Of a DNA stretch of 57,594 nucleotides, positions 1 through 57,594 are shown piece after piece. Every line of letters starts with the position of its first letter. The stretch's first letter is position 1. Source of the stretch: an uncultured Prolixibacteraceae bacterium (GTDB lineage Bacteria; Bacteroidota; Bacteroidia; Bacteroidales; FEN-979); the NCBI GenBank assembly GCA_964355115.1, contig CAYHCQ010000004.1, positions 1 to 57,594 on the forward strand. Direction: 5' to 3'. The position numbers and the translations under genes were made by a program. The notes below the pieces were generated by a model, which was not told the DNA's origin, did no database searches, and saw only the letters and a program-made list of their open reading frames with translations.

Positions 1-500
1 TCTCGAAAACCAACGGCGGCATTCCTTACCGTGTATTTATTGATAGGCAGGAATCCTGCATACTGGATGATTTCCGGGTCGTAAAAAAACCTGATCTTGG
101 GACTAATGGCTCCGATTGTGGGATCCGATTGCATTTTTTCGACCAGTGGTTCAAGAAAGCCCTTGTCAACAATTGTGTCGTTGTTAAGCAGCAGCACATA
201 ATCGCCCCGGGCCCGCATGATTCCCTGGTTGTTGCCGCCGGCAAAACCCCAGTTTACATGGCTGGCATAGAAGGTAACATTGGGAAATCGTTGTTTGATC
301 ATTGAGGGATCGTCGTTCGGAGATTTATTGTCGACAATGATGACTTCAATATTGGGATAGGTAACCTTATTGAGTGATTCTATAAAATCGCAGGTAACTT
401 CCGGGTGATCGTAGTTTACGGCAATAATTGAAACAAGCGGGTACTGCCTGGCTTTAGGCAGGGAACTTTTACCCTTGTAAACATTGTAAGTTTCTGCCAT
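1..500 (-). CDS. Family 2 glycosyltransferase, N-terminal 166 aa only (3' end cut by window edge)
   Basis: Own translation of the minus strand from the ATG (complement of 498-500): MAETYNVYKGKSSLPKARQYPLVSIIAVNYDHPEVTCDF...IEVIIVDNKSPNDD...GFAGGNNQG...YVLLLNNDT. The frame is open to position 1, so it is absent from the ORF track. It is clearly paralogous to the next gene. Confidence 0.8.
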   Translation of the reverse strand, partial: MAETYNVYKGKSSLPKARQYPLVSIIAVNYDHPEVTCDFIESLNKVTYPNIEVIIVDNKSPNDDPSMIKQRFPNVTFYASHVNWGFAGGNNQGIMRARGDYVLLLNNDTIVDKGFLEPLVEKMQSDPTIGAISPKIRFFYDPEIIQYAGFLPINKYTVRNAAVGFR

Positions 501-516
501 GGGGACTAAGGCGCTG

Positions 517-1461
517 TTATTGTTTCAGATATGGATGTCCGTATATTTTCTTGTTGAAGATGTTTTTAACATGCCATCCGATGGCCCTTTGATAAGCACG
601 GGCCAGATCGAACCTGCCCTGAAGTACAAAGTGGGTTGCATTTTTCGGGATTGCGATCAGGCATTGGAAAAGGATGCTGATAATATACCGGAATCCGAAT
701 ACATTCCTGCGCATATAGAGCAGCCGGCTACGGTTAAGATAGTAGGTCTTGAGCGGGCTCATTTTGCCTGTTGAAACCGATTCCTTATGAAAAATGAGTG
801 AATTGTGAACGTAGTAAATCTTATATCCGGCCTTTCTCAGGCGAAAGCCCCAGTCCAGCTCCTCATAATAGAGAAAGAAGGCAGTCGACATAAGGCCTAT
901 CCTGCGGATGGCGCTCCGTGAAATAAGCATGGCAGCGCCATGGGCATAAGCTGTGATGGCATCAGTTTCATACTGGCCGGTATCAACTTCGGCAAAACCA
1001 ATGGATCTGCTTCTTACAGTATAGGAATTGATGGGTGTAAGCCCGGCATACTGAATGGTATCGGGATTGTGGAAATACCTGATCTTAGGGCTAACGGCTC
1101 CAACCGAAGGATCCGATCTCATCTTATCTACCAGTGGTTCGAGAAATCCTGTCGTCACTTCGGTATCGTTATTAATAAGCAGGATGTATTCCCCATGGGA
1201 AATTTCTATCCCCAGGTTGTTGGCTCCGGCAAATCCGAGGTTTTCACCGGCTTCCACCAGATTGATCTGCGGAAATTGTTCCTTTATGATTCTGGGATTG
1301 TCACCCGGTGCGCAGTTATCAACCACGATGACCTCAAGGGTGGGGTAGGAGCATTTGAACAGGGTGGAAAGCATTTCGCAGGTAACCTCAGAATGCCCGT
1401 AGTTAACGGTTACCACGGAAACGAGCGGCAAGTCATCACAATAGGTTGATCTCTTATCCAC
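517..1461 (-). CDS. Family 2 glycosyltransferase
   Basis: 314 aa. GT2 signature VSVVTVNYG...VIVVDNCAPGD...GFAGANNLG...YILLINNDT. The start codon is GTG (complement of 1459-1461). Confidence 0.9.
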   Translation of the reverse strand: MDKRSTYCDDLPLVSVVTVNYGHSEVTCEMLSTLFKCSYPTLEVIVVDNCAPGDNPRIIKEQFPQINLVEAGENLGFAGANNLGIEISHGEYILLINNDTEVTTGFLEPLVDKMRSDPSVGAVSPKIRYFHNPDTIQYAGLTPINSYTVRSRSIGFAEVDTGQYETDAITAYAHGAAMLISRSAIRRIGLMSTAFFLYYEELDWGFRLRKAGYKIYYVHNSLIFHKESVSTGKMSPLKTYYLNRSRLLYMRRNVFGFRYIISILFQCLIAIPKNATHFVLQGRFDLARAYQRAIGWHVKNIFNKKIYGHPYLKQ

Positions 1462-1639
1462 CTTCTATATTTCTTTTACTGAAACACTTATGTTTGAAAG
1501 CAAGATCAGGTTTCCTCAACATTATTGTTGCCTGGTTTTTTATTTCTGTATTGAAAATATGCAGAAATAAAACCCAGCGGAACAAATAATATCAACCCAA
1601 CGACCATATGAAAAATGACAAACTGCATATAATTGGCTT

Positions 1640-3118
1640 TTATTCTTGATTTATAATTAATAAAGGGTTTTGGGCCAAAAGTTTCTTCTCCATCTCGGGT
1701 GACATAAATACAAAGGCCATACAAGTATACATAATTATCCCTGTCGGAAATTGACCAAAAATTGCATTTCCGTAACTGGCAGCTATGACTCCAAACACTC
1801 CACATAGCAAGGCGGCGATTTTTCCCCGAAATTCAGGATCCTTAAGAACAAACATAACAATAAATGATCCCTTTCCAATAAAATACCCGAGAATTAATAA
1901 ATGGATGTATAGTCCGATTATGCCATTTTCAGCCCAAATTAGCACATACCAACTATCGGTTGCAACATTTGCAAGAAACGACTCAGAAGCATAGAGTTTC
2001 GCCCTTGAGCCGGCATGTCCAACACCTACACCAAAAGGCTTATTTCGCAAATAATTCTCAAACAATTTCTGATTCTGGACCCGGACCATATATGATGCGT
2101 CATCTTCAGGAGTAAAAGCAGAACGCATACGATAAATCTGATAATTGGAGTTCCCAATATAGGTGTATCTGAAAAAGCCATAGACACTAGCGATTATGAC
2201 CGTTCCAATAATGATAGCTTTTATATTTTTATTAAGAATAATATATAGGAAAGCTCCTCCAATTGGAACAAACAATGCTCCACGTGTTCCAGAAACAGCC
2301 ATACCATAAAATCCGAATAGCATAACAAGAGCCCAATAAATTTTTGATTTCCAGCGTTTAGTATTGAGCATGATGATAGCGGCAACGATTCCAATATGAC
2401 TTAAGGCTGCACCAAACTGACCTGCGTCAGAATAAAATGAAAAAGCTCTAAGTCGTCCTAAAATGATATGTGTAAGGCTACCTCCTGTGTCGAGCCATCG
2501 CTGCTCCCATGGATCAGGACCAATCAGGATTTGCTGAGCCGCTTTAATTGCTGCCAATATTGAAATAATACTCCAAACCCGTAAAAAAATTTGTAAATGT
2601 CTCGGCTCATTATAAATTAAGAAGAGAAGAGGAAGTATTAATGCCATGTACATACCGATTCCCCTCATTGCAGAAAACCAGGCCATTTTACTGTAGGCCT
2701 CCGGGTTAAAAAACCCAAAGACAATAAATATGAACCAGATGAGTGCCAGATAAATCAATTCATTATTCACTAGGCGCAAATCTGCCCGTTTATAAAAGAA
2801 ATGAAAGAACACAGAAATGTATATCGAAAGTAGGGTAATATCCATAAGGTACCCCAGTTTTATCGGTATATACCGCGTGATACCAATGATAAAAAAATTG
2901 AGAATCAGCGCGAATGTCAAACCAATTTCAGGATTCTGAACAAGCCGATAAAAGCTGAAGAATGCAATGGGAATTCCAAAAAGAATAAAGGCGATAGCAA
3001 ACCCTCCTTTTGCCAGAGCAAAACCAGTTACGATCGATAGAATTGCAATTGTCCCGAAAATAGCTGGGTTTTTTAAGTACTCTGCACCTGAAGGCCGGTA
3101 AAAAGGGTTTGTGCTCAC
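1640..3118 (-). CDS. O-antigen polymerase/ligase-like (Wzy-type) polytopic membrane protein
   Basis: 492 aa, about 10-12 hydrophobic helices, with a large loop (GTRGALFVPIGGAF region). Sits between GT and flippase genes. GTG start overlaps the upstream stop (GTGA). Confidence 0.7.
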   Translation of the reverse strand: MSTNPFYRPSGAEYLKNPAIFGTIAILSIVTGFALAKGGFAIAFILFGIPIAFFSFYRLVQNPEIGLTFALILNFFIIGITRYIPIKLGYLMDITLLSIYISVFFHFFYKRADLRLVNNELIYLALIWFIFIVFGFFNPEAYSKMAWFSAMRGIGMYMALILPLLFLIYNEPRHLQIFLRVWSIISILAAIKAAQQILIGPDPWEQRWLDTGGSLTHIILGRLRAFSFYSDAGQFGAALSHIGIVAAIIMLNTKRWKSKIYWALVMLFGFYGMAVSGTRGALFVPIGGAFLYIILNKNIKAIIIGTVIIASVYGFFRYTYIGNSNYQIYRMRSAFTPEDDASYMVRVQNQKLFENYLRNKPFGVGVGHAGSRAKLYASESFLANVATDSWYVLIWAENGIIGLYIHLLILGYFIGKGSFIVMFVLKDPEFRGKIAALLCGVFGVIAASYGNAIFGQFPTGIIMYTCMAFVFMSPEMEKKLLAQNPLLIINQE

Positions 3119-4518
3119 CGGTATAGTTTTTTTGATTTGAAATTTTCTAAAATTAAACCAATTGCATTTTTGTAAACACTAAATCCTGATGTAAATATGG
3201 TGATAAAAGATATTTTCACCTCCCTGTACATATAATAGTATCCTATGATAATTCCTACGACGGCGAAAAGACATGAGACGGTTGCAACATAAAACAGCAA
3301 TGTGGCAACCGGCATGGCGGGAAAGACATAATGGAATCCAAATATGACAATGATATCTCCAACTATATTAAATGATGTCATGAAAATAAGTTTGATCAGA
3401 TTCATTTGTGGTTTGTTTAAACTGTCCAGAGATATTCCAGTAAACCGATCAAGGGGGAGTAAAACAGAATACACAATAAATGGCAGCATAATAAGGGAGA
3501 GGGCGTCAAGCGAAGCGAGGTAGTTTGCACCTCCCAGAAAAATGATAAAGTGTTTTTTCAAAAAGAAACTGATAATTGCGATCACAATAAATAGGTATAT
3601 TATAGCTCCTGTATAGGAATAGAAAATTCGCTTAAATTCAGGAATATTATTTTCAATACTCGCCCTGGAAAGTTTCGGGTAGGCTGTTGTTGCAAAACTA
3701 ATCAAAGGAATTTCAATCAATTCGATGAATTTCAGTGGAATAGCATATAAGGCAACCCCGGTTGGTCCGCAATAACCACTGAATGAAATTATAAAACTGT
3801 CAGCCCCTTTTAACAGACTGCTTCCAACCCTGGTAAACATTGAATATCTTCCGAAAGCAAGAAGAGTATTGATGCATTTTTTATTGTAATGTTTAATGTA
3901 CTCCATTCCCGTCCATTGTTTCATAATACAAAGCAGGGATGTCGCCAAATTGGTTAAAATGTAGATAATCACTACATCAAAAACGTGGATTGTTTTTAAA
4001 AGATATGAGAAAATAATGATTAACAGGAAAGAGCAAAGATTAAAAAAACGTATCCAGAAGATTCTTTTAAACTGCAAGTCAGATTGCAGAATTGACCAAG
4101 CATAATTCCATGGTAAATTTACCAGGGCCAATATAGGATACCAATAAAAAAACAGGTCATACCCACTCTTGGTAATCTGTTCACGGAAAGCCAGTAAGAC
4201 AATCCACAAAATCACACAAATGATCCCTAAGAGAACCAGCCCGAGTACCCAGCTTGATCCCAGAAAGCTCTTTTTCTCCTTTTCGTCTGGGGTTGTCAGA
4301 AATCGGACTAAAGCATCTCGGGTCAAGCCGAACCGTAACATATCGATCAAAGAAGCTGGAGCAGTAAACAGGACCCACTTACCGAATTCAGGAACGGGAA
4401 GCATCCTGAGTAGGATCATAAAAGAGAGTAATCCCATAACAGCTGTGGAGAAATTTGCTGCCAGGGATAAGAAATTATGGTCATTTAGTATTTTTCTTAA
4501 ATATATTATAAAAAACAA
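3115..4518 (-). CDS. Polysaccharide flippase (Wzx / MOP superfamily)
   Basis: 467 aa, about 12 TM helices, typical Wzx N-terminus (...LLRMLPVPEFGKW). The apparent start is TTG, so the exact start is uncertain. Confidence 0.75.
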   Translation of the reverse strand: MFFIIYLRKILNDHNFLSLAANFSTAVMGLLSFMILLRMLPVPEFGKWVLFTAPASLIDMLRFGLTRDALVRFLTTPDEKEKKSFLGSSWVLGLVLLGIICVILWIVLLAFREQITKSGYDLFFYWYPILALVNLPWNYAWSILQSDLQFKRIFWIRFFNLCSFLLIIIFSYLLKTIHVFDVVIIYILTNLATSLLCIMKQWTGMEYIKHYNKKCINTLLAFGRYSMFTRVGSSLLKGADSFIISFSGYCGPTGVALYAIPLKFIELIEIPLISFATTAYPKLSRASIENNIPEFKRIFYSYTGAIIYLFIVIAIISFFLKKHFIIFLGGANYLASLDALSLIMLPFIVYSVLLPLDRFTGISLDSLNKPQMNLIKLIFMTSFNIVGDIIVIFGFHYVFPAMPVATLLFYVATVSCLFAVVGIIIGYYYMYREVKISFITIFTSGFSVYKNAIGLILENFKSKKLYR

Positions 4519-4541
4519 AGTCAGAAGAATTTTAAAAAACT

Positions 4542-7217
4542 TTATACCGAGTTTGTATCCCTGAATTGAAATAAAAATATCCGCTTCATCGTCCGGTAAA
4601 ACTGTGATCTGAATTTAGGGATTTCTCCGAAAATAATATCCAGATAGATCGGGTCTATTCCATTAAGTACAATTAGTTTTTTATTAGCAAAAATCGATTT
4701 GAAAAGATCCAGGGCATTGGAATCTGCTTCAGTCCAAGACCTGTTTGCCCTTGTCACTAAAAGCGCAAGATCGAATTGCTGAATAAACTCCAGCGAATAA
4801 CTGTTATTAATCAATGACGGAATTTCGACTATAACGTAGTTATATGCCTCAGGATCAATATAATTGTTTTCCGCTAAAATATCCTGTAGCCCTTTGGCTT
4901 CATAAAACGTTTCCTTTACAGTATAGGGAATCTCCTCATCTGAAGGCGGAATTAATTCTTTATAAGTCTGGTAATTAAGGTTGTTGTTGAAATTTTTATT
5001 GTGATTTAAAAAAAGCACCGAATCTCCATAAGATTTCAATTTTCGTGAAATTTCTCTCACTATGGTTGTTTTGCCCTCTGCGTTCCTAGTGCTGATAACA
5101 AGCACCATCACAGGCTTATTCACCTTATTAGGGGCATTTTCAAACAAAGCTAATTTAATATTTTGCGTAAGTATTTCTACCAGTCTGGGCAAGATGAAAC
5201 CAACATCTACCGAATAAATTTGTTTAGAGATCTTCGGATATACTCCGGCTAGTTTAAGCTTAATAAGTTGTTCCGCTTTTTCAGGAGTTTTGATTGAGGT
5301 ATCGAAAAATTCAAGTGCTATGAAAATAATTAAAATCAGGAAAAATCCGAGAATACCAGAGATGAGCACAAAAAGAAGAGAATTTGACCTGATAGGGTTA
5401 ACCGGATAGTATGGGGGGTCAACGACTTTGATATTGGTCGAAAGTTCATCATCTTGCTGACGAAGTTTCGCGAGGTTGAGGTCATGTAATAGTTGTAGAA
5501 ATTCGTTTTCTGTTACACCGATTAGCCGTTCGATTCTTTTTATTTCTGCACCTAATGGAGCGAAAATTTCATATAATTTCTGGAAATGTAGTTTCCGATC
5601 AGAAAGGACTCGCATTGCAGCCCTGCTTTCTTCGAATGCGATCACATTTGTAAGCCAAGCATTGAGTACATCCTTGAGAGGCAGGCCCTCAACACTATTA
5701 TTTATAAGATATAATCTATCAATGTTTGCCTTAATATCTCGTTTGAGGCGATCAATCCTTTGTTGTTCTGCTGCCAGTTGATTTATGGTGGCAGAATCGT
5801 TTGCCTTGTCAATTTCAAGGTTGGCTATTTGCATCATTGCTTCGCCAAGTTCGCCCCTTAATCTGAGTATTGCGCTTGTATTTATAGAAAGTTTTGCATG
5901 AGCTTCCAGTTTTCGTTCAATCAATTTAATTGCTGCATCTGCTGCTGCCAGTGCGATTTGCTTGTTTTGATAAGCTACATCCAATTCTTCTTTTGTGATA
6001 GAAATAACTTTGGTTTGTTCGTAATAGTTAATGATTTTATTTCGTTCATTGAAAATGAGGAGGTCTTGTTCTGCTTTCTTCAACCTTTCTGTCGCATCCT
6101 GAACCTGACGCTTAAAGTATTGAATGACCGCATCTGTCTGATTTTGCCTTAGAATCTTATAATTGCTTATAAATATCTTGGTTAAGAAAACAAGCGTTTG
6201 CTGACATATCCCAGGATCGGGGTTTTTATAGGTCAATTGGATCAGGTCGCTATTCTGGATTCTTTTAACACCGATCGCTTGAAGTGCGGATATACTGTAA
6301 TATCTGTCATTCACTGAATTCCAGAGGTTATATATGAAATTGTTGTCATTTTGTCTGCCATATGCCAATAAGCGTTTAACTAGTTTGTCGAACATTGATG
6401 TGTCGATAGTGACCCTTGGGTTAGATCTTAAAGTATCTGAGAAGGATACATAATCGGCAATAGATGAAGCTGTATCAATTAAACGATTATCAACAGCAGG
6501 AGATGGTTCAGGGACTTCATCAAAGTTGTTATTTTCTGGTTGTATGGTAGGGTCTATATAACTATTAAGAGCAAGCTTTTGACCAATATCGATCCTAACA
6601 TCTGATAGCCTATTTATCCGCATAAATTTTGAAATAGAAAGCCCATTCGATTTTGCGATAGAATAGACCGTTTCTCCGGGTCTTACGACATGATATTTTT
6701 TACCTCCGGATATCCTGGTCGCCTTTTGTGTCTTTACTGGTAAAACTGCTGAGAAATCTCCATCATTTTCAGACTCATCCAATTGCTCCCCGGATGATAT
6801 TCCTGCATGGCTTTTTGATTTGATTCCTCGTTTCGCTTTCCTTACAATATCCATGATGTCTGCAGGGACTTTAGCCTGAAGATCATCAAAATTCTCTTTA
6901 GAAATAAATTGCTTGTTGTAATTATTTAACAGAAGGTGCTGGGCAAGCAATGAAACTGAGACCTCTTCAAGTGTTTGTCTCGACCGGATGAGGTTGATTA
7001 GGTTATCATAAATTGAAGTATTGACAATGGCATTGGCAGTAGCTTGCTGCTGTACTGTATAACCAGTATAAACCCCTGTATATATGGTGGTTTCAGACTG
7101 ATAGCTCCATTGGTTTTTACGTGTAACAAAAAACACGACCGTGGCAATCAAAATAGGGACCAAAATGATCAGCAGCAAGTGTCTGGACAATAATTTTATG
7201 AAGTAAACAATCTTCAT
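4542..7217 (-). CDS. Polysaccharide co-polymerase (Wzz/GumC-like) with C-terminal BY-kinase-like P-loop domain and an inserted LysM domain
   Basis: 891 aa. Contains an N-terminal TM, long coiled-coil periplasmic region and second TM (LLFVLISGILGFFLILIIFIAL). The P-loop is VISTRNAEGKTT (about 5062-5095). The LysM motif is KYHVVRPGETVYSIAKSNGLSISKFMRINRLSDVRIDIGQKLAL (about 6567-6698). Confidence 0.75.
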   Translation of the reverse strand: MKIVYFIKLLSRHLLLIILVPILIATVVFFVTRKNQWSYQSETTIYTGVYTGYTVQQQATANAIVNTSIYDNLINLIRSRQTLEEVSVSLLAQHLLLNNYNKQFISKENFDDLQAKVPADIMDIVRKAKRGIKSKSHAGISSGEQLDESENDGDFSAVLPVKTQKATRISGGKKYHVVRPGETVYSIAKSNGLSISKFMRINRLSDVRIDIGQKLALNSYIDPTIQPENNNFDEVPEPSPAVDNRLIDTASSIADYVSFSDTLRSNPRVTIDTSMFDKLVKRLLAYGRQNDNNFIYNLWNSVNDRYYSISALQAIGVKRIQNSDLIQLTYKNPDPGICQQTLVFLTKIFISNYKILRQNQTDAVIQYFKRQVQDATERLKKAEQDLLIFNERNKIINYYEQTKVISITKEELDVAYQNKQIALAAADAAIKLIERKLEAHAKLSINTSAILRLRGELGEAMMQIANLEIDKANDSATINQLAAEQQRIDRLKRDIKANIDRLYLINNSVEGLPLKDVLNAWLTNVIAFEESRAAMRVLSDRKLHFQKLYEIFAPLGAEIKRIERLIGVTENEFLQLLHDLNLAKLRQQDDELSTNIKVVDPPYYPVNPIRSNSLLFVLISGILGFFLILIIFIALEFFDTSIKTPEKAEQLIKLKLAGVYPKISKQIYSVDVGFILPRLVEILTQNIKLALFENAPNKVNKPVMVLVISTRNAEGKTTIVREISRKLKSYGDSVLFLNHNKNFNNNLNYQTYKELIPPSDEEIPYTVKETFYEAKGLQDILAENNYIDPEAYNYVIVEIPSLINNSYSLEFIQQFDLALLVTRANRSWTEADSNALDLFKSIFANKKLIVLNGIDPIYLDIIFGEIPKFRSQFYRTMKRIFLFQFRDTNSV

Positions 7218-8029
7218 TATTCTATGTATATAACATTAAATTTAATTCCACAAATCTCTTGCAACAATGAGTATGCATTATATAGCTCTATTCTTGCATC
7301 TTCAAAATCATATACCGCTCTTCTATACATTTCGTTAATACGGGCAACTTCATAAAGAGTTGTCTGGCCATTCAAAAACTCTTTTTCAGCCATATCCTTT
7401 TGTAATGAATTTGTAATCACATTTTCATTTGAAATTTTCAATTTCCTTTGACTGACAATTAGTTGATTATATAGCAAGACCATGACTTTTCTGATTTCAA
7501 GGATGAGGTTCTCCTTAATGGCCATGGATTTCTCTATTTCTTTGGTTACGGTTTTGACACGGTTTCTCCTATCCCAAAAGTCATCCATAGGAATTCTAAT
7601 ACTCACACTACCGAGTGCCCGATAACTATCCTGATAAGTAGAAATAGGATACGTAGGAACTCCACCGATCATTTGGTTATATGTATATGCATCCCAGACA
7701 TCTGTTTGAAGCAGTCCATCAATATAGAAATTTTGCATCCATTCGCGCTTTGCAGTTATTGTTTTATATTTCCATATGGCGATATCCGCATCTTGAGACT
7801 TCAGCGAAGGTGCATATTGAATTGCTGAATCAATCAAGTCTTCAAGGGGTGGGATTCTCTGAATTATATCATCTGTCAATGGGTTAATCGCATCGTTGGT
7901 GTTTTTTGTAGTTCCCATGTCATCCTGTCCTTTGCATAGTGAAGGGAAGATCATTAGCCATAGAATCAGTAACCCAATTGGATTTATGGCCAGATGTATT
8001 TTGGTGACCATCGAATTTTGCTTAAACAT
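7217..8029 (-). CDS. Secreted half-size TolC/OEP-like protein (tentative)
   Basis: 270 aa with a signal-like N-terminus. The OEP-like repeat start is LEDLIDSAIQYAPSLKSQDADIAIWKYK. The C-terminal OEP-like helix is FLNGQTTLYEVARINEMYRRAVYDFEDARIELYNAYSLLQEICG. It has a 1-nt TAATG overlap with the downstream gene. Confidence 0.5.
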   Translation of the reverse strand: MFKQNSMVTKIHLAINPIGLLILWLMIFPSLCKGQDDMGTTKNTNDAINPLTDDIIQRIPPLEDLIDSAIQYAPSLKSQDADIAIWKYKTITAKREWMQNFYIDGLLQTDVWDAYTYNQMIGGVPTYPISTYQDSYRALGSVSIRIPMDDFWDRRNRVKTVTKEIEKSMAIKENLILEIRKVMVLLYNQLIVSQRKLKISNENVITNSLQKDMAEKEFLNGQTTLYEVARINEMYRRAVYDFEDARIELYNAYSLLQEICGIKFNVIYIE

Positions 8030-9254
8030 TTTCTTTTTGAATGAAAACTGTAAGTGTTCTAAGAATCAGCTTAATATCACTCCAGAAGGAGTGGTGTTCA
8101 GCATAATAGTTATCGAGCGCAAACCGCTCCTCTTCCGACATCACTCCGTTGCGTCCGCGTTTTTCGACCTGCCATAAACCTGTAAGTCCGGCAGGAGCGC
8201 GGAACCGGCGGCTCCATTTCTTTTTGGTAAGCGCTTCAGCTTCGTTAAGCGGAAGTGGCCGGTTGCCAACAATAGACATATCGCCTTTCAGTATATTGAA
8301 CAACTGTGGGAGTTCGTCAATGCTTGATCTGCGAATTAGTTTGCCGACTTTGGTAATCCGTGGATCATCCACGATTTTAAGGAAAGCCTTTTTCGCATTT
8401 CTCCTTTTGTTGGCAAGGTTTTCACAAATCTCTTCACCGTCGAAATAAACCGCCGGCGAGCATTTCTGACCGGCAGGCAAGGCTGCGCAATCGCTACATT
8501 CTTCATCCACCGTATCGCTGATATACTGGTTCAGGTGGGCAACATCCTTGATTCTGTAATCCGCATCTGGATACATCGAACGGAACTTGTAAAAATTAAA
8601 AATCCTATAATTTGAACCCACCCGTTTTGAGATATAATAGACTTTTCCGCGCGACTCGAGCAGAATAGCAACAACCGTAATGAGCATTATCGGAGAGAGA
8701 ACGATCAGGGCACTACCTGCCATAAGGATGTCAAACACACGCTTTGCAAAGGGTGTATTGTAAGGGGTCATGTCCTCGTCCTGATAGGTATGGGGCTTTG
8801 GGACATACTCCGCCTTGAATTTCCGGAGGAAGGCGAGCCGGCTGTGAAAATTAGGTATGCTGATGTTTGACTGGTAAAAGTCATCCACCCCCATATGGTA
8901 GGCTTCGGTTTTTGCATCGGAATAACACAAAGGAGATATAACTACAAAGGGTGTCCTGGAATGGATGCTGTTCAGTTTTAGTTTTCTGTAAAAGGCCAGT
9001 GCATTGATGCCGGGAAGCATGAATTCACTGATAATCGCATCCAGCTGTCTCGTTTCGTCATAAATAACATCGAAACGGGTATCCTTGTCCATGTCGAAGA
9101 GGCGGAATGCATTATCCGTCAGCCAGTAAATTGCCTGAAGTCCGTTTTCCTTAACGGTCATATCAAAAAGGCCCGATTGGCTGAAAAGGTCAATCAGCGC
9201 TGGGTCATTTCCGATGTAAAGAACTTTAAGACGTTCGGTAGTGGGTTCAGTCAT
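8022..9254 (-). CDS. Undecaprenyl-phosphate sugar phosphotransferase (bacterial sugar transferase family) with N-terminal degenerate receiver-like domain
   Basis: 410 aa. The C-terminal half has FAKRVFDILMAGSALIVLSPIML...YKFRSM...DPRITKVGKLIRRSSIDELPQLFNILKGDMSIVGNRP. The N-terminal 140 aa or so has a CheY-like beta-alpha pattern but AIISEFMLPG in place of the phospho-Asp motif. Confidence 0.85.
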   Translation of the reverse strand: MTEPTTERLKVLYIGNDPALIDLFSQSGLFDMTVKENGLQAIYWLTDNAFRLFDMDKDTRFDVIYDETRQLDAIISEFMLPGINALAFYRKLKLNSIHSRTPFVVISPLCYSDAKTEAYHMGVDDFYQSNISIPNFHSRLAFLRKFKAEYVPKPHTYQDEDMTPYNTPFAKRVFDILMAGSALIVLSPIMLITVVAILLESRGKVYYISKRVGSNYRIFNFYKFRSMYPDADYRIKDVAHLNQYISDTVDEECSDCAALPAGQKCSPAVYFDGEEICENLANKRRNAKKAFLKIVDDPRITKVGKLIRRSSIDELPQLFNILKGDMSIVGNRPLPLNEAEALTKKKWSRRFRAPAGLTGLWQVEKRGRNGVMSEEERFALDNYYAEHHSFWSDIKLILRTLTVFIQKENV

Positions 9255-9260
9255 AAAGGG

Positions 9261-9659
9261 CTAGTTTCCTCTGCGTATTGAATAAAGTTCTTTCGATTCC
9301 ATACGTCTCTTGATGCGTACAATAAGTTCCTTGGGATTGAATGGCTTCAAAACGTAATCATCTGCCCCCATTTCAAAACACTTGATTTTATCGGCACTCT
9401 CTTCTTTTCCGGAAAGCATGATCAAAGGAATGTCCTCAAAAAAGCCGCTTTCACGTATTCTCCTGATAAATTCGAATCCGTTTAAAACAGGCATTTCAAC
9501 ATCGCATATAATCACGTCGGGAAGATTACCTGACTGAAGATAGAAAAGCGCGTCCATGCCGTTACTCATCGTAGTAACTTCAAAGTCTTTATTGAAGGTG
9601 TTTTCGATGATAAACCGGATACTCTTTTCATCGTCAATTGCGAGTATCTTTTTCTTCAT
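9261..9659 (-). CDS. Single-domain response regulator (CheY-like receiver)
   Basis: 132 aa. Motifs: ILAIDDEKS, DVIICDVEMPVLNG (phospho-Asp), IMLSGK, DDYVLKPF. Confidence 0.9.
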   Translation of the reverse strand: MKKKILAIDDEKSIRFIIENTFNKDFEVTTMSNGMDALFYLQSGNLPDVIICDVEMPVLNGFEFIRRIRESGFFEDIPLIMLSGKEESADKIKCFEMGADDYVLKPFNPKELIVRIKRRMESKELYSIRRGN

Positions 9660-9679
9660 GAAATCCTTATTTTGGTAAG

Positions 9680-9687
9680 CAAATATA
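9680..9687 (-). promoter_or_regulatory. Candidate Bacteroidota -7 promoter box (TATATTTG)
   Basis: The minus strand reads TATATTTG (TAnnTTTG consensus) about 20 nt upstream of the regulator ATG at 9659. No clear -33 TTTG was seen. Confidence 0.3.
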
Positions 9688-9772
9688 TTCTATTTTGCAG
9701 CTATTGCTAAAAATAGATATTAACAAAAAACGAAAGTTATTGACCAAAAACCTTTGTCTGTAGCCGGTTTCC

Positions 9773-11794
9773 TTATTTGGTATCAAACAAGTTCTTCAGT
9801 GAGGCGAGTTCATCACGCAGGCGCGCGGCTTCAAGAAAATCAAGGGTTTTCACTGCATCCTCCATGGATTTCCTTGTTTTAGTGATGAGTTTCTGAAGGT
9901 TCTCTTTGGAAAGGTATTGAACCACGGGGTCGGCAGCCACATCGATTGAATCTTTCTCAACATAGGCGGCAGAAACCTTTCGGTTACCATCTGCAGCAGC
10001 CGTCTGGCCCATTATATCGCGTGTTGTCTTTACAATCTGTGTTGGGATAATGTTATTGGTGATGTTATAGGTCATCTGCTTCTCCCGTCTCCTGTTGGTT
10101 TCGTCCATCATCCGCCGCATCGATTCGGTGATTTTATCAGCATACATAATAACACGGCTGTTGATATTCCGGGCAGCACGTCCTGCCGTTTGGGTAAGTG
10201 ACCTTTCCGACCGGAGAAATCCCTCCTTATCGGCATCAAGAATGGCGACCAGCGAGACTTCGGGGAGGTCGAGGCCTTCACGCAGAAGGTTAACCCCGAC
10301 GAGTACATCAAAGGTTCCCAGGCGCAGTTCACGCAGGATCTCCACGCGCTCCAGAGTCTCCACGTCAGAATGAATATAACGACAACGAATCTCCATCCTG
10401 GTAAAATACTTTGAAAGCTCTTCAGCCATGCGCTTTGTGAGGGTAGTTACAAGCACCCTTTCGTTTTTGTTGATCCTCATGTTAATTTCATCCAGAAGGT
10501 CATCGATCTGGTTAAGACTGGGCCGTACCTCCACCTGCGGATCGAGCAACCCTGTCGGACGGATCACCTGCTCAACAACCACACCCTGGCACTCCTGCAG
10601 TTCAAAATCGGCAGGCGTTGCACTGACATAGATTACCTGGGAAACTTTCGCTGCAAATTCGTCAAATTTCAGCGGACGGTTATCCATGGCTGAAGGGAGC
10701 CGGAAACCATACTCAACAAGCGTCTGTTTGCGTGATCTGTCGCCTCCGAACATAGCCCTGATCTGGGGAATTGATACATGACTTTCATCGATTACCATCA
10801 GAAAGTCATCCGGGAAATAGTCCATAAGGCAGAAAGGGCGGGAGCCGGGAGCCCTTCCGTCAAAATAGCGGGAGTAGTTTTCTATGCCTGAGCAATAGCC
10901 CAGTTCACGCATCATTTCGATATCGTAACTTACCCGGTCTTCGAGGCGTTTTGCCTCCATATCCTTGCCGTTTTCCCTGAAGTAGGCACCCTGCCTGATC
11001 ATATCATCCTGTATTTCCACAAGCGCCTCACGCATCTTATCCTGTGAAGTAACAAAGATGTTGGCAGGATACAGAGTCATCTGGTCCATAATGAGAATCT
11101 TACGTCCTGTTAGCGGATCGAAGGATTCGATACTTTCGACCTCATCACCAAAAAAAATAACGCGGACGGCCGTATCAAGATAGGCAGGAAATATATCCAC
11201 AGAATCGCCCCTGACCCGGAACTTACCCCGGTTAAAATCTCCCTCAGTCCTGGAATAGAGGCTATTGACAAGCGAATAGAGGAATTTCTTACGGTTCACC
11301 TTCTCATTTTGGCTGATACGGATAACATTTTCGCTGAAATCGTCGGGATTGCCTATGCCATATATGCATGAAACGGAGGCTACGACAATAATATCGCGCC
11401 GGCCGGAAAGAAGGGATGAGGAAGCACTCAGCCTGAGTTTCTCAATCTCTTCGTTGATTGACAGATCCTTTTCGATGTAGGTATTTGTTACCGGGATGTA
11501 GGCTTCGGGCTGGTAGTAGTCGTAATAGGAGACAAAGAACTCAACGGCATTATCAGGAAAAAACTGCTTGAACTCACCGTAAAGCTGCGCTGCAAGCGTT
11601 TTATTGTGGCTCAGCACAAGGGTTGGGCGCTGGAGCTCCTGCACCACATTGGCGATGGTGAAGGTTTTTCCGGATCCTGTAACGCCAAGCAAGACCTGCC
11701 CCGGATCGCCGCGGTTTATTCCCTCAACGAGCTGGAGGATGGCTTCCGGTTGATCGCCTGTAGGCACGAAATCTGATGTAATCCGGAAATCCAT
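9773..11794 (-). CDS. uvrB: Excinuclease ABC subunit B
   Basis: 673 aa. Contains GVTGSGKTFT Walker A, helicase motifs (VIDESH, VSATP, ...TAGRAARN) and a C-terminal UVR motif (LEAARLRDEL). Confidence 0.97.
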   Translation of the reverse strand: MDFRITSDFVPTGDQPEAILQLVEGINRGDPGQVLLGVTGSGKTFTIANVVQELQRPTLVLSHNKTLAAQLYGEFKQFFPDNAVEFFVSYYDYYQPEAYIPVTNTYIEKDLSINEEIEKLRLSASSSLLSGRRDIIVVASVSCIYGIGNPDDFSENVIRISQNEKVNRKKFLYSLVNSLYSRTEGDFNRGKFRVRGDSVDIFPAYLDTAVRVIFFGDEVESIESFDPLTGRKILIMDQMTLYPANIFVTSQDKMREALVEIQDDMIRQGAYFRENGKDMEAKRLEDRVSYDIEMMRELGYCSGIENYSRYFDGRAPGSRPFCLMDYFPDDFLMVIDESHVSIPQIRAMFGGDRSRKQTLVEYGFRLPSAMDNRPLKFDEFAAKVSQVIYVSATPADFELQECQGVVVEQVIRPTGLLDPQVEVRPSLNQIDDLLDEINMRINKNERVLVTTLTKRMAEELSKYFTRMEIRCRYIHSDVETLERVEILRELRLGTFDVLVGVNLLREGLDLPEVSLVAILDADKEGFLRSERSLTQTAGRAARNINSRVIMYADKITESMRRMMDETNRRREKQMTYNITNNIIPTQIVKTTRDIMGQTAAADGNRKVSAAYVEKDSIDVAADPVVQYLSKENLQKLITKTRKSMEDAVKTLDFLEAARLRDELASLKNLFDTK

Positions 11795-11799
11795 GGGCG

Positions 11800-12915
11800 C
11801 TATTTTGTATATACCAGAGTGGAAGAGATCGGATAGTGGTCAGAGAGCTCAACCTCTGTCTTTTTATATTCAATGGCCCTGAATGCTTCAGAATAAAGAA
11901 TATAGTCTATTCTGAATGACGGGTATTTTCCCGCATAGGTACTTCCGAAGAAGCCTGTTCCTGCAGCTACAAATGAGTCGGAAAGCAATGATGAAAACTG
12001 CCGGTATGTATAAGAGGAGGGAGAGTCGTTAAAATCTCCGGCAAGGATCACCGGAAATGGAGATTCCCGGATATCCCTTAACAGGCTTTCAACCTGTGTT
12101 GCCCTGAAAATAAAGGCCTTCCTGAGTTTCCACATCATTTTCTTCGAACCCACTTCGAGCGGTGTTTTTTCCAGTCCCGGCTCGGTGAGATGGGAATAGA
12201 AGGAGTAATCGTCGTCTCCGAATCGTATGGATTCAAGGTGGACATTATATATTCTTACCGTTGATCCGTTAATAATAACGTCGGTAAATATTGCATAGAG
12301 ACTTTTATCGGGCAGTTTATAGGTTCCTGTACGAACGATCGGGTATCTTGAAAAGGTAGCGATTGCATTAATTTTCTGCTTGTTCCAGAAATCCTGGTAA
12401 TTTTTATAGAAATAGTGCTCAATCCGGAGCGTTTTAGAAAACCGGTCAAGAGTTTTGCTGAAATCCTCGCCAATGGCGAAAAATTCCTGGATGCAGATAA
12501 TATCAGCATTGTCGGCAGAAAGAAATTCTGTAACCTTACTCCGTGTTTCACTTATTTTAGTTCCACGCTCCACTCCGTAAAGAGAGTGCACATTGAAACT
12601 GATCAGTTTAATTTTTTCACGGTTGCTTTCAGCGGGTTCTGAGAATCTGAACGGATAGACAGTTTGCAGTGATTTCCATCCGATCAGGATGACTGCGAGG
12701 GAGATTAAGACATACCTTTTCCAGATAACCAGCCAAAACAGAGTAAAAAACAGATTAAGCAGAAGAAAAACAGGGTATGCAAGGCCGAAGAAGGCCAGTA
12801 TCCATATCTTTCCGGGACTCACAAAACCGGCAGCATAGGAGAGGAGCAGGCAAACTGCAATAAGGAGGTTTGCAATAACCATCAGTATGACAAATAGTGA
12901 CCTGGACTTTTTCAT
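11800..12915 (-). CDS. Endonuclease/exonuclease/phosphatase (EEP) family membrane protein
   Basis: 371 aa with four N-terminal TM helices. The EEP domain shows LISFNVHS..., ICIQEF, GDFND and a C-terminal SDHYP motif. Confidence 0.8.
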   Translation of the reverse strand: MKKSRSLFVILMVIANLLIAVCLLLSYAAGFVSPGKIWILAFFGLAYPVFLLLNLFFTLFWLVIWKRYVLISLAVILIGWKSLQTVYPFRFSEPAESNREKIKLISFNVHSLYGVERGTKISETRSKVTEFLSADNADIICIQEFFAIGEDFSKTLDRFSKTLRIEHYFYKNYQDFWNKQKINAIATFSRYPIVRTGTYKLPDKSLYAIFTDVIINGSTVRIYNVHLESIRFGDDDYSFYSHLTEPGLEKTPLEVGSKKMMWKLRKAFIFRATQVESLLRDIRESPFPVILAGDFNDSPSSYTYRQFSSLLSDSFVAAGTGFFGSTYAGKYPSFRIDYILYSEAFRAIEYKKTEVELSDHYPISSTLVYTK

Positions 12916-12933
12916 CTGATACCTCTATGGGAA

Positions 12934-13881
12934 TTAACGTTTTCCGGAAGTCCGGAATAAAAATTCCTTTTCATCCTTTGTCAGACTGTCGTAACCCCCC
13001 TTGGAAATTTTTTCAAGGATTTCGTCAATCTTTTTTTGCTTCTCATTTTTCTGAAAATTATACTCATCGTCAGAAACCGGTCGCTTATAAGTATTGTAAT
13101 CTGCCTTCATCCGGGATTTTTTATTCCTGTTACCGAAAAAATCTTTAAACCCCTGAAAAGCGGTCCCGGTTTTTTGATACGATCCCGATACTAATTTACC
13201 GTTTTTCAAAATCATTGCATAAACAAAGCCAAACAGCGCACCCCCGATATGAGCGAGATGTCCGCCGGCATTTCCGGAAGGGATCATGAAAAAATCAAAG
13301 ATAAAGAGGAAAATGGCCAGGTATACAATCCTAACATTACCAAAAAACAGCAGGCGCATCGAATAACCGGGAACATAAAATGAGATGGCTGTAACAATGG
13401 CCATAACGGAAGCTGAGGCCCCCAGGGCAAATGAGACGGGGAGCATGGGAATAAAGACCGGAAAGAGGTTGAAGGCTGCAACATAGGCTAAACCCCCTGC
13501 AATCCCGCCAAGGAGGTAAACCGTGAGCAATTTTCCTTCGCTGATATATTCAAGGAATATTTTCCCGAACCAATAGAGCCAGAGCATGTTGAACATGATA
13601 TGCCAGACATCGGTATGGAGGAACATGTATGAAAGGATCGTCCATGGCCTTTCTGCAAGTGCAGGGATGTAGGCAGGAACTGCAAACATCTGGGTAATCC
13701 AGGCAATCGCTAATACTGATTCCGGGTTTCCTGAGAGAAAGACAAACACTTTTATTACCTGGATCAGCAGCCATACGGCCGCGTTGACAATAATGAGCAG
13801 GGAGAGGACTGAACCGCTCCGGAAGAACCGTTTTAACTCATCCATTGGATTTGGCGGCGGGTTGTAGCTGTAATTTGCCAT
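12934..13881 (-). CDS. Rhomboid family intramembrane serine protease
   Basis: 315 aa. Motifs: FLHTDVWHIMFNM, catalytic GASASVMA, HIGGALFG. Has a basic C-terminal tail. Confidence 0.85.
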   Translation of the reverse strand: MANYSYNPPPNPMDELKRFFRSGSVLSLLIIVNAAVWLLIQVIKVFVFLSGNPESVLAIAWITQMFAVPAYIPALAERPWTILSYMFLHTDVWHIMFNMLWLYWFGKIFLEYISEGKLLTVYLLGGIAGGLAYVAAFNLFPVFIPMLPVSFALGASASVMAIVTAISFYVPGYSMRLLFFGNVRIVYLAIFLFIFDFFMIPSGNAGGHLAHIGGALFGFVYAMILKNGKLVSGSYQKTGTAFQGFKDFFGNRNKKSRMKADYNTYKRPVSDDEYNFQKNEKQKKIDEILEKISKGGYDSLTKDEKEFLFRTSGKR

Positions 13882-13884
13882 AAG

Positions 13885-14715
13885 TTAAAGGACAGATTTC
13901 TTTCTCCAGTACAAGATAAGGAAGAAGCCAAATATCATACCTCCGAGATGGGCAAAATGAGCAACATTATCGGCAGGGTTATTTGATATGCCCGAAAAAA
14001 TCGCAACGGCTCCGTAACCGATAACAAGCCATTTGGCTTTGAGCGGAAACAGAAAATAGATATATACAAGCATATTGGGGAACATCATGCCGAATGCCAG
14101 AAGGATTCCATAAACTGCCCCTGAGGCTCCGATCGTTGGCGTACCTATCTGATCCTGATATAACTGAAGAATATTCTCTTTCGACAGAAGGATGTTGTGA
14201 TCGTTCAGCGGATTTGCATTCCAGTCGCTGAGGAAAGATTTCAGCTGTTCAAAGAGATCTCTGCTGTGGGGTGGATACTGGTTTACAAAAGAGACGAAGG
14301 AATCAATGCCGGGGCTGAGATTATAGGCTGCAACGGCCGTTTCAAGGGAGGAAAAGCTCCACCACTGAACAGCGGTCTGAACGATTGCGGCTCCAATCCC
14401 TGTTGCCATATAATAGGTAAGGAATCGTTTCGGGCCCCATACGTTTTCGAGCAGGTAGCCGAACATCCAGAGGGCAACCATATTCCAGAGCACATGAGGA
14501 AAATCGGCATGCAGGAACATATAAGTAACCAACTGGTATGGCTGGAAAAGGTCTGATTTGAAATAATGCAGGCCCATGAGTCTTACCAGATCGATTCCAA
14601 AGGCACTGTCGAGCGAAATGGTGGCGAGGTAGAACAACCCGTTTATTATCAGCAAGTTTTTTACTACCGGGGGAATGAGCTTAAGTCCGCCCGGGCTATA
14701 TTGTTGGTCTGTCAT
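13885..14715 (-). CDS. Rhomboid family intramembrane serine protease
   Basis: 276 aa. Motifs: FLHADFPHVLWNM, GASGAVYGIL, AHLGGMIFG. A roughly 90-aa insert lies between the core helices. Confidence 0.85.
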   Translation of the reverse strand: MTDQQYSPGGLKLIPPVVKNLLIINGLFYLATISLDSAFGIDLVRLMGLHYFKSDLFQPYQLVTYMFLHADFPHVLWNMVALWMFGYLLENVWGPKRFLTYYMATGIGAAIVQTAVQWWSFSSLETAVAAYNLSPGIDSFVSFVNQYPPHSRDLFEQLKSFLSDWNANPLNDHNILLSKENILQLYQDQIGTPTIGASGAVYGILLAFGMMFPNMLVYIYFLFPLKAKWLVIGYGAVAIFSGISNNPADNVAHFAHLGGMIFGFFLILYWRKKSVL

Positions 14716-14725
14716 GGGAAAAAGA

Positions 14726-16534
14726 TCACAAGAGTTTAAATTTTCGGTTTAGCTCATCTAAGGAAATGACTGTCAGTGTAGGTTTACCATCCGGAGACAA
14801 TTCGGGAACTTTGCATGCAAAAAGGTTTTCCACAATGGATTCGATTTCAGCCTGTAATAATTTTTTTCCTCTTCTTACGGCAAGTTTTTTTGCAAGGCTT
14901 TTGGCCAGTACCAGGTTCGGGTTCGATCTGTTTTCGCGATCGGGAGTTTTCAGAGATTCCACAAGCGACTCAAAAAGTTCATCCAGATTCGAGGTTTTAA
15001 CGGAAGCAGGAAGAGCGTGTACCACAAAACAGTTGTTGCCGAATTCGGCGATATCGAAGCCGATGGCAGTAAGGTGCGTAATCCATTCTCTCAACAGCTG
15101 AGCATCGTCCGGCGTGAGCTGAATTGTATGCGGGATCAGTTGCTTCTGGGAGGCAGATTGCGTTCCGGAAGGCTGATCGAGCATGCGTTCGTAGATGATC
15201 CGTTCGTGTGCATGCTGCTGGTCAATGATGACAATACCGGTTTTGGTGTGTGTTACGATAAATGAATTGTGCAACTGAAACGATTTTTTTTGCTCTTCCC
15301 GGGCAATTTCCATCAGTTCCGGTTCAGGTGCCGGCAGGGGTATCGGTTCATAAAGCTTCTGCCAGCCTTCTATTGACCCCTTGCTTCTGTCTGACAGAGG
15401 TATCTGGGTTTGAGGGGCAATCTTTTTCTCGAATGGATTATAATCAGGATTGATGGTAATGGAGGGAGGTCTCACATTATAATCTCTGGGTAAAGGAGGC
15501 AGGTCAAGGCTCTGTTCAGGATTAAAATCCAGGGTGGGGGCGATGCTGAACCTCCCTATCGACTGTTTCACGGCTGCCCGGAGGATAGCATAGATGCTTT
15601 TACTGTCCTGAAAATTGATCTCTGTTTTTGTGGGATGTATATTTACATCGATGGTTTTGGGATCAACTTCAAGATACAGAAAGTAGCTGGGAAATGAATC
15701 ACTTGGAATCAGTTCCCTGAAGGCTGTCTCAACGGCATGATGCAGGTAGGGGCTTTTCATGTATCGTCCGTTGGTAAAGAAATACTGTTCACCCCTGCTT
15801 TTTTTTGCGAATTCCGGTTTGCCGATAAACCCGGCGATATTTACGAGATCGGTCTGCTGTTCCACGGGGATCAAACGCTGGCCGTAGGTATTGCCATAAA
15901 GATTGATGATCCTTTGCTTCAGGTTCCCAGCGGGAAGCTGGAACATTACTTTATCCTGGTTGTAAAAGCTGAATGAAATATCCGGATTTACAAGTGCCAC
16001 CCTGAAAAACTCCTCGATGATATATTTCAGTTCCAGCGTATTGGATTTCAAAAAATTCCGCCGGGCAGGGACATTAAAGAAGAGGTTCTTAACGCTGATG
16101 GATGTTCCGCTGGGGCAGCTAACAGCCGATTGTCCTTTGAATTCACTCCCTTCGACACCTATCAGTGTACCGATCTCATCACCTGTTCGTTTACTGCGAA
16201 GCTCCACCTGTGCTACTGAGGCGATCGATGCCAGGGCTTCTCCTCTGAAACCAAGTGTTCTGATGGCAAATAGGTCATCTGCTGTCCTGATTTTCGAGGT
16301 GGCATGTCTTTCGAAGCACATACGGGCGTCACGTTCCGACATACCGCAACCATTATCGACAACCTGGATAAGCATTTTGCCTGACTCCTTTATGATCAGC
16401 TTTATTTCAGTAGCACCGGCATCAATGGTATTCTCAAGCAGTTCTTTAACGGCGGACGCGGGTCTTTGCACCACTTCTCCGGCAGAGATCTGGTTTGCAA
16501 CGGAATCCGGTAACAGCTGAATAATGTCAGACAT
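14726..16534 (-). CDS. mutL: DNA mismatch repair protein MutL
   Basis: Motifs: IQLLPDSVANQISAGEVVQRPASAVKELLENTIDAG, DNGCGM, GFRGEAL. Start set at the internal ATG (MSDIIQLL...) because the longer track ORF would read through a terminator hairpin. Confidence 0.95.
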   Translation of the reverse strand: MSDIIQLLPDSVANQISAGEVVQRPASAVKELLENTIDAGATEIKLIIKESGKMLIQVVDNGCGMSERDARMCFERHATSKIRTADDLFAIRTLGFRGEALASIASVAQVELRSKRTGDEIGTLIGVEGSEFKGQSAVSCPSGTSISVKNLFFNVPARRNFLKSNTLELKYIIEEFFRVALVNPDISFSFYNQDKVMFQLPAGNLKQRIINLYGNTYGQRLIPVEQQTDLVNIAGFIGKPEFAKKSRGEQYFFTNGRYMKSPYLHHAVETAFRELIPSDSFPSYFLYLEVDPKTIDVNIHPTKTEINFQDSKSIYAILRAAVKQSIGRFSIAPTLDFNPEQSLDLPPLPRDYNVRPPSITINPDYNPFEKKIAPQTQIPLSDRSKGSIEGWQKLYEPIPLPAPEPELMEIAREEQKKSFQLHNSFIVTHTKTGIVIIDQQHAHERIIYERMLDQPSGTQSASQKQLIPHTIQLTPDDAQLLREWITHLTAIGFDIAEFGNNCFVVHALPASVKTSNLDELFESLVESLKTPDRENRSNPNLVLAKSLAKKLAVRRGKKLLQAEIESIVENLFACKVPELSPDGKPTLTVISLDELNRKFKLL

Positions 16535-16538
16535 AATG

Positions 16539-16565
16539 AAAAAAGGAAGATCGCAAGACCTTCCT
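16539..16565 (-). terminator. Rho-independent terminator for the upstream membrane-protein gene
   Basis: The minus strand reads AGGAAGgTC-TTGC-GAtCTTCCT followed by TTTTTT. The T-tract ends 4 nt before the mutL ATG. Confidence 0.55.
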
Positions 16566-16664
16566 GGCATAAGACGCCAAATAAATCAGCTTTAATGACG
16601 AAATGTACTTTATTGTTGCTCAGAATTCAATTCTACTTCCGTAAACGGATTAAGAACTGATTGA

Positions 16665-17225
16665 TTAAAACCTGGCCTTGTCCAGGACGGGAAACCTCAT
16701 CTGCACGAGGTAGAACGACCCATAAAACACCGCACTAAAGAACATGGTCCCCAGAACGTCATTCATAAAGAATGAAATTCCGTAGGTGGTGTCGCGGAAA
16801 AATGCGAGGCCTGCTACATAGCATTCAATGAGGCCTGCAAATGACTGAGGATAGAACGGACTGGCCAGCCAGGAGGCAAAGTTGGTTATCAGGAAAAAGA
16901 TAACCGCCGATGAAACTGAGGCAAGCATGACCGATCCCACATTCACTTTCTTCCGGATCGACAAACCAATGATCACCGTGATGGCAAAACCAAGATAGAC
17001 AGCGGGTATATTCGCGTGAAGACCAATAACGAGATCGCTGATAAACATCGCGGCGATCGGAAGAACGAAAGCATATTGCTTTCTGTCGAAATAGGTACCG
17101 GCAAACAAAGCCATGGCTGCAATCGGCGTAAAGTTTGGCCAATGCGGCAGCAACCTTACCAAGGCTGCCATAAGGATAACTGAGAGAACAACAATAAATC
17201 TAGGAGTAATAGATTTATATTTCAT
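16665..17225 (-). CDS. Small polytopic membrane protein (DUF6580-like putative transporter component)
   Basis: Start set at the internal ATG (MKYKSITPRFIVVLSVILMAALVRLLPHWPNFTPIAAMALFAG...), giving 186 aa with about 5 TM helices. The family assignment is from memory only. Confidence 0.55.
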   Translation of the reverse strand: MKYKSITPRFIVVLSVILMAALVRLLPHWPNFTPIAAMALFAGTYFDRKQYAFVLPIAAMFISDLVIGLHANIPAVYLGFAITVIIGLSIRKKVNVGSVMLASVSSAVIFFLITNFASWLASPFYPQSFAGLIECYVAGLAFFRDTTYGISFFMNDVLGTMFFSAVFYGSFYLVQMRFPVLDKARF

Positions 17226-17301
17226 TATATATTTAGTTATGAACAGACAAAAATAAGAAATCATTTTAATTAAAGTCAAGTAAAATGAAAAAATGTTTTT
17301 A

Positions 17302-17309
17302 TATTTTTG
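17302..17309 (+). promoter_or_regulatory. Candidate -7 promoter box (TATTTTTG)
   Basis: A TAnnTTTG match 29 nt upstream of the ATG at 17338, in an AT-rich divergent intergenic region. Confidence 0.3.
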
Positions 17310-17337
17310 AACATCCTCAAAACCAATAGAAAATATA

Positions 17338-18981
17338 ATGATGGCAGCAAAGAAATTATTTCTTTTTCCAGTATTACTGGTACTTTTCAACACCGGATGC
17401 AAAATGAAACAGCCGATTGACACCCTTGTAACCCATGCAAAGATCTACTCCGTCGACTCCCTGAACCAGGTTTTCGAGGCCATGGCGGTGAAGGACGGCA
17501 AGATTCTGGAACTCGGAACGGGTTCCTCTCTTGCTGAGAAGTATCGGGCAGATACGATAATTGATGCACAGGGCAGAGCAATTTTCCCTGGATTTATTGA
17601 TGCTCATTGCCATTTCTATGGCATGGCACAAGGGCTACAGTTTGCAGATCTTACCGGGTCCGACTCTTTCGACGGGGTGCTTGAGCGCATAGCCAGGGCC
17701 GATTCGCTGCACGGGGATGGCTGGGTTGTAGGCCGGGGCTGGGATCATAACCTGTGGCAGAGCAAAGAATTTCCCGATAATACCAAGCTCAACGCATTGT
17801 ATCCAAACCGGCCGGTAATGCTGATCCGGATCGATGGCCACGTTGTACTCGCCAACCAGGAGGCCTTAAAGAGGGCTGGAATAGGAGTGAAGAATATCTA
17901 TTCGGCTGGAGAGGTTGAGATGAAGATGGGTAAATTAACCGGGATTCTTGGTGAGAATGCAGCCGATAAAATGCGCAGCTCGGTTCCACCTCCCGATGTG
18001 TTATCTATGGTGGCGCTGCTCAGGCGTGCCGAAAACCTTTGTCTCAAAGCAGGACTTACCTGCGTTGGAGATGCAGGATTGAATAAGAGCGAGATCATGC
18101 TTATCGATACGCTGCAAAGAGCTGAAAAACTCAGTCTGAATGTGTATGCAATGCTGAGTCCGACCGCTGAAAACATCAGCTATTTTGTGAAACACGGACC
18201 CTATGAGACCGACAGGCTTGTGGTCCGATCTCTTAAACTTTACGCTGACGGAAGTCTTGGGAGCAGGTCGGCCTTGCTTAAACAGCCTTACAATGACGAT
18301 CGCCTGAAAACCGGCATCCTGACAACACCGGTCGACACAATGCAGAAAATTTGCCAGATTGCCATTGACCGAGGTTACCAGGTAAACACCCATTGTATTG
18401 GTGACTCGGCCTGCCGGCTGGTATTAGACATTTATTCAAGATTCCTGAAGGGTCCTAATGACCGGAGGTGGCGGATAGAGCATGCCCAGGTTGTTGATCC
18501 TGCAGATTTTCATTTGTTTAAAGATAATTCGGTAATTCCTTCTGTGCAGGCTACACACGCTACTTCCGATATGTACTGGGCAGAGAAAAGAATCGGTCCC
18601 GCGAGAATAAAAGGGGCTTATGCATATAAGGATTTGCTGAACCAAAATAGCTGGATTGCAAATGGTACGGACTTCCCGATTGAGCAGATATCTCCTCTTC
18701 TTACCTTTTATGCCGCAGTTTCAAGGAAAGATCTCAAGGGTTTTCCTGCAGACGGATTTCAAGTGGAAAATGCGCTCACACGAGAGGAGGCGTTACGTTC
18801 AATCACAATATGGGCTGCCAGGGCAAACTTCCAGGAGCAGAAACTGGGGAGTCTCGAACCCGGCAAGAGCGCCGATTTTATTATACTGGATCAGGATATC
18901 ATGCAGATACCCATTACAAACATACCAACGGTCAAAGTACTTCGGACCTTCATCGCAGGTGAAAGAGTTTTCTCCAACTAA
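17338..18981 (+). CDS. Amidohydrolase family (YtcJ-like metal-dependent hydrolase), probable lipoprotein
   Basis: 547 aa. Has a lipobox-like LVLFNTGC, the metal-binding motif GFIDAHCHF, and later NTHCIGD and ...HAQV. Confidence 0.85.
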   Translation: MMAAKKLFLFPVLLVLFNTGCKMKQPIDTLVTHAKIYSVDSLNQVFEAMAVKDGKILELGTGSSLAEKYRADTIIDAQGRAIFPGFIDAHCHFYGMAQGLQFADLTGSDSFDGVLERIARADSLHGDGWVVGRGWDHNLWQSKEFPDNTKLNALYPNRPVMLIRIDGHVVLANQEALKRAGIGVKNIYSAGEVEMKMGKLTGILGENAADKMRSSVPPPDVLSMVALLRRAENLCLKAGLTCVGDAGLNKSEIMLIDTLQRAEKLSLNVYAMLSPTAENISYFVKHGPYETDRLVVRSLKLYADGSLGSRSALLKQPYNDDRLKTGILTTPVDTMQKICQIAIDRGYQVNTHCIGDSACRLVLDIYSRFLKGPNDRRWRIEHAQVVDPADFHLFKDNSVIPSVQATHATSDMYWAEKRIGPARIKGAYAYKDLLNQNSWIANGTDFPIEQISPLLTFYAAVSRKDLKGFPADGFQVENALTREEALRSITIWAARANFQEQKLGSLEPGKSADFIILDQDIMQIPITNIPTVKVLRTFIAGERVFSN

Positions 18982-19298
18982 TCTTCGCCTGAAAAAATAT
19001 TACCTGTTTTTGCGAAGCCTCTGAAAGAGCCGGCCGATGCTGTGTTTACCTGTGCCTGATCTTCAGCATTATTGCTGGTGGTGGCCACGCATCCTGTTTT
19101 AAAAATTTCGTTGATGTATTTGCTTTCCTTGCCGCTGCCAATGCCGGAGATCAAAACGGAATTTCCTTTTTCATAGGTATCAATTATGCGCAAGCCCACG
19201 GTAGGTGCTTATATGAAAATCCAGTCCCTGAGCATATCATCGTTTTCAACGGTTTCGCTAAGATCATCTTTCAAAGGCTGGGAGTCGATACCATGCAT

Positions 19299-19325
19299 AA
19301 AAAAAACTGTCAGATGACCTGACAG
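19299..19325 (-). terminator. Rho-independent terminator downstream of the 19349-19990 gene
   Basis: Perfect 7-bp stem CTGTCAG/CTGACAG (19307-19313 / 19319-19325) with a 5-nt loop, followed on the minus strand by a T8 tract (19299-19306). Confidence 0.6.
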
Positions 19326-19348
19326 CTTTTCCCGGACTTCAAAAGGCT

Positions 19349-19990
19349 CTATTTAAGCTGCTTGCAGACCAATTTCCCAACCTGTTTCCCGGCCATTTCA
19401 TAGCACTCCGCAATCCGGAGCGTTGCATCATAGGAGGTTTTATTAACCGAAACACCACCGACCGACATTTTCGGCTGGGCCTTGGGTTTGGCTCCTTCCA
19501 TTTCGATCGTTGCAATCACCTTATCCGGGGCAGAGGTTTCGACAAGGTCAATCTCCATATTAACAGATGCAGATTTTGCGGTTCCCATGACTACTGTTTC
19601 AACACCCTGCTCGACGAATACTATTCGCACAGCGAGGGTATATTTTGCCGAAGGATCTGATTTTCCGGAGAGACCGCAATCTCCAGCCTGATTGTTGAAA
19701 TCTTCTTCAAAGGCTGGTTGACATTTTTCTGCCTTTGCTGCATTCCAGCGGGAAACAAACTCATCGCCACTGCCCGGTGTTTTGGCATTTCTGTCGTCGG
19801 CAGTTTTTTTCAGGTATTCAGCTTCGGTTGCAAACTTTCCTACAGCCATTTTGCTGTAATTGTAAGTGATATTGATACGCTTTTCACCTTTTAAGGCACC
19901 AAGGCTGCCTGACTTGAGTTTCTGAGAGAATCCGTCACCTGCTGCGAGGAAAAGAACAGTTGCTGCCAGCAATATGGTTAACTTTTTCAT
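19349..19990 (-). CDS. Secreted hypothetical protein
   Basis: Start set at the internal ATG giving the signal peptide MKKLTILLAATVLFLAAGDGFSQ. No recognisable catalytic motif. Confidence 0.6.
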   Translation of the reverse strand: MKKLTILLAATVLFLAAGDGFSQKLKSGSLGALKGEKRINITYNYSKMAVGKFATEAEYLKKTADDRNAKTPGSGDEFVSRWNAAKAEKCQPAFEEDFNNQAGDCGLSGKSDPSAKYTLAVRIVFVEQGVETVVMGTAKSASVNMEIDLVETSAPDKVIATIEMEGAKPKAQPKMSVGGVSVNKTSYDATLRIAECYEMAGKQVGKLVCKQLK

Positions 19991-20078
19991 AGATTTGATT
20001 TTACTGGTTTTTACAATAATATTTATCACGACAAAATTACAATGAACAATTGCAAATTTAAAAAAAACGAAAAAAAAA

Positions 20079-21386
20079 TTACTTGTCCCGATTATCTATG
20101 AATTTCAGTGATTTGCGGCCTGATTCAGGAAATTGTATCCTGTTGATCTCTTCGGGAGATTTGAAATTAATCAGAGGCGCCACCCGCAATTTTGCCCGGA
20201 AATGGTCTTTGATATCTTTTTCCCGTTCTTCTGCAGGTTCCCTGGTGGCGACATGTATCAGGATCTCTTCGGTGCCTATTTCGTTGGTATAGACTTCGAC
20301 GATATAGCCGGAGATGAAGTCAATGTTATCAAGGATATCATACAAGGCAGGCGGGTAGAGAGTAGTCCCTTTGTACTTGATCATTTGGCTTTTCCTTCCC
20401 ACAACGGGTCCGAGGCGCATTGTGTTGCGGCCGCACCGGCAGGGTTCCATGTAGTGCGCACATACATCACCTGTGCGGAAACGAAGCAACGGCATTCCTT
20501 CAACACCAAGGGTGGTAACAGTGACCTCACCCAGTTCACCCTCATTAACAGGTTTGTCTTTATCATCGAGAAATTCGACAATGATCAGTTCAGGATGATG
20601 GTGGCCACCGATGCCCTCTGAACATTCGGCAAATGAGGTAGCCATTTCGGTGGATGCGTAGGTGGAATATAGTTTTAAAGGCCATTGTTCCAGAATTTTC
20701 CTGCCAAGGGTGTTGAGAGAAAAGTCTGGGTTACGAAGAGGTTCACCAATACAAATTGCCTTTTGCAGGCTGCTGGAGCGATAGTCGATATTATGCTGCT
20801 CTGCATATTCAATAACCTTTAGAATAAATGATGGTACTGCAACAATAGCGTTGGGTTTAATCCGCATGATGGTATCCCACTGCAGTTCCGGAATCCCGTT
20901 TCCGACGCGTACAATTCCTGCGCCAAGCATCCGGATGCCAAGGAAGTAGGCAAGTCCTGCCATAAACCTGCGGTCGAGGGTAATCATCAACTGGTAAATA
21001 TCCTCTGAGGAGCCACCTGCACAAACAAATGAGATGGCTTCGTTATAAGCCAGCCGATCCAGGTCCTTATCGGTCATTGAAAAGGTTACCGGATCACCGA
21101 GTGTTCCTGATGTTGTGATATAGTCGACAATTTTTCCCTGCGGAACGCAAAGGAAGTCATCATTGTGCTCTTGCAGGTCGCTTTTACCAGTTACAGGAAT
21201 GTTTACCAGGTCGTCGATTCCCCTTATTTTACCAGCATCTATTCGATTACGGCGAAACAGGGAGGAGTAGAACGGAGAATTTTTACTGAGAAATGGAAGC
21301 AATTCACGGAGTTTTTCATCCTGGAATGCCTTAATCTCCTTCGTTGACTGGCGCTCAATTTGTGGAACGAAGGTGGAATGGATCAT
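20079..21386 (-). CDS. Phenylacetate-CoA ligase-like adenylating enzyme (PaaK / F390 synthetase family)
   Basis: 435 aa. Motifs: ITTSGTLGDP (AMP-binding P-loop), YASTE, RFRTGD, and a C-terminal ACT-like tail as in PaaK. Confidence 0.85.
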   Translation of the reverse strand: MIHSTFVPQIERQSTKEIKAFQDEKLRELLPFLSKNSPFYSSLFRRNRIDAGKIRGIDDLVNIPVTGKSDLQEHNDDFLCVPQGKIVDYITTSGTLGDPVTFSMTDKDLDRLAYNEAISFVCAGGSSEDIYQLMITLDRRFMAGLAYFLGIRMLGAGIVRVGNGIPELQWDTIMRIKPNAIVAVPSFILKVIEYAEQHNIDYRSSSLQKAICIGEPLRNPDFSLNTLGRKILEQWPLKLYSTYASTEMATSFAECSEGIGGHHHPELIIVEFLDDKDKPVNEGELGEVTVTTLGVEGMPLLRFRTGDVCAHYMEPCRCGRNTMRLGPVVGRKSQMIKYKGTTLYPPALYDILDNIDFISGYIVEVYTNEIGTEEILIHVATREPAEEREKDIKDHFRAKLRVAPLINFKSPEEINRIQFPESGRKSLKFIDNRDK

Positions 21387-21403
21387 AAGAAAAAAACTTG
21401 GTG

Positions 21404-22123
21404 TTAGAACTTCAGTCCGACCAGAATACGGTAGGTGGAAACGTCGATGGTACGGTCATTGGGTTTCGTTTCGCTAACATTGTCGTAGGTCACATTCCCG
21501 AAATTATATTGTGCCGAAAAAACAGCAATTCTGTAGCGGAGGCTGATGCTGAACTCATTCTGAAGGTAGGTTACTCCGTACTTTGTCAATCGTTCATCGC
21601 TTATATTACCCCAGTCTCCGTAGTAATAGCAAAAGTTGGCATTCAGCTTATAACTCAGGTCTATCATGAGCTTGTCGATGGGGTTAATTGTGATAACAGG
21701 ACCGAATTTCTGTCCGCCAAAATAGTAATAATGTTCGGCAACATTTGTTTGGTCGCCGGTCGGATTTGTAGAATTAAAGGATACGGTAAGAAATGTCGCA
21801 TCGATCCCGGCACGGAGATGATTGTTTGCAAAGGCAGGTCCGATGTATATGAGATATCCGACATCCATACAGGCGCCGATCTTCGCGGGCAGGTATTCCA
21901 GTTCGACGACAGGAATTTCAGACTTATCAATAAAGGTTGTCCCTGTCGAAAATGAACCTGTCGGGAAAGAGGGTCCGAATTTCCAGTAAAACCCGCCGTG
22001 TATTGCGTTGGGTATAACCGGTTTCTGAACTTGCTGAGGCTGAGTCGCCTGCTGATCCTGGGCCTTTATAAAAATCGGAAGGCAGAGAAGGATTGCAAGG
22101 AGGATTGTTTGCGGGCTTTTCAT
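21404..22123 (-). CDS. Outer-membrane beta-barrel protein
   Basis: 239 aa. Has a signal peptide (LLCLPIFIKAQ), alternating aromatic/hydrophobic strands and a C-terminal beta-signal ending ...ILVGLKF. Confidence 0.65.
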   Translation of the reverse strand: MKSPQTILLAILLCLPIFIKAQDQQATQPQQVQKPVIPNAIHGGFYWKFGPSFPTGSFSTGTTFIDKSEIPVVELEYLPAKIGACMDVGYLIYIGPAFANNHLRAGIDATFLTVSFNSTNPTGDQTNVAEHYYYFGGQKFGPVITINPIDKLMIDLSYKLNANFCYYYGDWGNISDERLTKYGVTYLQNEFSISLRYRIAVFSAQYNFGNVTYDNVSETKPNDRTIDVSTYRILVGLKF

Positions 22124-22193
22124 AAAGTGAATATTAATGACTCTGGATTAGTAATTTCAAAATTACAAAAAAAACAATTGCTAAAGGAAGTTG

Positions 22194-23264
22194 TCAGGGT
22201 ACGAGGGTGCGCTGATAACGAAAATAATCCATATATGTTGGCAGGCCTTCTACGATTTGCCGTCGGTCCTCTTCACAAACCAAAAACGAATTTTTCCGGA
22301 AAGTTCCGTTGGATTCAAGAAAAGCCTCTATTTTCTCTAAAAGGGAGGAGGAACAGGGCAGTCCGATGGCGGTGTAGATACGCTTTATCTCCTCCGCCGG
22401 ATTGGCTTCAAGGTCTTCGAACCGAACGGAGGTATGACGACTTTTATCCAATGCTGCCAGGTCCTTTGTGATAGTGTTATGCATGGCCTCAATACCTGCA
22501 ACAACATCACCGGTCTTCGGTTTACAGAACAGATTATTGAGGGAATTCTGCTGCTGAACAATATCCCACATATTTATCGTTGATGGTACAACATCTAAAG
22601 GATTACGTCCTATGTGGATGAATCTTGCCTCCGGGAACAACTTGTCAAGTATCGGGATCCGCAGTGAATTGAAGGGATTTTTTGATACGATGGTTTTCCC
22701 GGTTTTAAAATAGAGTTTCCGGTAAAAGGTTGAAACAGCTTTTGACCAGTGTTCGATTTTCCCAGGGGGCGGCATGAAATCTCCCTCCCGAAGCAGGAAG
22801 TAGTTCCGATTTTTCGGAAACACAATATTTTCGAGGGGAGAGCAATCCGTGATCCGGTAAATAGCATATTCATCCTCCTGCGGCTCATCCATTCCAAGCT
22901 TCACCATATCCATAGGCCTGTGCTTCCCGACCATGGTTTTGAATATTGGTTTGTAGTAGTTATAGGAAACCAGGAAACTGTCAGGCACTGCAACCTGGAA
23001 GAGGGTGGGAGCAGCGAGGTTGGGATCGAGGCTCATCAGCTGATGCAGAAATGTTGATCCGGTGCGCCAGTGTCCGATAATAAATATGGGATCGGCGGGG
23101 ATTGGAGTTTTATCAATTGCGGATGAGTACCTGACCTTTTCAATCAGTGAGAAAAGCCCCGACCACAGTGAGCTTTGAATAAGAAACAGTATTCTGAGAA
23201 TTGCCTGTGGGTTTGAACTGATCCTGTTCCTCCTGATAAGACGAAACAACTGACCGGATTTCAT
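22194..23264 (-). CDS. Sulfotransferase family protein
   Basis: The 5'-PSB motif IIGHWRTGSTFLHQLM is present, plus a later RNPLDV... region. The track ORF starts at a TTG (23291). I prefer the ATG at 23264 (MKSGQLFRL...), so the start is uncertain. Confidence 0.8.
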   Translation of the reverse strand: MKSGQLFRLIRRNRISSNPQAILRILFLIQSSLWSGLFSLIEKVRYSSAIDKTPIPADPIFIIGHWRTGSTFLHQLMSLDPNLAAPTLFQVAVPDSFLVSYNYYKPIFKTMVGKHRPMDMVKLGMDEPQEDEYAIYRITDCSPLENIVFPKNRNYFLLREGDFMPPPGKIEHWSKAVSTFYRKLYFKTGKTIVSKNPFNSLRIPILDKLFPEARFIHIGRNPLDVVPSTINMWDIVQQQNSLNNLFCKPKTGDVVAGIEAMHNTITKDLAALDKSRHTSVRFEDLEANPAEEIKRIYTAIGLPCSSSLLEKIEAFLESNGTFRKNSFLVCEEDRRQIVEGLPTYMDYFRYQRTLVP

Positions 23265-23297
23265 CCCGGCTGTCAGGTAGGAGTTTTTCAAGGGTGC

Positions 23298-23588
23298 TCA
23301 GGTATTATTGATCGCTTTGGCTCTTTCTTCGGTTATAAACCCTGCAATGCTGTTTACGGAACGAATGACTTCGCGAGCCAGATTCTGGTCAGCAATGCGT
23401 ATGCCATATTCACGCTGGATGGCCATAATGATTTCGATTGCATCTACCGAATCGAGGGTAAGTGCGTTGTCACCGCCGAAAAGCGGTTTCTCATCATCCA
23501 CCTCTGCTGGGTTCACTTCGGTAATACCCAAAGTGCTCATTATAAGATTTTTAATCTCGAGTTTTAATTCATCGGAAGGTATCGGCAT
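23298..23588 (-). CDS. Acyl carrier protein
   Basis: 96 aa. Phosphopantetheine attachment motif LTLDSVDAIEIIM. Confidence 0.85.
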   Translation of the reverse strand: MPIPSDELKLEIKNLIMSTLGITEVNPAEVDDEKPLFGGDNALTLDSVDAIEIIMAIQREYGIRIADQNLAREVIRSVNSIAGFITEERAKAINNT

Positions 23589-23611
23589 AATCGTTTCTGC
23601 TAAATGGTAAT

Positions 23612-24616
23612 TTACTTAATTGTTGCGGCGAGCCGTTTAAAAAATTGCTCCTCCACGTCTGCCCGTTCGGTTAACATTTCGCTAAGATGTTTCAGTTTTT
23701 CAGGTCCCAGATCACGGTTCTTCCCGATCCGGGCAGTAAAGAGTGATATCTCGCGCCACCCGTCACCTATTTCCATCAATTCACGGGAGAGGATTTTCAA
23801 CTCCGGCTTATTGATGATATCTGAGGCCTGTTGAAGGAAAGTGGCGTACATAAAACGGAATCCGGCGCCACCTGTGCCCTGATCTTCGAGCAGGATGTTG
23901 ATCTTCATGATCTCGTGCGACAGGTGTTCCGTATCTCTTGCTAATTTAGGCCAATCCATCACTTTTTTCGAAAAGGTACGGATACCTTTGACACCTAAAA
24001 AAGGGATGGGTATTTTAAGCATATTGAAGCAGGATTTCTTTATCCCCTTCCTGATGGCTGTGTCGTAATCGATATAAACGGGAACATACCTGGGATAAAA
24101 GATAAATCCTTTTGGCGACATGTTGCCCCCGGCGAATCGCCCTTTTTCCAGGGATGCTGCTTCGAGGGTAACAGTGGTGGGGAAATATGCATCGCTGATG
24201 GTGTATGTCGATCCTACCTTGCCGAGTACAGTAATGTAGTGAACATTAATATGCACTCTCTCCCAGGAGGGAAGATAATCCATGTAGAAGAAATCGACCT
24301 GGCAACCAACGGGAATCCCCTTTTCAAGCAGGTCGTCGAGGGCCTTCATCCCATCGGCAGGCTTTTTAAAATCCCTCGTCTCAAAGCGGACTCCGGTACG
24401 TTTTGCAATGTTTCTGCGTATCTGTCCCGGTTTGTTCCTCACGATAAAGGTGGGAAAGGTGAAGGCCTTCATTTTATGAAAATAGCCGAAGAAAATACCA
24501 CTGGCAATTCCAAACACGAGAGGTTCCGAGATTTCCAGTCCGGCATGGTTAAGCAGTCCGGTTACAGTACCTGACTCGCAATGGGCGCCCATTTTATGTT
24601 TGAAATTATCCACCAT
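23612..24616 (-). CDS. BtrH N-terminal domain-like (papain-fold) protein, putative ACP-dependent acyl/aminoacyl transferase
   Basis: 334 aa. The N-terminus KMGAHCESGTVTGLLNHAGLEISEPLVFGIASG resembles the BtrH_N Cys-nucleophile region. Assignment is from memory of that family. Confidence 0.55.
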   Translation of the reverse strand: MVDNFKHKMGAHCESGTVTGLLNHAGLEISEPLVFGIASGIFFGYFHKMKAFTFPTFIVRNKPGQIRRNIAKRTGVRFETRDFKKPADGMKALDDLLEKGIPVGCQVDFFYMDYLPSWERVHINVHYITVLGKVGSTYTISDAYFPTTVTLEAASLEKGRFAGGNMSPKGFIFYPRYVPVYIDYDTAIRKGIKKSCFNMLKIPIPFLGVKGIRTFSKKVMDWPKLARDTEHLSHEIMKINILLEDQGTGGAGFRFMYATFLQQASDIINKPELKILSRELMEIGDGWREISLFTARIGKNRDLGPEKLKHLSEMLTERADVEEQFFKRLAATIK

Positions 24617-25050
24617 TATTCTGTCCTCTCCTCTGTATTAACAGGTTCTGCCTGATTTTCAGCTTTTGCGTTCAACAGTTGAAGCATATCTGCGGTAGTG
24701 ACATTGAACACTGCGGAATACCTGCCCAACTCGGCAACCGTCATGGTTCCAAAATATCGCATTTCCATGTGCCTCTGAACTTTCGATGTGCGGATTCCGG
24801 TTCTTGCCGAAAGTTCTGAAATGCTTAGGTCCTCCAGTACCATATAATACTTCACCGGGCTGATCGACCCGTCGATTACCTGACCGCGCAGGCTATCTTC
24901 AAGGTTTCGCCGTTTAAAAAAATAATCGTCCAGATAATTGGCTGAAATATAGGATCCTGTCTGCATGGGGCCATAGGTACCATCCTCTTTTTCAACATAA
25001 ACGATCACCTGCTGTTCAGGGCAATCCACGAATCCATCTTTTTCTTTCAT
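24616..25050 (-). CDS. Hypothetical protein with HTH-like segment
   Basis: 144 aa. LSISELSARTGIRTSKVQRHM looks like an XRE-type helix-turn-helix. It has a 1-nt TAATG overlap with the downstream gene. Confidence 0.45.
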   Translation of the reverse strand: MKEKDGFVDCPEQQVIVYVEKEDGTYGPMQTGSYISANYLDDYFFKRRNLEDSLRGQVIDGSISPVKYYMVLEDLSISELSARTGIRTSKVQRHMEMRYFGTMTVAELGRYSAVFNVTTADMLQLLNAKAENQAEPVNTEERTE

Positions 25051-25071
25051 GTATCCGGGTTAAGGAATTAT

Positions 25072-26262
25072 TTACTGTTTCCTGTTTGCAAAAATAACAA
25101 TGCTGACCATCATAGCAAAAACAAAAAAGGAAAGAAGCAGTAATGACCTTGGAAGAATGGTAAGAACGGTGCCTTCCCGAATAAAAATATCCAGGTAATT
25201 ATCAATTCCCCAACGAATTGGAGAAAGATAACTCAGGTATTGAATAAACTCAGGCATGATGTGAATGGGCAGAAAGGTACCACTGATAATACCCAGGAGA
25301 ACAACCATCACCGAACCGAACAATGCAGCCTGGTTGTGGGTTGATGAAACTGCGCCCACAATGGTGCCGAAACCTATGGCAGCAAACGAAGCAGCAACCG
25401 TTGCCAGGGCAATGGCTCCCCAGGAACTTCCCAACTCAAGTCCGGGCAGGCCAAAAAATGTTGGAAATGCCCAGCAACCGACAAGGAGCATGACGATGAA
25501 CTGGAGAAGGCAAACCAGAAGGTAAAGCGATATTTTCCCCGAAAGAATTGTAAGGACTCCAACCGGGAGTGTTCTCAACCGCTGGTAACCACCCTCGTTT
25601 TTTTCGCTGATAAGGCTGCCGGAAAGAGGAATTACAATAAAGAACATGGCAAACAGGATGAACCCGGGCACATTGTTCTGGATTGGACTCGGGTTTGATG
25701 CAGATTTATCATTTACTGCGAATGCTTCCTGCACTGGCAGAAGGTTTTTCAGGGTATTGCTGATCATTGTTTCGATAACGGGCTTCATATCACCGGCTGT
25801 GGCTGCAAGCAAATCTTCAATTGCGCTACGGCTTTGTGTGCCCCGGATGATGTAGGTCAGTGAATTTACAAGGGCCCTACGGTAAGCTGGCTGCAGTGCA
25901 GGGTCGACCATGATGACAATGGCTGAATCAGTGGGTTTTAAGATGATTCCGAATTTGAAATTTCCGGCTGCAAGTTGTCGCTGCACCTCTTCAATGGTAA
26001 CCTGTTTGCCTTCAACCGACCTCACTGTCAGGAACATGCCCGATGAATCCAGGTTGTTGGCCAGGCTGGCAGAAAAAGGTGAGTTCAGACCATCCGCAAA
26101 TAAAACTGGCATTACCGCTCCCTGGTTTTTCAGTGCGTTTTCCTGGGCAAGGGTGACCACCAGGATCAGGAGTACGGGCATAAGAAACAGGATTGCGAGT
26201 CCGGGCAGGTCGCGTATCAGTAGCAGAATCTCCTTTTGAAGGGTGGCCAAAAACTTATGCAT
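25072..26262 (-). CDS. ABC-2 type transporter permease
   Basis: 396 aa. One N-terminal TM, a large extracytoplasmic loop, then 5 clustered TM helices, which is the ABC-2 topology. Confidence 0.7.
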   Translation of the reverse strand: MHKFLATLQKEILLLIRDLPGLAILFLMPVLLILVVTLAQENALKNQGAVMPVLFADGLNSPFSASLANNLDSSGMFLTVRSVEGKQVTIEEVQRQLAAGNFKFGIILKPTDSAIVIMVDPALQPAYRRALVNSLTYIIRGTQSRSAIEDLLAATAGDMKPVIETMISNTLKNLLPVQEAFAVNDKSASNPSPIQNNVPGFILFAMFFIVIPLSGSLISEKNEGGYQRLRTLPVGVLTILSGKISLYLLVCLLQFIVMLLVGCWAFPTFFGLPGLELGSSWGAIALATVAASFAAIGFGTIVGAVSSTHNQAALFGSVMVVLLGIISGTFLPIHIMPEFIQYLSYLSPIRWGIDNYLDIFIREGTVLTILPRSLLLLSFFVFAMMVSIVIFANRKQ

Positions 26263-27373
26263 GTCCCGGTAATGTTATCGGCATAGCCTCAATCAGGCAG
26301 ATGGGCGCAATTGTCCGGATGATCCTGTTTATCCGGAAACCTGACCGGGAAAGCAGGGATTCAAATTCTTTGCGGGTTCGTTCTTTACCACCCTGCATGC
26401 AGGCAAGCATCTGAATGTCGAGGAGGGGGGCAAGGGAAGGGGTATTAACTGTTTCAACAACCATGTCGATGATAAGAATCCGCGCCTCTGGTTTAATGGC
26501 TTGACTTACAACCTTTAACATCCTGATACAATCCTCATCATTCCAGTTGTGAATGATATTTTTGAGGATGTAAAGGTCACCTTCAGCCGGTATTCCGGAG
26601 AAGAAATCCCCCGTCCTGATTTCAACCCTGGAACTCACATCGAAAGCTGCCAGCATTTTCATGGTCTTAACAACTGCTTCGGGCAGATCGAAGAGTATGC
26701 CGCGGGCCGCGGGGATGCGGGTTATAATGTTGGCCAGCAAAAATCCCTCTCCGCCACCGAGATCGACGATGGTTTTATAGGGTGTAAAATCGTATGAATT
26801 TAACACCGGTGCCAGCCCAAGGTCCGACAGGTTTGACATGGATCTGTCGAACAAGACGTACTCCTCGGGATGTTGCTGCAGGTAGTCATAGATCGGCAAT
26901 CCGTAACGGTCGGCAAATGGGTCGTTGCCTGACTTTACCGCGACCATCAGGTTGCTCATCAGGTTCCAGTTTACCGGACCCAGGTGGTGAAGCAGGGTGT
27001 GCCGGAGTGAGCCAGGGGTATCCAGAAGTCCCGTTGCCATAGGGGTAAGCCGGAAATGGCGCTCTTTGAGTTCCCTGAATATTCCCTGGCTTGAGAGCGC
27101 CCTTAGAACCCGGTATAAGGCGGCAGAGTCAGCGCCCACCTCTTTGGCGATTTCGGCGACGGATTTGGGTCCATTTTTCAACGCTCCTGCAATGTCGAGA
27201 CTGGCGGCGACATAAAGAGACGGTAACAGCCAGAAATTCTGAAACTGTTCGTAAAGGACAACATTTCCCGGGAACAGCCGCCTATTCAGCGACAGCAACG
27301 CATTCCGAAACAGGTTAACGCCCTTGACGAGCCAAACGGGAGGAAGCTTCGGAAGTTTTGCAGGCCTGTTCAT
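26255..27373 (-). CDS. SAM-dependent O-methyltransferase (dimerisation domain + Methyltransf_2 type)
   Basis: SAM motif I is IVDLGGGEGFLL, followed by DLPEAV, GDFF, YILKNIIHNW. Start set to the ATG at 27373 (the track uses a GTG two codons upstream). Confidence 0.85.
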   Translation of the reverse strand: MNRPAKLPKLPPVWLVKGVNLFRNALLSLNRRLFPGNVVLYEQFQNFWLLPSLYVAASLDIAGALKNGPKSVAEIAKEVGADSAALYRVLRALSSQGIFRELKERHFRLTPMATGLLDTPGSLRHTLLHHLGPVNWNLMSNLMVAVKSGNDPFADRYGLPIYDYLQQHPEEYVLFDRSMSNLSDLGLAPVLNSYDFTPYKTIVDLGGGEGFLLANIITRIPAARGILFDLPEAVVKTMKMLAAFDVSSRVEIRTGDFFSGIPAEGDLYILKNIIHNWNDEDCIRMLKVVSQAIKPEARILIIDMVVETVNTPSLAPLLDIQMLACMQGGKERTRKEFESLLSRSGFRINRIIRTIAPICLIEAMPITLPGHA

Positions 27374-27437
27374 GCACACAATTTACTTCGCGAAAATACG
27401 AAGGATAATTGAAAAAAGAGGGGTATCTGATGAAGGA

Positions 27438-29246
27438 TTAGCCGTTGGTTAAACAGGCTTCCGGTACCGGAAGTTCTTTAAGCTCTGTTTCCAGCAGTTG
27501 GAGGTCTGCCAGAAACTTCGAACGCGATGTTCCGAATTTCTCCTTAACACCGTTAAACATTGACTTATAATAGGTCACTCCCTGATTCAGGTTATCGCGG
27601 AATGTGATAAAATATTCAGATTGTTTATCGGTATATGGCCGGTCCGTATCCTTAAGTTTTTTGCGCAAATAATCAATGTAGAGCTGCAATTCCTTGATAA
27701 ACATGTTGGGCCTGTCGGTACGTTTGATAACATTGATCCTGCCATAGATATGATCGACGATCTGCCTGAGCGACATTACCTCACCGAAATAGGCCATGTT
27801 CGGACCAGGGCAGATGGAAACGCCCTCTTTTTCGATTCTGGTATCCAGGTTATTCACCAGAAGGGCAGAGGTGCCAAGTCCGACGCATATGCATGATTTT
27901 TCCACGATACCGTTATAGGCTTCCCTGTGTTCCCCGGGAGGAAGTCCCAAAGAATCCAGTTCCTTTATCTTCAGGCGCTGGTATTTCCTCGATGCGATAC
28001 AAATCGGTTTTTCGGTAAACTCGTGACTGAGTGCTGCAATGGTTTTTGAGCAGGGATTTCCGGGTTTGCCTTCTTCGATATATACCTCTTTTTCAATATC
28101 CTTGGTGTTACCGCGCAGGTTATTGAAAGGTACTCCGAGAGGCGAGATATCACTCAGGTAAAGATCTTCTTCTGTTGCATTCTTCAGAAGGTTAAGCGTG
28201 TGGTCATCAACATTGACCACTTCAGGCACCAGGAGAAAAGGCGTTCCCCAACCTACCGAATCAAGCTGGTAATGTTCGGCCATAAAGTTGTGCTCGGTTG
28301 ATGTTCCAACGCCACCCTGGGCAGTAATCTTAATGGTCATTGGTTGTTCAGGAGCCGGACGGCCTTTAAGTCTGAGGCCAGACACAAATATGGCATGGGT
28401 CTCTTTAATGAGTGATTGGCGGTTGATTTTGAACTCTTCCAGAATCGGTCCGAGAAGGTAGCCGGCAGAGGGGAAGGCATGACCTCCACAGTTCAAACCA
28501 GATTCAACCCGGTATTCCGAAACCCACAGTCCTTTTTTAGCCAGGTATTTGCCCTGGATCAATGCAGACCTGTAATCGCTGACCTTCAGCGTAATTTTTT
28601 TCTTCAGGTGCATCTTTGCATCCGGGTAAAACTCCTCAAAACTCTCAAGGTAACTATAGAGCCGGGGATTCATGCCAGCGGAAAGTACGACAGAAGACTG
28701 CAGCCGGCTCCTGGCAAATCCGCGAAGGGCCGCGTGTGCATCATTATATTCAACAGACAGCTGAGTATTCCCGATATAATTTTCCTTGTCCACCTTAGTC
28801 ATGATATTCACATCGATGTTACCCATCGACAGATTTTCATGAATCCAATCCTTCACATCTTTGATATTCCAGTTCTTTTTCATCTCTTCAAACTTTAATT
28901 TGAGCTGAGAAGAATCCGGTAACATCTCCATATATTTATGGAATTCGCTGCTTTTCTGCTGAAATGTGGCCTTTACCTCTTCAAATTTATCTTTCGCAAT
29001 TTTATCAACAAGGTTAAGGTAAGCGGTAATGCGCTTGGCCCTGAAATCATCAATTTTTTCGGAAATCTCCTGAAATGGAATGTCGAATTTCTCACTATAG
29101 AACTCCCGCATTTTCTCCATCAGCATATCGTCGAGGAGCGATATCACTGAAGAGATGCCAAGGTGCGCAACTTTTGCCGGGGTATCAATTGAATACCCGA
29201 TACCCAGAACCGGTATGTGAAAGGAATGCGGAGTCAGGTTATTCAT
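27438..29246 (-). CDS. Conserved hypothetical 602-aa protein, possibly FMN/TIM-barrel oxidoreductase-like
   Basis: There is no signal peptide. The motifs ESGLNCGGHAF and ITAQGGVGTSTEH loosely recall the FabK/nitronate-monooxygenase EAGGH and AGGI motifs. This is a weak, unaided comparison. Confidence 0.4.
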   Translation of the reverse strand: MNNLTPHSFHIPVLGIGYSIDTPAKVAHLGISSVISLLDDMLMEKMREFYSEKFDIPFQEISEKIDDFRAKRITAYLNLVDKIAKDKFEEVKATFQQKSSEFHKYMEMLPDSSQLKLKFEEMKKNWNIKDVKDWIHENLSMGNIDVNIMTKVDKENYIGNTQLSVEYNDAHAALRGFARSRLQSSVVLSAGMNPRLYSYLESFEEFYPDAKMHLKKKITLKVSDYRSALIQGKYLAKKGLWVSEYRVESGLNCGGHAFPSAGYLLGPILEEFKINRQSLIKETHAIFVSGLRLKGRPAPEQPMTIKITAQGGVGTSTEHNFMAEHYQLDSVGWGTPFLLVPEVVNVDDHTLNLLKNATEEDLYLSDISPLGVPFNNLRGNTKDIEKEVYIEEGKPGNPCSKTIAALSHEFTEKPICIASRKYQRLKIKELDSLGLPPGEHREAYNGIVEKSCICVGLGTSALLVNNLDTRIEKEGVSICPGPNMAYFGEVMSLRQIVDHIYGRINVIKRTDRPNMFIKELQLYIDYLRKKLKDTDRPYTDKQSEYFITFRDNLNQGVTYYKSMFNGVKEKFGTSRSKFLADLQLLETELKELPVPEACLTNG

Positions 29247-29299
29247 GATTCGGATTTAGCGGATTATAAGCAATCAGTTGCAAAGATACAACAAAATCA

Positions 29300-31681
29300 T
29301 CAGAATTGAATCCGCCATGTACCCATTGGAAAAAATCCCATTGTAAAGAAATCCCTGATCTCTCCTGTCTGTGGGTTGATGCGCTGAAGGCTGATGTTGG
29401 TATAGCTTGTCCGGTACTGCAGGTCGAGCATGAATTCGATGTTGTAGGAAGGCAGGTTTCTCTTAACCCCGAACCGGAACGACACCCTTTTGTATTCGGG
29501 AAACCGCGGCTCATAAGCTTGATCCCAGTCGTACATTACTTCGCCCGAAGCAACTGTTGCATCAACATCGTACGGTATGTAAGGGCTACCTCCTGCCAAA
29601 GTTGCCCTGAGGCCGAACGACATAACGCCCCACCTCTTTTTACCCATTACGAATTCGTATCCGCCCACGGCATTAAGTGCATAGTTAACGTTGAATGCCG
29701 AGTTCCGGGGTATTTCATCGTAGGCTGAATAGGTTGAATTGAACAGGGAGGCAGTAAGCAAAAAGTAGTAATTTTTTTGCATAAATCGCTCAAAGGTGAA
29801 TTCCAGTCCATAGTTCTGTCCGGTGCCAAGGTTGATCAGGCTGTCGGAATATTGCCGGTTGACAAAAAATGAATGTCCCTCATTACTTAGTGCGTATTGA
29901 GGTATCGAGGCCTTGACAGGGATGTCGTAAAGAAACTGGTAGTATGCTTCGGTACGGAATCGCAGATTGCGTGTCAGCAGATAGTTCCATCCCAAGGCAC
30001 ATTGAGCATTCCGGGAGTAGCCCAGGTTGATATTCGGCTGTGTGACAGCTCCATCCGGCTGGTGTGCAAGAATGAAGTAGATCACCCTTGGTTGCATCTG
30101 ACTGTAAAGGCCGGCTCCGAAACTGAGGGTATGTTCATCAGTAACAAACCAGTCGAGACCAAGCCTTGGCTCCAGGGCCCAGGAGTTGTTCAGTGTCAGG
30201 AAAGAGCTGTAGAAACCTGCATTGGAGGTGAATTTCGCGCCGAAACGGTGCTGCCATTGCACAAATCCTCTGAAGAAATGCATCGATTCGTGGCTGCCTG
30301 TATTCACAAGGAAGCTGCTTTTATACATCATGCTGTCGGCGAATGACATATGATAGTAATCCCAGTTAAATCCTGCTTCCAGAGAATTTTCTGCAGAGAA
30401 TTTCTTTATCAGATGGCTCGACAGGGCATATTTTACTTCAGTAGAGAGTTCACCTGCCCATGGGGACGGTGTCTGAACAATATTTGAAAAGGTGTCAATT
30501 TTTGTAAACACCTTAGAGCCCACTACATACAACATGTTTTTCCATCGAAGAGAGGGATTGAGGAATATCTGGTGGGTGATTCCCAGCACACCCAGATCGG
30601 AGCCATTTGATAAGTCTTCACCATAATCGGGAAAGGTCCATTCCGACTGATCGTTACGGCTGTCATACAATTCTATATAACTGGTTCCCTCGATGGCGGT
30701 GACTGTGAAAGTACCGGATTTTCTGGTAGGTATTGTAATTTTCAGGTTAACGTCCTGATACTTGGGAACAATCCCTGTATTGACCCCGAGGAGGTTCAGG
30801 AACTGGAGAGGGGAGTATCGGAATGAAAATAGGTAAGATGCCTGAGATTTTTTCGAAAACGGCCCTTCTGTACCGAATTCGAGTCCGTTCCATCCGACCT
30901 GGAACCAGTATTCATGTTGTTCGTTGTTTCCATTGCGCAACCGCATATCGAAAATTCCTGCCAGCGTGTTGCCGTATTGCGCAGGGAAGGCACCGGTAAA
31001 AAAATCGGAATTTGCCAGGAGGTTATTATTCAGCACGGTAACCGGACCACCCGTGGTTCCGACGGCAGCAAAATGGTTGGGATTCGGGATTTCCATCTCA
31101 TCGATGCGCCACTGCATGCCCATTGGAGAGTTGCCACGCACGATGATGTCGTTGCGGTTATCAATTCCGGAGGTAACGCCGGCAAAGTTGGCAGCCATCC
31201 TAGCGGGATCGTTGTAGCTGCCGGCAAACCTGAAGGTTTCGTCAACACTGAACGACCTGACGCTAACGGTGGCCATTTTATTGATGGCTTCGTATTTCCT
31301 GTAATCCGATTTTATCTCTACTTCCCCTGCGGTAACAACCATCTCCTGTAGGTACACTGTAAGAGAAGATTCCCTTCCGCTGCTTACGATTACCGGGTCG
31401 GAAACATAGGGTGCATAACCAACATATGTTACCTTCAGTTCATATTTCCCGATGGGGATATTTTCGAGTCTGAACGTTCCGTCAGTGTTGGTGGAGGTAC
31501 CTGCCGAAACCGGGGAGTTAATGACAATGATGGTAGCGCCGGGCATCGGTGAGAGCGTTTGTTTGTCAAGCACTGTTCCGCGGATGGATGAGAAGATTAC
31601 CTGCTGAGCCACGAGTGAACAGGCTAAAGAAGTCGCTAAAAGGAGAAGCAGGGTTCGTTGAAGAAAAAACCTGGTGGGCAT
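29300..31681 (-). CDS. TonB-dependent receptor-like outer-membrane protein with CarboxypepD_reg N-terminal domain
   Basis: 793 aa with a signal peptide. The regulatory domain is IRGTVLDKQTLSPMPGATIIV...GTFRLENIPIGKYELKVTYVGY, followed by a plug-like region and a long beta-barrel ending ...GTWRIQF. Confidence 0.8.
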   Translation of the reverse strand: MPTRFFLQRTLLLLLATSLACSLVAQQVIFSSIRGTVLDKQTLSPMPGATIIVINSPVSAGTSTNTDGTFRLENIPIGKYELKVTYVGYAPYVSDPVIVSSGRESSLTVYLQEMVVTAGEVEIKSDYRKYEAINKMATVSVRSFSVDETFRFAGSYNDPARMAANFAGVTSGIDNRNDIIVRGNSPMGMQWRIDEMEIPNPNHFAAVGTTGGPVTVLNNNLLANSDFFTGAFPAQYGNTLAGIFDMRLRNGNNEQHEYWFQVGWNGLEFGTEGPFSKKSQASYLFSFRYSPLQFLNLLGVNTGIVPKYQDVNLKITIPTRKSGTFTVTAIEGTSYIELYDSRNDQSEWTFPDYGEDLSNGSDLGVLGITHQIFLNPSLRWKNMLYVVGSKVFTKIDTFSNIVQTPSPWAGELSTEVKYALSSHLIKKFSAENSLEAGFNWDYYHMSFADSMMYKSSFLVNTGSHESMHFFRGFVQWQHRFGAKFTSNAGFYSSFLTLNNSWALEPRLGLDWFVTDEHTLSFGAGLYSQMQPRVIYFILAHQPDGAVTQPNINLGYSRNAQCALGWNYLLTRNLRFRTEAYYQFLYDIPVKASIPQYALSNEGHSFFVNRQYSDSLINLGTGQNYGLEFTFERFMQKNYYFLLTASLFNSTYSAYDEIPRNSAFNVNYALNAVGGYEFVMGKKRWGVMSFGLRATLAGGSPYIPYDVDATVASGEVMYDWDQAYEPRFPEYKRVSFRFGVKRNLPSYNIEFMLDLQYRTSYTNISLQRINPQTGEIRDFFTMGFFPMGTWRIQF

Positions 31682-31702
31682 GCTGTAAAGATAGGAAGAA
31701 AA

Positions 31703-32089
31703 TTATTCTTCCATCATGCGTTCAACCTCTGCAGGTGCAAGACGCTGCCATTTAGGTGAGATGAATTTCTCACCATCCCAGTCAAAGGTTACAAGGTCGA
31801 AGGTTTCTTCATAGAAGGCAAGTTTGCTTCCCATGTCGGGTGTATGTTCCACGAAAATAAAGTCGTTGTGATTACACTTCTCTCCCAGCAGAATCTGCGT
31901 CGCCAGCGGGGCGCACCACTCTGTTACCGGCGTACCGGGATTTTGCCTGTATAATTCAGTCGCAATGGCAAGGAGTTTGCCGTCTTTCCGTTCAACTGTT
32001 TTCAACCCGCAGCGTGAAGGGCTTTCCCATATACCCAGGTAGTCGAAGTAGCGGTCCATGAAGTTGTTGAATTCGGGGTTGGTTTCCAT
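31703..32089 (-). CDS. Hypothetical cytoplasmic protein
   Basis: 128 aa, acidic, no motif recognised. Coding is inferred from tight spacing within the operon. Confidence 0.45.
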   Translation of the reverse strand: METNPEFNNFMDRYFDYLGIWESPSRCGLKTVERKDGKLLAIATELYRQNPGTPVTEWCAPLATQILLGEKCNHNDFIFVEHTPDMGSKLAFYEETFDLVTFDWDGEKFISPKWQRLAPAEVERMMEE

Positions 32090-32120
32090 AGGAAATGGTA
32101 AGATCTAAAATGGCAAAATT

Positions 32121-33392
32121 TTATGCGACTTTGATGACTTTTTTCCCGAAGCTTTCGTTAGCGATGTCGCGTCGGCGTGGGGTATAAGTCCCATCGGCTA
32201 CCTCGCGGGAAACTACCCGGTTGATGAGGTTGAACATCTTCATGGTTTGGGGTTCGTCCTTGTAGAAGGTATCCCAGGCATACTGGTATAACTCCTGCAA
32301 TCTTTCGGCCGACATATGTTTCGGGTGGTAAACAACCTTTCCGGCATTGTAATGGTTCCAGTCGGTATCAAAAATACGTCCCTGCTTAAGGAGATCGCTG
32401 TAGGCCTTGGTATGCGGGAATGGCGCCAGTACGGTAAACTCGGCAAGGTCAAGTTCGATTTCGAGGAGAAAATCAACGAGTCGTTTGATATCATCTTCGG
32501 TCTGGTTATCGAGGCCAAGCAAAATCGTTCCTTCAACTGCAATACCGTAATTATGATATTGCTTTATGCGGTTTTTTATGTAGTCGGATGTATCGAAAAC
32601 AGCCTGGTACACATACCATGCTCCGGCCTGGGCGGCAAGATCGAGCACCTCATCCTTGTCTTCGATGGTGTGACTTACCCACTTCTTCTTCAGGGGTATC
32701 ATGGCCTTAAAGAGGTCCTTTTCCCATTGTGTATCGAGTGCCAGTGAGTTGTCCACTATGAAGAGGCGGTTGTTGTCCATTTGCGAGAGTTCTTCCACCA
32801 CTCTGTCGATCGGCCGGGGGCGGAAGCCACGGCCACCCAGGTAACGAACAGCGCAGGGATAGCAATCGTAGATGCAGCCCCGCGATGCATGGAACAGGTC
32901 AACCATCCTGAATCCTTTGTGGTAGTATAGATCTTTCTTGAGGATATCCCTTCTGGCAGGACCGATCAGGTTCATGTCGGGAGGCTTTGTGAGGTAGTTG
33001 TATACCTTCTTCAGGTCGTTCTTTTTGAAGTCGTCGAAAACCTGATGAAGCCGTCCTTCAACTTCACCCAGGAACACTGAATCGGCGTGCTGCATTGCCT
33101 CTTCAGCATGTAACATTGTGGAGATACCCCCGAAGATGACCTTCTTCCCGAGTTTCCGGTACTGGTCGGCAATCTCCCAGCCTCTTTTTACCTGGGTTGT
33201 AAGCATTGTGGAGATCCCTACGAAATCGCAGTTGTCGTCGATCACAAGATCTTCAACGTTTTCGTCGGTAAAATCGACCTCAATATCGGATGGGATTTCG
33301 GCCGCCATAACCACCGGTCCGTGGGGCGGGAGGTAAAAGGTGGTTTGTCCTTCAAGTTTTTCCCAGCGCGGGTATATCAGTTTAAATTTCAT
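32121..33392 (-). CDS. Cobalamin-binding-domain radical SAM protein (class B rSAM)
   Basis: 423 aa. N-terminal B12-domain-like CDFVGISTMLTTQ...KKVIFGGI, plus the 4Fe-4S motif SRGCIYDCYPC (CX3CX2C). Confidence 0.85.
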   Translation of the reverse strand: MKFKLIYPRWEKLEGQTTFYLPPHGPVVMAAEIPSDIEVDFTDENVEDLVIDDNCDFVGISTMLTTQVKRGWEIADQYRKLGKKVIFGGISTMLHAEEAMQHADSVFLGEVEGRLHQVFDDFKKNDLKKVYNYLTKPPDMNLIGPARRDILKKDLYYHKGFRMVDLFHASRGCIYDCYPCAVRYLGGRGFRPRPIDRVVEELSQMDNNRLFIVDNSLALDTQWEKDLFKAMIPLKKKWVSHTIEDKDEVLDLAAQAGAWYVYQAVFDTSDYIKNRIKQYHNYGIAVEGTILLGLDNQTEDDIKRLVDFLLEIELDLAEFTVLAPFPHTKAYSDLLKQGRIFDTDWNHYNAGKVVYHPKHMSAERLQELYQYAWDTFYKDEPQTMKMFNLINRVVSREVADGTYTPRRRDIANESFGKKVIKVA

Positions 33393-35101
33393 TGTTCGTT
33401 TATTTGCATTTCAATATTACAATCAGCCAGTCTCCGGATTATGGCCTCCTTTTCTGACCATCGCGGGATCACTTTTTGCAGAGCGAGACGATAATTCCCG
33501 GCTGCTGCAGCCCAATCCTCCGTCAGGAAATAGTAATCTCCCGTCAGGGCATATACTTCAAAACTTTCGGTGTTTGAAGCCTTGAATTCATCCAGGAAAG
33601 AACCCGTGATGGTTCCGGTTTGCCTCTTTTTCAAGGCAGATGTCAAAGTTTTCCGCATCTGTTTAAAATGCAGGAATTGGTTAAATTCTGCCGAGTTCAG
33701 GAACGGATCGGGTGGGATCATACGACCGGTTTCCGTAATCTCCGTTTTCTGCTGAAGCGCGGCAAAGTTATTAAAAATTTTACACAGGTCGTAACATGCA
33801 TACGATCCGATTTGCCAGGGGCCGGCAGAGACCCACACAAGCCGCTCCGATGGCTGGAATATTACCGAATGGTGGGCGATCAGCTGATTAATGGCCTTTT
33901 CATTGCCCATCCCGATGGAGGCCTCGTTCAGTCCCTTCTGGTCGCGCAACACCGCGGCAAAGGTGGATACATCGAGCGGGGTACTGTTTGTAATCTTTTG
34001 CCTGAGTCTTTTCTGCCTGTAAACCGATGCATTTTCCAATTTGTTGCTGATGTTCAGCTGGTCATCCTCAAAAACCTGCGACTGGAAATGGTTGGCACAG
34101 GTAATATTATCGGAAACCGGCATGACCAGGGCAATCTTGAAAGGCGATTTCTCAATGATGGCAGCTTTGTTGTCGGCAGCCGAGCCAACCATTATCGATT
34201 CAGAAACGAATGTCTCCCTTTTTTGTGCAATAGCCCAGGCTTCGCTGATGTTTCCGGCATACTGAAGGATCTCGCGGGCAAGTATCGAGATCGGGGTCCG
34301 GGCAGAGTAGGGAGTTTCAGATTTTGCGGCATTGATGGTGACGGTAAGACCTTTCATGTTCATTCCTGAAACGGTTCCGATCATCCCGCCCCAGGTTACC
34401 ATCATGAAAGGAATCCCGGATTCAGGTTTTTCGAAGCAGACTATTTTGTTCTCTGCAAACTCGTCACCGGCAAAGAAATCGAAATTCCGGCCGATGATCA
34501 GCGAGCCATCTTTTGTATCGCCTCCCCAGGCCCCGAAACTGGTACACCCAACGAGGGCAAAGTCCTGCAGCGCATGACCGATGTCGTGAGCAGAATGGTA
34601 ATTGAGCATTCGCTGGTAGGGATTACCAATAAAGGAGAACTTGTCGGAGGCTGATAGTGATATCCCGTAAATTTCGAGCTTATACTCTTCAGGGATGTTT
34701 TTATCAAGGTCGCGGTTGAACCAGAAGATGAAATATTTAAGGAAGCGAAGGTAAAAATCCGAGGGGACCATCTCGCGGATCCGGTCAGTAAAAGCCTGTT
34801 CCTGCTTCTCTATAAGGAGTTCCGAGAGTTTACCGTTGATCACTCCCCGGTCAAAGGGCTTGCCTTCGAGGTACATTTCCCAGAGTCCGGAATTGCCCTG
34901 CTGGAGCCAGTTTCTCCCCACTGAGCGGAAGCCCGGAGAAACGGTCGTCACTTTCAGCCCGGCTGCACTGATATCAGGAGGTTTGGGCAGCGCGATCCGT
35001 GTAGCGAAGAAAAACCATATGACCAGGATCAGGATCAAACCGACGACAGCTCCAAGCGATATCAGGAATCGCTTTACCCACCTCAGTTTTCGCTCAGCCA
35101 T
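33389..35101 (-). CDS. Membrane-anchored peptidase C45 / acyl-CoA:6-APA acyltransferase-like Ntn hydrolase with C-terminal TPR-like tail
   Basis: 570 aa with an N-terminal TM. The Ntn-type nucleophile context LVGCTSFGAWGGDTKDGSLIIGRNFDF is present. Confidence 0.65.
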   Translation of the reverse strand: MAERKLRWVKRFLISLGAVVGLILILVIWFFFATRIALPKPPDISAAGLKVTTVSPGFRSVGRNWLQQGNSGLWEMYLEGKPFDRGVINGKLSELLIEKQEQAFTDRIREMVPSDFYLRFLKYFIFWFNRDLDKNIPEEYKLEIYGISLSASDKFSFIGNPYQRMLNYHSAHDIGHALQDFALVGCTSFGAWGGDTKDGSLIIGRNFDFFAGDEFAENKIVCFEKPESGIPFMMVTWGGMIGTVSGMNMKGLTVTINAAKSETPYSARTPISILAREILQYAGNISEAWAIAQKRETFVSESIMVGSAADNKAAIIEKSPFKIALVMPVSDNITCANHFQSQVFEDDQLNISNKLENASVYRQKRLRQKITNSTPLDVSTFAAVLRDQKGLNEASIGMGNEKAINQLIAHHSVIFQPSERLVWVSAGPWQIGSYACYDLCKIFNNFAALQQKTEITETGRMIPPDPFLNSAEFNQFLHFKQMRKTLTSALKKRQTGTITGSFLDEFKASNTESFEVYALTGDYYFLTEDWAAAAGNYRLALQKVIPRWSEKEAIIRRLADCNIEMQINEQ

Positions 35102-36590
35102 TTTTAATTTTCTTTAACAGTGAATCAATCCCCAGAATCTCGCCACAGGTCATCACGGCGCCAATTGTTACTCCGAGAACTCCATGAAGGTTGATATTCT
35201 GTCCGGTAAAATAGAAATTAGGTATTTTCGTCCTGGGTGTCAAGGTGGTCATCAGTGTGTCCCGGTAATCTTTTATTATTCCGTACAGCGAACCATCAGG
35301 TGTTCCGGTATAATCGCGGTAGGTTAGGGGGGTGGAGATATCCATATGATCTATGGCGCCTTTCAGGGCAGGAAATGATCTTTCTGCGGCCTGAAGCAGT
35401 TTTTCTGCCTTGAGCTGCTTAAGATCGAGGTAATCGTTGCCTCTTTTACCAACCGTGGTATGCTCCCAGTTCAGGTAATCATGATAGTTGTCATAGGCAA
35501 GAACGGTTGCAGTGTCTGCAAACTCCTGGTTTTTTGTATCACACTGAGTTGAAAGAAAAAACATAGAACCCGGGCTCCCAACGGCTGCATGTCGCCAGAC
35601 ATCGGTTCCTTCGTGCACATGGTAGTTCCTGTTGAAGTAGGGGAAAACCCCTGGTTTAAGAGACAGGTGAAGAATAAAAGAGCCGGGTGTATTCCCGAGC
35701 GAACTGAGCCGCCTGCGATATGAGGAGCGCACCATGTCCTCCTTCATCATTTGCATGGTTTTCTGCGGATGAATCCCCGAGATAACAATGGAGGAGAGGA
35801 ACATCTCCCCATCATGTGTTTCGATCTGAAATTTTTGCCGGATCTTCCTGATGTTGGCCACCTTTTTGCCGTTAAGAAGGGTCCCGCCCCGGGCCTCCAT
35901 GTTTTTTACCAGAAGTTCGGCAATCTGAGAACTTCCACCAACAACACGATAGGCACCCGAAATAAATGAGTGGTTGATCATTGCGGCCATATGCAGGGGA
36001 GTGGCCTCGCTGCCTGCATAAAGATAATTATTTCCGGCAAGAATTGCAGACAGGGGGATACCAGACTTTGCTGACTTCACAGAACCTGCCAGCGACAGGT
36101 AATAATCCATCGCTCCGGCAGACCTGTACTGTTCCTCATCGTTCGTTCCCGGGACTTCAAGATTGTACAGCAGGGAGGATTCTGTAATGACCCGTAACTT
36201 TTCCATGTATGACTCCAACACCTCATAACAGCCAGGAAAGAAAGGAATAAGCTGATCCGTAAAGTTACCGGTATTCTGGGCCAGCGGAAATTCATCATCT
36301 CCAAAGCGGATCATGTCAAACCCATCAAGATCAAGTTGTTTCAGGGGAATAGCACCCGAAAGACCGAGATATTTCCAGTAGCGGTTGAGCGGCTGACCCT
36401 CACCTAGACTGCCGATGTAATGAACCCCTGTATCGAATGAGTGGCCATGCCGAACGAAAGATTGCAGATTTCCACCGGGTATTTGTTGCTTTTCGAGCAC
36501 ACACACACTAAAACCCTCTCTGCTCAGGATATTCCCGCAAATCAAACCGCCGAGACCACTTCCGATGATGAGGATATCAATATTCTTCAT
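35094..36590 (-). CDS. FAD-dependent oxidoreductase, phytoene desaturase (CrtI)-like
   Basis: 498 aa. Dinucleotide fold DILIIGSGLGGLICGNILSREGFSVCVLEK, with a C-terminal FYFTGQN... motif typical of CrtI-like amine-oxidase-fold enzymes. Confidence 0.85.
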   Translation of the reverse strand: MKNIDILIIGSGLGGLICGNILSREGFSVCVLEKQQIPGGNLQSFVRHGHSFDTGVHYIGSLGEGQPLNRYWKYLGLSGAIPLKQLDLDGFDMIRFGDDEFPLAQNTGNFTDQLIPFFPGCYEVLESYMEKLRVITESSLLYNLEVPGTNDEEQYRSAGAMDYYLSLAGSVKSAKSGIPLSAILAGNNYLYAGSEATPLHMAAMINHSFISGAYRVVGGSSQIAELLVKNMEARGGTLLNGKKVANIRKIRQKFQIETHDGEMFLSSIVISGIHPQKTMQMMKEDMVRSSYRRRLSSLGNTPGSFILHLSLKPGVFPYFNRNYHVHEGTDVWRHAAVGSPGSMFFLSTQCDTKNQEFADTATVLAYDNYHDYLNWEHTTVGKRGNDYLDLKQLKAEKLLQAAERSFPALKGAIDHMDISTPLTYRDYTGTPDGSLYGIIKDYRDTLMTTLTPRTKIPNFYFTGQNINLHGVLGVTIGAVMTCGEILGIDSLLKKIKNG

Positions 36591-39500
36591 ACAGCGGCAA
36601 TGTTTATTCGGGGAACAAGGCTCACACCATGCGGCCGGGTGATCACAAAAAGGTTATTTGAGGTATGCCTTTTATTGTCGATCACCATCATCTCCATTCC
36701 GTATTCACCGGCAATTGCACGTATGGCTTCTGCCGAAGTGAACCAGAGTCGCTTATCAACATTCATGGTTTTATTGAAGCCGATGCGGGTCGACATGAAT
36801 TCGGTGAAACGCGATCTTTCATGTCGTTTTTCAAGTTCTGCATTGGCCTCCCTGACCAGGATCACCCCACCATCATTGAGGTTCTCCATACAGCGACGAA
36901 GCAGGTGCTCCTGCTTAGCCGGGGCTAGATAATGCAGGACATCACTGAGAAGAAAACCATCCTGTCTTGTGATATCATATTCGGCAGCATCGGCGCAGGT
37001 GAAGGTAACCCTGCCAGACCTGTCGTAACAGTTTTCGGCCACCCTGATCTTCTCAGCGTCAAAGTCAACACCGGTAATTACCCGGTCGGGGGAGGTAAAG
37101 GAGAGCATATAGGAGATATATCCGTAACCACAACCGAGATCAAGAATTTCGCCACTTTTGGGCAACAGGTCACAGTAAATCTTGTAATTATCTTCAAGTC
37201 TGAGTTTCGTTTTCAGATACCATTCGATGATCGGACCTTTATAGAGGTAGTTCAGCACAAGTCTGCGGCGGTAATAATCCGGCGAGCCCTTCTCTGATCT
37301 GTACCTTGCGAATTCCCGGATATAGAGTCTCCGGAATTGCTTCGAGCGTTCGCTGTAGCCGTCACCAAAGGCAGGGTCATTCCATGCAACACGCGGCAGA
37401 ACGTGCATGAAGAGTCCGTTGGGTCGTCCCCAGAAAACACCTTTGGGAAGAAAATCTCCAGAACCAAAAACAACGATGGGAATGATGTCGATTTTCAGTT
37501 TTTCGGCAAGGTAAAAAGCACCACGGTGAAAACGCTGGATTGAGTGGTCAGCAGATCGATGTCCTTCGGGAAATATGAGGATGGAGAACCCTTCGTTGAC
37601 CTTGCATTGCAGTTCGCTGATGATATTGTCAATTCCATTCTCCACATTGGAAAAGTTGGCCAGGTGGGCGATGGGACCAAAAATGGGGGACTTGTGAACC
37701 CAGGTCGTTGTAAGGATAATGATTTTCGGATGGAGCCTCAGGTATGCCGGGGTTTCTATAAGTGACTGATGGTTGCTTATAATGATACCCGGTTTCGAAA
37801 AGTCCTCCCCCTGAGGATTGTCGAACCTCCTGTCACTGGCAAATGTAAAAGCAATGTATGCCTTCGAAAGTTTGGAGAATATCCAGTGAAACCAAATCTC
37901 TTTCCGCTTTTTGGGCACAGGTAAAAATAGATGCATGATCCATCCAATGATCATCAGAAGGATGGCAATCGCCACGATGTTCCCCCAGGTGACGAACGTT
38001 TTGAAGAGGATCCATGCCGTAATCGGGAATTTTCCTTTTTGTGTACGGTGAGCAATAAGTGCGTTGAACAGGAATGGAATAATTACAAAGGTCAGGATTA
38101 CGACTGAAACGATGCCAACCAAAGCGATGAGAGCAATGGAATGCAGGGCAGGATGGCGGGCCATGAAGAGCGCCCCGACGCCAAGGAGGGTGGTGGCTGA
38201 TGAGAGGATTATTGCAACCTTATAGCCGTTGGCATCGTGGCGTCCATATTTGAAATCATGCTGGAGCCCGCGCATCATCAGGATACTGTAATCGACACCA
38301 AGTCCGAAAATGAAGCTGGAGATGATTATGTTAAAGATGTTGAACCGTGTGCCCGTCAGTCCCATGAAACCGAGGGTAATCATCCAGCTCAGGAACATTG
38401 GCAGGGCCGTGATGATCCCAAGTTCGATCCGTCCGAAGGAGATGATCAGGAGGAGGGAAACAAAGATCATGGAGAGCATGACAAGCCTGTCGAAATCTTG
38501 TTTAACCGATGCAACAAACCTTTCGGTGAGAAGCTGTTTATCGAACATCACAACTTCAGGTCCGGCCCTGAACCCGGCGTATAGCAGCGATTTGCTTTCC
38601 TCCCTTACTTTAAGGATTGATGAAACCATCGATACACCCGGCTTTACTGTTAGCCAGTCGGCCAGAAGCGGGTTGGAAAGGATTCCCGGGTCGAGTGGTG
38701 AAAGGGGGGTGAATTTGTCATTCAACAAGCCAAGGAATCCATCAAATGCATTGTCACTGAAATGTAAGGCTGATGCATTCTCCCGGATGAGTTTTTCAAC
38801 AACCCGCTTTTTTTCGGGTGTCCAGTAAGAGTTCCATCGGGCAATCCTGAGTTGCTGCAGCGAGTCTGACAACAGGAAAGGTCCGGCATTTGAGACCTTT
38901 TCGATCAGGCCGGCATGGGTCATTTTATCAATCCAGCCATTCAGCCGTTCATGGTTCTGAAGCGCCTCCTCATGATTTTTACCGGTTGATACAAGATATA
39001 CGTTTTTAAGCCTGACATTGGTTATCCGGTCGAGGCTGGTTTCCGCCTTCAACAATTCAGGGGTGACAAAACTCAGGGCCGACATGCTTTTTTCAAAGTC
39101 TGCCCTTCCGGCAAAGAAGGCGCTGATCAGGAGGATTACGATCAGTACCGAAGCAATATAGATGTTTTTCTCAAAGCGAATTGCGGCGAACCGGTCGACC
39201 CAGGTCGTTCTTTCGCTTCGCATCCGTTTATCTGACTTTTCTGATAATAGCTGCGGAAGGATGACCAACGCAAAGATGGCCGCGCCGACCACACTCAGGG
39301 CGGCAAACCATCCCAGGTCGTGAAGTACCGATGAATCAAGAAAGGTCAGGCAGAGAAAAGCTCCAGCTGATGTCAGACTGCAGATGACTATGGTTTGTGA
39401 CATTTCACGAAGTACGGCCACGATGTTGCCTTTACTCCTGAACTGGTTTATAATGTATAGTGCGTAATCGACAATCAGTCCGAGAATTACCGATCCTATG

Positions 39501-40486
39501 CCAAGCGAAATGGCAGATACACTGCCTTTGGTGATGAACAGGATGGCCAGGGCCAGTCCGCCTCCAAAGAGTGCCGGCAGCAGACCGAACAAAGGGACAC
39601 GGACGCTGCGGAAATAGAATCCCAGGAGCAGAAATATCAGGAAAAAGGCAATTCCAAGGGTAAGCGCAATGTCCGTTTTCAGTTGCGTCGCGTTGCATAC
39701 TGCCACTGCGACAGATCCGAAATATTCAGCATTTATCCTGCCATATCCCGATTCAGAAAGTTGGCTGATCGACCGATCAAGTCCTTCAATGAGTTTCGAA
39801 TTCAGGGAGGTTTCGTTCACCGGGTTTGATGGAGAGATAAATATCAGCAGGTGCTTCAGGTCCCGGGTGAAGACACATCCGTTATATATGGTGAAATTGT
39901 CACCAGCCTGAAGAGATGTGAGTTTTTTGTAAGCAATGCCGGCTATGCCCAACGGATCCTGCAATATCCTGTTTCTGAGAACAAGACTACCCGGCGAAAG
40001 CAGCATCCGGTAGTTTCGTTGCATTGATTGCTTCACTGTTTGAGCAGTGGTAAGGCTGTCGATGACCCTGTAATCGTCATCTTTGAGAAAAGCAGGCAGG
40101 TGGCCTGTAATCATCTTCACCATCGTATTCATTGTAGTATCTGAAGCCTGGAAGGCGATGGCCCGAATATAATTCGAATCAAACTGCCTGGTCAGGGAGT
40201 CAACCAGTCTATTTCCGAATTCCAACAGCGAGTCTGGCTCGGCTTTTTCAGAAGAATCTGTCTGTGAAATGGTAACGATAAGTTTATCTGTCATCTTCAG
40301 GTTGCGGACAACGAATCCTGAGCGGTCGGAGGCCTCATCGTCCGGTAAACTCTTCAGAATATCCTCCTCAAACCGTATCCGGGAAGCAAAAAAAAGAATA
40401 AAAGCCACGGATGACATCAGAAACAGGTAAAATAAAAACCTGTGTTCAGAAAACAATTTATATAGTCTTATGAAGAAATTCGACAT
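36587..40486 (-). CDS. Tri-domain fusion: MMPL/RND-type exporter + PlsC-type acyltransferase + class I SAM methyltransferase
   Basis: 1299 aa, one uninterrupted ORF. Two 5-6 TM bundles form the MMPL part (about 38000-40486). The acyltransferase part has IIISNHQSLIET and IFPEGHRS (about 37300-37900). The methyltransferase motif I is ILDLGCGYGYISYML (about 36587-37250). Confidence 0.8.
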   Translation of the reverse strand: MSNFFIRLYKLFSEHRFLFYLFLMSSVAFILFFASRIRFEEDILKSLPDDEASDRSGFVVRNLKMTDKLIVTISQTDSSEKAEPDSLLEFGNRLVDSLTRQFDSNYIRAIAFQASDTTMNTMVKMITGHLPAFLKDDDYRVIDSLTTAQTVKQSMQRNYRMLLSPGSLVLRNRILQDPLGIAGIAYKKLTSLQAGDNFTIYNGCVFTRDLKHLLIFISPSNPVNETSLNSKLIEGLDRSISQLSESGYGRINAEYFGSVAVAVCNATQLKTDIALTLGIAFFLIFLLLGFYFRSVRVPLFGLLPALFGGGLALAILFITKGSVSAISLGIGSVILGLIVDYALYIINQFRSKGNIVAVLREMSQTIVICSLTSAGAFLCLTFLDSSVLHDLGWFAALSVVGAAIFALVILPQLLSEKSDKRMRSERTTWVDRFAAIRFEKNIYIASVLIVILLISAFFAGRADFEKSMSALSFVTPELLKAETSLDRITNVRLKNVYLVSTGKNHEEALQNHERLNGWIDKMTHAGLIEKVSNAGPFLLSDSLQQLRIARWNSYWTPEKKRVVEKLIRENASALHFSDNAFDGFLGLLNDKFTPLSPLDPGILSNPLLADWLTVKPGVSMVSSILKVREESKSLLYAGFRAGPEVVMFDKQLLTERFVASVKQDFDRLVMLSMIFVSLLLIISFGRIELGIITALPMFLSWMITLGFMGLTGTRFNIFNIIISSFIFGLGVDYSILMMRGLQHDFKYGRHDANGYKVAIILSSATTLLGVGALFMARHPALHSIALIALVGIVSVVILTFVIIPFLFNALIAHRTQKGKFPITAWILFKTFVTWGNIVAIAILLMIIGWIMHLFLPVPKKRKEIWFHWIFSKLSKAYIAFTFASDRRFDNPQGEDFSKPGIIISNHQSLIETPAYLRLHPKIIILTTTWVHKSPIFGPIAHLANFSNVENGIDNIISELQCKVNEGFSILIFPEGHRSADHSIQRFHRGAFYLAEKLKIDIIPIVVFGSGDFLPKGVFWGRPNGLFMHVLPRVAWNDPAFGDGYSERSKQFRRLYIREFARYRSEKGSPDYYRRRLVLNYLYKGPIIEWYLKTKLRLEDNYKIYCDLLPKSGEILDLGCGYGYISYMLSFTSPDRVITGVDFDAEKIRVAENCYDRSGRVTFTCADAAEYDITRQDGFLLSDVLHYLAPAKQEHLLRRCMENLNDGGVILVREANAELEKRHERSRFTEFMSTRIGFNKTMNVDKRLWFTSAEAIRAIAGEYGMEMMVIDNKRHTSNNLFVITRPHGVSLVPRINIAAV

Positions 40487-40506
40487 AAATGGTTACAGAT
40501 TCATGC

Positions 40507-41727
40507 TTAACCCGTGCTTTCTGAAATTTCAATATTTGCTCCGGGTTTTGTTTTCCTGAAGATTGAGAGCAGAACATAGGTAATCAGTCCTGATACACCG
40601 CCCATTACCAGTCCGAAGACAATGCTTCCAATCACATACTGCAGCAGATTGCTTTTGAACCACTCGAAATCGATCTCTGATGTGAATGGTGCTGATGCAG
40701 AGTTAGTACCGAGTATTAGTCCTCCGGTATAATAACTGGCAAACAGAATAATTGGCAGCATCGGAGGCAAACTGATATTGGAGAAGGCAACAGTAATGAA
40801 CCTGTTCAGCCTGAAGAGGTAAGCAACTCCGAAAGCAGCCATCAGTTGCCAGCCCCAGATGGGAACGACTCCTAAAAACAATCCGGTACCAACTGATAGG
40901 GCAAGCCGCGCATTGCTGTCGGTGCTGTCGAGGACATATTTTTTAATTACCTCCCTGACCGATTTTTTCCGTAGGTTTTTAAAGAACAGGAAGGGTCGCA
41001 CCCAAAGCAGGGCCATGAAGACAAGGATACTGTTCATCACGCTGACTCTTGAGAAATCGCGGAATTTCCTGAAATGCGAAATCCGGATATCCTTTGGAGC
41101 ATAATATACCTTGACCGGAACCGAAAGAATTTTCACCCCGGCCCATGCAAGTCTGACCAATACTTCAACTTCAAACTCATACTTTTTGGTATACAGCCTT
41201 CCAAGGTCCCGCACATAATTTAGCGGGTAGAGCCGATAGCCGGTCTGAACATCAGGAACGGTCTGCCCGGTTTCAACTTTAAACCAGAAGATCGAGAACC
41301 TATGGCCGAAACTGCTTGTGCCGGGAACTGCCTCCTGTTCCATATTCCGAGCCCCGATAATCATGGAATCGGGGTTGGCTTCAACCCGTTCAAGGAATGC
41401 AGGAATATCGGACGGAAAATGCTGGCCGTCGCTGTCGAGTGTCACAGCGTAACGGAATCCCTTTTCGATGGCATACCTGAATCCCTGCCTCAGTGCCCAT
41501 CCCTTGCCGGTATTCTCCGGCACATCGATGCGATGAACCTGAGGCCAATCCAGAAGTATAGAAGAGGTATGGTCTGTTGACCCGTCGTTAACCACTATCA
41601 CATCGCGGCAATACACCAGGGTATCCCGAATTACATCACCAAGCGTGTTGTCATTGTTGTAAGTAGCAATGATAACACAACATCTGAGGTCAGCCATTTT
41701 ATCCGGGAAGGTGAAATTTTCGGGCAT
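40507..41727 (-). CDS. Family 2 glycosyltransferase fused to DUF2062-like membrane domain
   Basis: 406 aa. Motifs CCVIIATYNN, VIVVNDGSTD, TLDSDGQH, then 4 or more TM helices. An alternative start is the ATG at 41697. Confidence 0.8.
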   Translation of the reverse strand: MPENFTFPDKMADLRCCVIIATYNNDNTLGDVIRDTLVYCRDVIVVNDGSTDHTSSILLDWPQVHRIDVPENTGKGWALRQGFRYAIEKGFRYAVTLDSDGQHFPSDIPAFLERVEANPDSMIIGARNMEQEAVPGTSSFGHRFSIFWFKVETGQTVPDVQTGYRLYPLNYVRDLGRLYTKKYEFEVEVLVRLAWAGVKILSVPVKVYYAPKDIRISHFRKFRDFSRVSVMNSILVFMALLWVRPFLFFKNLRKKSVREVIKKYVLDSTDSNARLALSVGTGLFLGVVPIWGWQLMAAFGVAYLFRLNRFITVAFSNISLPPMLPIILFASYYTGGLILGTNSASAPFTSEIDFEWFKSNLLQYVIGSIVFGLVMGGVSGLITYVLLSIFRKTKPGANIEISESTG

Positions 41728-41764
41728 GATTGTGTGTGCATTTAACCGGGCCAGGATGCGCGAA

Positions 41765-41772
41765 CAAAAGTA
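41765..41772 (-). promoter_or_regulatory. Candidate -7 promoter box (TACTTTTG) for the leftward operon
   Basis: TAnnTTTG match on the minus strand, 38 nt upstream of the ATG at 41727. Confidence 0.35.
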
Positions 41773-41795
41773 GTAAAATTAGTAGCGGATTTAAG

Positions 41796-41803
41796 TAAAT
41801 TTG
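41796..41803 (+). promoter_or_regulatory. Candidate -7 promoter box (TAAATTTG) for the rightward rSAM pair
   Basis: TAnnTTTG match on the plus strand ending 4 nt before the ATG at 41808. This would give a nearly leaderless mRNA. Confidence 0.3.
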
Positions 41804-41807
41804 TACC

Positions 41808-43148
41808 ATGAAGATACTTCTGATAAATCCTCCCCGGTCGCCGGAAAACAACATACTTAAATTTGCCCCAGAAGATGCCAAACCCTTTATCCATAAGAAA
41901 CTTATCGGTCCGCCACTCGGTTTGCTTACTATTGCTGCCGCGGTAAAGGATCATGAAGTGGTGGTTTTCGACACCAAGGGGGAGTACGACCTCGAGCCAG
42001 CTACACCGCCATTGGCAGAGCTTGTGAGGCTGTTGTTATCCAGACACCAACCCGATGTGGTAGGCGTTACCACGATAACCTCGGAGTTTGACTTTTCGGT
42101 TGAGATCCTCCAGGTAGTTAAACAGACTGACCCGGGTATACTTACCGTTGCGGGCGGACTTCACGCAACCCTTTGTCCGAAGGATTTTACCGATATTTCG
42201 ATCGACATAGTGATCCCCGGACAGTGCCCTCATATTTTCCGCGATGTTATAAATGCCCGGGAGAGAGGGTTGCCCTACAATGCGATTCCCGGGCTTTACC
42301 TGAATGGACCCGGCGGGTTGAAAAAGACAACCGGCGCACCCCGTCACTGGGATTTCACCGATGCCGATTACCTTATGCCCGACCGCAGCCACCTCGCCCG
42401 CTGGATCGACACTTACAAAGTTGGCAACAGTCCTTACCCCAGTACTTATATATATACTTCACTGGGTTGTCCTTACAAATGTACTTTTTGTTCGATCTGG
42501 AGTCAGTTTAAAGGGAAATATTACCAGCGCACAATCGAAAGCCTGATCACGGAACTTAAATCCGTTGATGAATACCCAGTGGTACGCTTCGCCGATGCCA
42601 ACACAGTAGTTGATGAGCAGTTCATGCTCGGACTTTTCCGCCGGATTGAAGAGGAGGGTATCCGCAAGACCTTCATTATGGACATCCGGGCTGATATTGC
42701 TGCAAGCCGGCCGGATATTATTGAAAGACTGGCCAGAGGCGGGTTGAAGGTAGTCATCTGTGGTTTTGAATCCTTCAGGGATGAAGAGCTGAAGCGGTAC
42801 AATAAGGAATCCCCCGCTGCCGATAACCAGACGGCAGTTCAGGTATTTGAGGCGAACGGGATCATGGTGCGTGGCAATTATGTGATCCCGAACGACTATA
42901 CGGATGCAGATTTCAGGGCATTGGCCGAATATTCCGACAGAAACCGGGTGGTATATGCCGGTTATACTGTTTTAACCCCTATGCCGGGAACTGTGTTTCA
43001 TAAGCAGGTAAGAGCTGATATAGTGGACTTTAACTACAGGAAATACAATTTCTTTAACTCTGTAATGAAAACCACGCTTCCTCACGATGAGTTTCATACA
43101 AGGGTAGGGGAGCTCTGGCTGATAAAGAAGGGGAAGGACGTTATTTAA
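41808..43148 (+). CDS. Cobalamin-binding-domain radical SAM protein
   Basis: 446 aa. Motifs: MKILLINPP..., PDVVGVTTITSEF, and 4Fe-4S motif LGCPYKCTFC. Confidence 0.85.
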   Translation: MKILLINPPRSPENNILKFAPEDAKPFIHKKLIGPPLGLLTIAAAVKDHEVVVFDTKGEYDLEPATPPLAELVRLLLSRHQPDVVGVTTITSEFDFSVEILQVVKQTDPGILTVAGGLHATLCPKDFTDISIDIVIPGQCPHIFRDVINARERGLPYNAIPGLYLNGPGGLKKTTGAPRHWDFTDADYLMPDRSHLARWIDTYKVGNSPYPSTYIYTSLGCPYKCTFCSIWSQFKGKYYQRTIESLITELKSVDEYPVVRFADANTVVDEQFMLGLFRRIEEEGIRKTFIMDIRADIAASRPDIIERLARGGLKVVICGFESFRDEELKRYNKESPAADNQTAVQVFEANGIMVRGNYVIPNDYTDADFRALAEYSDRNRVVYAGYTVLTPMPGTVFHKQVRADIVDFNYRKYNFFNSVMKTTLPHDEFHTRVGELWLIKKGKDVI

Positions 43149-43183
43149 TTGATAAATGATAATTGACAATTGACAATGGATAA
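43149..43183. repeat. Tandem heptad repeat (5 units, TTGAYAA type) filling the rSAM-rSAM junction
   Basis: Reads TTGATAA ATGATAA TTGACAA TTGACAA TGGATAA. It starts immediately after the TAA stop (43146-43148) and contains the next ATG (43176). Confidence 0.85.
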
Positions 43184-44618
43184 TAGCCGGTTGAGGAGGG
43201 TGCTTCTGGTGAATACCAATGTGGAGAGGGTGCCGTATCCTGTTCCACCGCTGGGGCTTTGTATGTTGGCTGAAAGCCTGAAGGGGCTGTATGATGTAAG
43301 AATTTACGACGGTGTTTTCGATGAAGGGTGCAACCTGTTATCAGCCGTTGAATCGTTTAATCCGGACTTTATCGGCTTCAGCATCCGCAACATCGATGAT
43401 GTGGTTGCTGACCGTGAAATTTATTATATCGACGGAATCCTAAAACAGTTCATCCGGCCGGTAAAAAGCATCGCCCGGGTGCCTGTTATCCTTGGCGGAA
43501 GCGGTTTCAGCGTATTTCCCGAAGAGTTGATGGAACTAACGGGTGCCGATTACGGCATCGTTGGAGAGGGTGAATACGTTTTTCCATTACTGCTCGAATA
43601 TATCATTGCAGGTAAATCTGTTGCTGATCTCCCCAATGTGATTACCTCATCTGCCCTGGTTGTTCAGAAAGGCGAGCGTTCTTTGACCAGAACAATGGCC
43701 GGATCGGGTTTTTCGGAGATTGACAGAAAGATAGATTTCAATCCCTACCTGGCCAAAGGGGTATATTCCATTCAGACAAAGCGGGGTTGTTCGCATGGTT
43801 GTATCTACTGTACATATCCGGTTATTGAAGGACGGAAATTCCGCACTCGGCAGGCTTCGGAAATCGCTGATGAAATTGAGCAGGTTAATGGGCGGCTCGG
43901 TTACATTACCTTTGAATTTGTCGATTCCACTTTCAACGATCCGCGGGGGCATGCCGAGGCAATATGCAGGGAGATCATCAGCCGGAAATTGAAGGTACGG
44001 CTCCGCACCATGGGAATGAATCCACGTCATTGCAGCGAAGAGCTTTTCGACCTGATGATCAGGGCGGGATTTGTACAGATTGACGCAACACCCGATACCG
44101 CATCTCCGCGGATGTTAAGGAGCCTTGACAAGGGATTCCGGCTTGAAGAGATCCGGACGATGGCCACTTTGATCAGGAAGTTCAACCTTCCCACGATGTG
44201 GTTTTTTCTTTTCGGCGGACCGGGTGAAAATCCTTCCACCTTTAGAGAAACCGTTGATTTCATCCGTGCCTGTGTTAACCCGGAGGATCTTGTATACATG
44301 GCTAGCGGTTTACGGATTTATCCGCAAACGCCGTTATATCGTACAGCCTTGATTGAGGGCATGGTCAGTCCAGGCGAATCCATCCTCTATCCACCAGTAT
44401 ATTATTATTCGAAAGAGATGGGGAAAGAGGACCTGGATGCGTCAATTCAGGAGACCGCCCGTTTGTTGCACAACTGTATTCCGGCCCTTGAAACCTCACC
44501 ATCTCCTGAAATGATAAAGGAAGCCGCCGCCCTAAGGCAGGCAGAAAACCTGACGGAACCGATGTTCAGGACCCTGCTCAGAATCCGTAAAAGATGGCGG
44601 GATGCCGGGTTGGTTTAA
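43176..44618 (+). CDS. Cobalamin-binding-domain radical SAM protein
   Basis: Start set to the ATG at 43176 (MDNSRLRRVLLVNTN...); the track uses a TTG at 43170. Motifs: PDFIGFSIRNID, and 4Fe-4S motif RGCSHGCIYC. Confidence 0.85.
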   Translation: MDNSRLRRVLLVNTNVERVPYPVPPLGLCMLAESLKGLYDVRIYDGVFDEGCNLLSAVESFNPDFIGFSIRNIDDVVADREIYYIDGILKQFIRPVKSIARVPVILGGSGFSVFPEELMELTGADYGIVGEGEYVFPLLLEYIIAGKSVADLPNVITSSALVVQKGERSLTRTMAGSGFSEIDRKIDFNPYLAKGVYSIQTKRGCSHGCIYCTYPVIEGRKFRTRQASEIADEIEQVNGRLGYITFEFVDSTFNDPRGHAEAICREIISRKLKVRLRTMGMNPRHCSEELFDLMIRAGFVQIDATPDTASPRMLRSLDKGFRLEEIRTMATLIRKFNLPTMWFFLFGGPGENPSTFRETVDFIRACVNPEDLVYMASGLRIYPQTPLYRTALIEGMVSPGESILYPPVYYYSKEMGKEDLDASIQETARLLHNCIPALETSPSPEMIKEAAALRQAENLTEPMFRTLLRIRKRWRDAGLV

Positions 44619-45520
44619 ACAATTTTGGAATCGAGCGCCAGGAACCTGAATTTTCCTTCAACGAACCTGGCATTTTTTACCAGTCCTTTTGACGGGCCAC
44701 ATTCAATAAAGGTTTCAATCCCTTTTTCAAGCATGCAAGTCAGCGTTTTGAACCAATTGAGGGGGTGATACAGGTTATTTGTTAGTTCCTGCCTTATCTC
44801 ATGGGCATTACCAAGTTCCTGAGCATTGATAAGTGAAAGAAGAGGGCATGAAGGTGGGGAAAATGATATCCGGCTTACAGATTTTTCAAATTCAAGCGCT
44901 GCATCGCGCAGAAAAGCTGCATGGTAAGGGGTATTGACATTCAGTTGCCGGGTATGCAATGCGCCTTCCTCCCTGGCTGCTTCAAGTGCCCGCAAAACCT
45001 GGGTATAATCGCCGGAAATCACAAATGCAAACGGACTGTTTTGGTTGGTTATCTCGAGTTCATCGCCTGATTGTGCCACAATTCTGTCAATGTCTTGCCT
45101 GTTGAGCCCGATCAGCGTGCCCATGCTGTAACTTCTGCCGCGGGTCACATTTACTATGGCTTCATAGGCACTTCTTATGAGCCTGAGTCCGCTTGCAAAG
45201 TCAATCACGCCGGCATCGCAGAGGGCAGCATAAACCCCCATGCTGTAACCCGCTGTACAGACAGGTTTTATTCCAGACTCCCGCAGGGTTTGTGATGCTG
45301 CACAACTGTATATGTAGGTAATAAACTGGGTTAGGAGTTCACTATCAAGAAAATTACATTTCTCAAAACTGAAACCAGCCAATGCCGGTTCCGGCCCCGT
45401 TGAAGCGGTGAGAAGCAACTTGTTAAAATGCTCTGTAAACCCTGCTATCCGAGTGCCGGGATGATCGGTATAATCGTTGGCAAAAGCCGGGAAGATAAAT
45501 GCTAAACTGCTATCAGGCAA
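44615..45520 (-). CDS. ACP S-malonyltransferase-like acyltransferase (FabD family, divergent)
   Basis: 301 aa. LAFIFPAF (compare FabD FVFPGQG) and nucleophile elbow AGYSMGVYAAL (FabD has GHSLGEY). Apparent TTG start. It overlaps the convergent rSAM gene by 4 nt. Confidence 0.7.
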   Translation of the reverse strand: MPDSSLAFIFPAFANDYTDHPGTRIAGFTEHFNKLLLTASTGPEPALAGFSFEKCNFLDSELLTQFITYIYSCAASQTLRESGIKPVCTAGYSMGVYAALCDAGVIDFASGLRLIRSAYEAIVNVTRGRSYSMGTLIGLNRQDIDRIVAQSGDELEITNQNSPFAFVISGDYTQVLRALEAAREEGALHTRQLNVNTPYHAAFLRDAALEFEKSVSRISFSPPSCPLLSLINAQELGNAHEIRQELTNNLYHPLNWFKTLTCMLEKGIETFIECGPSKGLVKNARFVEGKFRFLALDSKIV

Positions 45521-45534
45521 GGGAGTAAAATGAT

Positions 45535-45843
45535 TTATTTTTCAAGTTCCAGCAGCCGGTTTTCGTGTTCAATGATCAGCAACTGCATATCAATCAGTTC
45601 TCCGATTGTGGCTACAGGATTTTTAACTGCATATTTGCCGATTACCTTCAGCTCAATATTCAGGTTGTATTTTTTCTTGAATATCTCAATCAGTTCCAGG
45701 AACATCAGCGAATCCCCGTCGAGGTCTTTGATGATGTTTGTATTATCGTTTATCTGTGATGTATCGACTTCACACTCCTCAGCAAAAAAACTGTATACCG
45801 TCTCCCTGACCTCGTTCTTTGTATTTTCGGTGATTTTGGCCAT
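45535..45843 (-). CDS. Acyl carrier protein
   Basis: 102 aa. Motif DLDGDSLMFLELIE. Confidence 0.85.
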   Translation of the reverse strand: MAKITENTKNEVRETVYSFFAEECEVDTSQINDNTNIIKDLDGDSLMFLELIEIFKKKYNLNIELKVIGKYAVKNPVATIGELIDMQLLIIEHENRLLELEK

Positions 45844-45875
45844 CTTGTATTGAATTTCTGCAAAAATAATATTTT

Positions 45876-47102
45876 TTAGAGAAAATCAGGCCGGATTTTT
45901 TTGAATACCAGGGTTGCGTTATGACCACCAAATCCGAATGAGTTTGAAAGCGCTACCCCGATCTGGCTTTCCCTTGCAATATTAGCGATATAATCAAGAT
46001 CCAGGTCCGGATCCGGGGTATCATAGTTTATTGTAGGCGGTAAAACACCCTTTTCCAGGCTGAGCACAGTAATGATGCCCTCGATGGCCCCGGCAGCGCC
46101 AATGGTATGCCCAAGCATCGATTTGGAGGAAGAGACCGGAATTCCGTATGCCAGATCCCCGAATACGCGTTTAATCGCCATTGTTTCATAGCGGTCATTC
46201 AATTCCGTAGATGTTCCGTGAGCATTGATATAACCAACCTCTTCCTTTTTTACACCGGAATTAAACAGCGCTTTTTCTATTGTCCGGGCCATGCCAGCCC
46301 CGTCCTGCATCGGGGCCATGATGTTGTAACCTTCACTGGTAAGCGCATACCCGGCCACCTCTGCATGTATGCCGGCCGTTCGGGCAAGTGCATGGTCGAG
46401 CGATTCAAGAATCAACACCCCGGCACCTTCGCCGATCACAAATCCGTCGCGGTCTTTCGAGAATGGTTTGCTTGCCTTCCCGGGGGGATCGTTGGCAACA
46501 GAGAGTGCATAAAGCGCATTGAATCCCCTGATCTCTTCCGGGTTAATAATCGAGTCGGCACCTCCAACGATCACGATATCAGACTGATTGTTCCTGATCA
46601 TGTCGGCGCCCATTGCAATTGCATAAGCAGATGAAGCACAGGCAGTGTTGATCGCAAAGTTGGGTCCAAGCAGCTGGTATTCGAGAGATATCCATGCAGG
46701 CATGGAGTTGGTCATCGATTTAAAGACCGTATTTTGAGGTGTGGTATCCTGCTCAACACTTGAATTCCCTGTATTCACAACACCAAGGATCACGCTGCAA
46801 CGTGTTTTGTCGCACGTTTCAAAGTCGATACCGGCATCGGCTACAGCCATTTTGGCTGCAGCTATACACATCCGGGTGACCCGTGTCATCTGCCCCGCAG
46901 CCCGTTTCTTAACAAAGGTCCGGGCAAATTCATCAAATTCCGGAGAAACTTCAGCAGCTATCTGTGTCTGATTTTCTGAAGGGTCGAACCGTGTTATCCT
47001 TTTGACACCGCTCTTGCCGGCGATCAGATTTTTCCAGTTTGTTTCCAAATCCAGGCCCAGGGAGGTGACCATGCCCATCCCGGTAACAACAACTCTCCTC
47101 AT
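45876..47102 (-). CDS. Beta-ketoacyl-ACP synthase (FabF/FabB-like, Cys-His-His)
   Basis: Start set at MRRVVVTGMGMVT. Active-site motifs NTACASS, NAHGTSTELND and LGHTIGAAG. Confidence 0.9.
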   Translation of the reverse strand: MRRVVVTGMGMVTSLGLDLETNWKNLIAGKSGVKRITRFDPSENQTQIAAEVSPEFDEFARTFVKKRAAGQMTRVTRMCIAAAKMAVADAGIDFETCDKTRCSVILGVVNTGNSSVEQDTTPQNTVFKSMTNSMPAWISLEYQLLGPNFAINTACASSAYAIAMGADMIRNNQSDIVIVGGADSIINPEEIRGFNALYALSVANDPPGKASKPFSKDRDGFVIGEGAGVLILESLDHALARTAGIHAEVAGYALTSEGYNIMAPMQDGAGMARTIEKALFNSGVKKEEVGYINAHGTSTELNDRYETMAIKRVFGDLAYGIPVSSSKSMLGHTIGAAGAIEGIITVLSLEKGVLPPTINYDTPDPDLDLDYIANIARESQIGVALSNSFGFGGHNATLVFKKIRPDFL

Positions 47103-47113
47103 TGGAAATTTTC

Positions 47114-47506
47114 CTATTTGTTCAGATTTGCCGACCACCTGCAGATCATATCAACTTCGGCCTTGGTGGGTATGGCATCAGGATTCTTTTTGCGCCAGCT
47201 CTTGGTGGGCATGGCTCCCTTGGTAAGTTCTTTGCACATATCCTTTGCTTTATCAGCTTGCTTTTCGGCCGAATATTCATTCCATTTCGAAAAATTCAGC
47301 TTCATCCGGGCCATCGAACTGCCATCATCGGCATGACAGTCCATGCATGCACGCTGAACCAGCTTCAGCACACTGTCGGGAAGGGCGGTTCCGGGAGCGA
47401 TGGCAGATTTTTCATCCGATCCTCTTGCTTGCCGGGGTGTGAATAGCATAGAGCAGGCAGCGACCGTAAAAATAACAACTGCAGCGATTGTGACTATTTT
47501 TTTCAT
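47114..47506 (-). CDS. Secreted/anchored haem-binding domain protein (CXXCH)
   Basis: Start set at MKKIVTIAAVVIFTVAACS. It has a single c-type haem motif ACMDCHADDGS, about 130 aa, resembling the Haem_bd family. Confidence 0.6.
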   Translation of the reverse strand: MKKIVTIAAVVIFTVAACSMLFTPRQARGSDEKSAIAPGTALPDSVLKLVQRACMDCHADDGSSMARMKLNFSKWNEYSAEKQADKAKDMCKELTKGAMPTKSWRKKNPDAIPTKAEVDMICRWSANLNK

Positions 47507-47557
47507 GATTGTCGTATGTTTATACAAAAATAGTAAAAATAAACTTCAATACCTGAA

Positions 47558-50134
47558 TTAATCAAAGGGTCCTTTTTCGAGTCCGAAATACTCCTTTATT
47601 GCATCATTCATCTCGCCAACAGGCAGGTGGGCGAGTGCGGTATATCGTTTTGATGCATTCAGGTAGGTGAACCTCAGGTGTTCAGCAATTTCGTCAGAAT
47701 TTTCGGGAAGTCTTACCTCTTCATTTTCCAGCGGATAATCGTAGAAGCCAGAATTTGTCTTCATTCCGAGCCTCCCGACTGCGCAAAGCGATTCCAGTTT
47801 CCCGATAAATGGGGTAAAGTATTCGCGATGGGGATAATCTGCTGTATAATTCTCTACGGCAGCCAGCATAGTATCATTCCCTACACTGTCGCAGAAATCA
47901 AATACTCCGAACGGAAAGATCCGCTCCTTTACAACCTGGTCCATCTGTGCAAAGGTGCACCTCCCTTCGGCAACGATTCGGTATGCTTCGTTCTGAAAAT
48001 CAAGGAATAACCGATTCAAAACAAAGCTGTTTGGCTCGTCGAACTCAAGGTACTTTCTTTGAATGGATTCAAGAAACTGGCGGACAAACACTTTGGTAGT
48101 ATCAGACGTGGAGGATGTAGTTGTAAATTCCACGATGTTTTTCAATTGTACCGGGTAGAAAAAGTGCAACCCGACAAATTTTTCACGACGGGCCGAGGCA
48201 GGGGAGAGGAGAGAGGGATGAATGGAGGAGGAGTTTGATGCGAAGATGCAATCTCCGTGAACAAGTGTGTCAAGCTCCGAAAAGAGTTTCTTCTTCAGTT
48301 CAGGGCTTTCCGGGATTGCTTCTATAACCAGGTTGCAATCTGCAAGCGATTCAGGATCAGATGATATTACAGTCTGCCCGAGGATGTCAAACGCCTCTCT
48401 TTCGATAATGCCTGCATCCAAGGAGCGGTTGATCTTTCTTTTGACCTGCTTCATCATTTTATCCGGGTCAGCAGCCGGACTCACCAGCCAAACCAGTTTA
48501 AAACCGAAACCCACAAGGTAGTAGAAGATGCTTGTGCCCATCTTGCCTTCGCCGATGATGCCAATGGTAAGGATGCAGGATGCAGGATGCAGGATGCTAA
48601 CTGATAATTTTTTCCAGGGACCTTTATCCTGGCCCATAACCAGTTTCCGGTATTCATCCATATTCTTTTGGTGCTCTCTGATATGCCGGTTGTAGCCAAG
48701 CATGGAGAGCATGAACCCGAGCCCTTTGTCGATGGCGATCTGTTTTGTGCGGATGAGCCGCATGATGAATGAGAATAATTTTTTCCTCTCCGGATCGCGG
48801 GTAAGCACAAACTCTTTAAAGGTGATCCATGATAGCCGTGCTTTCATCAAGGGAGAGATATCTCCTCCGGGACGGGTGAATGCCCCGTTGATGAAGAGGG
48901 CCTCTGCTTTTTTCCGGATCGTGTCGAAGGAGTATAGCCTGGCGATCGTCTCCATGTAACCGTCGAACAGGTCGATCTGCGACATGTTCATGTAGTGAAC
49001 TGTAGGGAAGTGGCCAACACCCAGTTCCGGATCACAATAGGTAAGCCGGCCCTCGTCCCTGAATTTCCTGTGGACCTCTGTTCCCGGCGGGGCATTCAGC
49101 AGGTGAAGATTTACATGCGGAAGGTTATATTTCAGGGTGAAGTCAAAGATCCGGTCAAACTCCTCGAGGGTGTCGTTATCGAATCCGACGACAAAACTTG
49201 CGTTGATATGAATTCCGGCAGCATGGATTTTACGGATTGCCTCCTCATAGATTGATCCGCCCCGGTTATGATGTTTCTGCGATTCGTCAAGGCTCGCAGG
49301 GTTCAGCGATTCAAATCCGACAAGGATGTTGAAGCAGCCTGCATCGGCCATCAGTTTAAGCAGTTCATCGTCGGTGGCAACATCCAGACTGCACATGCAT
49401 CCCCAGGAGATTTTGAGGGGAATGATCGCCCGCATCAGCTCTTTAGCGTACTTTTTATTAATGGTAAGGTTATCGTCGACAAAAAAGAAATATTTCGAGG
49501 GTGCGGCTTTTATCTCTTCAACAACATTTACAATCTCGCGGTAACGCATCTTGCGGCCGAAATTCTTCGAAACCAGGCAGAAATCGCAGTTGAACGGACA
49601 CCCCCGGGAAACCTGGATGGCAACCTGGAAGATTCGTTTCATGTTTACCAGGTCCCAGCGCGGTGGCTTCTGCGTTTTGTATTCCACGTAACCTTCCGAT
49701 TCATAAACCGGTTTCATGCAGCCATTTTCAAAATCTGCCAGACACTTTTCCCATTTGCCTTCCGCTTCGCCCGCAACCACAGAATCTCCGTGCTTCAGCG
49801 CCTCCTCCTGCTGGAACGTCGCATAAGGTCCGCCGAAAACAACTTTCACCCCCATAGCACGATACCGGTCACCAAGTGCAAACGCACGTTTGGCAGTAGC
49901 AGCCAGCGTAGTGATACCAACAATATCGGGACGGATATTCCGCGGAATCTCTTCGATCTCCTCATCGTAAATACGGATGTCGTAGTGGTCCGGCGTCAGC
50001 GCTGCAATGGTAGGCAGAGCCAGTGGCACCATCAGCCTGCGCTTTCCGAACATCTTCGCCATCTCGCTGTGAGCAGGATAGTTAACAAATTTTTGCCGCG
50101 GCGAAAGCAGAAATAATATGTATCTATTTTTCAC
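47558..50134 (-). CDS. Fusion protein: cobalamin-binding-domain radical SAM (N-terminal) + 3-hydroxyacyl-CoA dehydrogenase (C-terminal)
   Basis: 858 aa with a GTG start. The rSAM part has PDIVGITTLAATA and SRGCPFNCDFC. The HADH part has IGIIGEGKMG, VIEAIPESPELKKKLF, ASNSSSI, GLHFFYPV and SFVLNRL. The junction lies at about 48571-48598. Confidence 0.85.
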   Translation of the reverse strand: MKNRYILFLLSPRQKFVNYPAHSEMAKMFGKRRLMVPLALPTIAALTPDHYDIRIYDEEIEEIPRNIRPDIVGITTLAATAKRAFALGDRYRAMGVKVVFGGPYATFQQEEALKHGDSVVAGEAEGKWEKCLADFENGCMKPVYESEGYVEYKTQKPPRWDLVNMKRIFQVAIQVSRGCPFNCDFCLVSKNFGRKMRYREIVNVVEEIKAAPSKYFFFVDDNLTINKKYAKELMRAIIPLKISWGCMCSLDVATDDELLKLMADAGCFNILVGFESLNPASLDESQKHHNRGGSIYEEAIRKIHAAGIHINASFVVGFDNDTLEEFDRIFDFTLKYNLPHVNLHLLNAPPGTEVHRKFRDEGRLTYCDPELGVGHFPTVHYMNMSQIDLFDGYMETIARLYSFDTIRKKAEALFINGAFTRPGGDISPLMKARLSWITFKEFVLTRDPERKKLFSFIMRLIRTKQIAIDKGLGFMLSMLGYNRHIREHQKNMDEYRKLVMGQDKGPWKKLSVSILHPASCILTIGIIGEGKMGTSIFYYLVGFGFKLVWLVSPAADPDKMMKQVKRKINRSLDAGIIEREAFDILGQTVISSDPESLADCNLVIEAIPESPELKKKLFSELDTLVHGDCIFASNSSSIHPSLLSPASARREKFVGLHFFYPVQLKNIVEFTTTSSTSDTTKVFVRQFLESIQRKYLEFDEPNSFVLNRLFLDFQNEAYRIVAEGRCTFAQMDQVVKERIFPFGVFDFCDSVGNDTMLAAVENYTADYPHREYFTPFIGKLESLCAVGRLGMKTNSGFYDYPLENEEVRLPENSDEIAEHLRFTYLNASKRYTALAHLPVGEMNDAIKEYFGLEKGPFD
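48571..48598. repeat. In-frame tandem heptad repeat (GGATGCA x3 + GGATGCT) at the rSAM/HADH domain junction
   Basis: Read directly: ggatgca ggatgca ggatgca ggatgct. On the coding strand it translates as SILHPASCIL, immediately before the HADH Rossmann motif TIGIIGEGKMG. Confidence 0.9.
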
Positions 50135-50172
50135 TTTTCACTCTTAACTCTTAACTCTTCACTTTTCACTCA
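50131..50172. repeat. Tandem heptad repeat (6 units, T[CA]ACT[CT]T type) spanning the KASIII / rSAM-HADH junction
   Basis: Reads tcacttt tcactct taactct taactct tcacttt tcactca. It covers the GTG start (50132-50134), the 24-nt spacer and the TGA stop (50159-50161). Confidence 0.85.
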
Positions 50173-51268
50173 GCACATATCCGGCTTGCATGAATTTACT
50201 TACCTCCGTTACAAAACTGAGTACAATATCACCGGGCTGAAGTACCTCTTCATGCATGATTTTATCGAGGCAGAGCAGGGCCATAGGCGGACCGATATAG
50301 CCCATCGTTGCCATCTTTGAATAAAGCGTTTCGCGCGGGATGCCAAGTTCGGTGCACTCGTCCATCACCAGTTCTGAAATATGCTTCGATGGAAAATTGA
50401 CCTGGAAATACCTGAGTTTGCTGAAATCCACGGGATGAAGTGCAACCATCCGCTTCAAACCATTAAGGAAGACAGAGCCATCGGGTTCATGAAAGTTGGC
50501 TCTCAGTTCCTCCTGGAACATCTGGGCCAGGTGATGATAACCCTTTTCAAACTCCTCCTTCGGGTTCATCCAGTAGGCCGGGCGTTTGTTGCCCATGGCA
50601 GAGGGCTTGTTGCCCCCGGTGGATTCGATGTAGGCATAATCTACGAACAGCCCTTTTCCCTCATCTCCGGCTGCCTGCAGAACCAGGGCGGCCGCTCCAT
50701 CGCTGAGGAAATAGCGGAGAAAAAGTTCTTCCTTAGTCACCAGCGCCTGGTTGTAGTATTCGGCAACCAATTCGGAGGATGACATGCTTGAGGAGATCAC
50801 AAGGGCTTTTTTATACCGCCCGGAACGGATCATGTCCGAGGCGATCATAAGCGCTTTATAAGCCGATGTGCAGTTGGCATGCACCGAAATTTCGGCACAG
50901 CGTTCGATTCCCAACCCTTCCTGGATGCGGACTGAGGCGGTAGGCATCTGGTCCTGGTGGGCGCTGCCGTAAACGATCAGGTCGATCTCCGACGGCTTCA
51001 TCCCTGCATCAGCAAGTGCAACCTGAGCGGCCTTCACCGACATTGTTACATTGTCCTCAGTAAATTGTCGTGTAACCGGATCCAGGGCAAAATGGTAGAA
51101 CTCCACTTCAAGGAGTTCGGCCATAAGAATTTTTATCCTTTTCAGCCATTTTTGGATCTTATCAGGGGCGTTCGTTAACTCCCCGAGGTAGTAATCCACA
51201 TCTGCTGCCGGGATGGCTTTGCCGGGTAAAAACGATCCGCTTCCTGCAATTTTCACACTGGCCATCAT
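50159..51268 (-). CDS. KASIII (FabH)-like thiolase-fold enzyme, atypical
   Basis: 369 aa. FabH-like N-terminus (VKIAGSGSFLPGK) and Cys context SVHANCTSAYKAL. The region aligning to FabH GNTSAAS reads GYIGPPM (eye alignment only). Confidence 0.7.
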   Translation of the reverse strand: MMASVKIAGSGSFLPGKAIPAADVDYYLGELTNAPDKIQKWLKRIKILMAELLEVEFYHFALDPVTRQFTEDNVTMSVKAAQVALADAGMKPSEIDLIVYGSAHQDQMPTASVRIQEGLGIERCAEISVHANCTSAYKALMIASDMIRSGRYKKALVISSSMSSSELVAEYYNQALVTKEELFLRYFLSDGAAALVLQAAGDEGKGLFVDYAYIESTGGNKPSAMGNKRPAYWMNPKEEFEKGYHHLAQMFQEELRANFHEPDGSVFLNGLKRMVALHPVDFSKLRYFQVNFPSKHISELVMDECTELGIPRETLYSKMATMGYIGPPMALLCLDKIMHEEVLQPGDIVLSFVTEVSKFMQAGYVLSEK

Positions 51269-51951
51269 GCAAAATATTTTTTAATGTACAAGGCTGTTTT
51301 CTCCTTGTGAAAATCGGCAATAACCGACTTTGCAAATTTGATGGCAGATTTCACGACTTCCCTTTTGGGCAATATCTTCTGAACAAATTTCATTTCAAGC
51401 GCTTCAGCCGCCGAAAATGTATTTGCCTTCAGCACCAGTTCAAGTGCGCGGCTGCGGCCGATAAGGGCCGACATTTTTACTATCCCTCCAAGGCCCGGCA
51501 CCAGGTTAAAAGAGGTTTCCGGAAGGCCGAAAACGGCATCTTCGCCACAAAACCTGAAATGGCTGAAGAGGGTAAGTTCCAGTGCCGATCCAAGGCATAC
51601 ACCCCGGATGGCTGAGATTACCGGTATTTCAAACCGGTCCAGTTTCAGGAAGGTCTCATAATTTGCAGTGAGAACAGCTGGCACCCCGGTAACTACTCCA
51701 TTGGCCACCACAGAACCCGACCTGATCTCCTCCAGAAGTGCCGGAAGTCCGGCTCCGGATGAAAAATGGCGGCCGTGTCCGCTGATAACAAGAGCCATGA
51801 ATGCAGGGTTGTTCCCGATCAATTCCACAGCCTCCCTAAACTCCCTGAAGAATTCCAGGGTCATGCTGTTCGACGGCGGCTGATTAAGCACCAGCTGGCC
51901 GATACCATCAGATAAGCTCAGATCGAAGGTCGTAAAGCCGGGGAGGGTCAT
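51265..51951 (-). CDS. Enoyl-CoA hydratase/isomerase (crotonase) family protein
   Basis: 228 aa. Crotonase oxyanion-type segments GHGRHFSSGAG and AIRGVCLGSALEL. It has 4-nt overlaps on both sides. Confidence 0.8.
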   Translation of the reverse strand: MTLPGFTTFDLSLSDGIGQLVLNQPPSNSMTLEFFREFREAVELIGNNPAFMALVISGHGRHFSSGAGLPALLEEIRSGSVVANGVVTGVPAVLTANYETFLKLDRFEIPVISAIRGVCLGSALELTLFSHFRFCGEDAVFGLPETSFNLVPGLGGIVKMSALIGRSRALELVLKANTFSAAEALEMKFVQKILPKREVVKSAIKFAKSVIADFHKEKTALYIKKYFA

Positions 51952-52694
51952 AGGCCTTTGTTGCGTTGTGATTCTGCCAGAGCAAGTTCGCAGAAGAGTC
52001 TAGTCTCCTCCTTCATTGCCTCTTCGGCCGGTAGTGTCCGGGCATTGCGCAGCGCCTTCATCACGGCATGTATTACAGGCAGAGGACGGTCCAGGGTCAT
52101 TTTCTGCAACAGCGAAAAGGAAAAGTCGAATAGTTTTGCCCTGGGCACGATATAATCTACAAGTTTCATCTCCAGCGCATCCTCTGCATTTATCATATCG
52201 CCGGCCATGATCATCTTTAGCGAATTCTGAAATCCGGCAAGTTCGGTAGCCCTCACAGTACCGCCCAGACCGGGAAGGATGCCATGGTTGATCTCAGGAA
52301 AGGCAAAGAGCGAATTTTCGGTACAGACCCTGATGTGAGAGGCAAGAGCGATCTCTAGTCCACCGCCGAAACAGATGCCCTGGATCGCGGAAACTACAGG
52401 TATATTAAGGTTCTCCAGGTGGCTTAATACAGCTTTTCCACCTTCCATTTTCGCTGCAAGATCCTCCTTCTCCCTGATCATTTTAAAGAGATTTTCCAGC
52501 TTTCCCCCACCCGAAAAATGCTTTCCGGCGCCACAAATCAATATTCCCTTCAGGTAGTCGTAGGAGGTCCACTTCCGGATCACTTCCAGCGGAAGGAACT
52601 CAGGATTTTCCAGATAATTCTCCGGCGGGTTGTCGAGAGTAATGATCCCGATGTCCTTGCGAATTTCCCAGCTTATCTTATCACTTTTTTCCAT
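51948..52694 (-). CDS. Enoyl-CoA hydratase/isomerase (crotonase) family protein
   Basis: 248 aa. Motifs GAGKHFSGGG, AIQGICFGGGLEIAL and FPEINHGILPGLGGT. Confidence 0.85.
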   Translation of the reverse strand: MEKSDKISWEIRKDIGIITLDNPPENYLENPEFLPLEVIRKWTSYDYLKGILICGAGKHFSGGGKLENLFKMIREKEDLAAKMEGGKAVLSHLENLNIPVVSAIQGICFGGGLEIALASHIRVCTENSLFAFPEINHGILPGLGGTVRATELAGFQNSLKMIMAGDMINAEDALEMKLVDYIVPRAKLFDFSFSLLQKMTLDRPLPVIHAVMKALRNARTLPAEEAMKEETRLFCELALAESQRNKGL

Positions 52695-52722
52695 AAATCT
52701 GCTTCCTACTTAATATTGCCTG

Positions 52723-53106
52723 TCAGTTGAGGATATTCATCTCGGCAGGGACATCACACGGCATCCGTGAGGTGTCTACGAACACTGTTTTAACTGTTGC
52801 CCTTGCTGCCGGCAAACCGGTTGTTTTGTTGAACAGCTTCTGTTCAAAAACCAGGTACGGGGCCGACCGTTTTGTCCGGGTAACCACCTCGATCTCGTCG
52901 AACAGCCTTATTTCGCGCTGGTAGCGTATATGAACATCCACCACAACGAGAAACAGACCGTTTTGGGTAAAAAACTCAAGCAGTCCGGCATCCCTGAACA
53001 ACTCCCAGCGTGCCTGTTCAATGTAGTTCAGGTAGACCGCGTTGTTGACGTGTCCGTATGAGTCGAGCTCATTCCCGCGGGCCGTTATTTTACTCCGATG
53101 AATCAT
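52723..53106 (-). CDS. Hotdog-fold acyl-CoA/ACP thioesterase (4HBT/YbgC-like)
   Basis: Start set at MIHRSKITARGNELDSYGHVNNAVYLNYIEQARW, which overlaps the upstream stop as ATGA. Confidence 0.8.
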   Translation of the reverse strand: MIHRSKITARGNELDSYGHVNNAVYLNYIEQARWELFRDAGLLEFFTQNGLFLVVVDVHIRYQREIRLFDEIEVVTRTKRSAPYLVFEQKLFNKTTGLPAARATVKTVFVDTSRMPCDVPAEMNILN

Positions 53107-53498
53107 TCGGCGACCAATTTTCCCTTGAATTTCAGAAATGTTGTGTCGTTCGCCGAAAGGGTTGCCTGAACGGAGTAACACCCTTCTTCCGGCTGCTTTA
53201 CAACCAGGTCGAGGGTGATCCCGGGGTATTCCAGCGGGCTGATCATAGACAAAAACTTTATGTTATCCGATTCAGTCAGCTTCAGTTTTTTTCCCGTTAT
53301 TGAATTCAGGGCCTCCACGATCATCTGGACCTGGCACACGCCGGGAACCACCGGGTTTCCGGGGAAATGTCCGCCGAAGATGGGATGACCGGGATCCAGC
53401 ACAAGTCCGGCAGTGTAATGCTTCAACACCACTCCCTGCGGATTGATTTCGTCGCGACCGTCGAGGGTTTTAATAGTATAAAACGTATTTAGTAACAT
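53103..53498 (-). CDS. FabZ/FabA-like 3-hydroxyacyl-ACP dehydratase
   Basis: Start set at the internal ATG (MLLNTFYTIK...). Catalytic motif HPIFGGHFPGNPVVPGVCQVQM. Confidence 0.85.
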   Translation of the reverse strand: MLLNTFYTIKTLDGRDEINPQGVVLKHYTAGLVLDPGHPIFGGHFPGNPVVPGVCQVQMIVEALNSITGKKLKLTESDNIKFLSMISPLEYPGITLDLVVKQPEEGCYSVQATLSANDTTFLKFKGKLVAE

Positions 53499-53569
53499 GA
53501 TTAAATTTTCACCTGTCAGATTAACCGTCAAAAATACAAAATGTAAAGGAATACCGGGTTGCCTAATTG

Positions 53570-54202
53570 CTATTGGCTGATCCACCCGAGTTTAATGATC
53601 AGACCTATCCCCGGATTGTAGAGGCGGATTTTCTGGACGAAGGTGCCTGTGGGATATTCAAATTCGATGCGGTATTTGTCCCAGGGATTGGTTCCCCCGG
53701 CGATTTCGGTCACATAACTGGTTTTCGGGTCAATGTAATAATAGCAGTTGCTTTTGCTCACATAAAGTACCGGTGCGCCGTTTTTTTTATCGGTAAACTG
53801 CACCAGATCATCTGTTGAAAAACTGTAAAACATCAGCGCCCGGAGATCTGCCTCAATGATTTTCAGGAGCGCTTTTTTTTGCATCGGGGTAAAAATGTAG
53901 TGGGAGATAAACCTGCCTCGCAAAAACTCCACATCGAAGATCGTCATCCCGATGTCGTTGGCAAAAACAATCCGGTATGAGGTATCTGCACTTTTTTTGA
54001 TCATTGTATAGCCGGTGAGATGAAATTCCCGGATGTCCATGGTTGTACGGAAGAGTGATTTTTCGAACATCCCCATGAATGGCGATTCCCACGACGACCT
54101 GGCAAGAGTTGCATTATTTCCTCTTAACAGGGTGCTTTTGTCGACCGGGGAGCAGCCCCACAGCAACGCCAGGAGAAGACTAAGGAATAAGGAACTTCTC
54201 AT
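53570..54202 (-). CDS. Lipoprotein of unknown function (position equivalent to the small lipoprotein of aryl-polyene clusters)
   Basis: 210 aa with lipobox LLLALLWGCS. No catalytic motif was seen. Confidence 0.55.
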   Translation of the reverse strand: MRSSLFLSLLLALLWGCSPVDKSTLLRGNNATLARSSWESPFMGMFEKSLFRTTMDIREFHLTGYTMIKKSADTSYRIVFANDIGMTIFDVEFLRGRFISHYIFTPMQKKALLKIIEADLRALMFYSFSTDDLVQFTDKKNGAPVLYVSKSNCYYYIDPKTSYVTEIAGGTNPWDKYRIEFEYPTGTFVQKIRLYNPGIGLIIKLGWISQ

Positions 54203-54824
54203 CAGCGATGGGTTGGTTGATTTTTTTTGCCCTGAACTCGATCCGGGTATAGTCGCCTGAGGCTTCGCGCATCACAAGCCTTTCAACGGAGTAGTCGTTT
54301 TTGTTGAAATAGAGGATTATTTCGCTCAGCGACTCCCTGATTTTTGAATTCTGAGGGATGAGTTTGACAGCATACCAGCTCCTTGCATCGGAATAACTGG
54401 CCTGGAATTTTTTTGGGTCCGCCAGCAGTGTTCCCTGCACCGCCCCGAGGATGATACCATTGATCTCCCGGAAAATCTTGTTCGACTGAACATTCACCTG
54501 TTTTTCTGTATTGTCGTCCTTCACCAGCATCTGCTCGCTGTTGATGACGATGAGGTAGGGGAAAGGCTCGGTATACTCCCAGCGTAGCTTTTTCTCTTTT
54601 TTAAAGTAGAATTTGCCTTTCGATGTGATCTTCTCCGACAGTACGCTCATCTCTTTCTCCTGAACGAAGTCACTTTCGATGGTGTTTGTCCGTTTGGCCG
54701 TCTCCTGCACCTTCTGCCTGATCATCTCTGCCTCTTTCGGAGGAATCTGCTGCTGTTGCTGGGCCATGCCTGCAAAGCATAGCAAGATCATCAGCAAAAA
54801 GGGAAATAGTGTTTTGTTATTCAT
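54180..54824 (-). CDS. LolA-like outer-membrane lipoprotein carrier family protein
   Basis: 214 aa with a signal peptide. The pattern SDFVQEKEMSVLSEKITSKGKFYFKKEKKLRWEYTEPFPYLIVINSEQMLV is typical of LolA-like proteins. Confidence 0.65.
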   Translation of the reverse strand: MNNKTLFPFLLMILLCFAGMAQQQQQIPPKEAEMIRQKVQETAKRTNTIESDFVQEKEMSVLSEKITSKGKFYFKKEKKLRWEYTEPFPYLIVINSEQMLVKDDNTEKQVNVQSNKIFREINGIILGAVQGTLLADPKKFQASYSDARSWYAVKLIPQNSKIRESLSEIILYFNKNDYSVERLVMREASGDYTRIEFRAKKINQPIADEKFLIP

Positions 54825-55632
54825 ACGCCGGCAAATTTACCAGTTTTTCCAATGGTACAACCTCCAGTCCCTGCTGACGGATGCTGATGAGCACCCGGTC
54901 GAGAATTTCCGCCGTCACCCGCTGCGTATCGTGCATCAGGATGATATCACCGGACTTAAGTTTGTCGGTGATGCGAAGGTATAGCCGCTCCGGATCGCTG
55001 ATGGCTGTATCAAGCGACCATCGGCTCCAGGCGATGACCGCGTAACCTGTTCTCCGCAATCCGCCACTCACCATGGGGTTGATAACGCCATACGGCGGAC
55101 GGAAGAATTTAACATTTTTCCCGGTAACCGACCGGATCAATGATTCGGTTTTCAGCAGGTCGCGGTGAATCAGGAATGGCGGCCAGAAATCCCACAGTTT
55201 AGTATGGGAATAGGAATGGTTGCCCAGGATATGTCCTTCGGCATTGATTCTCTTTATCAGCTCTTCATTTCCGGGTATTTTACGGCCGATCAGGAAGAAT
55301 GTGGCAGGAACGCCGTGTTTTCTGAGCACTTCGAGGATCGCCGGGGTAGTGTCAGGGTCGGGACCATCGTCGAAAGTGATGGAAATATTTTTGTCATCCC
55401 TGCTGCCCCGGCATATCACAGGATGGTGAAACTGCGAACAGGGCATGAACGAGAGAATTACCGGAACGATGAGGTAGGTCAATACCAGCGGGATATAAAA
55501 CCATGCCTGATATTTAAAGAAAAAGCCGGTTATCCCACCTTCACAGGGGCAGATTAGAAATCTTACCAGGTTGAACGTAAGTAAAATCAGGAAAAAGAGG
55601 AGGGTGGCCGTCCTGAAATTTACTCTTTTCAT
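54817..55632 (-). CDS. Polysaccharide deacetylase (NodB homology domain) with N-terminal TM segments
   Basis: 271 aa. NodB motifs ISITFDDGPDPD, GNHSYSH, FFRPPYG and ILMHD. Confidence 0.85.
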   Translation of the reverse strand: MKRVNFRTATLLFFLILLTFNLVRFLICPCEGGITGFFFKYQAWFYIPLVLTYLIVPVILSFMPCSQFHHPVICRGSRDDKNISITFDDGPDPDTTPAILEVLRKHGVPATFFLIGRKIPGNEELIKRINAEGHILGNHSYSHTKLWDFWPPFLIHRDLLKTESLIRSVTGKNVKFFRPPYGVINPMVSGGLRRTGYAVIAWSRWSLDTAISDPERLYLRITDKLKSGDIILMHDTQRVTAEILDRVLISIRQQGLEVVPLEKLVNLPAYE

Positions 55633-56726
55633 ACAGTGCCTGTGAGTGTAAAGGTATGTTCCAGGTTGCGGTAATGGTTCCAGATCAGGATATTTTTTAA
55701 AGGTCTGATGAATGATCCGCGGTAACGAGCCATTTCAGGAACCAGGGCATGGCGGAAGATCATGGAGGCCAGCCAGAGTGCAAAAATACCGGATGTGTGG
55801 AATTCACCGGAAAGATGCTTGAAGGCTGCGATATCTGAACCCTGAGGCAGGGTATCCATTGCTTCATGGTAAATTATATCACCTGATGGATCGCCGTTCA
55901 CTCCGAGGATGAAAAGATCGATATCGTTTACCGACAGACAATTGGCTTCAAGAAAACAGGTGATCTTGTGTAGGATCTCTTCCTTCCCGTTCGGTTTGTA
56001 TAGGGTGGTTACATCCCTGAGTGAGGCGATGGAGTGATCTGTTTTGCTTTCGGACAGCAGGAAAAATCCGGCACCTTCGCCGGCAATACTACCTCTGGTC
56101 GTATCTGCGTAAAGATCAGTAATCCCTGATGGATTCTTTTTCCAGTGGCCCAGACGCTGGGTAATGCGGAAAGCATTCGCAGTGAGTTCGTCCATTCCGC
56201 CAGCCAGAACGGTCCTTGCTTCGCCCGAACGGAGCCGGATCAATGAATCGATGAGGGCAGTCTCAAATGAAAATCCACGGTGACAATAGGTAAAGTTATA
56301 TGCGTGGCATTTGAGCAGCAGGGCAATCTGGCCGCTCACCGTGTTGTGTGTCGACTGGATAAACGAGGTAGGGGTGAGGAGTTCTTCGTTGTTTCGGATG
56401 AGCGTGGCCAGGAATTTCTCGGTATCCTCGAGGCAGCTCATCCCGGTGCCAGTTATGATTGCATCCGGCAATTCATACCCTGCATCCAGCATCCTGCAAC
56501 CTGCATCTTCAAGACAGATCTTCGCCGCCGAAATCCCCATCTTGATGATACGGCTCATCCGGCGAACCATGTCGCCTGCCACATAATCCTTATAATTGGG
56601 CTCCTGGATCTTGAAAAACTCGGGACCGGGAGGTACGATCTCATCCGGAAAACGTGAACTGTCGAGCGTTTTCTGCGCCGAAACCAGGCCGAGACCGTTG
56701 ATATATGCAGGTTTTTGTGAAATCAA
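55629..56726 (-). CDS. Beta-ketoacyl synthase-like protein lacking the active-site Cys context (chain-length-factor-like partner)
   Basis: 365 aa, thiolase-fold-like (INGLGLVSAQ..., ...ITGTGMSCLED...). There are no TACSSS, HGTGT or GHT motifs. The start is TTG, with an in-frame TAA 3 codons upstream. Confidence 0.65.
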   Translation of the reverse strand: MISQKPAYINGLGLVSAQKTLDSSRFPDEIVPPGPEFFKIQEPNYKDYVAGDMVRRMSRIIKMGISAAKICLEDAGCRMLDAGYELPDAIITGTGMSCLEDTEKFLATLIRNNEELLTPTSFIQSTHNTVSGQIALLLKCHAYNFTYCHRGFSFETALIDSLIRLRSGEARTVLAGGMDELTANAFRITQRLGHWKKNPSGITDLYADTTRGSIAGEGAGFFLLSESKTDHSIASLRDVTTLYKPNGKEEILHKITCFLEANCLSVNDIDLFILGVNGDPSGDIIYHEAMDTLPQGSDIAAFKHLSGEFHTSGIFALWLASMIFRHALVPEMARYRGSFIRPLKNILIWNHYRNLEHTFTLTGTV

Positions 56727-56743
56727 GACTATTTACGATTGAG

Positions 56744-56841
56744 TTGATAATTGATAATTGATAATTGACAATTGATAATGGACAATTGACAGTTGATAAT
56801 TAATTAACTCTTGACTCTTGACTCTTCACTTTTAACTCTTC
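56744..56841. repeat. 98-nt tract with strict 7-nt periodicity (9 TTGAYAA-type units then 5 ACTYTTN units) in the KS / CLF-like junction
   Basis: Reads ttgataa x3, ttgacaa, ttgataa, tggacaa, ttgacag, ttgataa, ttaatta, actcttg x2, actcttc, actttta, actcttc. The last units overlap the KS stop codon (56832-56834). Confidence 0.9.
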
Positions 56842-57594
56842 AAAATTATCGTCGAATTGTTGCCTCCAAACCCAAAAGAATTAGAGAGAACTGTATCAAC
56901 CGGCATCCGGAGCAACCCGGTCACCGGCCGGATATTCAGTTCCTTCATAGGAGTTGTCCAGTTCAGGTTGGGGAAGAGGCAGCTGTTCTGCATCGAGAGC
57001 AGAGAAATCACCGCCTCGATTGCCCCCGCTGCGCCCAGTGTATGACCTGTAAAAGCTTTGGTGGAGCTGAATGGGGGGACATTTTCCCCGAAAACCTTCT
57101 CGATGGCAACCCCTTCCGAGAGGTCATTGTTTTGCGTCCCGGTCCCGTGAACATTGATATAGCTGATCTGATCACACCTTAACCCGCTCATGGCCAAGGC
57201 TGCCTGCATGGCCAGTGTGGCCCCGGTCCCTTCGGGTGAAGAGGCGGTCTGGTGATAGGCATCGTTGGCGTTTCCGGAGCCGATAAGTTCGGCCAGCGGT
57301 TGTTTCCCGCTTTTTTCGATCATCTCCTCCGATTCCAGCACAACAAAGGCGGCTCCTTCGCCGATGGTAAGTCCGGCCCGATTTTCGTCGAACGGTTTAC
57401 AGCCTTCGCGGTCAAGTATCATAAGAGTATTAAAACCGTTGACAGTGAACCTGGTGGCAGAGTCTGTTCCGCCTGCAACCACACGGTCGATCATCCCGGC
57501 TTTGATCATCTGGGCCCCCAGCATCATGGCATTGGCCGATGAACTGCAGGCGGTGCTGATCGTGGTCATGAAATCCCTGATCCCTGTGTAGTCG
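56832..57594 (-). CDS. Beta-ketoacyl-ACP synthase (Cys-His-His), 5' end beyond window
   Basis: The frame stays open upstream of the track Met (my reading: ...DYTGIRDFMTTISTACSSS...). Motifs TACSSS, NVHGTGTQNND and TGHTLGAAG. Confidence 0.9.
   Translation of the reverse strand, partial: DYTGIRDFMTTISTACSSSANAMMLGAQMIKAGMIDRVVAGGTDSATRFTVNGFNTLMILDREGCKPFDENRAGLTIGEGAAFVVLESEEMIEKSGKQPLAELIGSGNANDAYHQTASSPEGTGATLAMQAALAMSGLRCDQISYINVHGTGTQNNDLSEGVAIEKVFGENVPPFSSTKAFTGHTLGAAGAIEAVISLLSMQNSCLFPNLNWTTPMKELNIRPVTGLLRMPVDTVLSNSFGFGGNNSTIILKS

What the first reader, a model, noticed from the sequence alone, without database searches (positions are those of the whole stretch)
56744..56841. 98-nt intergenic tract with perfect 7-nt periodicity between the two KS-family genes
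Fourteen consecutive heptads fall into two sub-families: TTGAYAA-type x9 (56744-56806), then ACTYTTN x5 (56807-56841). They fill nearly the whole 105-nt spacer between the KS stop and the TTG start of its Cys-less partner, genes that are usually translationally coupled. The same two heptad families recur at 43149-43183 and 50131-50172. The TTGAYAATTG units generate repeated CAATTG/TAATTG half-palindromes, so this could be an array of protein-binding sites, an unstructured A/U-rich translational leader on the minus-strand mRNA, or a slippage-prone spacer. I know of no described element with this form.
Basis: seen in the sequence. Interest (0 to 1): 0.7.

Follow-up and report, generated by a model that had tools for sequence, protein, structure and literature searches.

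The report
Heptanucleotide microsatellite arrays at gene junctions
The 98-base tract is a real tandem repeat of 7-base units that has pushed apart two normally abutting lipid-synthesis genes in an uncultured Bacteroidota bacterium. It belongs to a kind of repeat already described in Bacteroidetes, cyanobacteria and giant sulfur bacteria, so it is a good example rather than a new element.

Summary
Fourteen in-register heptads lie at 56744-56841: nine of TTGAYAA type, then five of ACTYTTN type. They run from the last codons of the ketosynthase (KS) to 17 nt before the TTG start of its Cys-less partner (CLF). The same two unit families recur at 43146-43187 and 50130-50171. An independent assembly carries the identical array, so it is not an artefact.

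It is not a new kind of element. The window is a whole contig of a Bacteroidota MAG. Orthologous clusters at 77% and 73% identity have a 10-nt spacer or overlapping genes and no array. Most of about 75 orthologous junctions are tight, and the enlarged ones mostly hold other short-unit tandem arrays. (TTGAYAA)3 occurs in at least 120 contigs of other species, mainly Bacteroidota and Cyanobacteria, none of them carrying KS/CLF. This matches published heptanucleotide simple-sequence repeats (Mrázek's LSSRs, cyanobacterial heptanucleotide repeats, MacGregor's TAACTGA repeats).

The most likely origin is replication slippage on short proto-repeats at gene ends. The arrays are tolerated because they read as A/U-rich, weakly folded intercistronic RNA in a phylum that initiates translation without Shine-Dalgarno sequences. 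A specific regulatory role is not shown. A fourth array at 48570-48597 fuses two genes in frame.

The parts
56744..56806 (.). Sub-array 1: nine heptads of TTGAYAA type on the + strand (UUAUCAA/UUGUCAA on the minus-strand mRNA). The last unit, TTAATTA, is degenerate.
   Evidence: TRF; heptad print-out; pattern statistics.
56807..56841 (.). Sub-array 2: five heptads of ACTYTTN type on the + strand (RAGTNAA on the mRNA). It encodes the last codons and the stop of KS.
   Evidence: TRF.
56832..57594 (-). 3' part of the ketosynthase (KS) gene, cut by the contig end. Its stop codon TAA at 56832-56834 lies inside the array.
   Evidence: Pfam ketoacyl-synt and Ketoacyl-synt_C; sequence.
55629..56726 (-). 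Cys-less KS partner (chain-length-factor-like), with its TTG start at 56724-56726.
   Evidence: Pfam. Homologues are named 'beta-ketoacyl synthase chain length factor' or 'N-terminal-like domain-containing protein'. The N-terminus aligns with orthologue starts.
56727..56743 (-). Unique 17-nt stretch between the array and the CLF start codon.
   Evidence: Sequence.
50130..50171 (.). Six heptads, RAGTKAA on the mRNA strand. They span the last codons and TGA stop (50159-50161) of the KAS III-like gene, the 24-nt spacer, and the GTG start (50134) of the radical-SAM/dehydrogenase gene.
   Evidence: Proto-repeat present in orthologues.
43146..43187 (.). Six heptads of TTGAYAA type, here in the sense orientation on the + strand mRNA. 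They run from the TAA stop of radical-SAM gene 41808-43148 across the probable ATG start (43176) of the next radical-SAM gene.
   Evidence: Pfam.
48570..48597 (.). Four perfect heptads: AGGATGC on the + strand, GCATCCT on the mRNA. They sit at the boundary between the radical-SAM part and the 3-hydroxyacyl-CoA-dehydrogenase part of ORF 47558-50134 and fuse the two in frame. These are two overlapping genes in the orthologues.
   Evidence: gene tables; Pfam.

Best explanation
The tract is a composite heptanucleotide simple-sequence repeat: a 'long SSR' of the kind common in Bacteroidota and Cyanobacteria.

**Origin (well supported).** The arrays grew in place, by replication slippage on short proto-repeats at gene ends, after this lineage split from relatives with about 77% identical proteins. 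This turned a tight or overlapping KS/CLF junction into a 105-nt spacer. Three other junctions of the same cluster were affected in the same way.

**Consequence (inferred).** On the minus-strand mRNA the array is a 28% GC, nearly structure-free stretch. It separates termination of KS from initiation of CLF at a TTG codon. Bacteroidota ribosomes ignore Shine-Dalgarno sequences, and their initiation is tuned by low mRNA structure and upstream adenines. Such a spacer is therefore tolerated and can serve as an independent ribosome entry region. Expression of the downstream gene would then depend on spacer length and composition, not on a specific motif.

**Not shown.** Nothing here demonstrates a dedicated sequence-specific function, whether a protein operator or a riboregulator.
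For: 1. The tract is a tandem, indel-free array of period 7, far beyond chance.
2. It is lineage-specific. L001 (77% CLF identity) has a 10-nt spacer and L002 (73%) a 1-nt overlap, with the same gene order and no array. Most of about 75 orthologous junctions span -16 to +8 nt.
3. Seeds are visible. The KAS III C-terminus 'L/M-S-E/Q-K-stop' already reads GAGTGAAAAGTGAAGTGA in L002 and GAGTCAAAAGTAA in L001. The window has six such units there.
4. Enlarged KS-CLF spacers in other lineages hold different short-unit arrays. Examples are L016 with TTTACGA, TTTGAGT and TTTGACT, L026/L028 with ACAGTGA-like units, L035 with (AAACCYG)x10 abutting the ATG, and L037/L043 versus L041 with 3.2 versus 2.1 copies of a 16-nt unit.
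5. The unit is not cluster-specific. Several genomes were hit on more than one contig. None carries KS/CLF.
6. In those 836 kb, period 7 dominates: 367 arrays against at most 104 for any other period, in 135 unit families that include TAACTGA.
7. The arrays show no contextual preference. 96 of 110 are intergenic. Of these, 68 lie between co-directional genes (42 sense, 26 antisense), 17 between convergent genes and 11 between divergent genes.
8. The RNA is weakly folded. MFE is -10.5 kcal/mol per 105 nt, z = -0.7 against shuffles. The contig mean is -22.5 +/- 6.3, and only 1.6% of windows fold as weakly. GC is 28%, like other intergenic spacers of the contig at 18-44%.
9. Literature. PMC4679880 summarises Mrázek 2007: heptanucleotide repeats are the most abundant long-SSR class, and polymerase slippage was proposed as their source. 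The same paper describes Bacteroidetes intergenic regions with mixed heptamer repeats that are absent in close relatives. PMC4692102 also covers the class. PMC6847099 shows SD-less initiation tuned by mRNA structure in Bacteroidetes.
Against: - Local slippage does not explain why the same unit families recur at separate loci, in other species, and once as the same composite (L163).
- All four junction arrays lie in the right-hand 14.5 kb of the contig. That is 4 of about 17 junctions there against 0 of about 28 elsewhere, a mild clustering.
- No unit-number polymorphism was seen directly. L006 is identical to the window. The only length variant has a 132-nt spacer in a strain with 93% identical CLF, and its DNA could not be read.
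- The rest of this genome was not available, so a genome-wide scatter in this particular organism is inferred from other genomes.
- The translational consequence is untested.
Confidence: 0.7

Rival explanations
1. The array is a selected RNA-level cis-regulatory leader. It would be a multivalent binding platform on the mRNA for a general single-strand RNA binder (ribosomal protein S1, a cold-shock protein or a CsrA-like protein). This would set the translation rate of the downstream cistron and so the KS:CLF ratio. MacGregor proposed this for TAACTGA repeats.
For: - All three A/T-rich arrays end 0-17 nt from, or run across, the downstream start codon.
- A is at -3 for two of the three starts (read), and the RNA is weakly folded.
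- The enlarged spacer persists in a strain with 93% identical CLF.
- PMC4679880 puts forward the same idea.
Against: - TTGAYAA is antisense on the mRNA at 56744 but sense at 43146.
- Across genomes the split is 42 sense to 26 antisense, and 28 arrays lie in convergent or divergent regions.
- Unit sequences at the same junction differ completely between lineages.
- Close orthologues function without any spacer.
Confidence: 0.18
2. The array is a DNA-level set of protein-binding sites: CAATTG/TAATTG half-palindromes acting as operators for a cluster regulator or a nucleoid protein.
For: - TTGACAA units create CAATTG palindromes.
- The + strand folds better than its shuffles, z = -2.8.
Against: - The arrays sit between co-transcribed genes, not at promoters.
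- Contiguous 7-bp units are out of helical phase.
- The proposed HTH ORF 24616-25050 hits no Pfam family.
- The array is absent from orthologous clusters.
- The same unit occurs in unrelated contexts and phyla.
Confidence: 0.04
3. The array is a promoter array. (TTGAYAA)n gives TTGAYA-N17-GAYAAT at every unit. That matches the sigma-70 -35/-10 consensus at 9-10 of 12 positions, or 11 of 12 when a TTGACAA unit supplies the -35. It would drive a + strand transcript antisense to KS, or sense into the gene starting at 43176.
For: The promoter scan lists six such matches inside the arrays, two of them at 10 of 12. There is a slight excess of sense orientation across genomes, 42 to 26.
Against: - The match follows automatically from the unit and the period.
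- From my own knowledge, the primary sigma factor of Bacteroidota recognises TTTG / TAnnTTTG rather than TTGACA / TATAAT, and the array does not contain that motif.
- At 43146 the predicted transcription start would fall after the ATG.
- TTGAYAA is only one of more than 135 heptad families in those loci.
Confidence: 0.04
4. The tract is an assembly artefact or a collapsed repeat.
For: A Logan contig breaks inside the array. Short-read assemblers often mis-size tandem repeats.
Against: An independent ENA assembly of another sample gives the identical 105-nt spacer. The unit variants make the array resolvable by ordinary reads.
Confidence: 0.02

Closest known systems
Long simple sequence repeats with 5-11-nt units, especially heptanucleotides (Mrázek, Guo & Shah 2007, as summarised in PMC4679880 and PMC4692102)
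   Same: Tandem, head-to-tail, intergenic, period 7. Lineage-specific, with length differences between relatives. Slippage is the proposed source.
   Different: The units TTGAYAA and ACTYTTN in a Bacteroidota lipid-pigment-type cluster are not, to my knowledge, individually described. Here they sit at intra-operon junctions that are normally translationally coupled.
TAACTGA heptamer direct repeats of Beggiatoaceae, Cyanobacteria and some Bacteroidetes (MacGregor 2015, PMC4679880)
   Same: Heptamer arrays lie just upstream of start codons, often mixed with other heptamer families. In Gramella and Aequorivita the closest relatives have the same gene neighbourhood but short intergenic regions without repeats. 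The phylum distribution is the same: Bacteroidota, Cyanobacteria and a Parabeggiatoa hit.
   Different: The unit sequence differs. In the BOGUAY genome most repeats are in forward orientation to the start codon, whereas TTGAYAA occurs here in both orientations relative to transcription.
Cyanobacterial STRR (short tandemly repeated repetitive) heptanucleotide sequences (three tandem heptanucleotides of Calothrix PCC 7601, cited in PMC4692102; STRR unit sequences recalled from memory)
   Same: Several heptanucleotide families per genome, tandem, mostly intergenic, recurring at many loci.
   Different: Different phylum and different units. STRR membership is defined by the specific unit sequences, which do not match.
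G-rich heptameric GGGAATC / GGGGAYT repeats of Xanthomonas and Nostoc (PMC4692102)
   Same: [quoted passage not shown]
   Different: Those are G-rich and form quadruplexes. The arrays here are A/T-rich with no G-runs.
Phase-variable contingency SSRs (e.g. Moraxella uspA2 AGAT repeats in a 5' UTR; Haemophilus loci)
   Same: Copy number of an SSR between promoter or upstream gene and a start codon can tune expression. The in-frame (GCATCCT)x4 at 48570-48597 could switch a fusion on or off by one-unit changes.
   Different: No polymorphism was demonstrated here. The main arrays are not in a promoter spacer or an ORF. The organism is an environmental MAG, not a host-adapted pathogen.

Membership tests
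Heptanucleotide long SSR (LSSR) | Head-to-tail copies of a 1-11-nt unit, longer than expected by chance in that sequence | tested here: met
   TRF scores 81, 47, 50 and 56. Self-match hits occur only at period 7. 14 matches against 2.7 expected and 9 against 1.2 expected, with 0 of 100 shuffles reaching either.
Heptanucleotide long SSR (LSSR) | Predominantly non-coding location | tested here: met
   The three A/T-rich arrays lie in intergenic spacers and touch only the terminal codons. 96 of 110 arrays of the same unit in other genomes are intergenic.
Heptanucleotide long SSR (LSSR) | Presence/absence and length variation between related genomes at an otherwise conserved locus | tested here: met
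   Absent from the 77% and 73% orthologues. Spacer of 132 nt against 105 nt in a 93% relative, DNA not seen. Identical in L006. L037/L043 against L041 differ by one 16-nt unit at the same junction.
Heptanucleotide long SSR (LSSR) | Many arrays scattered over the genome of the host | not testable with these tools
   Only this one contig of the MAG is available, and exact-protein look-ups found no further contigs. Other genomes with the unit are hit on several contigs and carry on average 3 heptad arrays per locus of up to 8 kb.
TAACTGA repeat system (MacGregor 2015) | Unit sequence TAACTGA | tested here: not met
   The units are TTGAYAA and ACTYTTN. TAACTGA arrays were seen only in other loci of the survey.
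TAACTGA repeat system (MacGregor 2015) | Forward orientation within a few nucleotides upstream of a start codon | tested here: inconclusive
   The distance criterion is met at 0-17 nt. The orientation of TTGAYAA is opposite at the two loci.
Cyanobacterial STRR | One of the defined STRR heptamer units in a (heterocystous) cyanobacterium | tested here: not met
   The host is Bacteroidota by its best protein hits. The units differ from the STRR units, which I recall from memory.
Operator / iteron-type binding-site array | Repeats in helical phase at a promoter or origin, with a cognate DNA-binding protein encoded nearby | tested here: not met
   The 7-bp units are contiguous and lie inside an operon. 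The candidate 'HTH' ORF has no Pfam hit. The array is absent in orthologous clusters.
Known structured RNA family (Rfam) | Match to an Rfam covariance model at its gathering score | tested here: not met
   0 matches in the whole window. The mRNA-strand fold is no better than shuffles, z = -0.7.
Phase-variable contingency locus | SSR whose unit-number changes switch a gene on or off, with polymorphism in populations | tested here: inconclusive
   The geometry fits only the in-frame (GCATCCT)x4 at 48570-48597. No population data could be read.

The most novel reading that the evidence does not exclude
Heptad arrays such as (TTGAYAA)n/(ACTYTTN)n may not be passive slippage products. They could be a shared, sequence-defined repertoire that spreads between loci, and perhaps between Bacteroidota, Cyanobacteria and Beggiatoaceae. 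In these lineages, which use Shine-Dalgarno sequences little or not at all, the arrays would act as modular intercistronic 'landing pads'. Unit number would tune the stoichiometry of operon products, here KS against CLF. In coding form, unit number would make or break gene fusions, as at 48570-48597.

Three observations keep this open: the same two families recur at separate loci, the identical composite occurs in an unrelated rumen Bacteroidaceae MAG (L163), and the KS-CLF junction has been colonised repeatedly in different lineages.
Probability: 0.12. Interest if true: 0.65.

Novelty: new member of a known kind. Interest (0 to 1): 0.3.

Why it matters
It shows how a simple mutational process can remodel operon architecture. 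A KS/CLF pair that is almost always translationally coupled is here separated by 105 nt of repeat, and a neighbouring pair of genes is fused by another heptad array. The function and spread of heptanucleotide repeats in Bacteroidota and Cyanobacteria remain unresolved. This locus has repeat-free orthologues and lies in an SD-independent phylum, so it could serve as a natural test case for whether such arrays tune downstream translation. For annotation, it warns that these tracts break assemblies and shift predicted starts and stops.

Tried and rejected
- **Rfam.** A scan of the whole window found nothing.
- **More of the same genome.** Exact-protein look-ups with CLF, P0001, the KAS III-like protein and radical-SAM 41808-43148 found no record.
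- **The 132-nt spacer variant.** Its DNA (GCA_041447075.1 / JGI 3300059473) could not be fetched because the sample file is too large. Unit-number polymorphism at this locus stays unproven.
- **Anammox ladderane cluster.** I considered this first, from the B12 radical-SAM genes plus fabF-like genes. I dropped it because all named homologues are Bacteroidetes or Bacteroidales and the gene set is of flexirubin/aryl-polyene type: LolA, polysaccharide deacetylase, ApeI-like, MMPL, glycosyltransferase with DUF2062.
- **Promoter scan.** The sigma-70-like matches inside the arrays are a by-product of unit and period.
- **Terminators.** No terminator-like site lies next to any array.
- **Stable RNA hairpin.** mRNA-strand z-scores are -0.7, -0.8 and +1.4. 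Only the 43130-43210 context reaches -1.9, and that comes from its G/C-rich flanks.
- **HTH regulator at 24616-25050.** No Pfam family at E<=1e-5.
- **General pairing of the two families.** ACTYTTN next to TTGAYAA was found in only one other locus, L163.
- **Distance-to-start statistics across genomes.** I did not use these. My simple ORF caller is biased by the start and stop codons that the units themselves contain.

Full report
**1. The observation**

The tract is real and periodic.
- Tandem Repeats Finder reports 56744-56801 (unit TTGATAA, 8.3 copies) and 56807-56840 (ACTCTTG, 4.9 copies), both without indels.
- Cut into sevens from 56744, the 98 nt read as 14 units in one register. Six are exact TTGAYAA, three are variants (TGGACAA, TTGACAG, TTAATTA), and five are ACTYTTN.
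- A self-match scan over periods 3-12 finds strong regions only at period 7.
- Two-unit patterns of either family are far above dinucleotide-shuffle expectation. TTGAYAA pairs match 14 times against 2.7 expected, and RAGTNAA pairs 9 times against 1.2. No shuffle in 100 reaches either count, and all matches but one lie in the named arrays.

The tract is not an artefact. An independent ENA assembly from another sample (L006) carries the identical 105-nt spacer. A Logan contig (L005) ends inside the array, as repeats often cause.

**2. Context**

The window is an entire NCBI contig, since protein P0001 is 100% identical and sits on a contig of 57,594 bp. The named homologues of its CLF are from Bacteroidetes or Bacteroidales MAGs. 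The genes form a flexirubin/aryl-polyene-like lipid cluster with extra B12 radical-SAM enzymes. It includes:
- KS and Cys-less KS partners
- polysaccharide deacetylase and LolA
- FabA/ApeI-like dehydratase and thioesterases
- two enoyl-CoA hydratases and a KAS III-like enzyme
- an MMPL/acyltransferase/methyltransferase giant, and a glycosyltransferase with DUF2062

The junction geometry is as follows.
- On the minus strand, KS ends ...NSTIILKS-TAA, with the stop at 56832-56834 inside sub-array 2.
- The partner gene starts at TTG 56726, the only possible start upstream of the conserved AYINGLG strand. The spacer is 105 nt.
- The 50130 array covers the last codons (SEK-TGA) of the KAS III-like gene, a 24-nt spacer, and the GTG start of the next gene.
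- The 43146 array runs from the TAA stop of one radical-SAM gene across the probable ATG (43176) of the next, on the + strand.
- TTGAYAA is therefore antisense on the mRNA at 56744 and sense at 43146.

**3. Comparison with relatives**

The closest orthologous clusters have the same gene order but no array.
- L001 (77% CLF identity) has a 10-nt KS-CLF spacer and L002 (73%) a 1-nt overlap.
- Across about 75 orthologous junctions from metagenomes, the estimated spacing is mostly -16 to +8 nt. This confirms that tight coupling is the rule.
- A strain whose CLF is 93% identical has a 132-nt spacer, but its DNA could not be read.

The exceptions among the orthologous junctions are informative.
- Most enlarged spacers contain other A/T-rich tandem arrays, mainly heptads.
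- L016 has TTTACGA, TTTGAGT and TTTGACT.
- L026 and L028 have ACAGTGA-like units.
- L033, L049 and L051 have TAGAGAA-like units.
- L035 has (AAACCYG)x10 abutting the ATG.
- L064 has an 8-9-nt CGCAAAG unit.
- L037 and L043 differ from L041 by one copy of a 16-nt unit.

Seeds for expansion are visible in the orthologues. The KAS III C-terminus already reads GAGTGAAAAGTGAAGTGA in L002 and GAGTCAAAAGTAA in L001. The window has six such units at that position.

**4. Distribution of the unit**

- By record title these are 63 Bacteroidota, 24 Cyanobacteria, 13 Clostridia and other Bacillota, 6 Patescibacteria, 4 Planctomycetota, one Candidatus Parabeggiatoa and 9 others. Several genomes were hit on two or three contigs.
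- A uniform-composition expectation for the whole collection is about 2 hits. For uniformly 35% GC DNA it would be a few tens. Both are my own calculation.
- None of these loci encodes a KS or CLF relative.
- In their 836 kb, period-7 arrays dominate: 367 against at most 104 for any other period. They fall into 135 unit families that include TAACTGA.
- Of 110 classifiable TTGAYAA arrays, 96 are intergenic. Sixty-eight lie between co-directional genes (42 sense, 26 antisense on the mRNA), 17 between convergent genes and 11 between divergent genes. This looks like the usual mix of intergenic region types, which I know from general experience and did not measure here.
- One rumen Bacteroidaceae MAG (L163) has the same composite, (TTGAYAA)x7 followed by (ACTYTTN)x5, in the same order and orientation and an unrelated context.

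**5. Physical properties**

- The mRNA strand of the 105-nt spacer is 28% GC and folds to only -10.5 kcal/mol, z = -0.7 against shuffles.
- 105-nt windows along the same strand of the contig average -22.5 +/- 6.3 kcal/mol, and only 1.6% fold as weakly.
- The 50130 region is even less structured than its shuffles, z = +1.4.
- Other intergenic spacers of the contig are also A/T-rich (18-44% GC) but not periodic.
- No Rfam family matches anywhere in the window.
- The sigma-70-like promoter hits inside the arrays (TTGATA-N17-GATAAT) follow automatically from the unit and the period.

**6. What it is and how it most likely works**

The anatomy, the lineage-specific presence, the visible seeds, the variety of units at the same junction and the phylum distribution all match the known class of heptanucleotide long simple-sequence repeats.

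Two papers cover the class.
- *PMC4679880*:
  - It summarises Mrázek et al. 2007: heptanucleotide repeats are the most abundant class in most repeat-rich genomes, and polymerase slippage was proposed as the cause.
  - It describes TAACTGA and 'other heptamer direct repeats' in Bacteroidetes intergenic regions.
  - Close relatives there keep the gene neighbourhood but lack the repeats.
  - Cyanothece strains differ by indels in 7-nt steps.
- *PMC4692102*: it reports heptameric intergenic SSRs with extensive length variation in Xanthomonas and Nostoc, and cites the three tandem heptanucleotides of Calothrix.

*Shown.* The tract is a tandem heptad SSR, acquired after divergence from the 77% relatives and not specific to the cluster.

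*Inferred.* It grew by slippage. It uncouples KS termination from CLF initiation. It is tolerated, and may even serve as an entry region, because Bacteroidetes mRNAs lack SD sequences and initiation is tuned by low structure and upstream adenines (PMC6847099).

*Not shown.* Any specific binding factor or regulatory switch.

**7. Rivals**

- **Selected RNA leader for S1, Csp or CsrA-like proteins.** This is possible. It is weakened by the opposite orientations of TTGAYAA in the window and by the context-blind distribution of arrays across genomes.
- **Operator array.** Unlikely, given the intra-operon position, the 7-bp contiguous period, the lack of an identifiable regulator and the absence from orthologues.
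- **Promoter array.** A by-product of unit and period.
- **Artefact.** Excluded by L006.

**8. Novelty and score**

This is a new instance, with new unit sequences and a new context, of a known kind of element. Three points are of some interest:
- the repeated, independent colonisation of a normally coupled KS/CLF junction by different arrays;
- the parallel between the TTGAYAA distribution and that reported for TAACTGA;
- a fourth array that fuses two genes.

The open problem, also left open in the literature, is why the same units recur at many loci and across phyla. Interest 0.3.

Noticed in passing
window 48570-48597 (ORF 47558-50134, minus strand): Four perfect heptads, (AGGATGC)x4 on the + strand and GCATCCT on the mRNA, lie exactly where the B12 radical-SAM gene and the 3-hydroxyacyl-CoA dehydrogenase gene overlap as two genes in orthologues L001 and L002. 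Here the array encodes the linker LSVSILHPASCILT and fuses both into one 858-aa ORF. The dehydrogenase part has no start codon of its own. Gain or loss of one unit would break the fusion.
   Followed up: partly
window 56479-56507; L001 10216-10247; L010 3218-3245; L013, L017, L021-L023: A 7-periodic stretch (GATGCAG-like, about 4 units) inside the CLF coding region sits at the same position in orthologues down to about 53% identity. It encodes ...EDAGCRMLDAG..., so it is a coding feature and not an inserted SSR. Its unit is the reverse complement of the 48570 array's mRNA-strand unit.
   Followed up: partly
L163 1026-1161 (rumen Bacteroidaceae MAG Tb.RUG.95): The same composite as in the window, (TTGAYAA)x7 then (ACTYTTN)x5, in the same order and orientation with other heptads in between. 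It lies upstream of a 1209-aa ORF and just before a TATATTTG motif that resembles the Bacteroides -7 promoter element.
   Followed up: partly
L035 1933-2005: (AAACCYG)x10.4 directly abuts the ATG of the CLF orthologue in another lineage. No KS was detected upstream in that locus.
   Followed up: no
L037/L043 2927-2978 and 251-302 versus L041 1765-1798: Related metagenome contigs differ at the KS-CLF junction by one copy of a perfect 16-nt unit (AAAATTTGAAAATTGA), 3.2 against 2.1 copies. This is a direct example of unit-number variation at this junction.
   Followed up: partly
window 43146-43187 and 56744-56806: Both TTGAYAA arrays have the same chromosomal orientation although the flanking genes are on opposite strands. 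MacGregor noted a similar chromosome-wide orientation bias in Microcystis. This hints at a replication-linked rather than transcription-linked origin, but rests on only two arrays.
   Followed up: no
It sits between a BtrH_N/DUF4872 gene and an ABC-2 transporter gene. L001 likewise has a family-less 131-aa ORF (392-787) next to BtrH_N/DUF4872 genes.
   Followed up: partly
window 1-43000 versus 43000-57594: All four junction arrays lie in the right-hand 14.5 kb, about 4 of 17 junctions there against 0 of 28 elsewhere. The hypergeometric p is about 0.016 by my own calculation. The cause is unknown.
   Followed up: no
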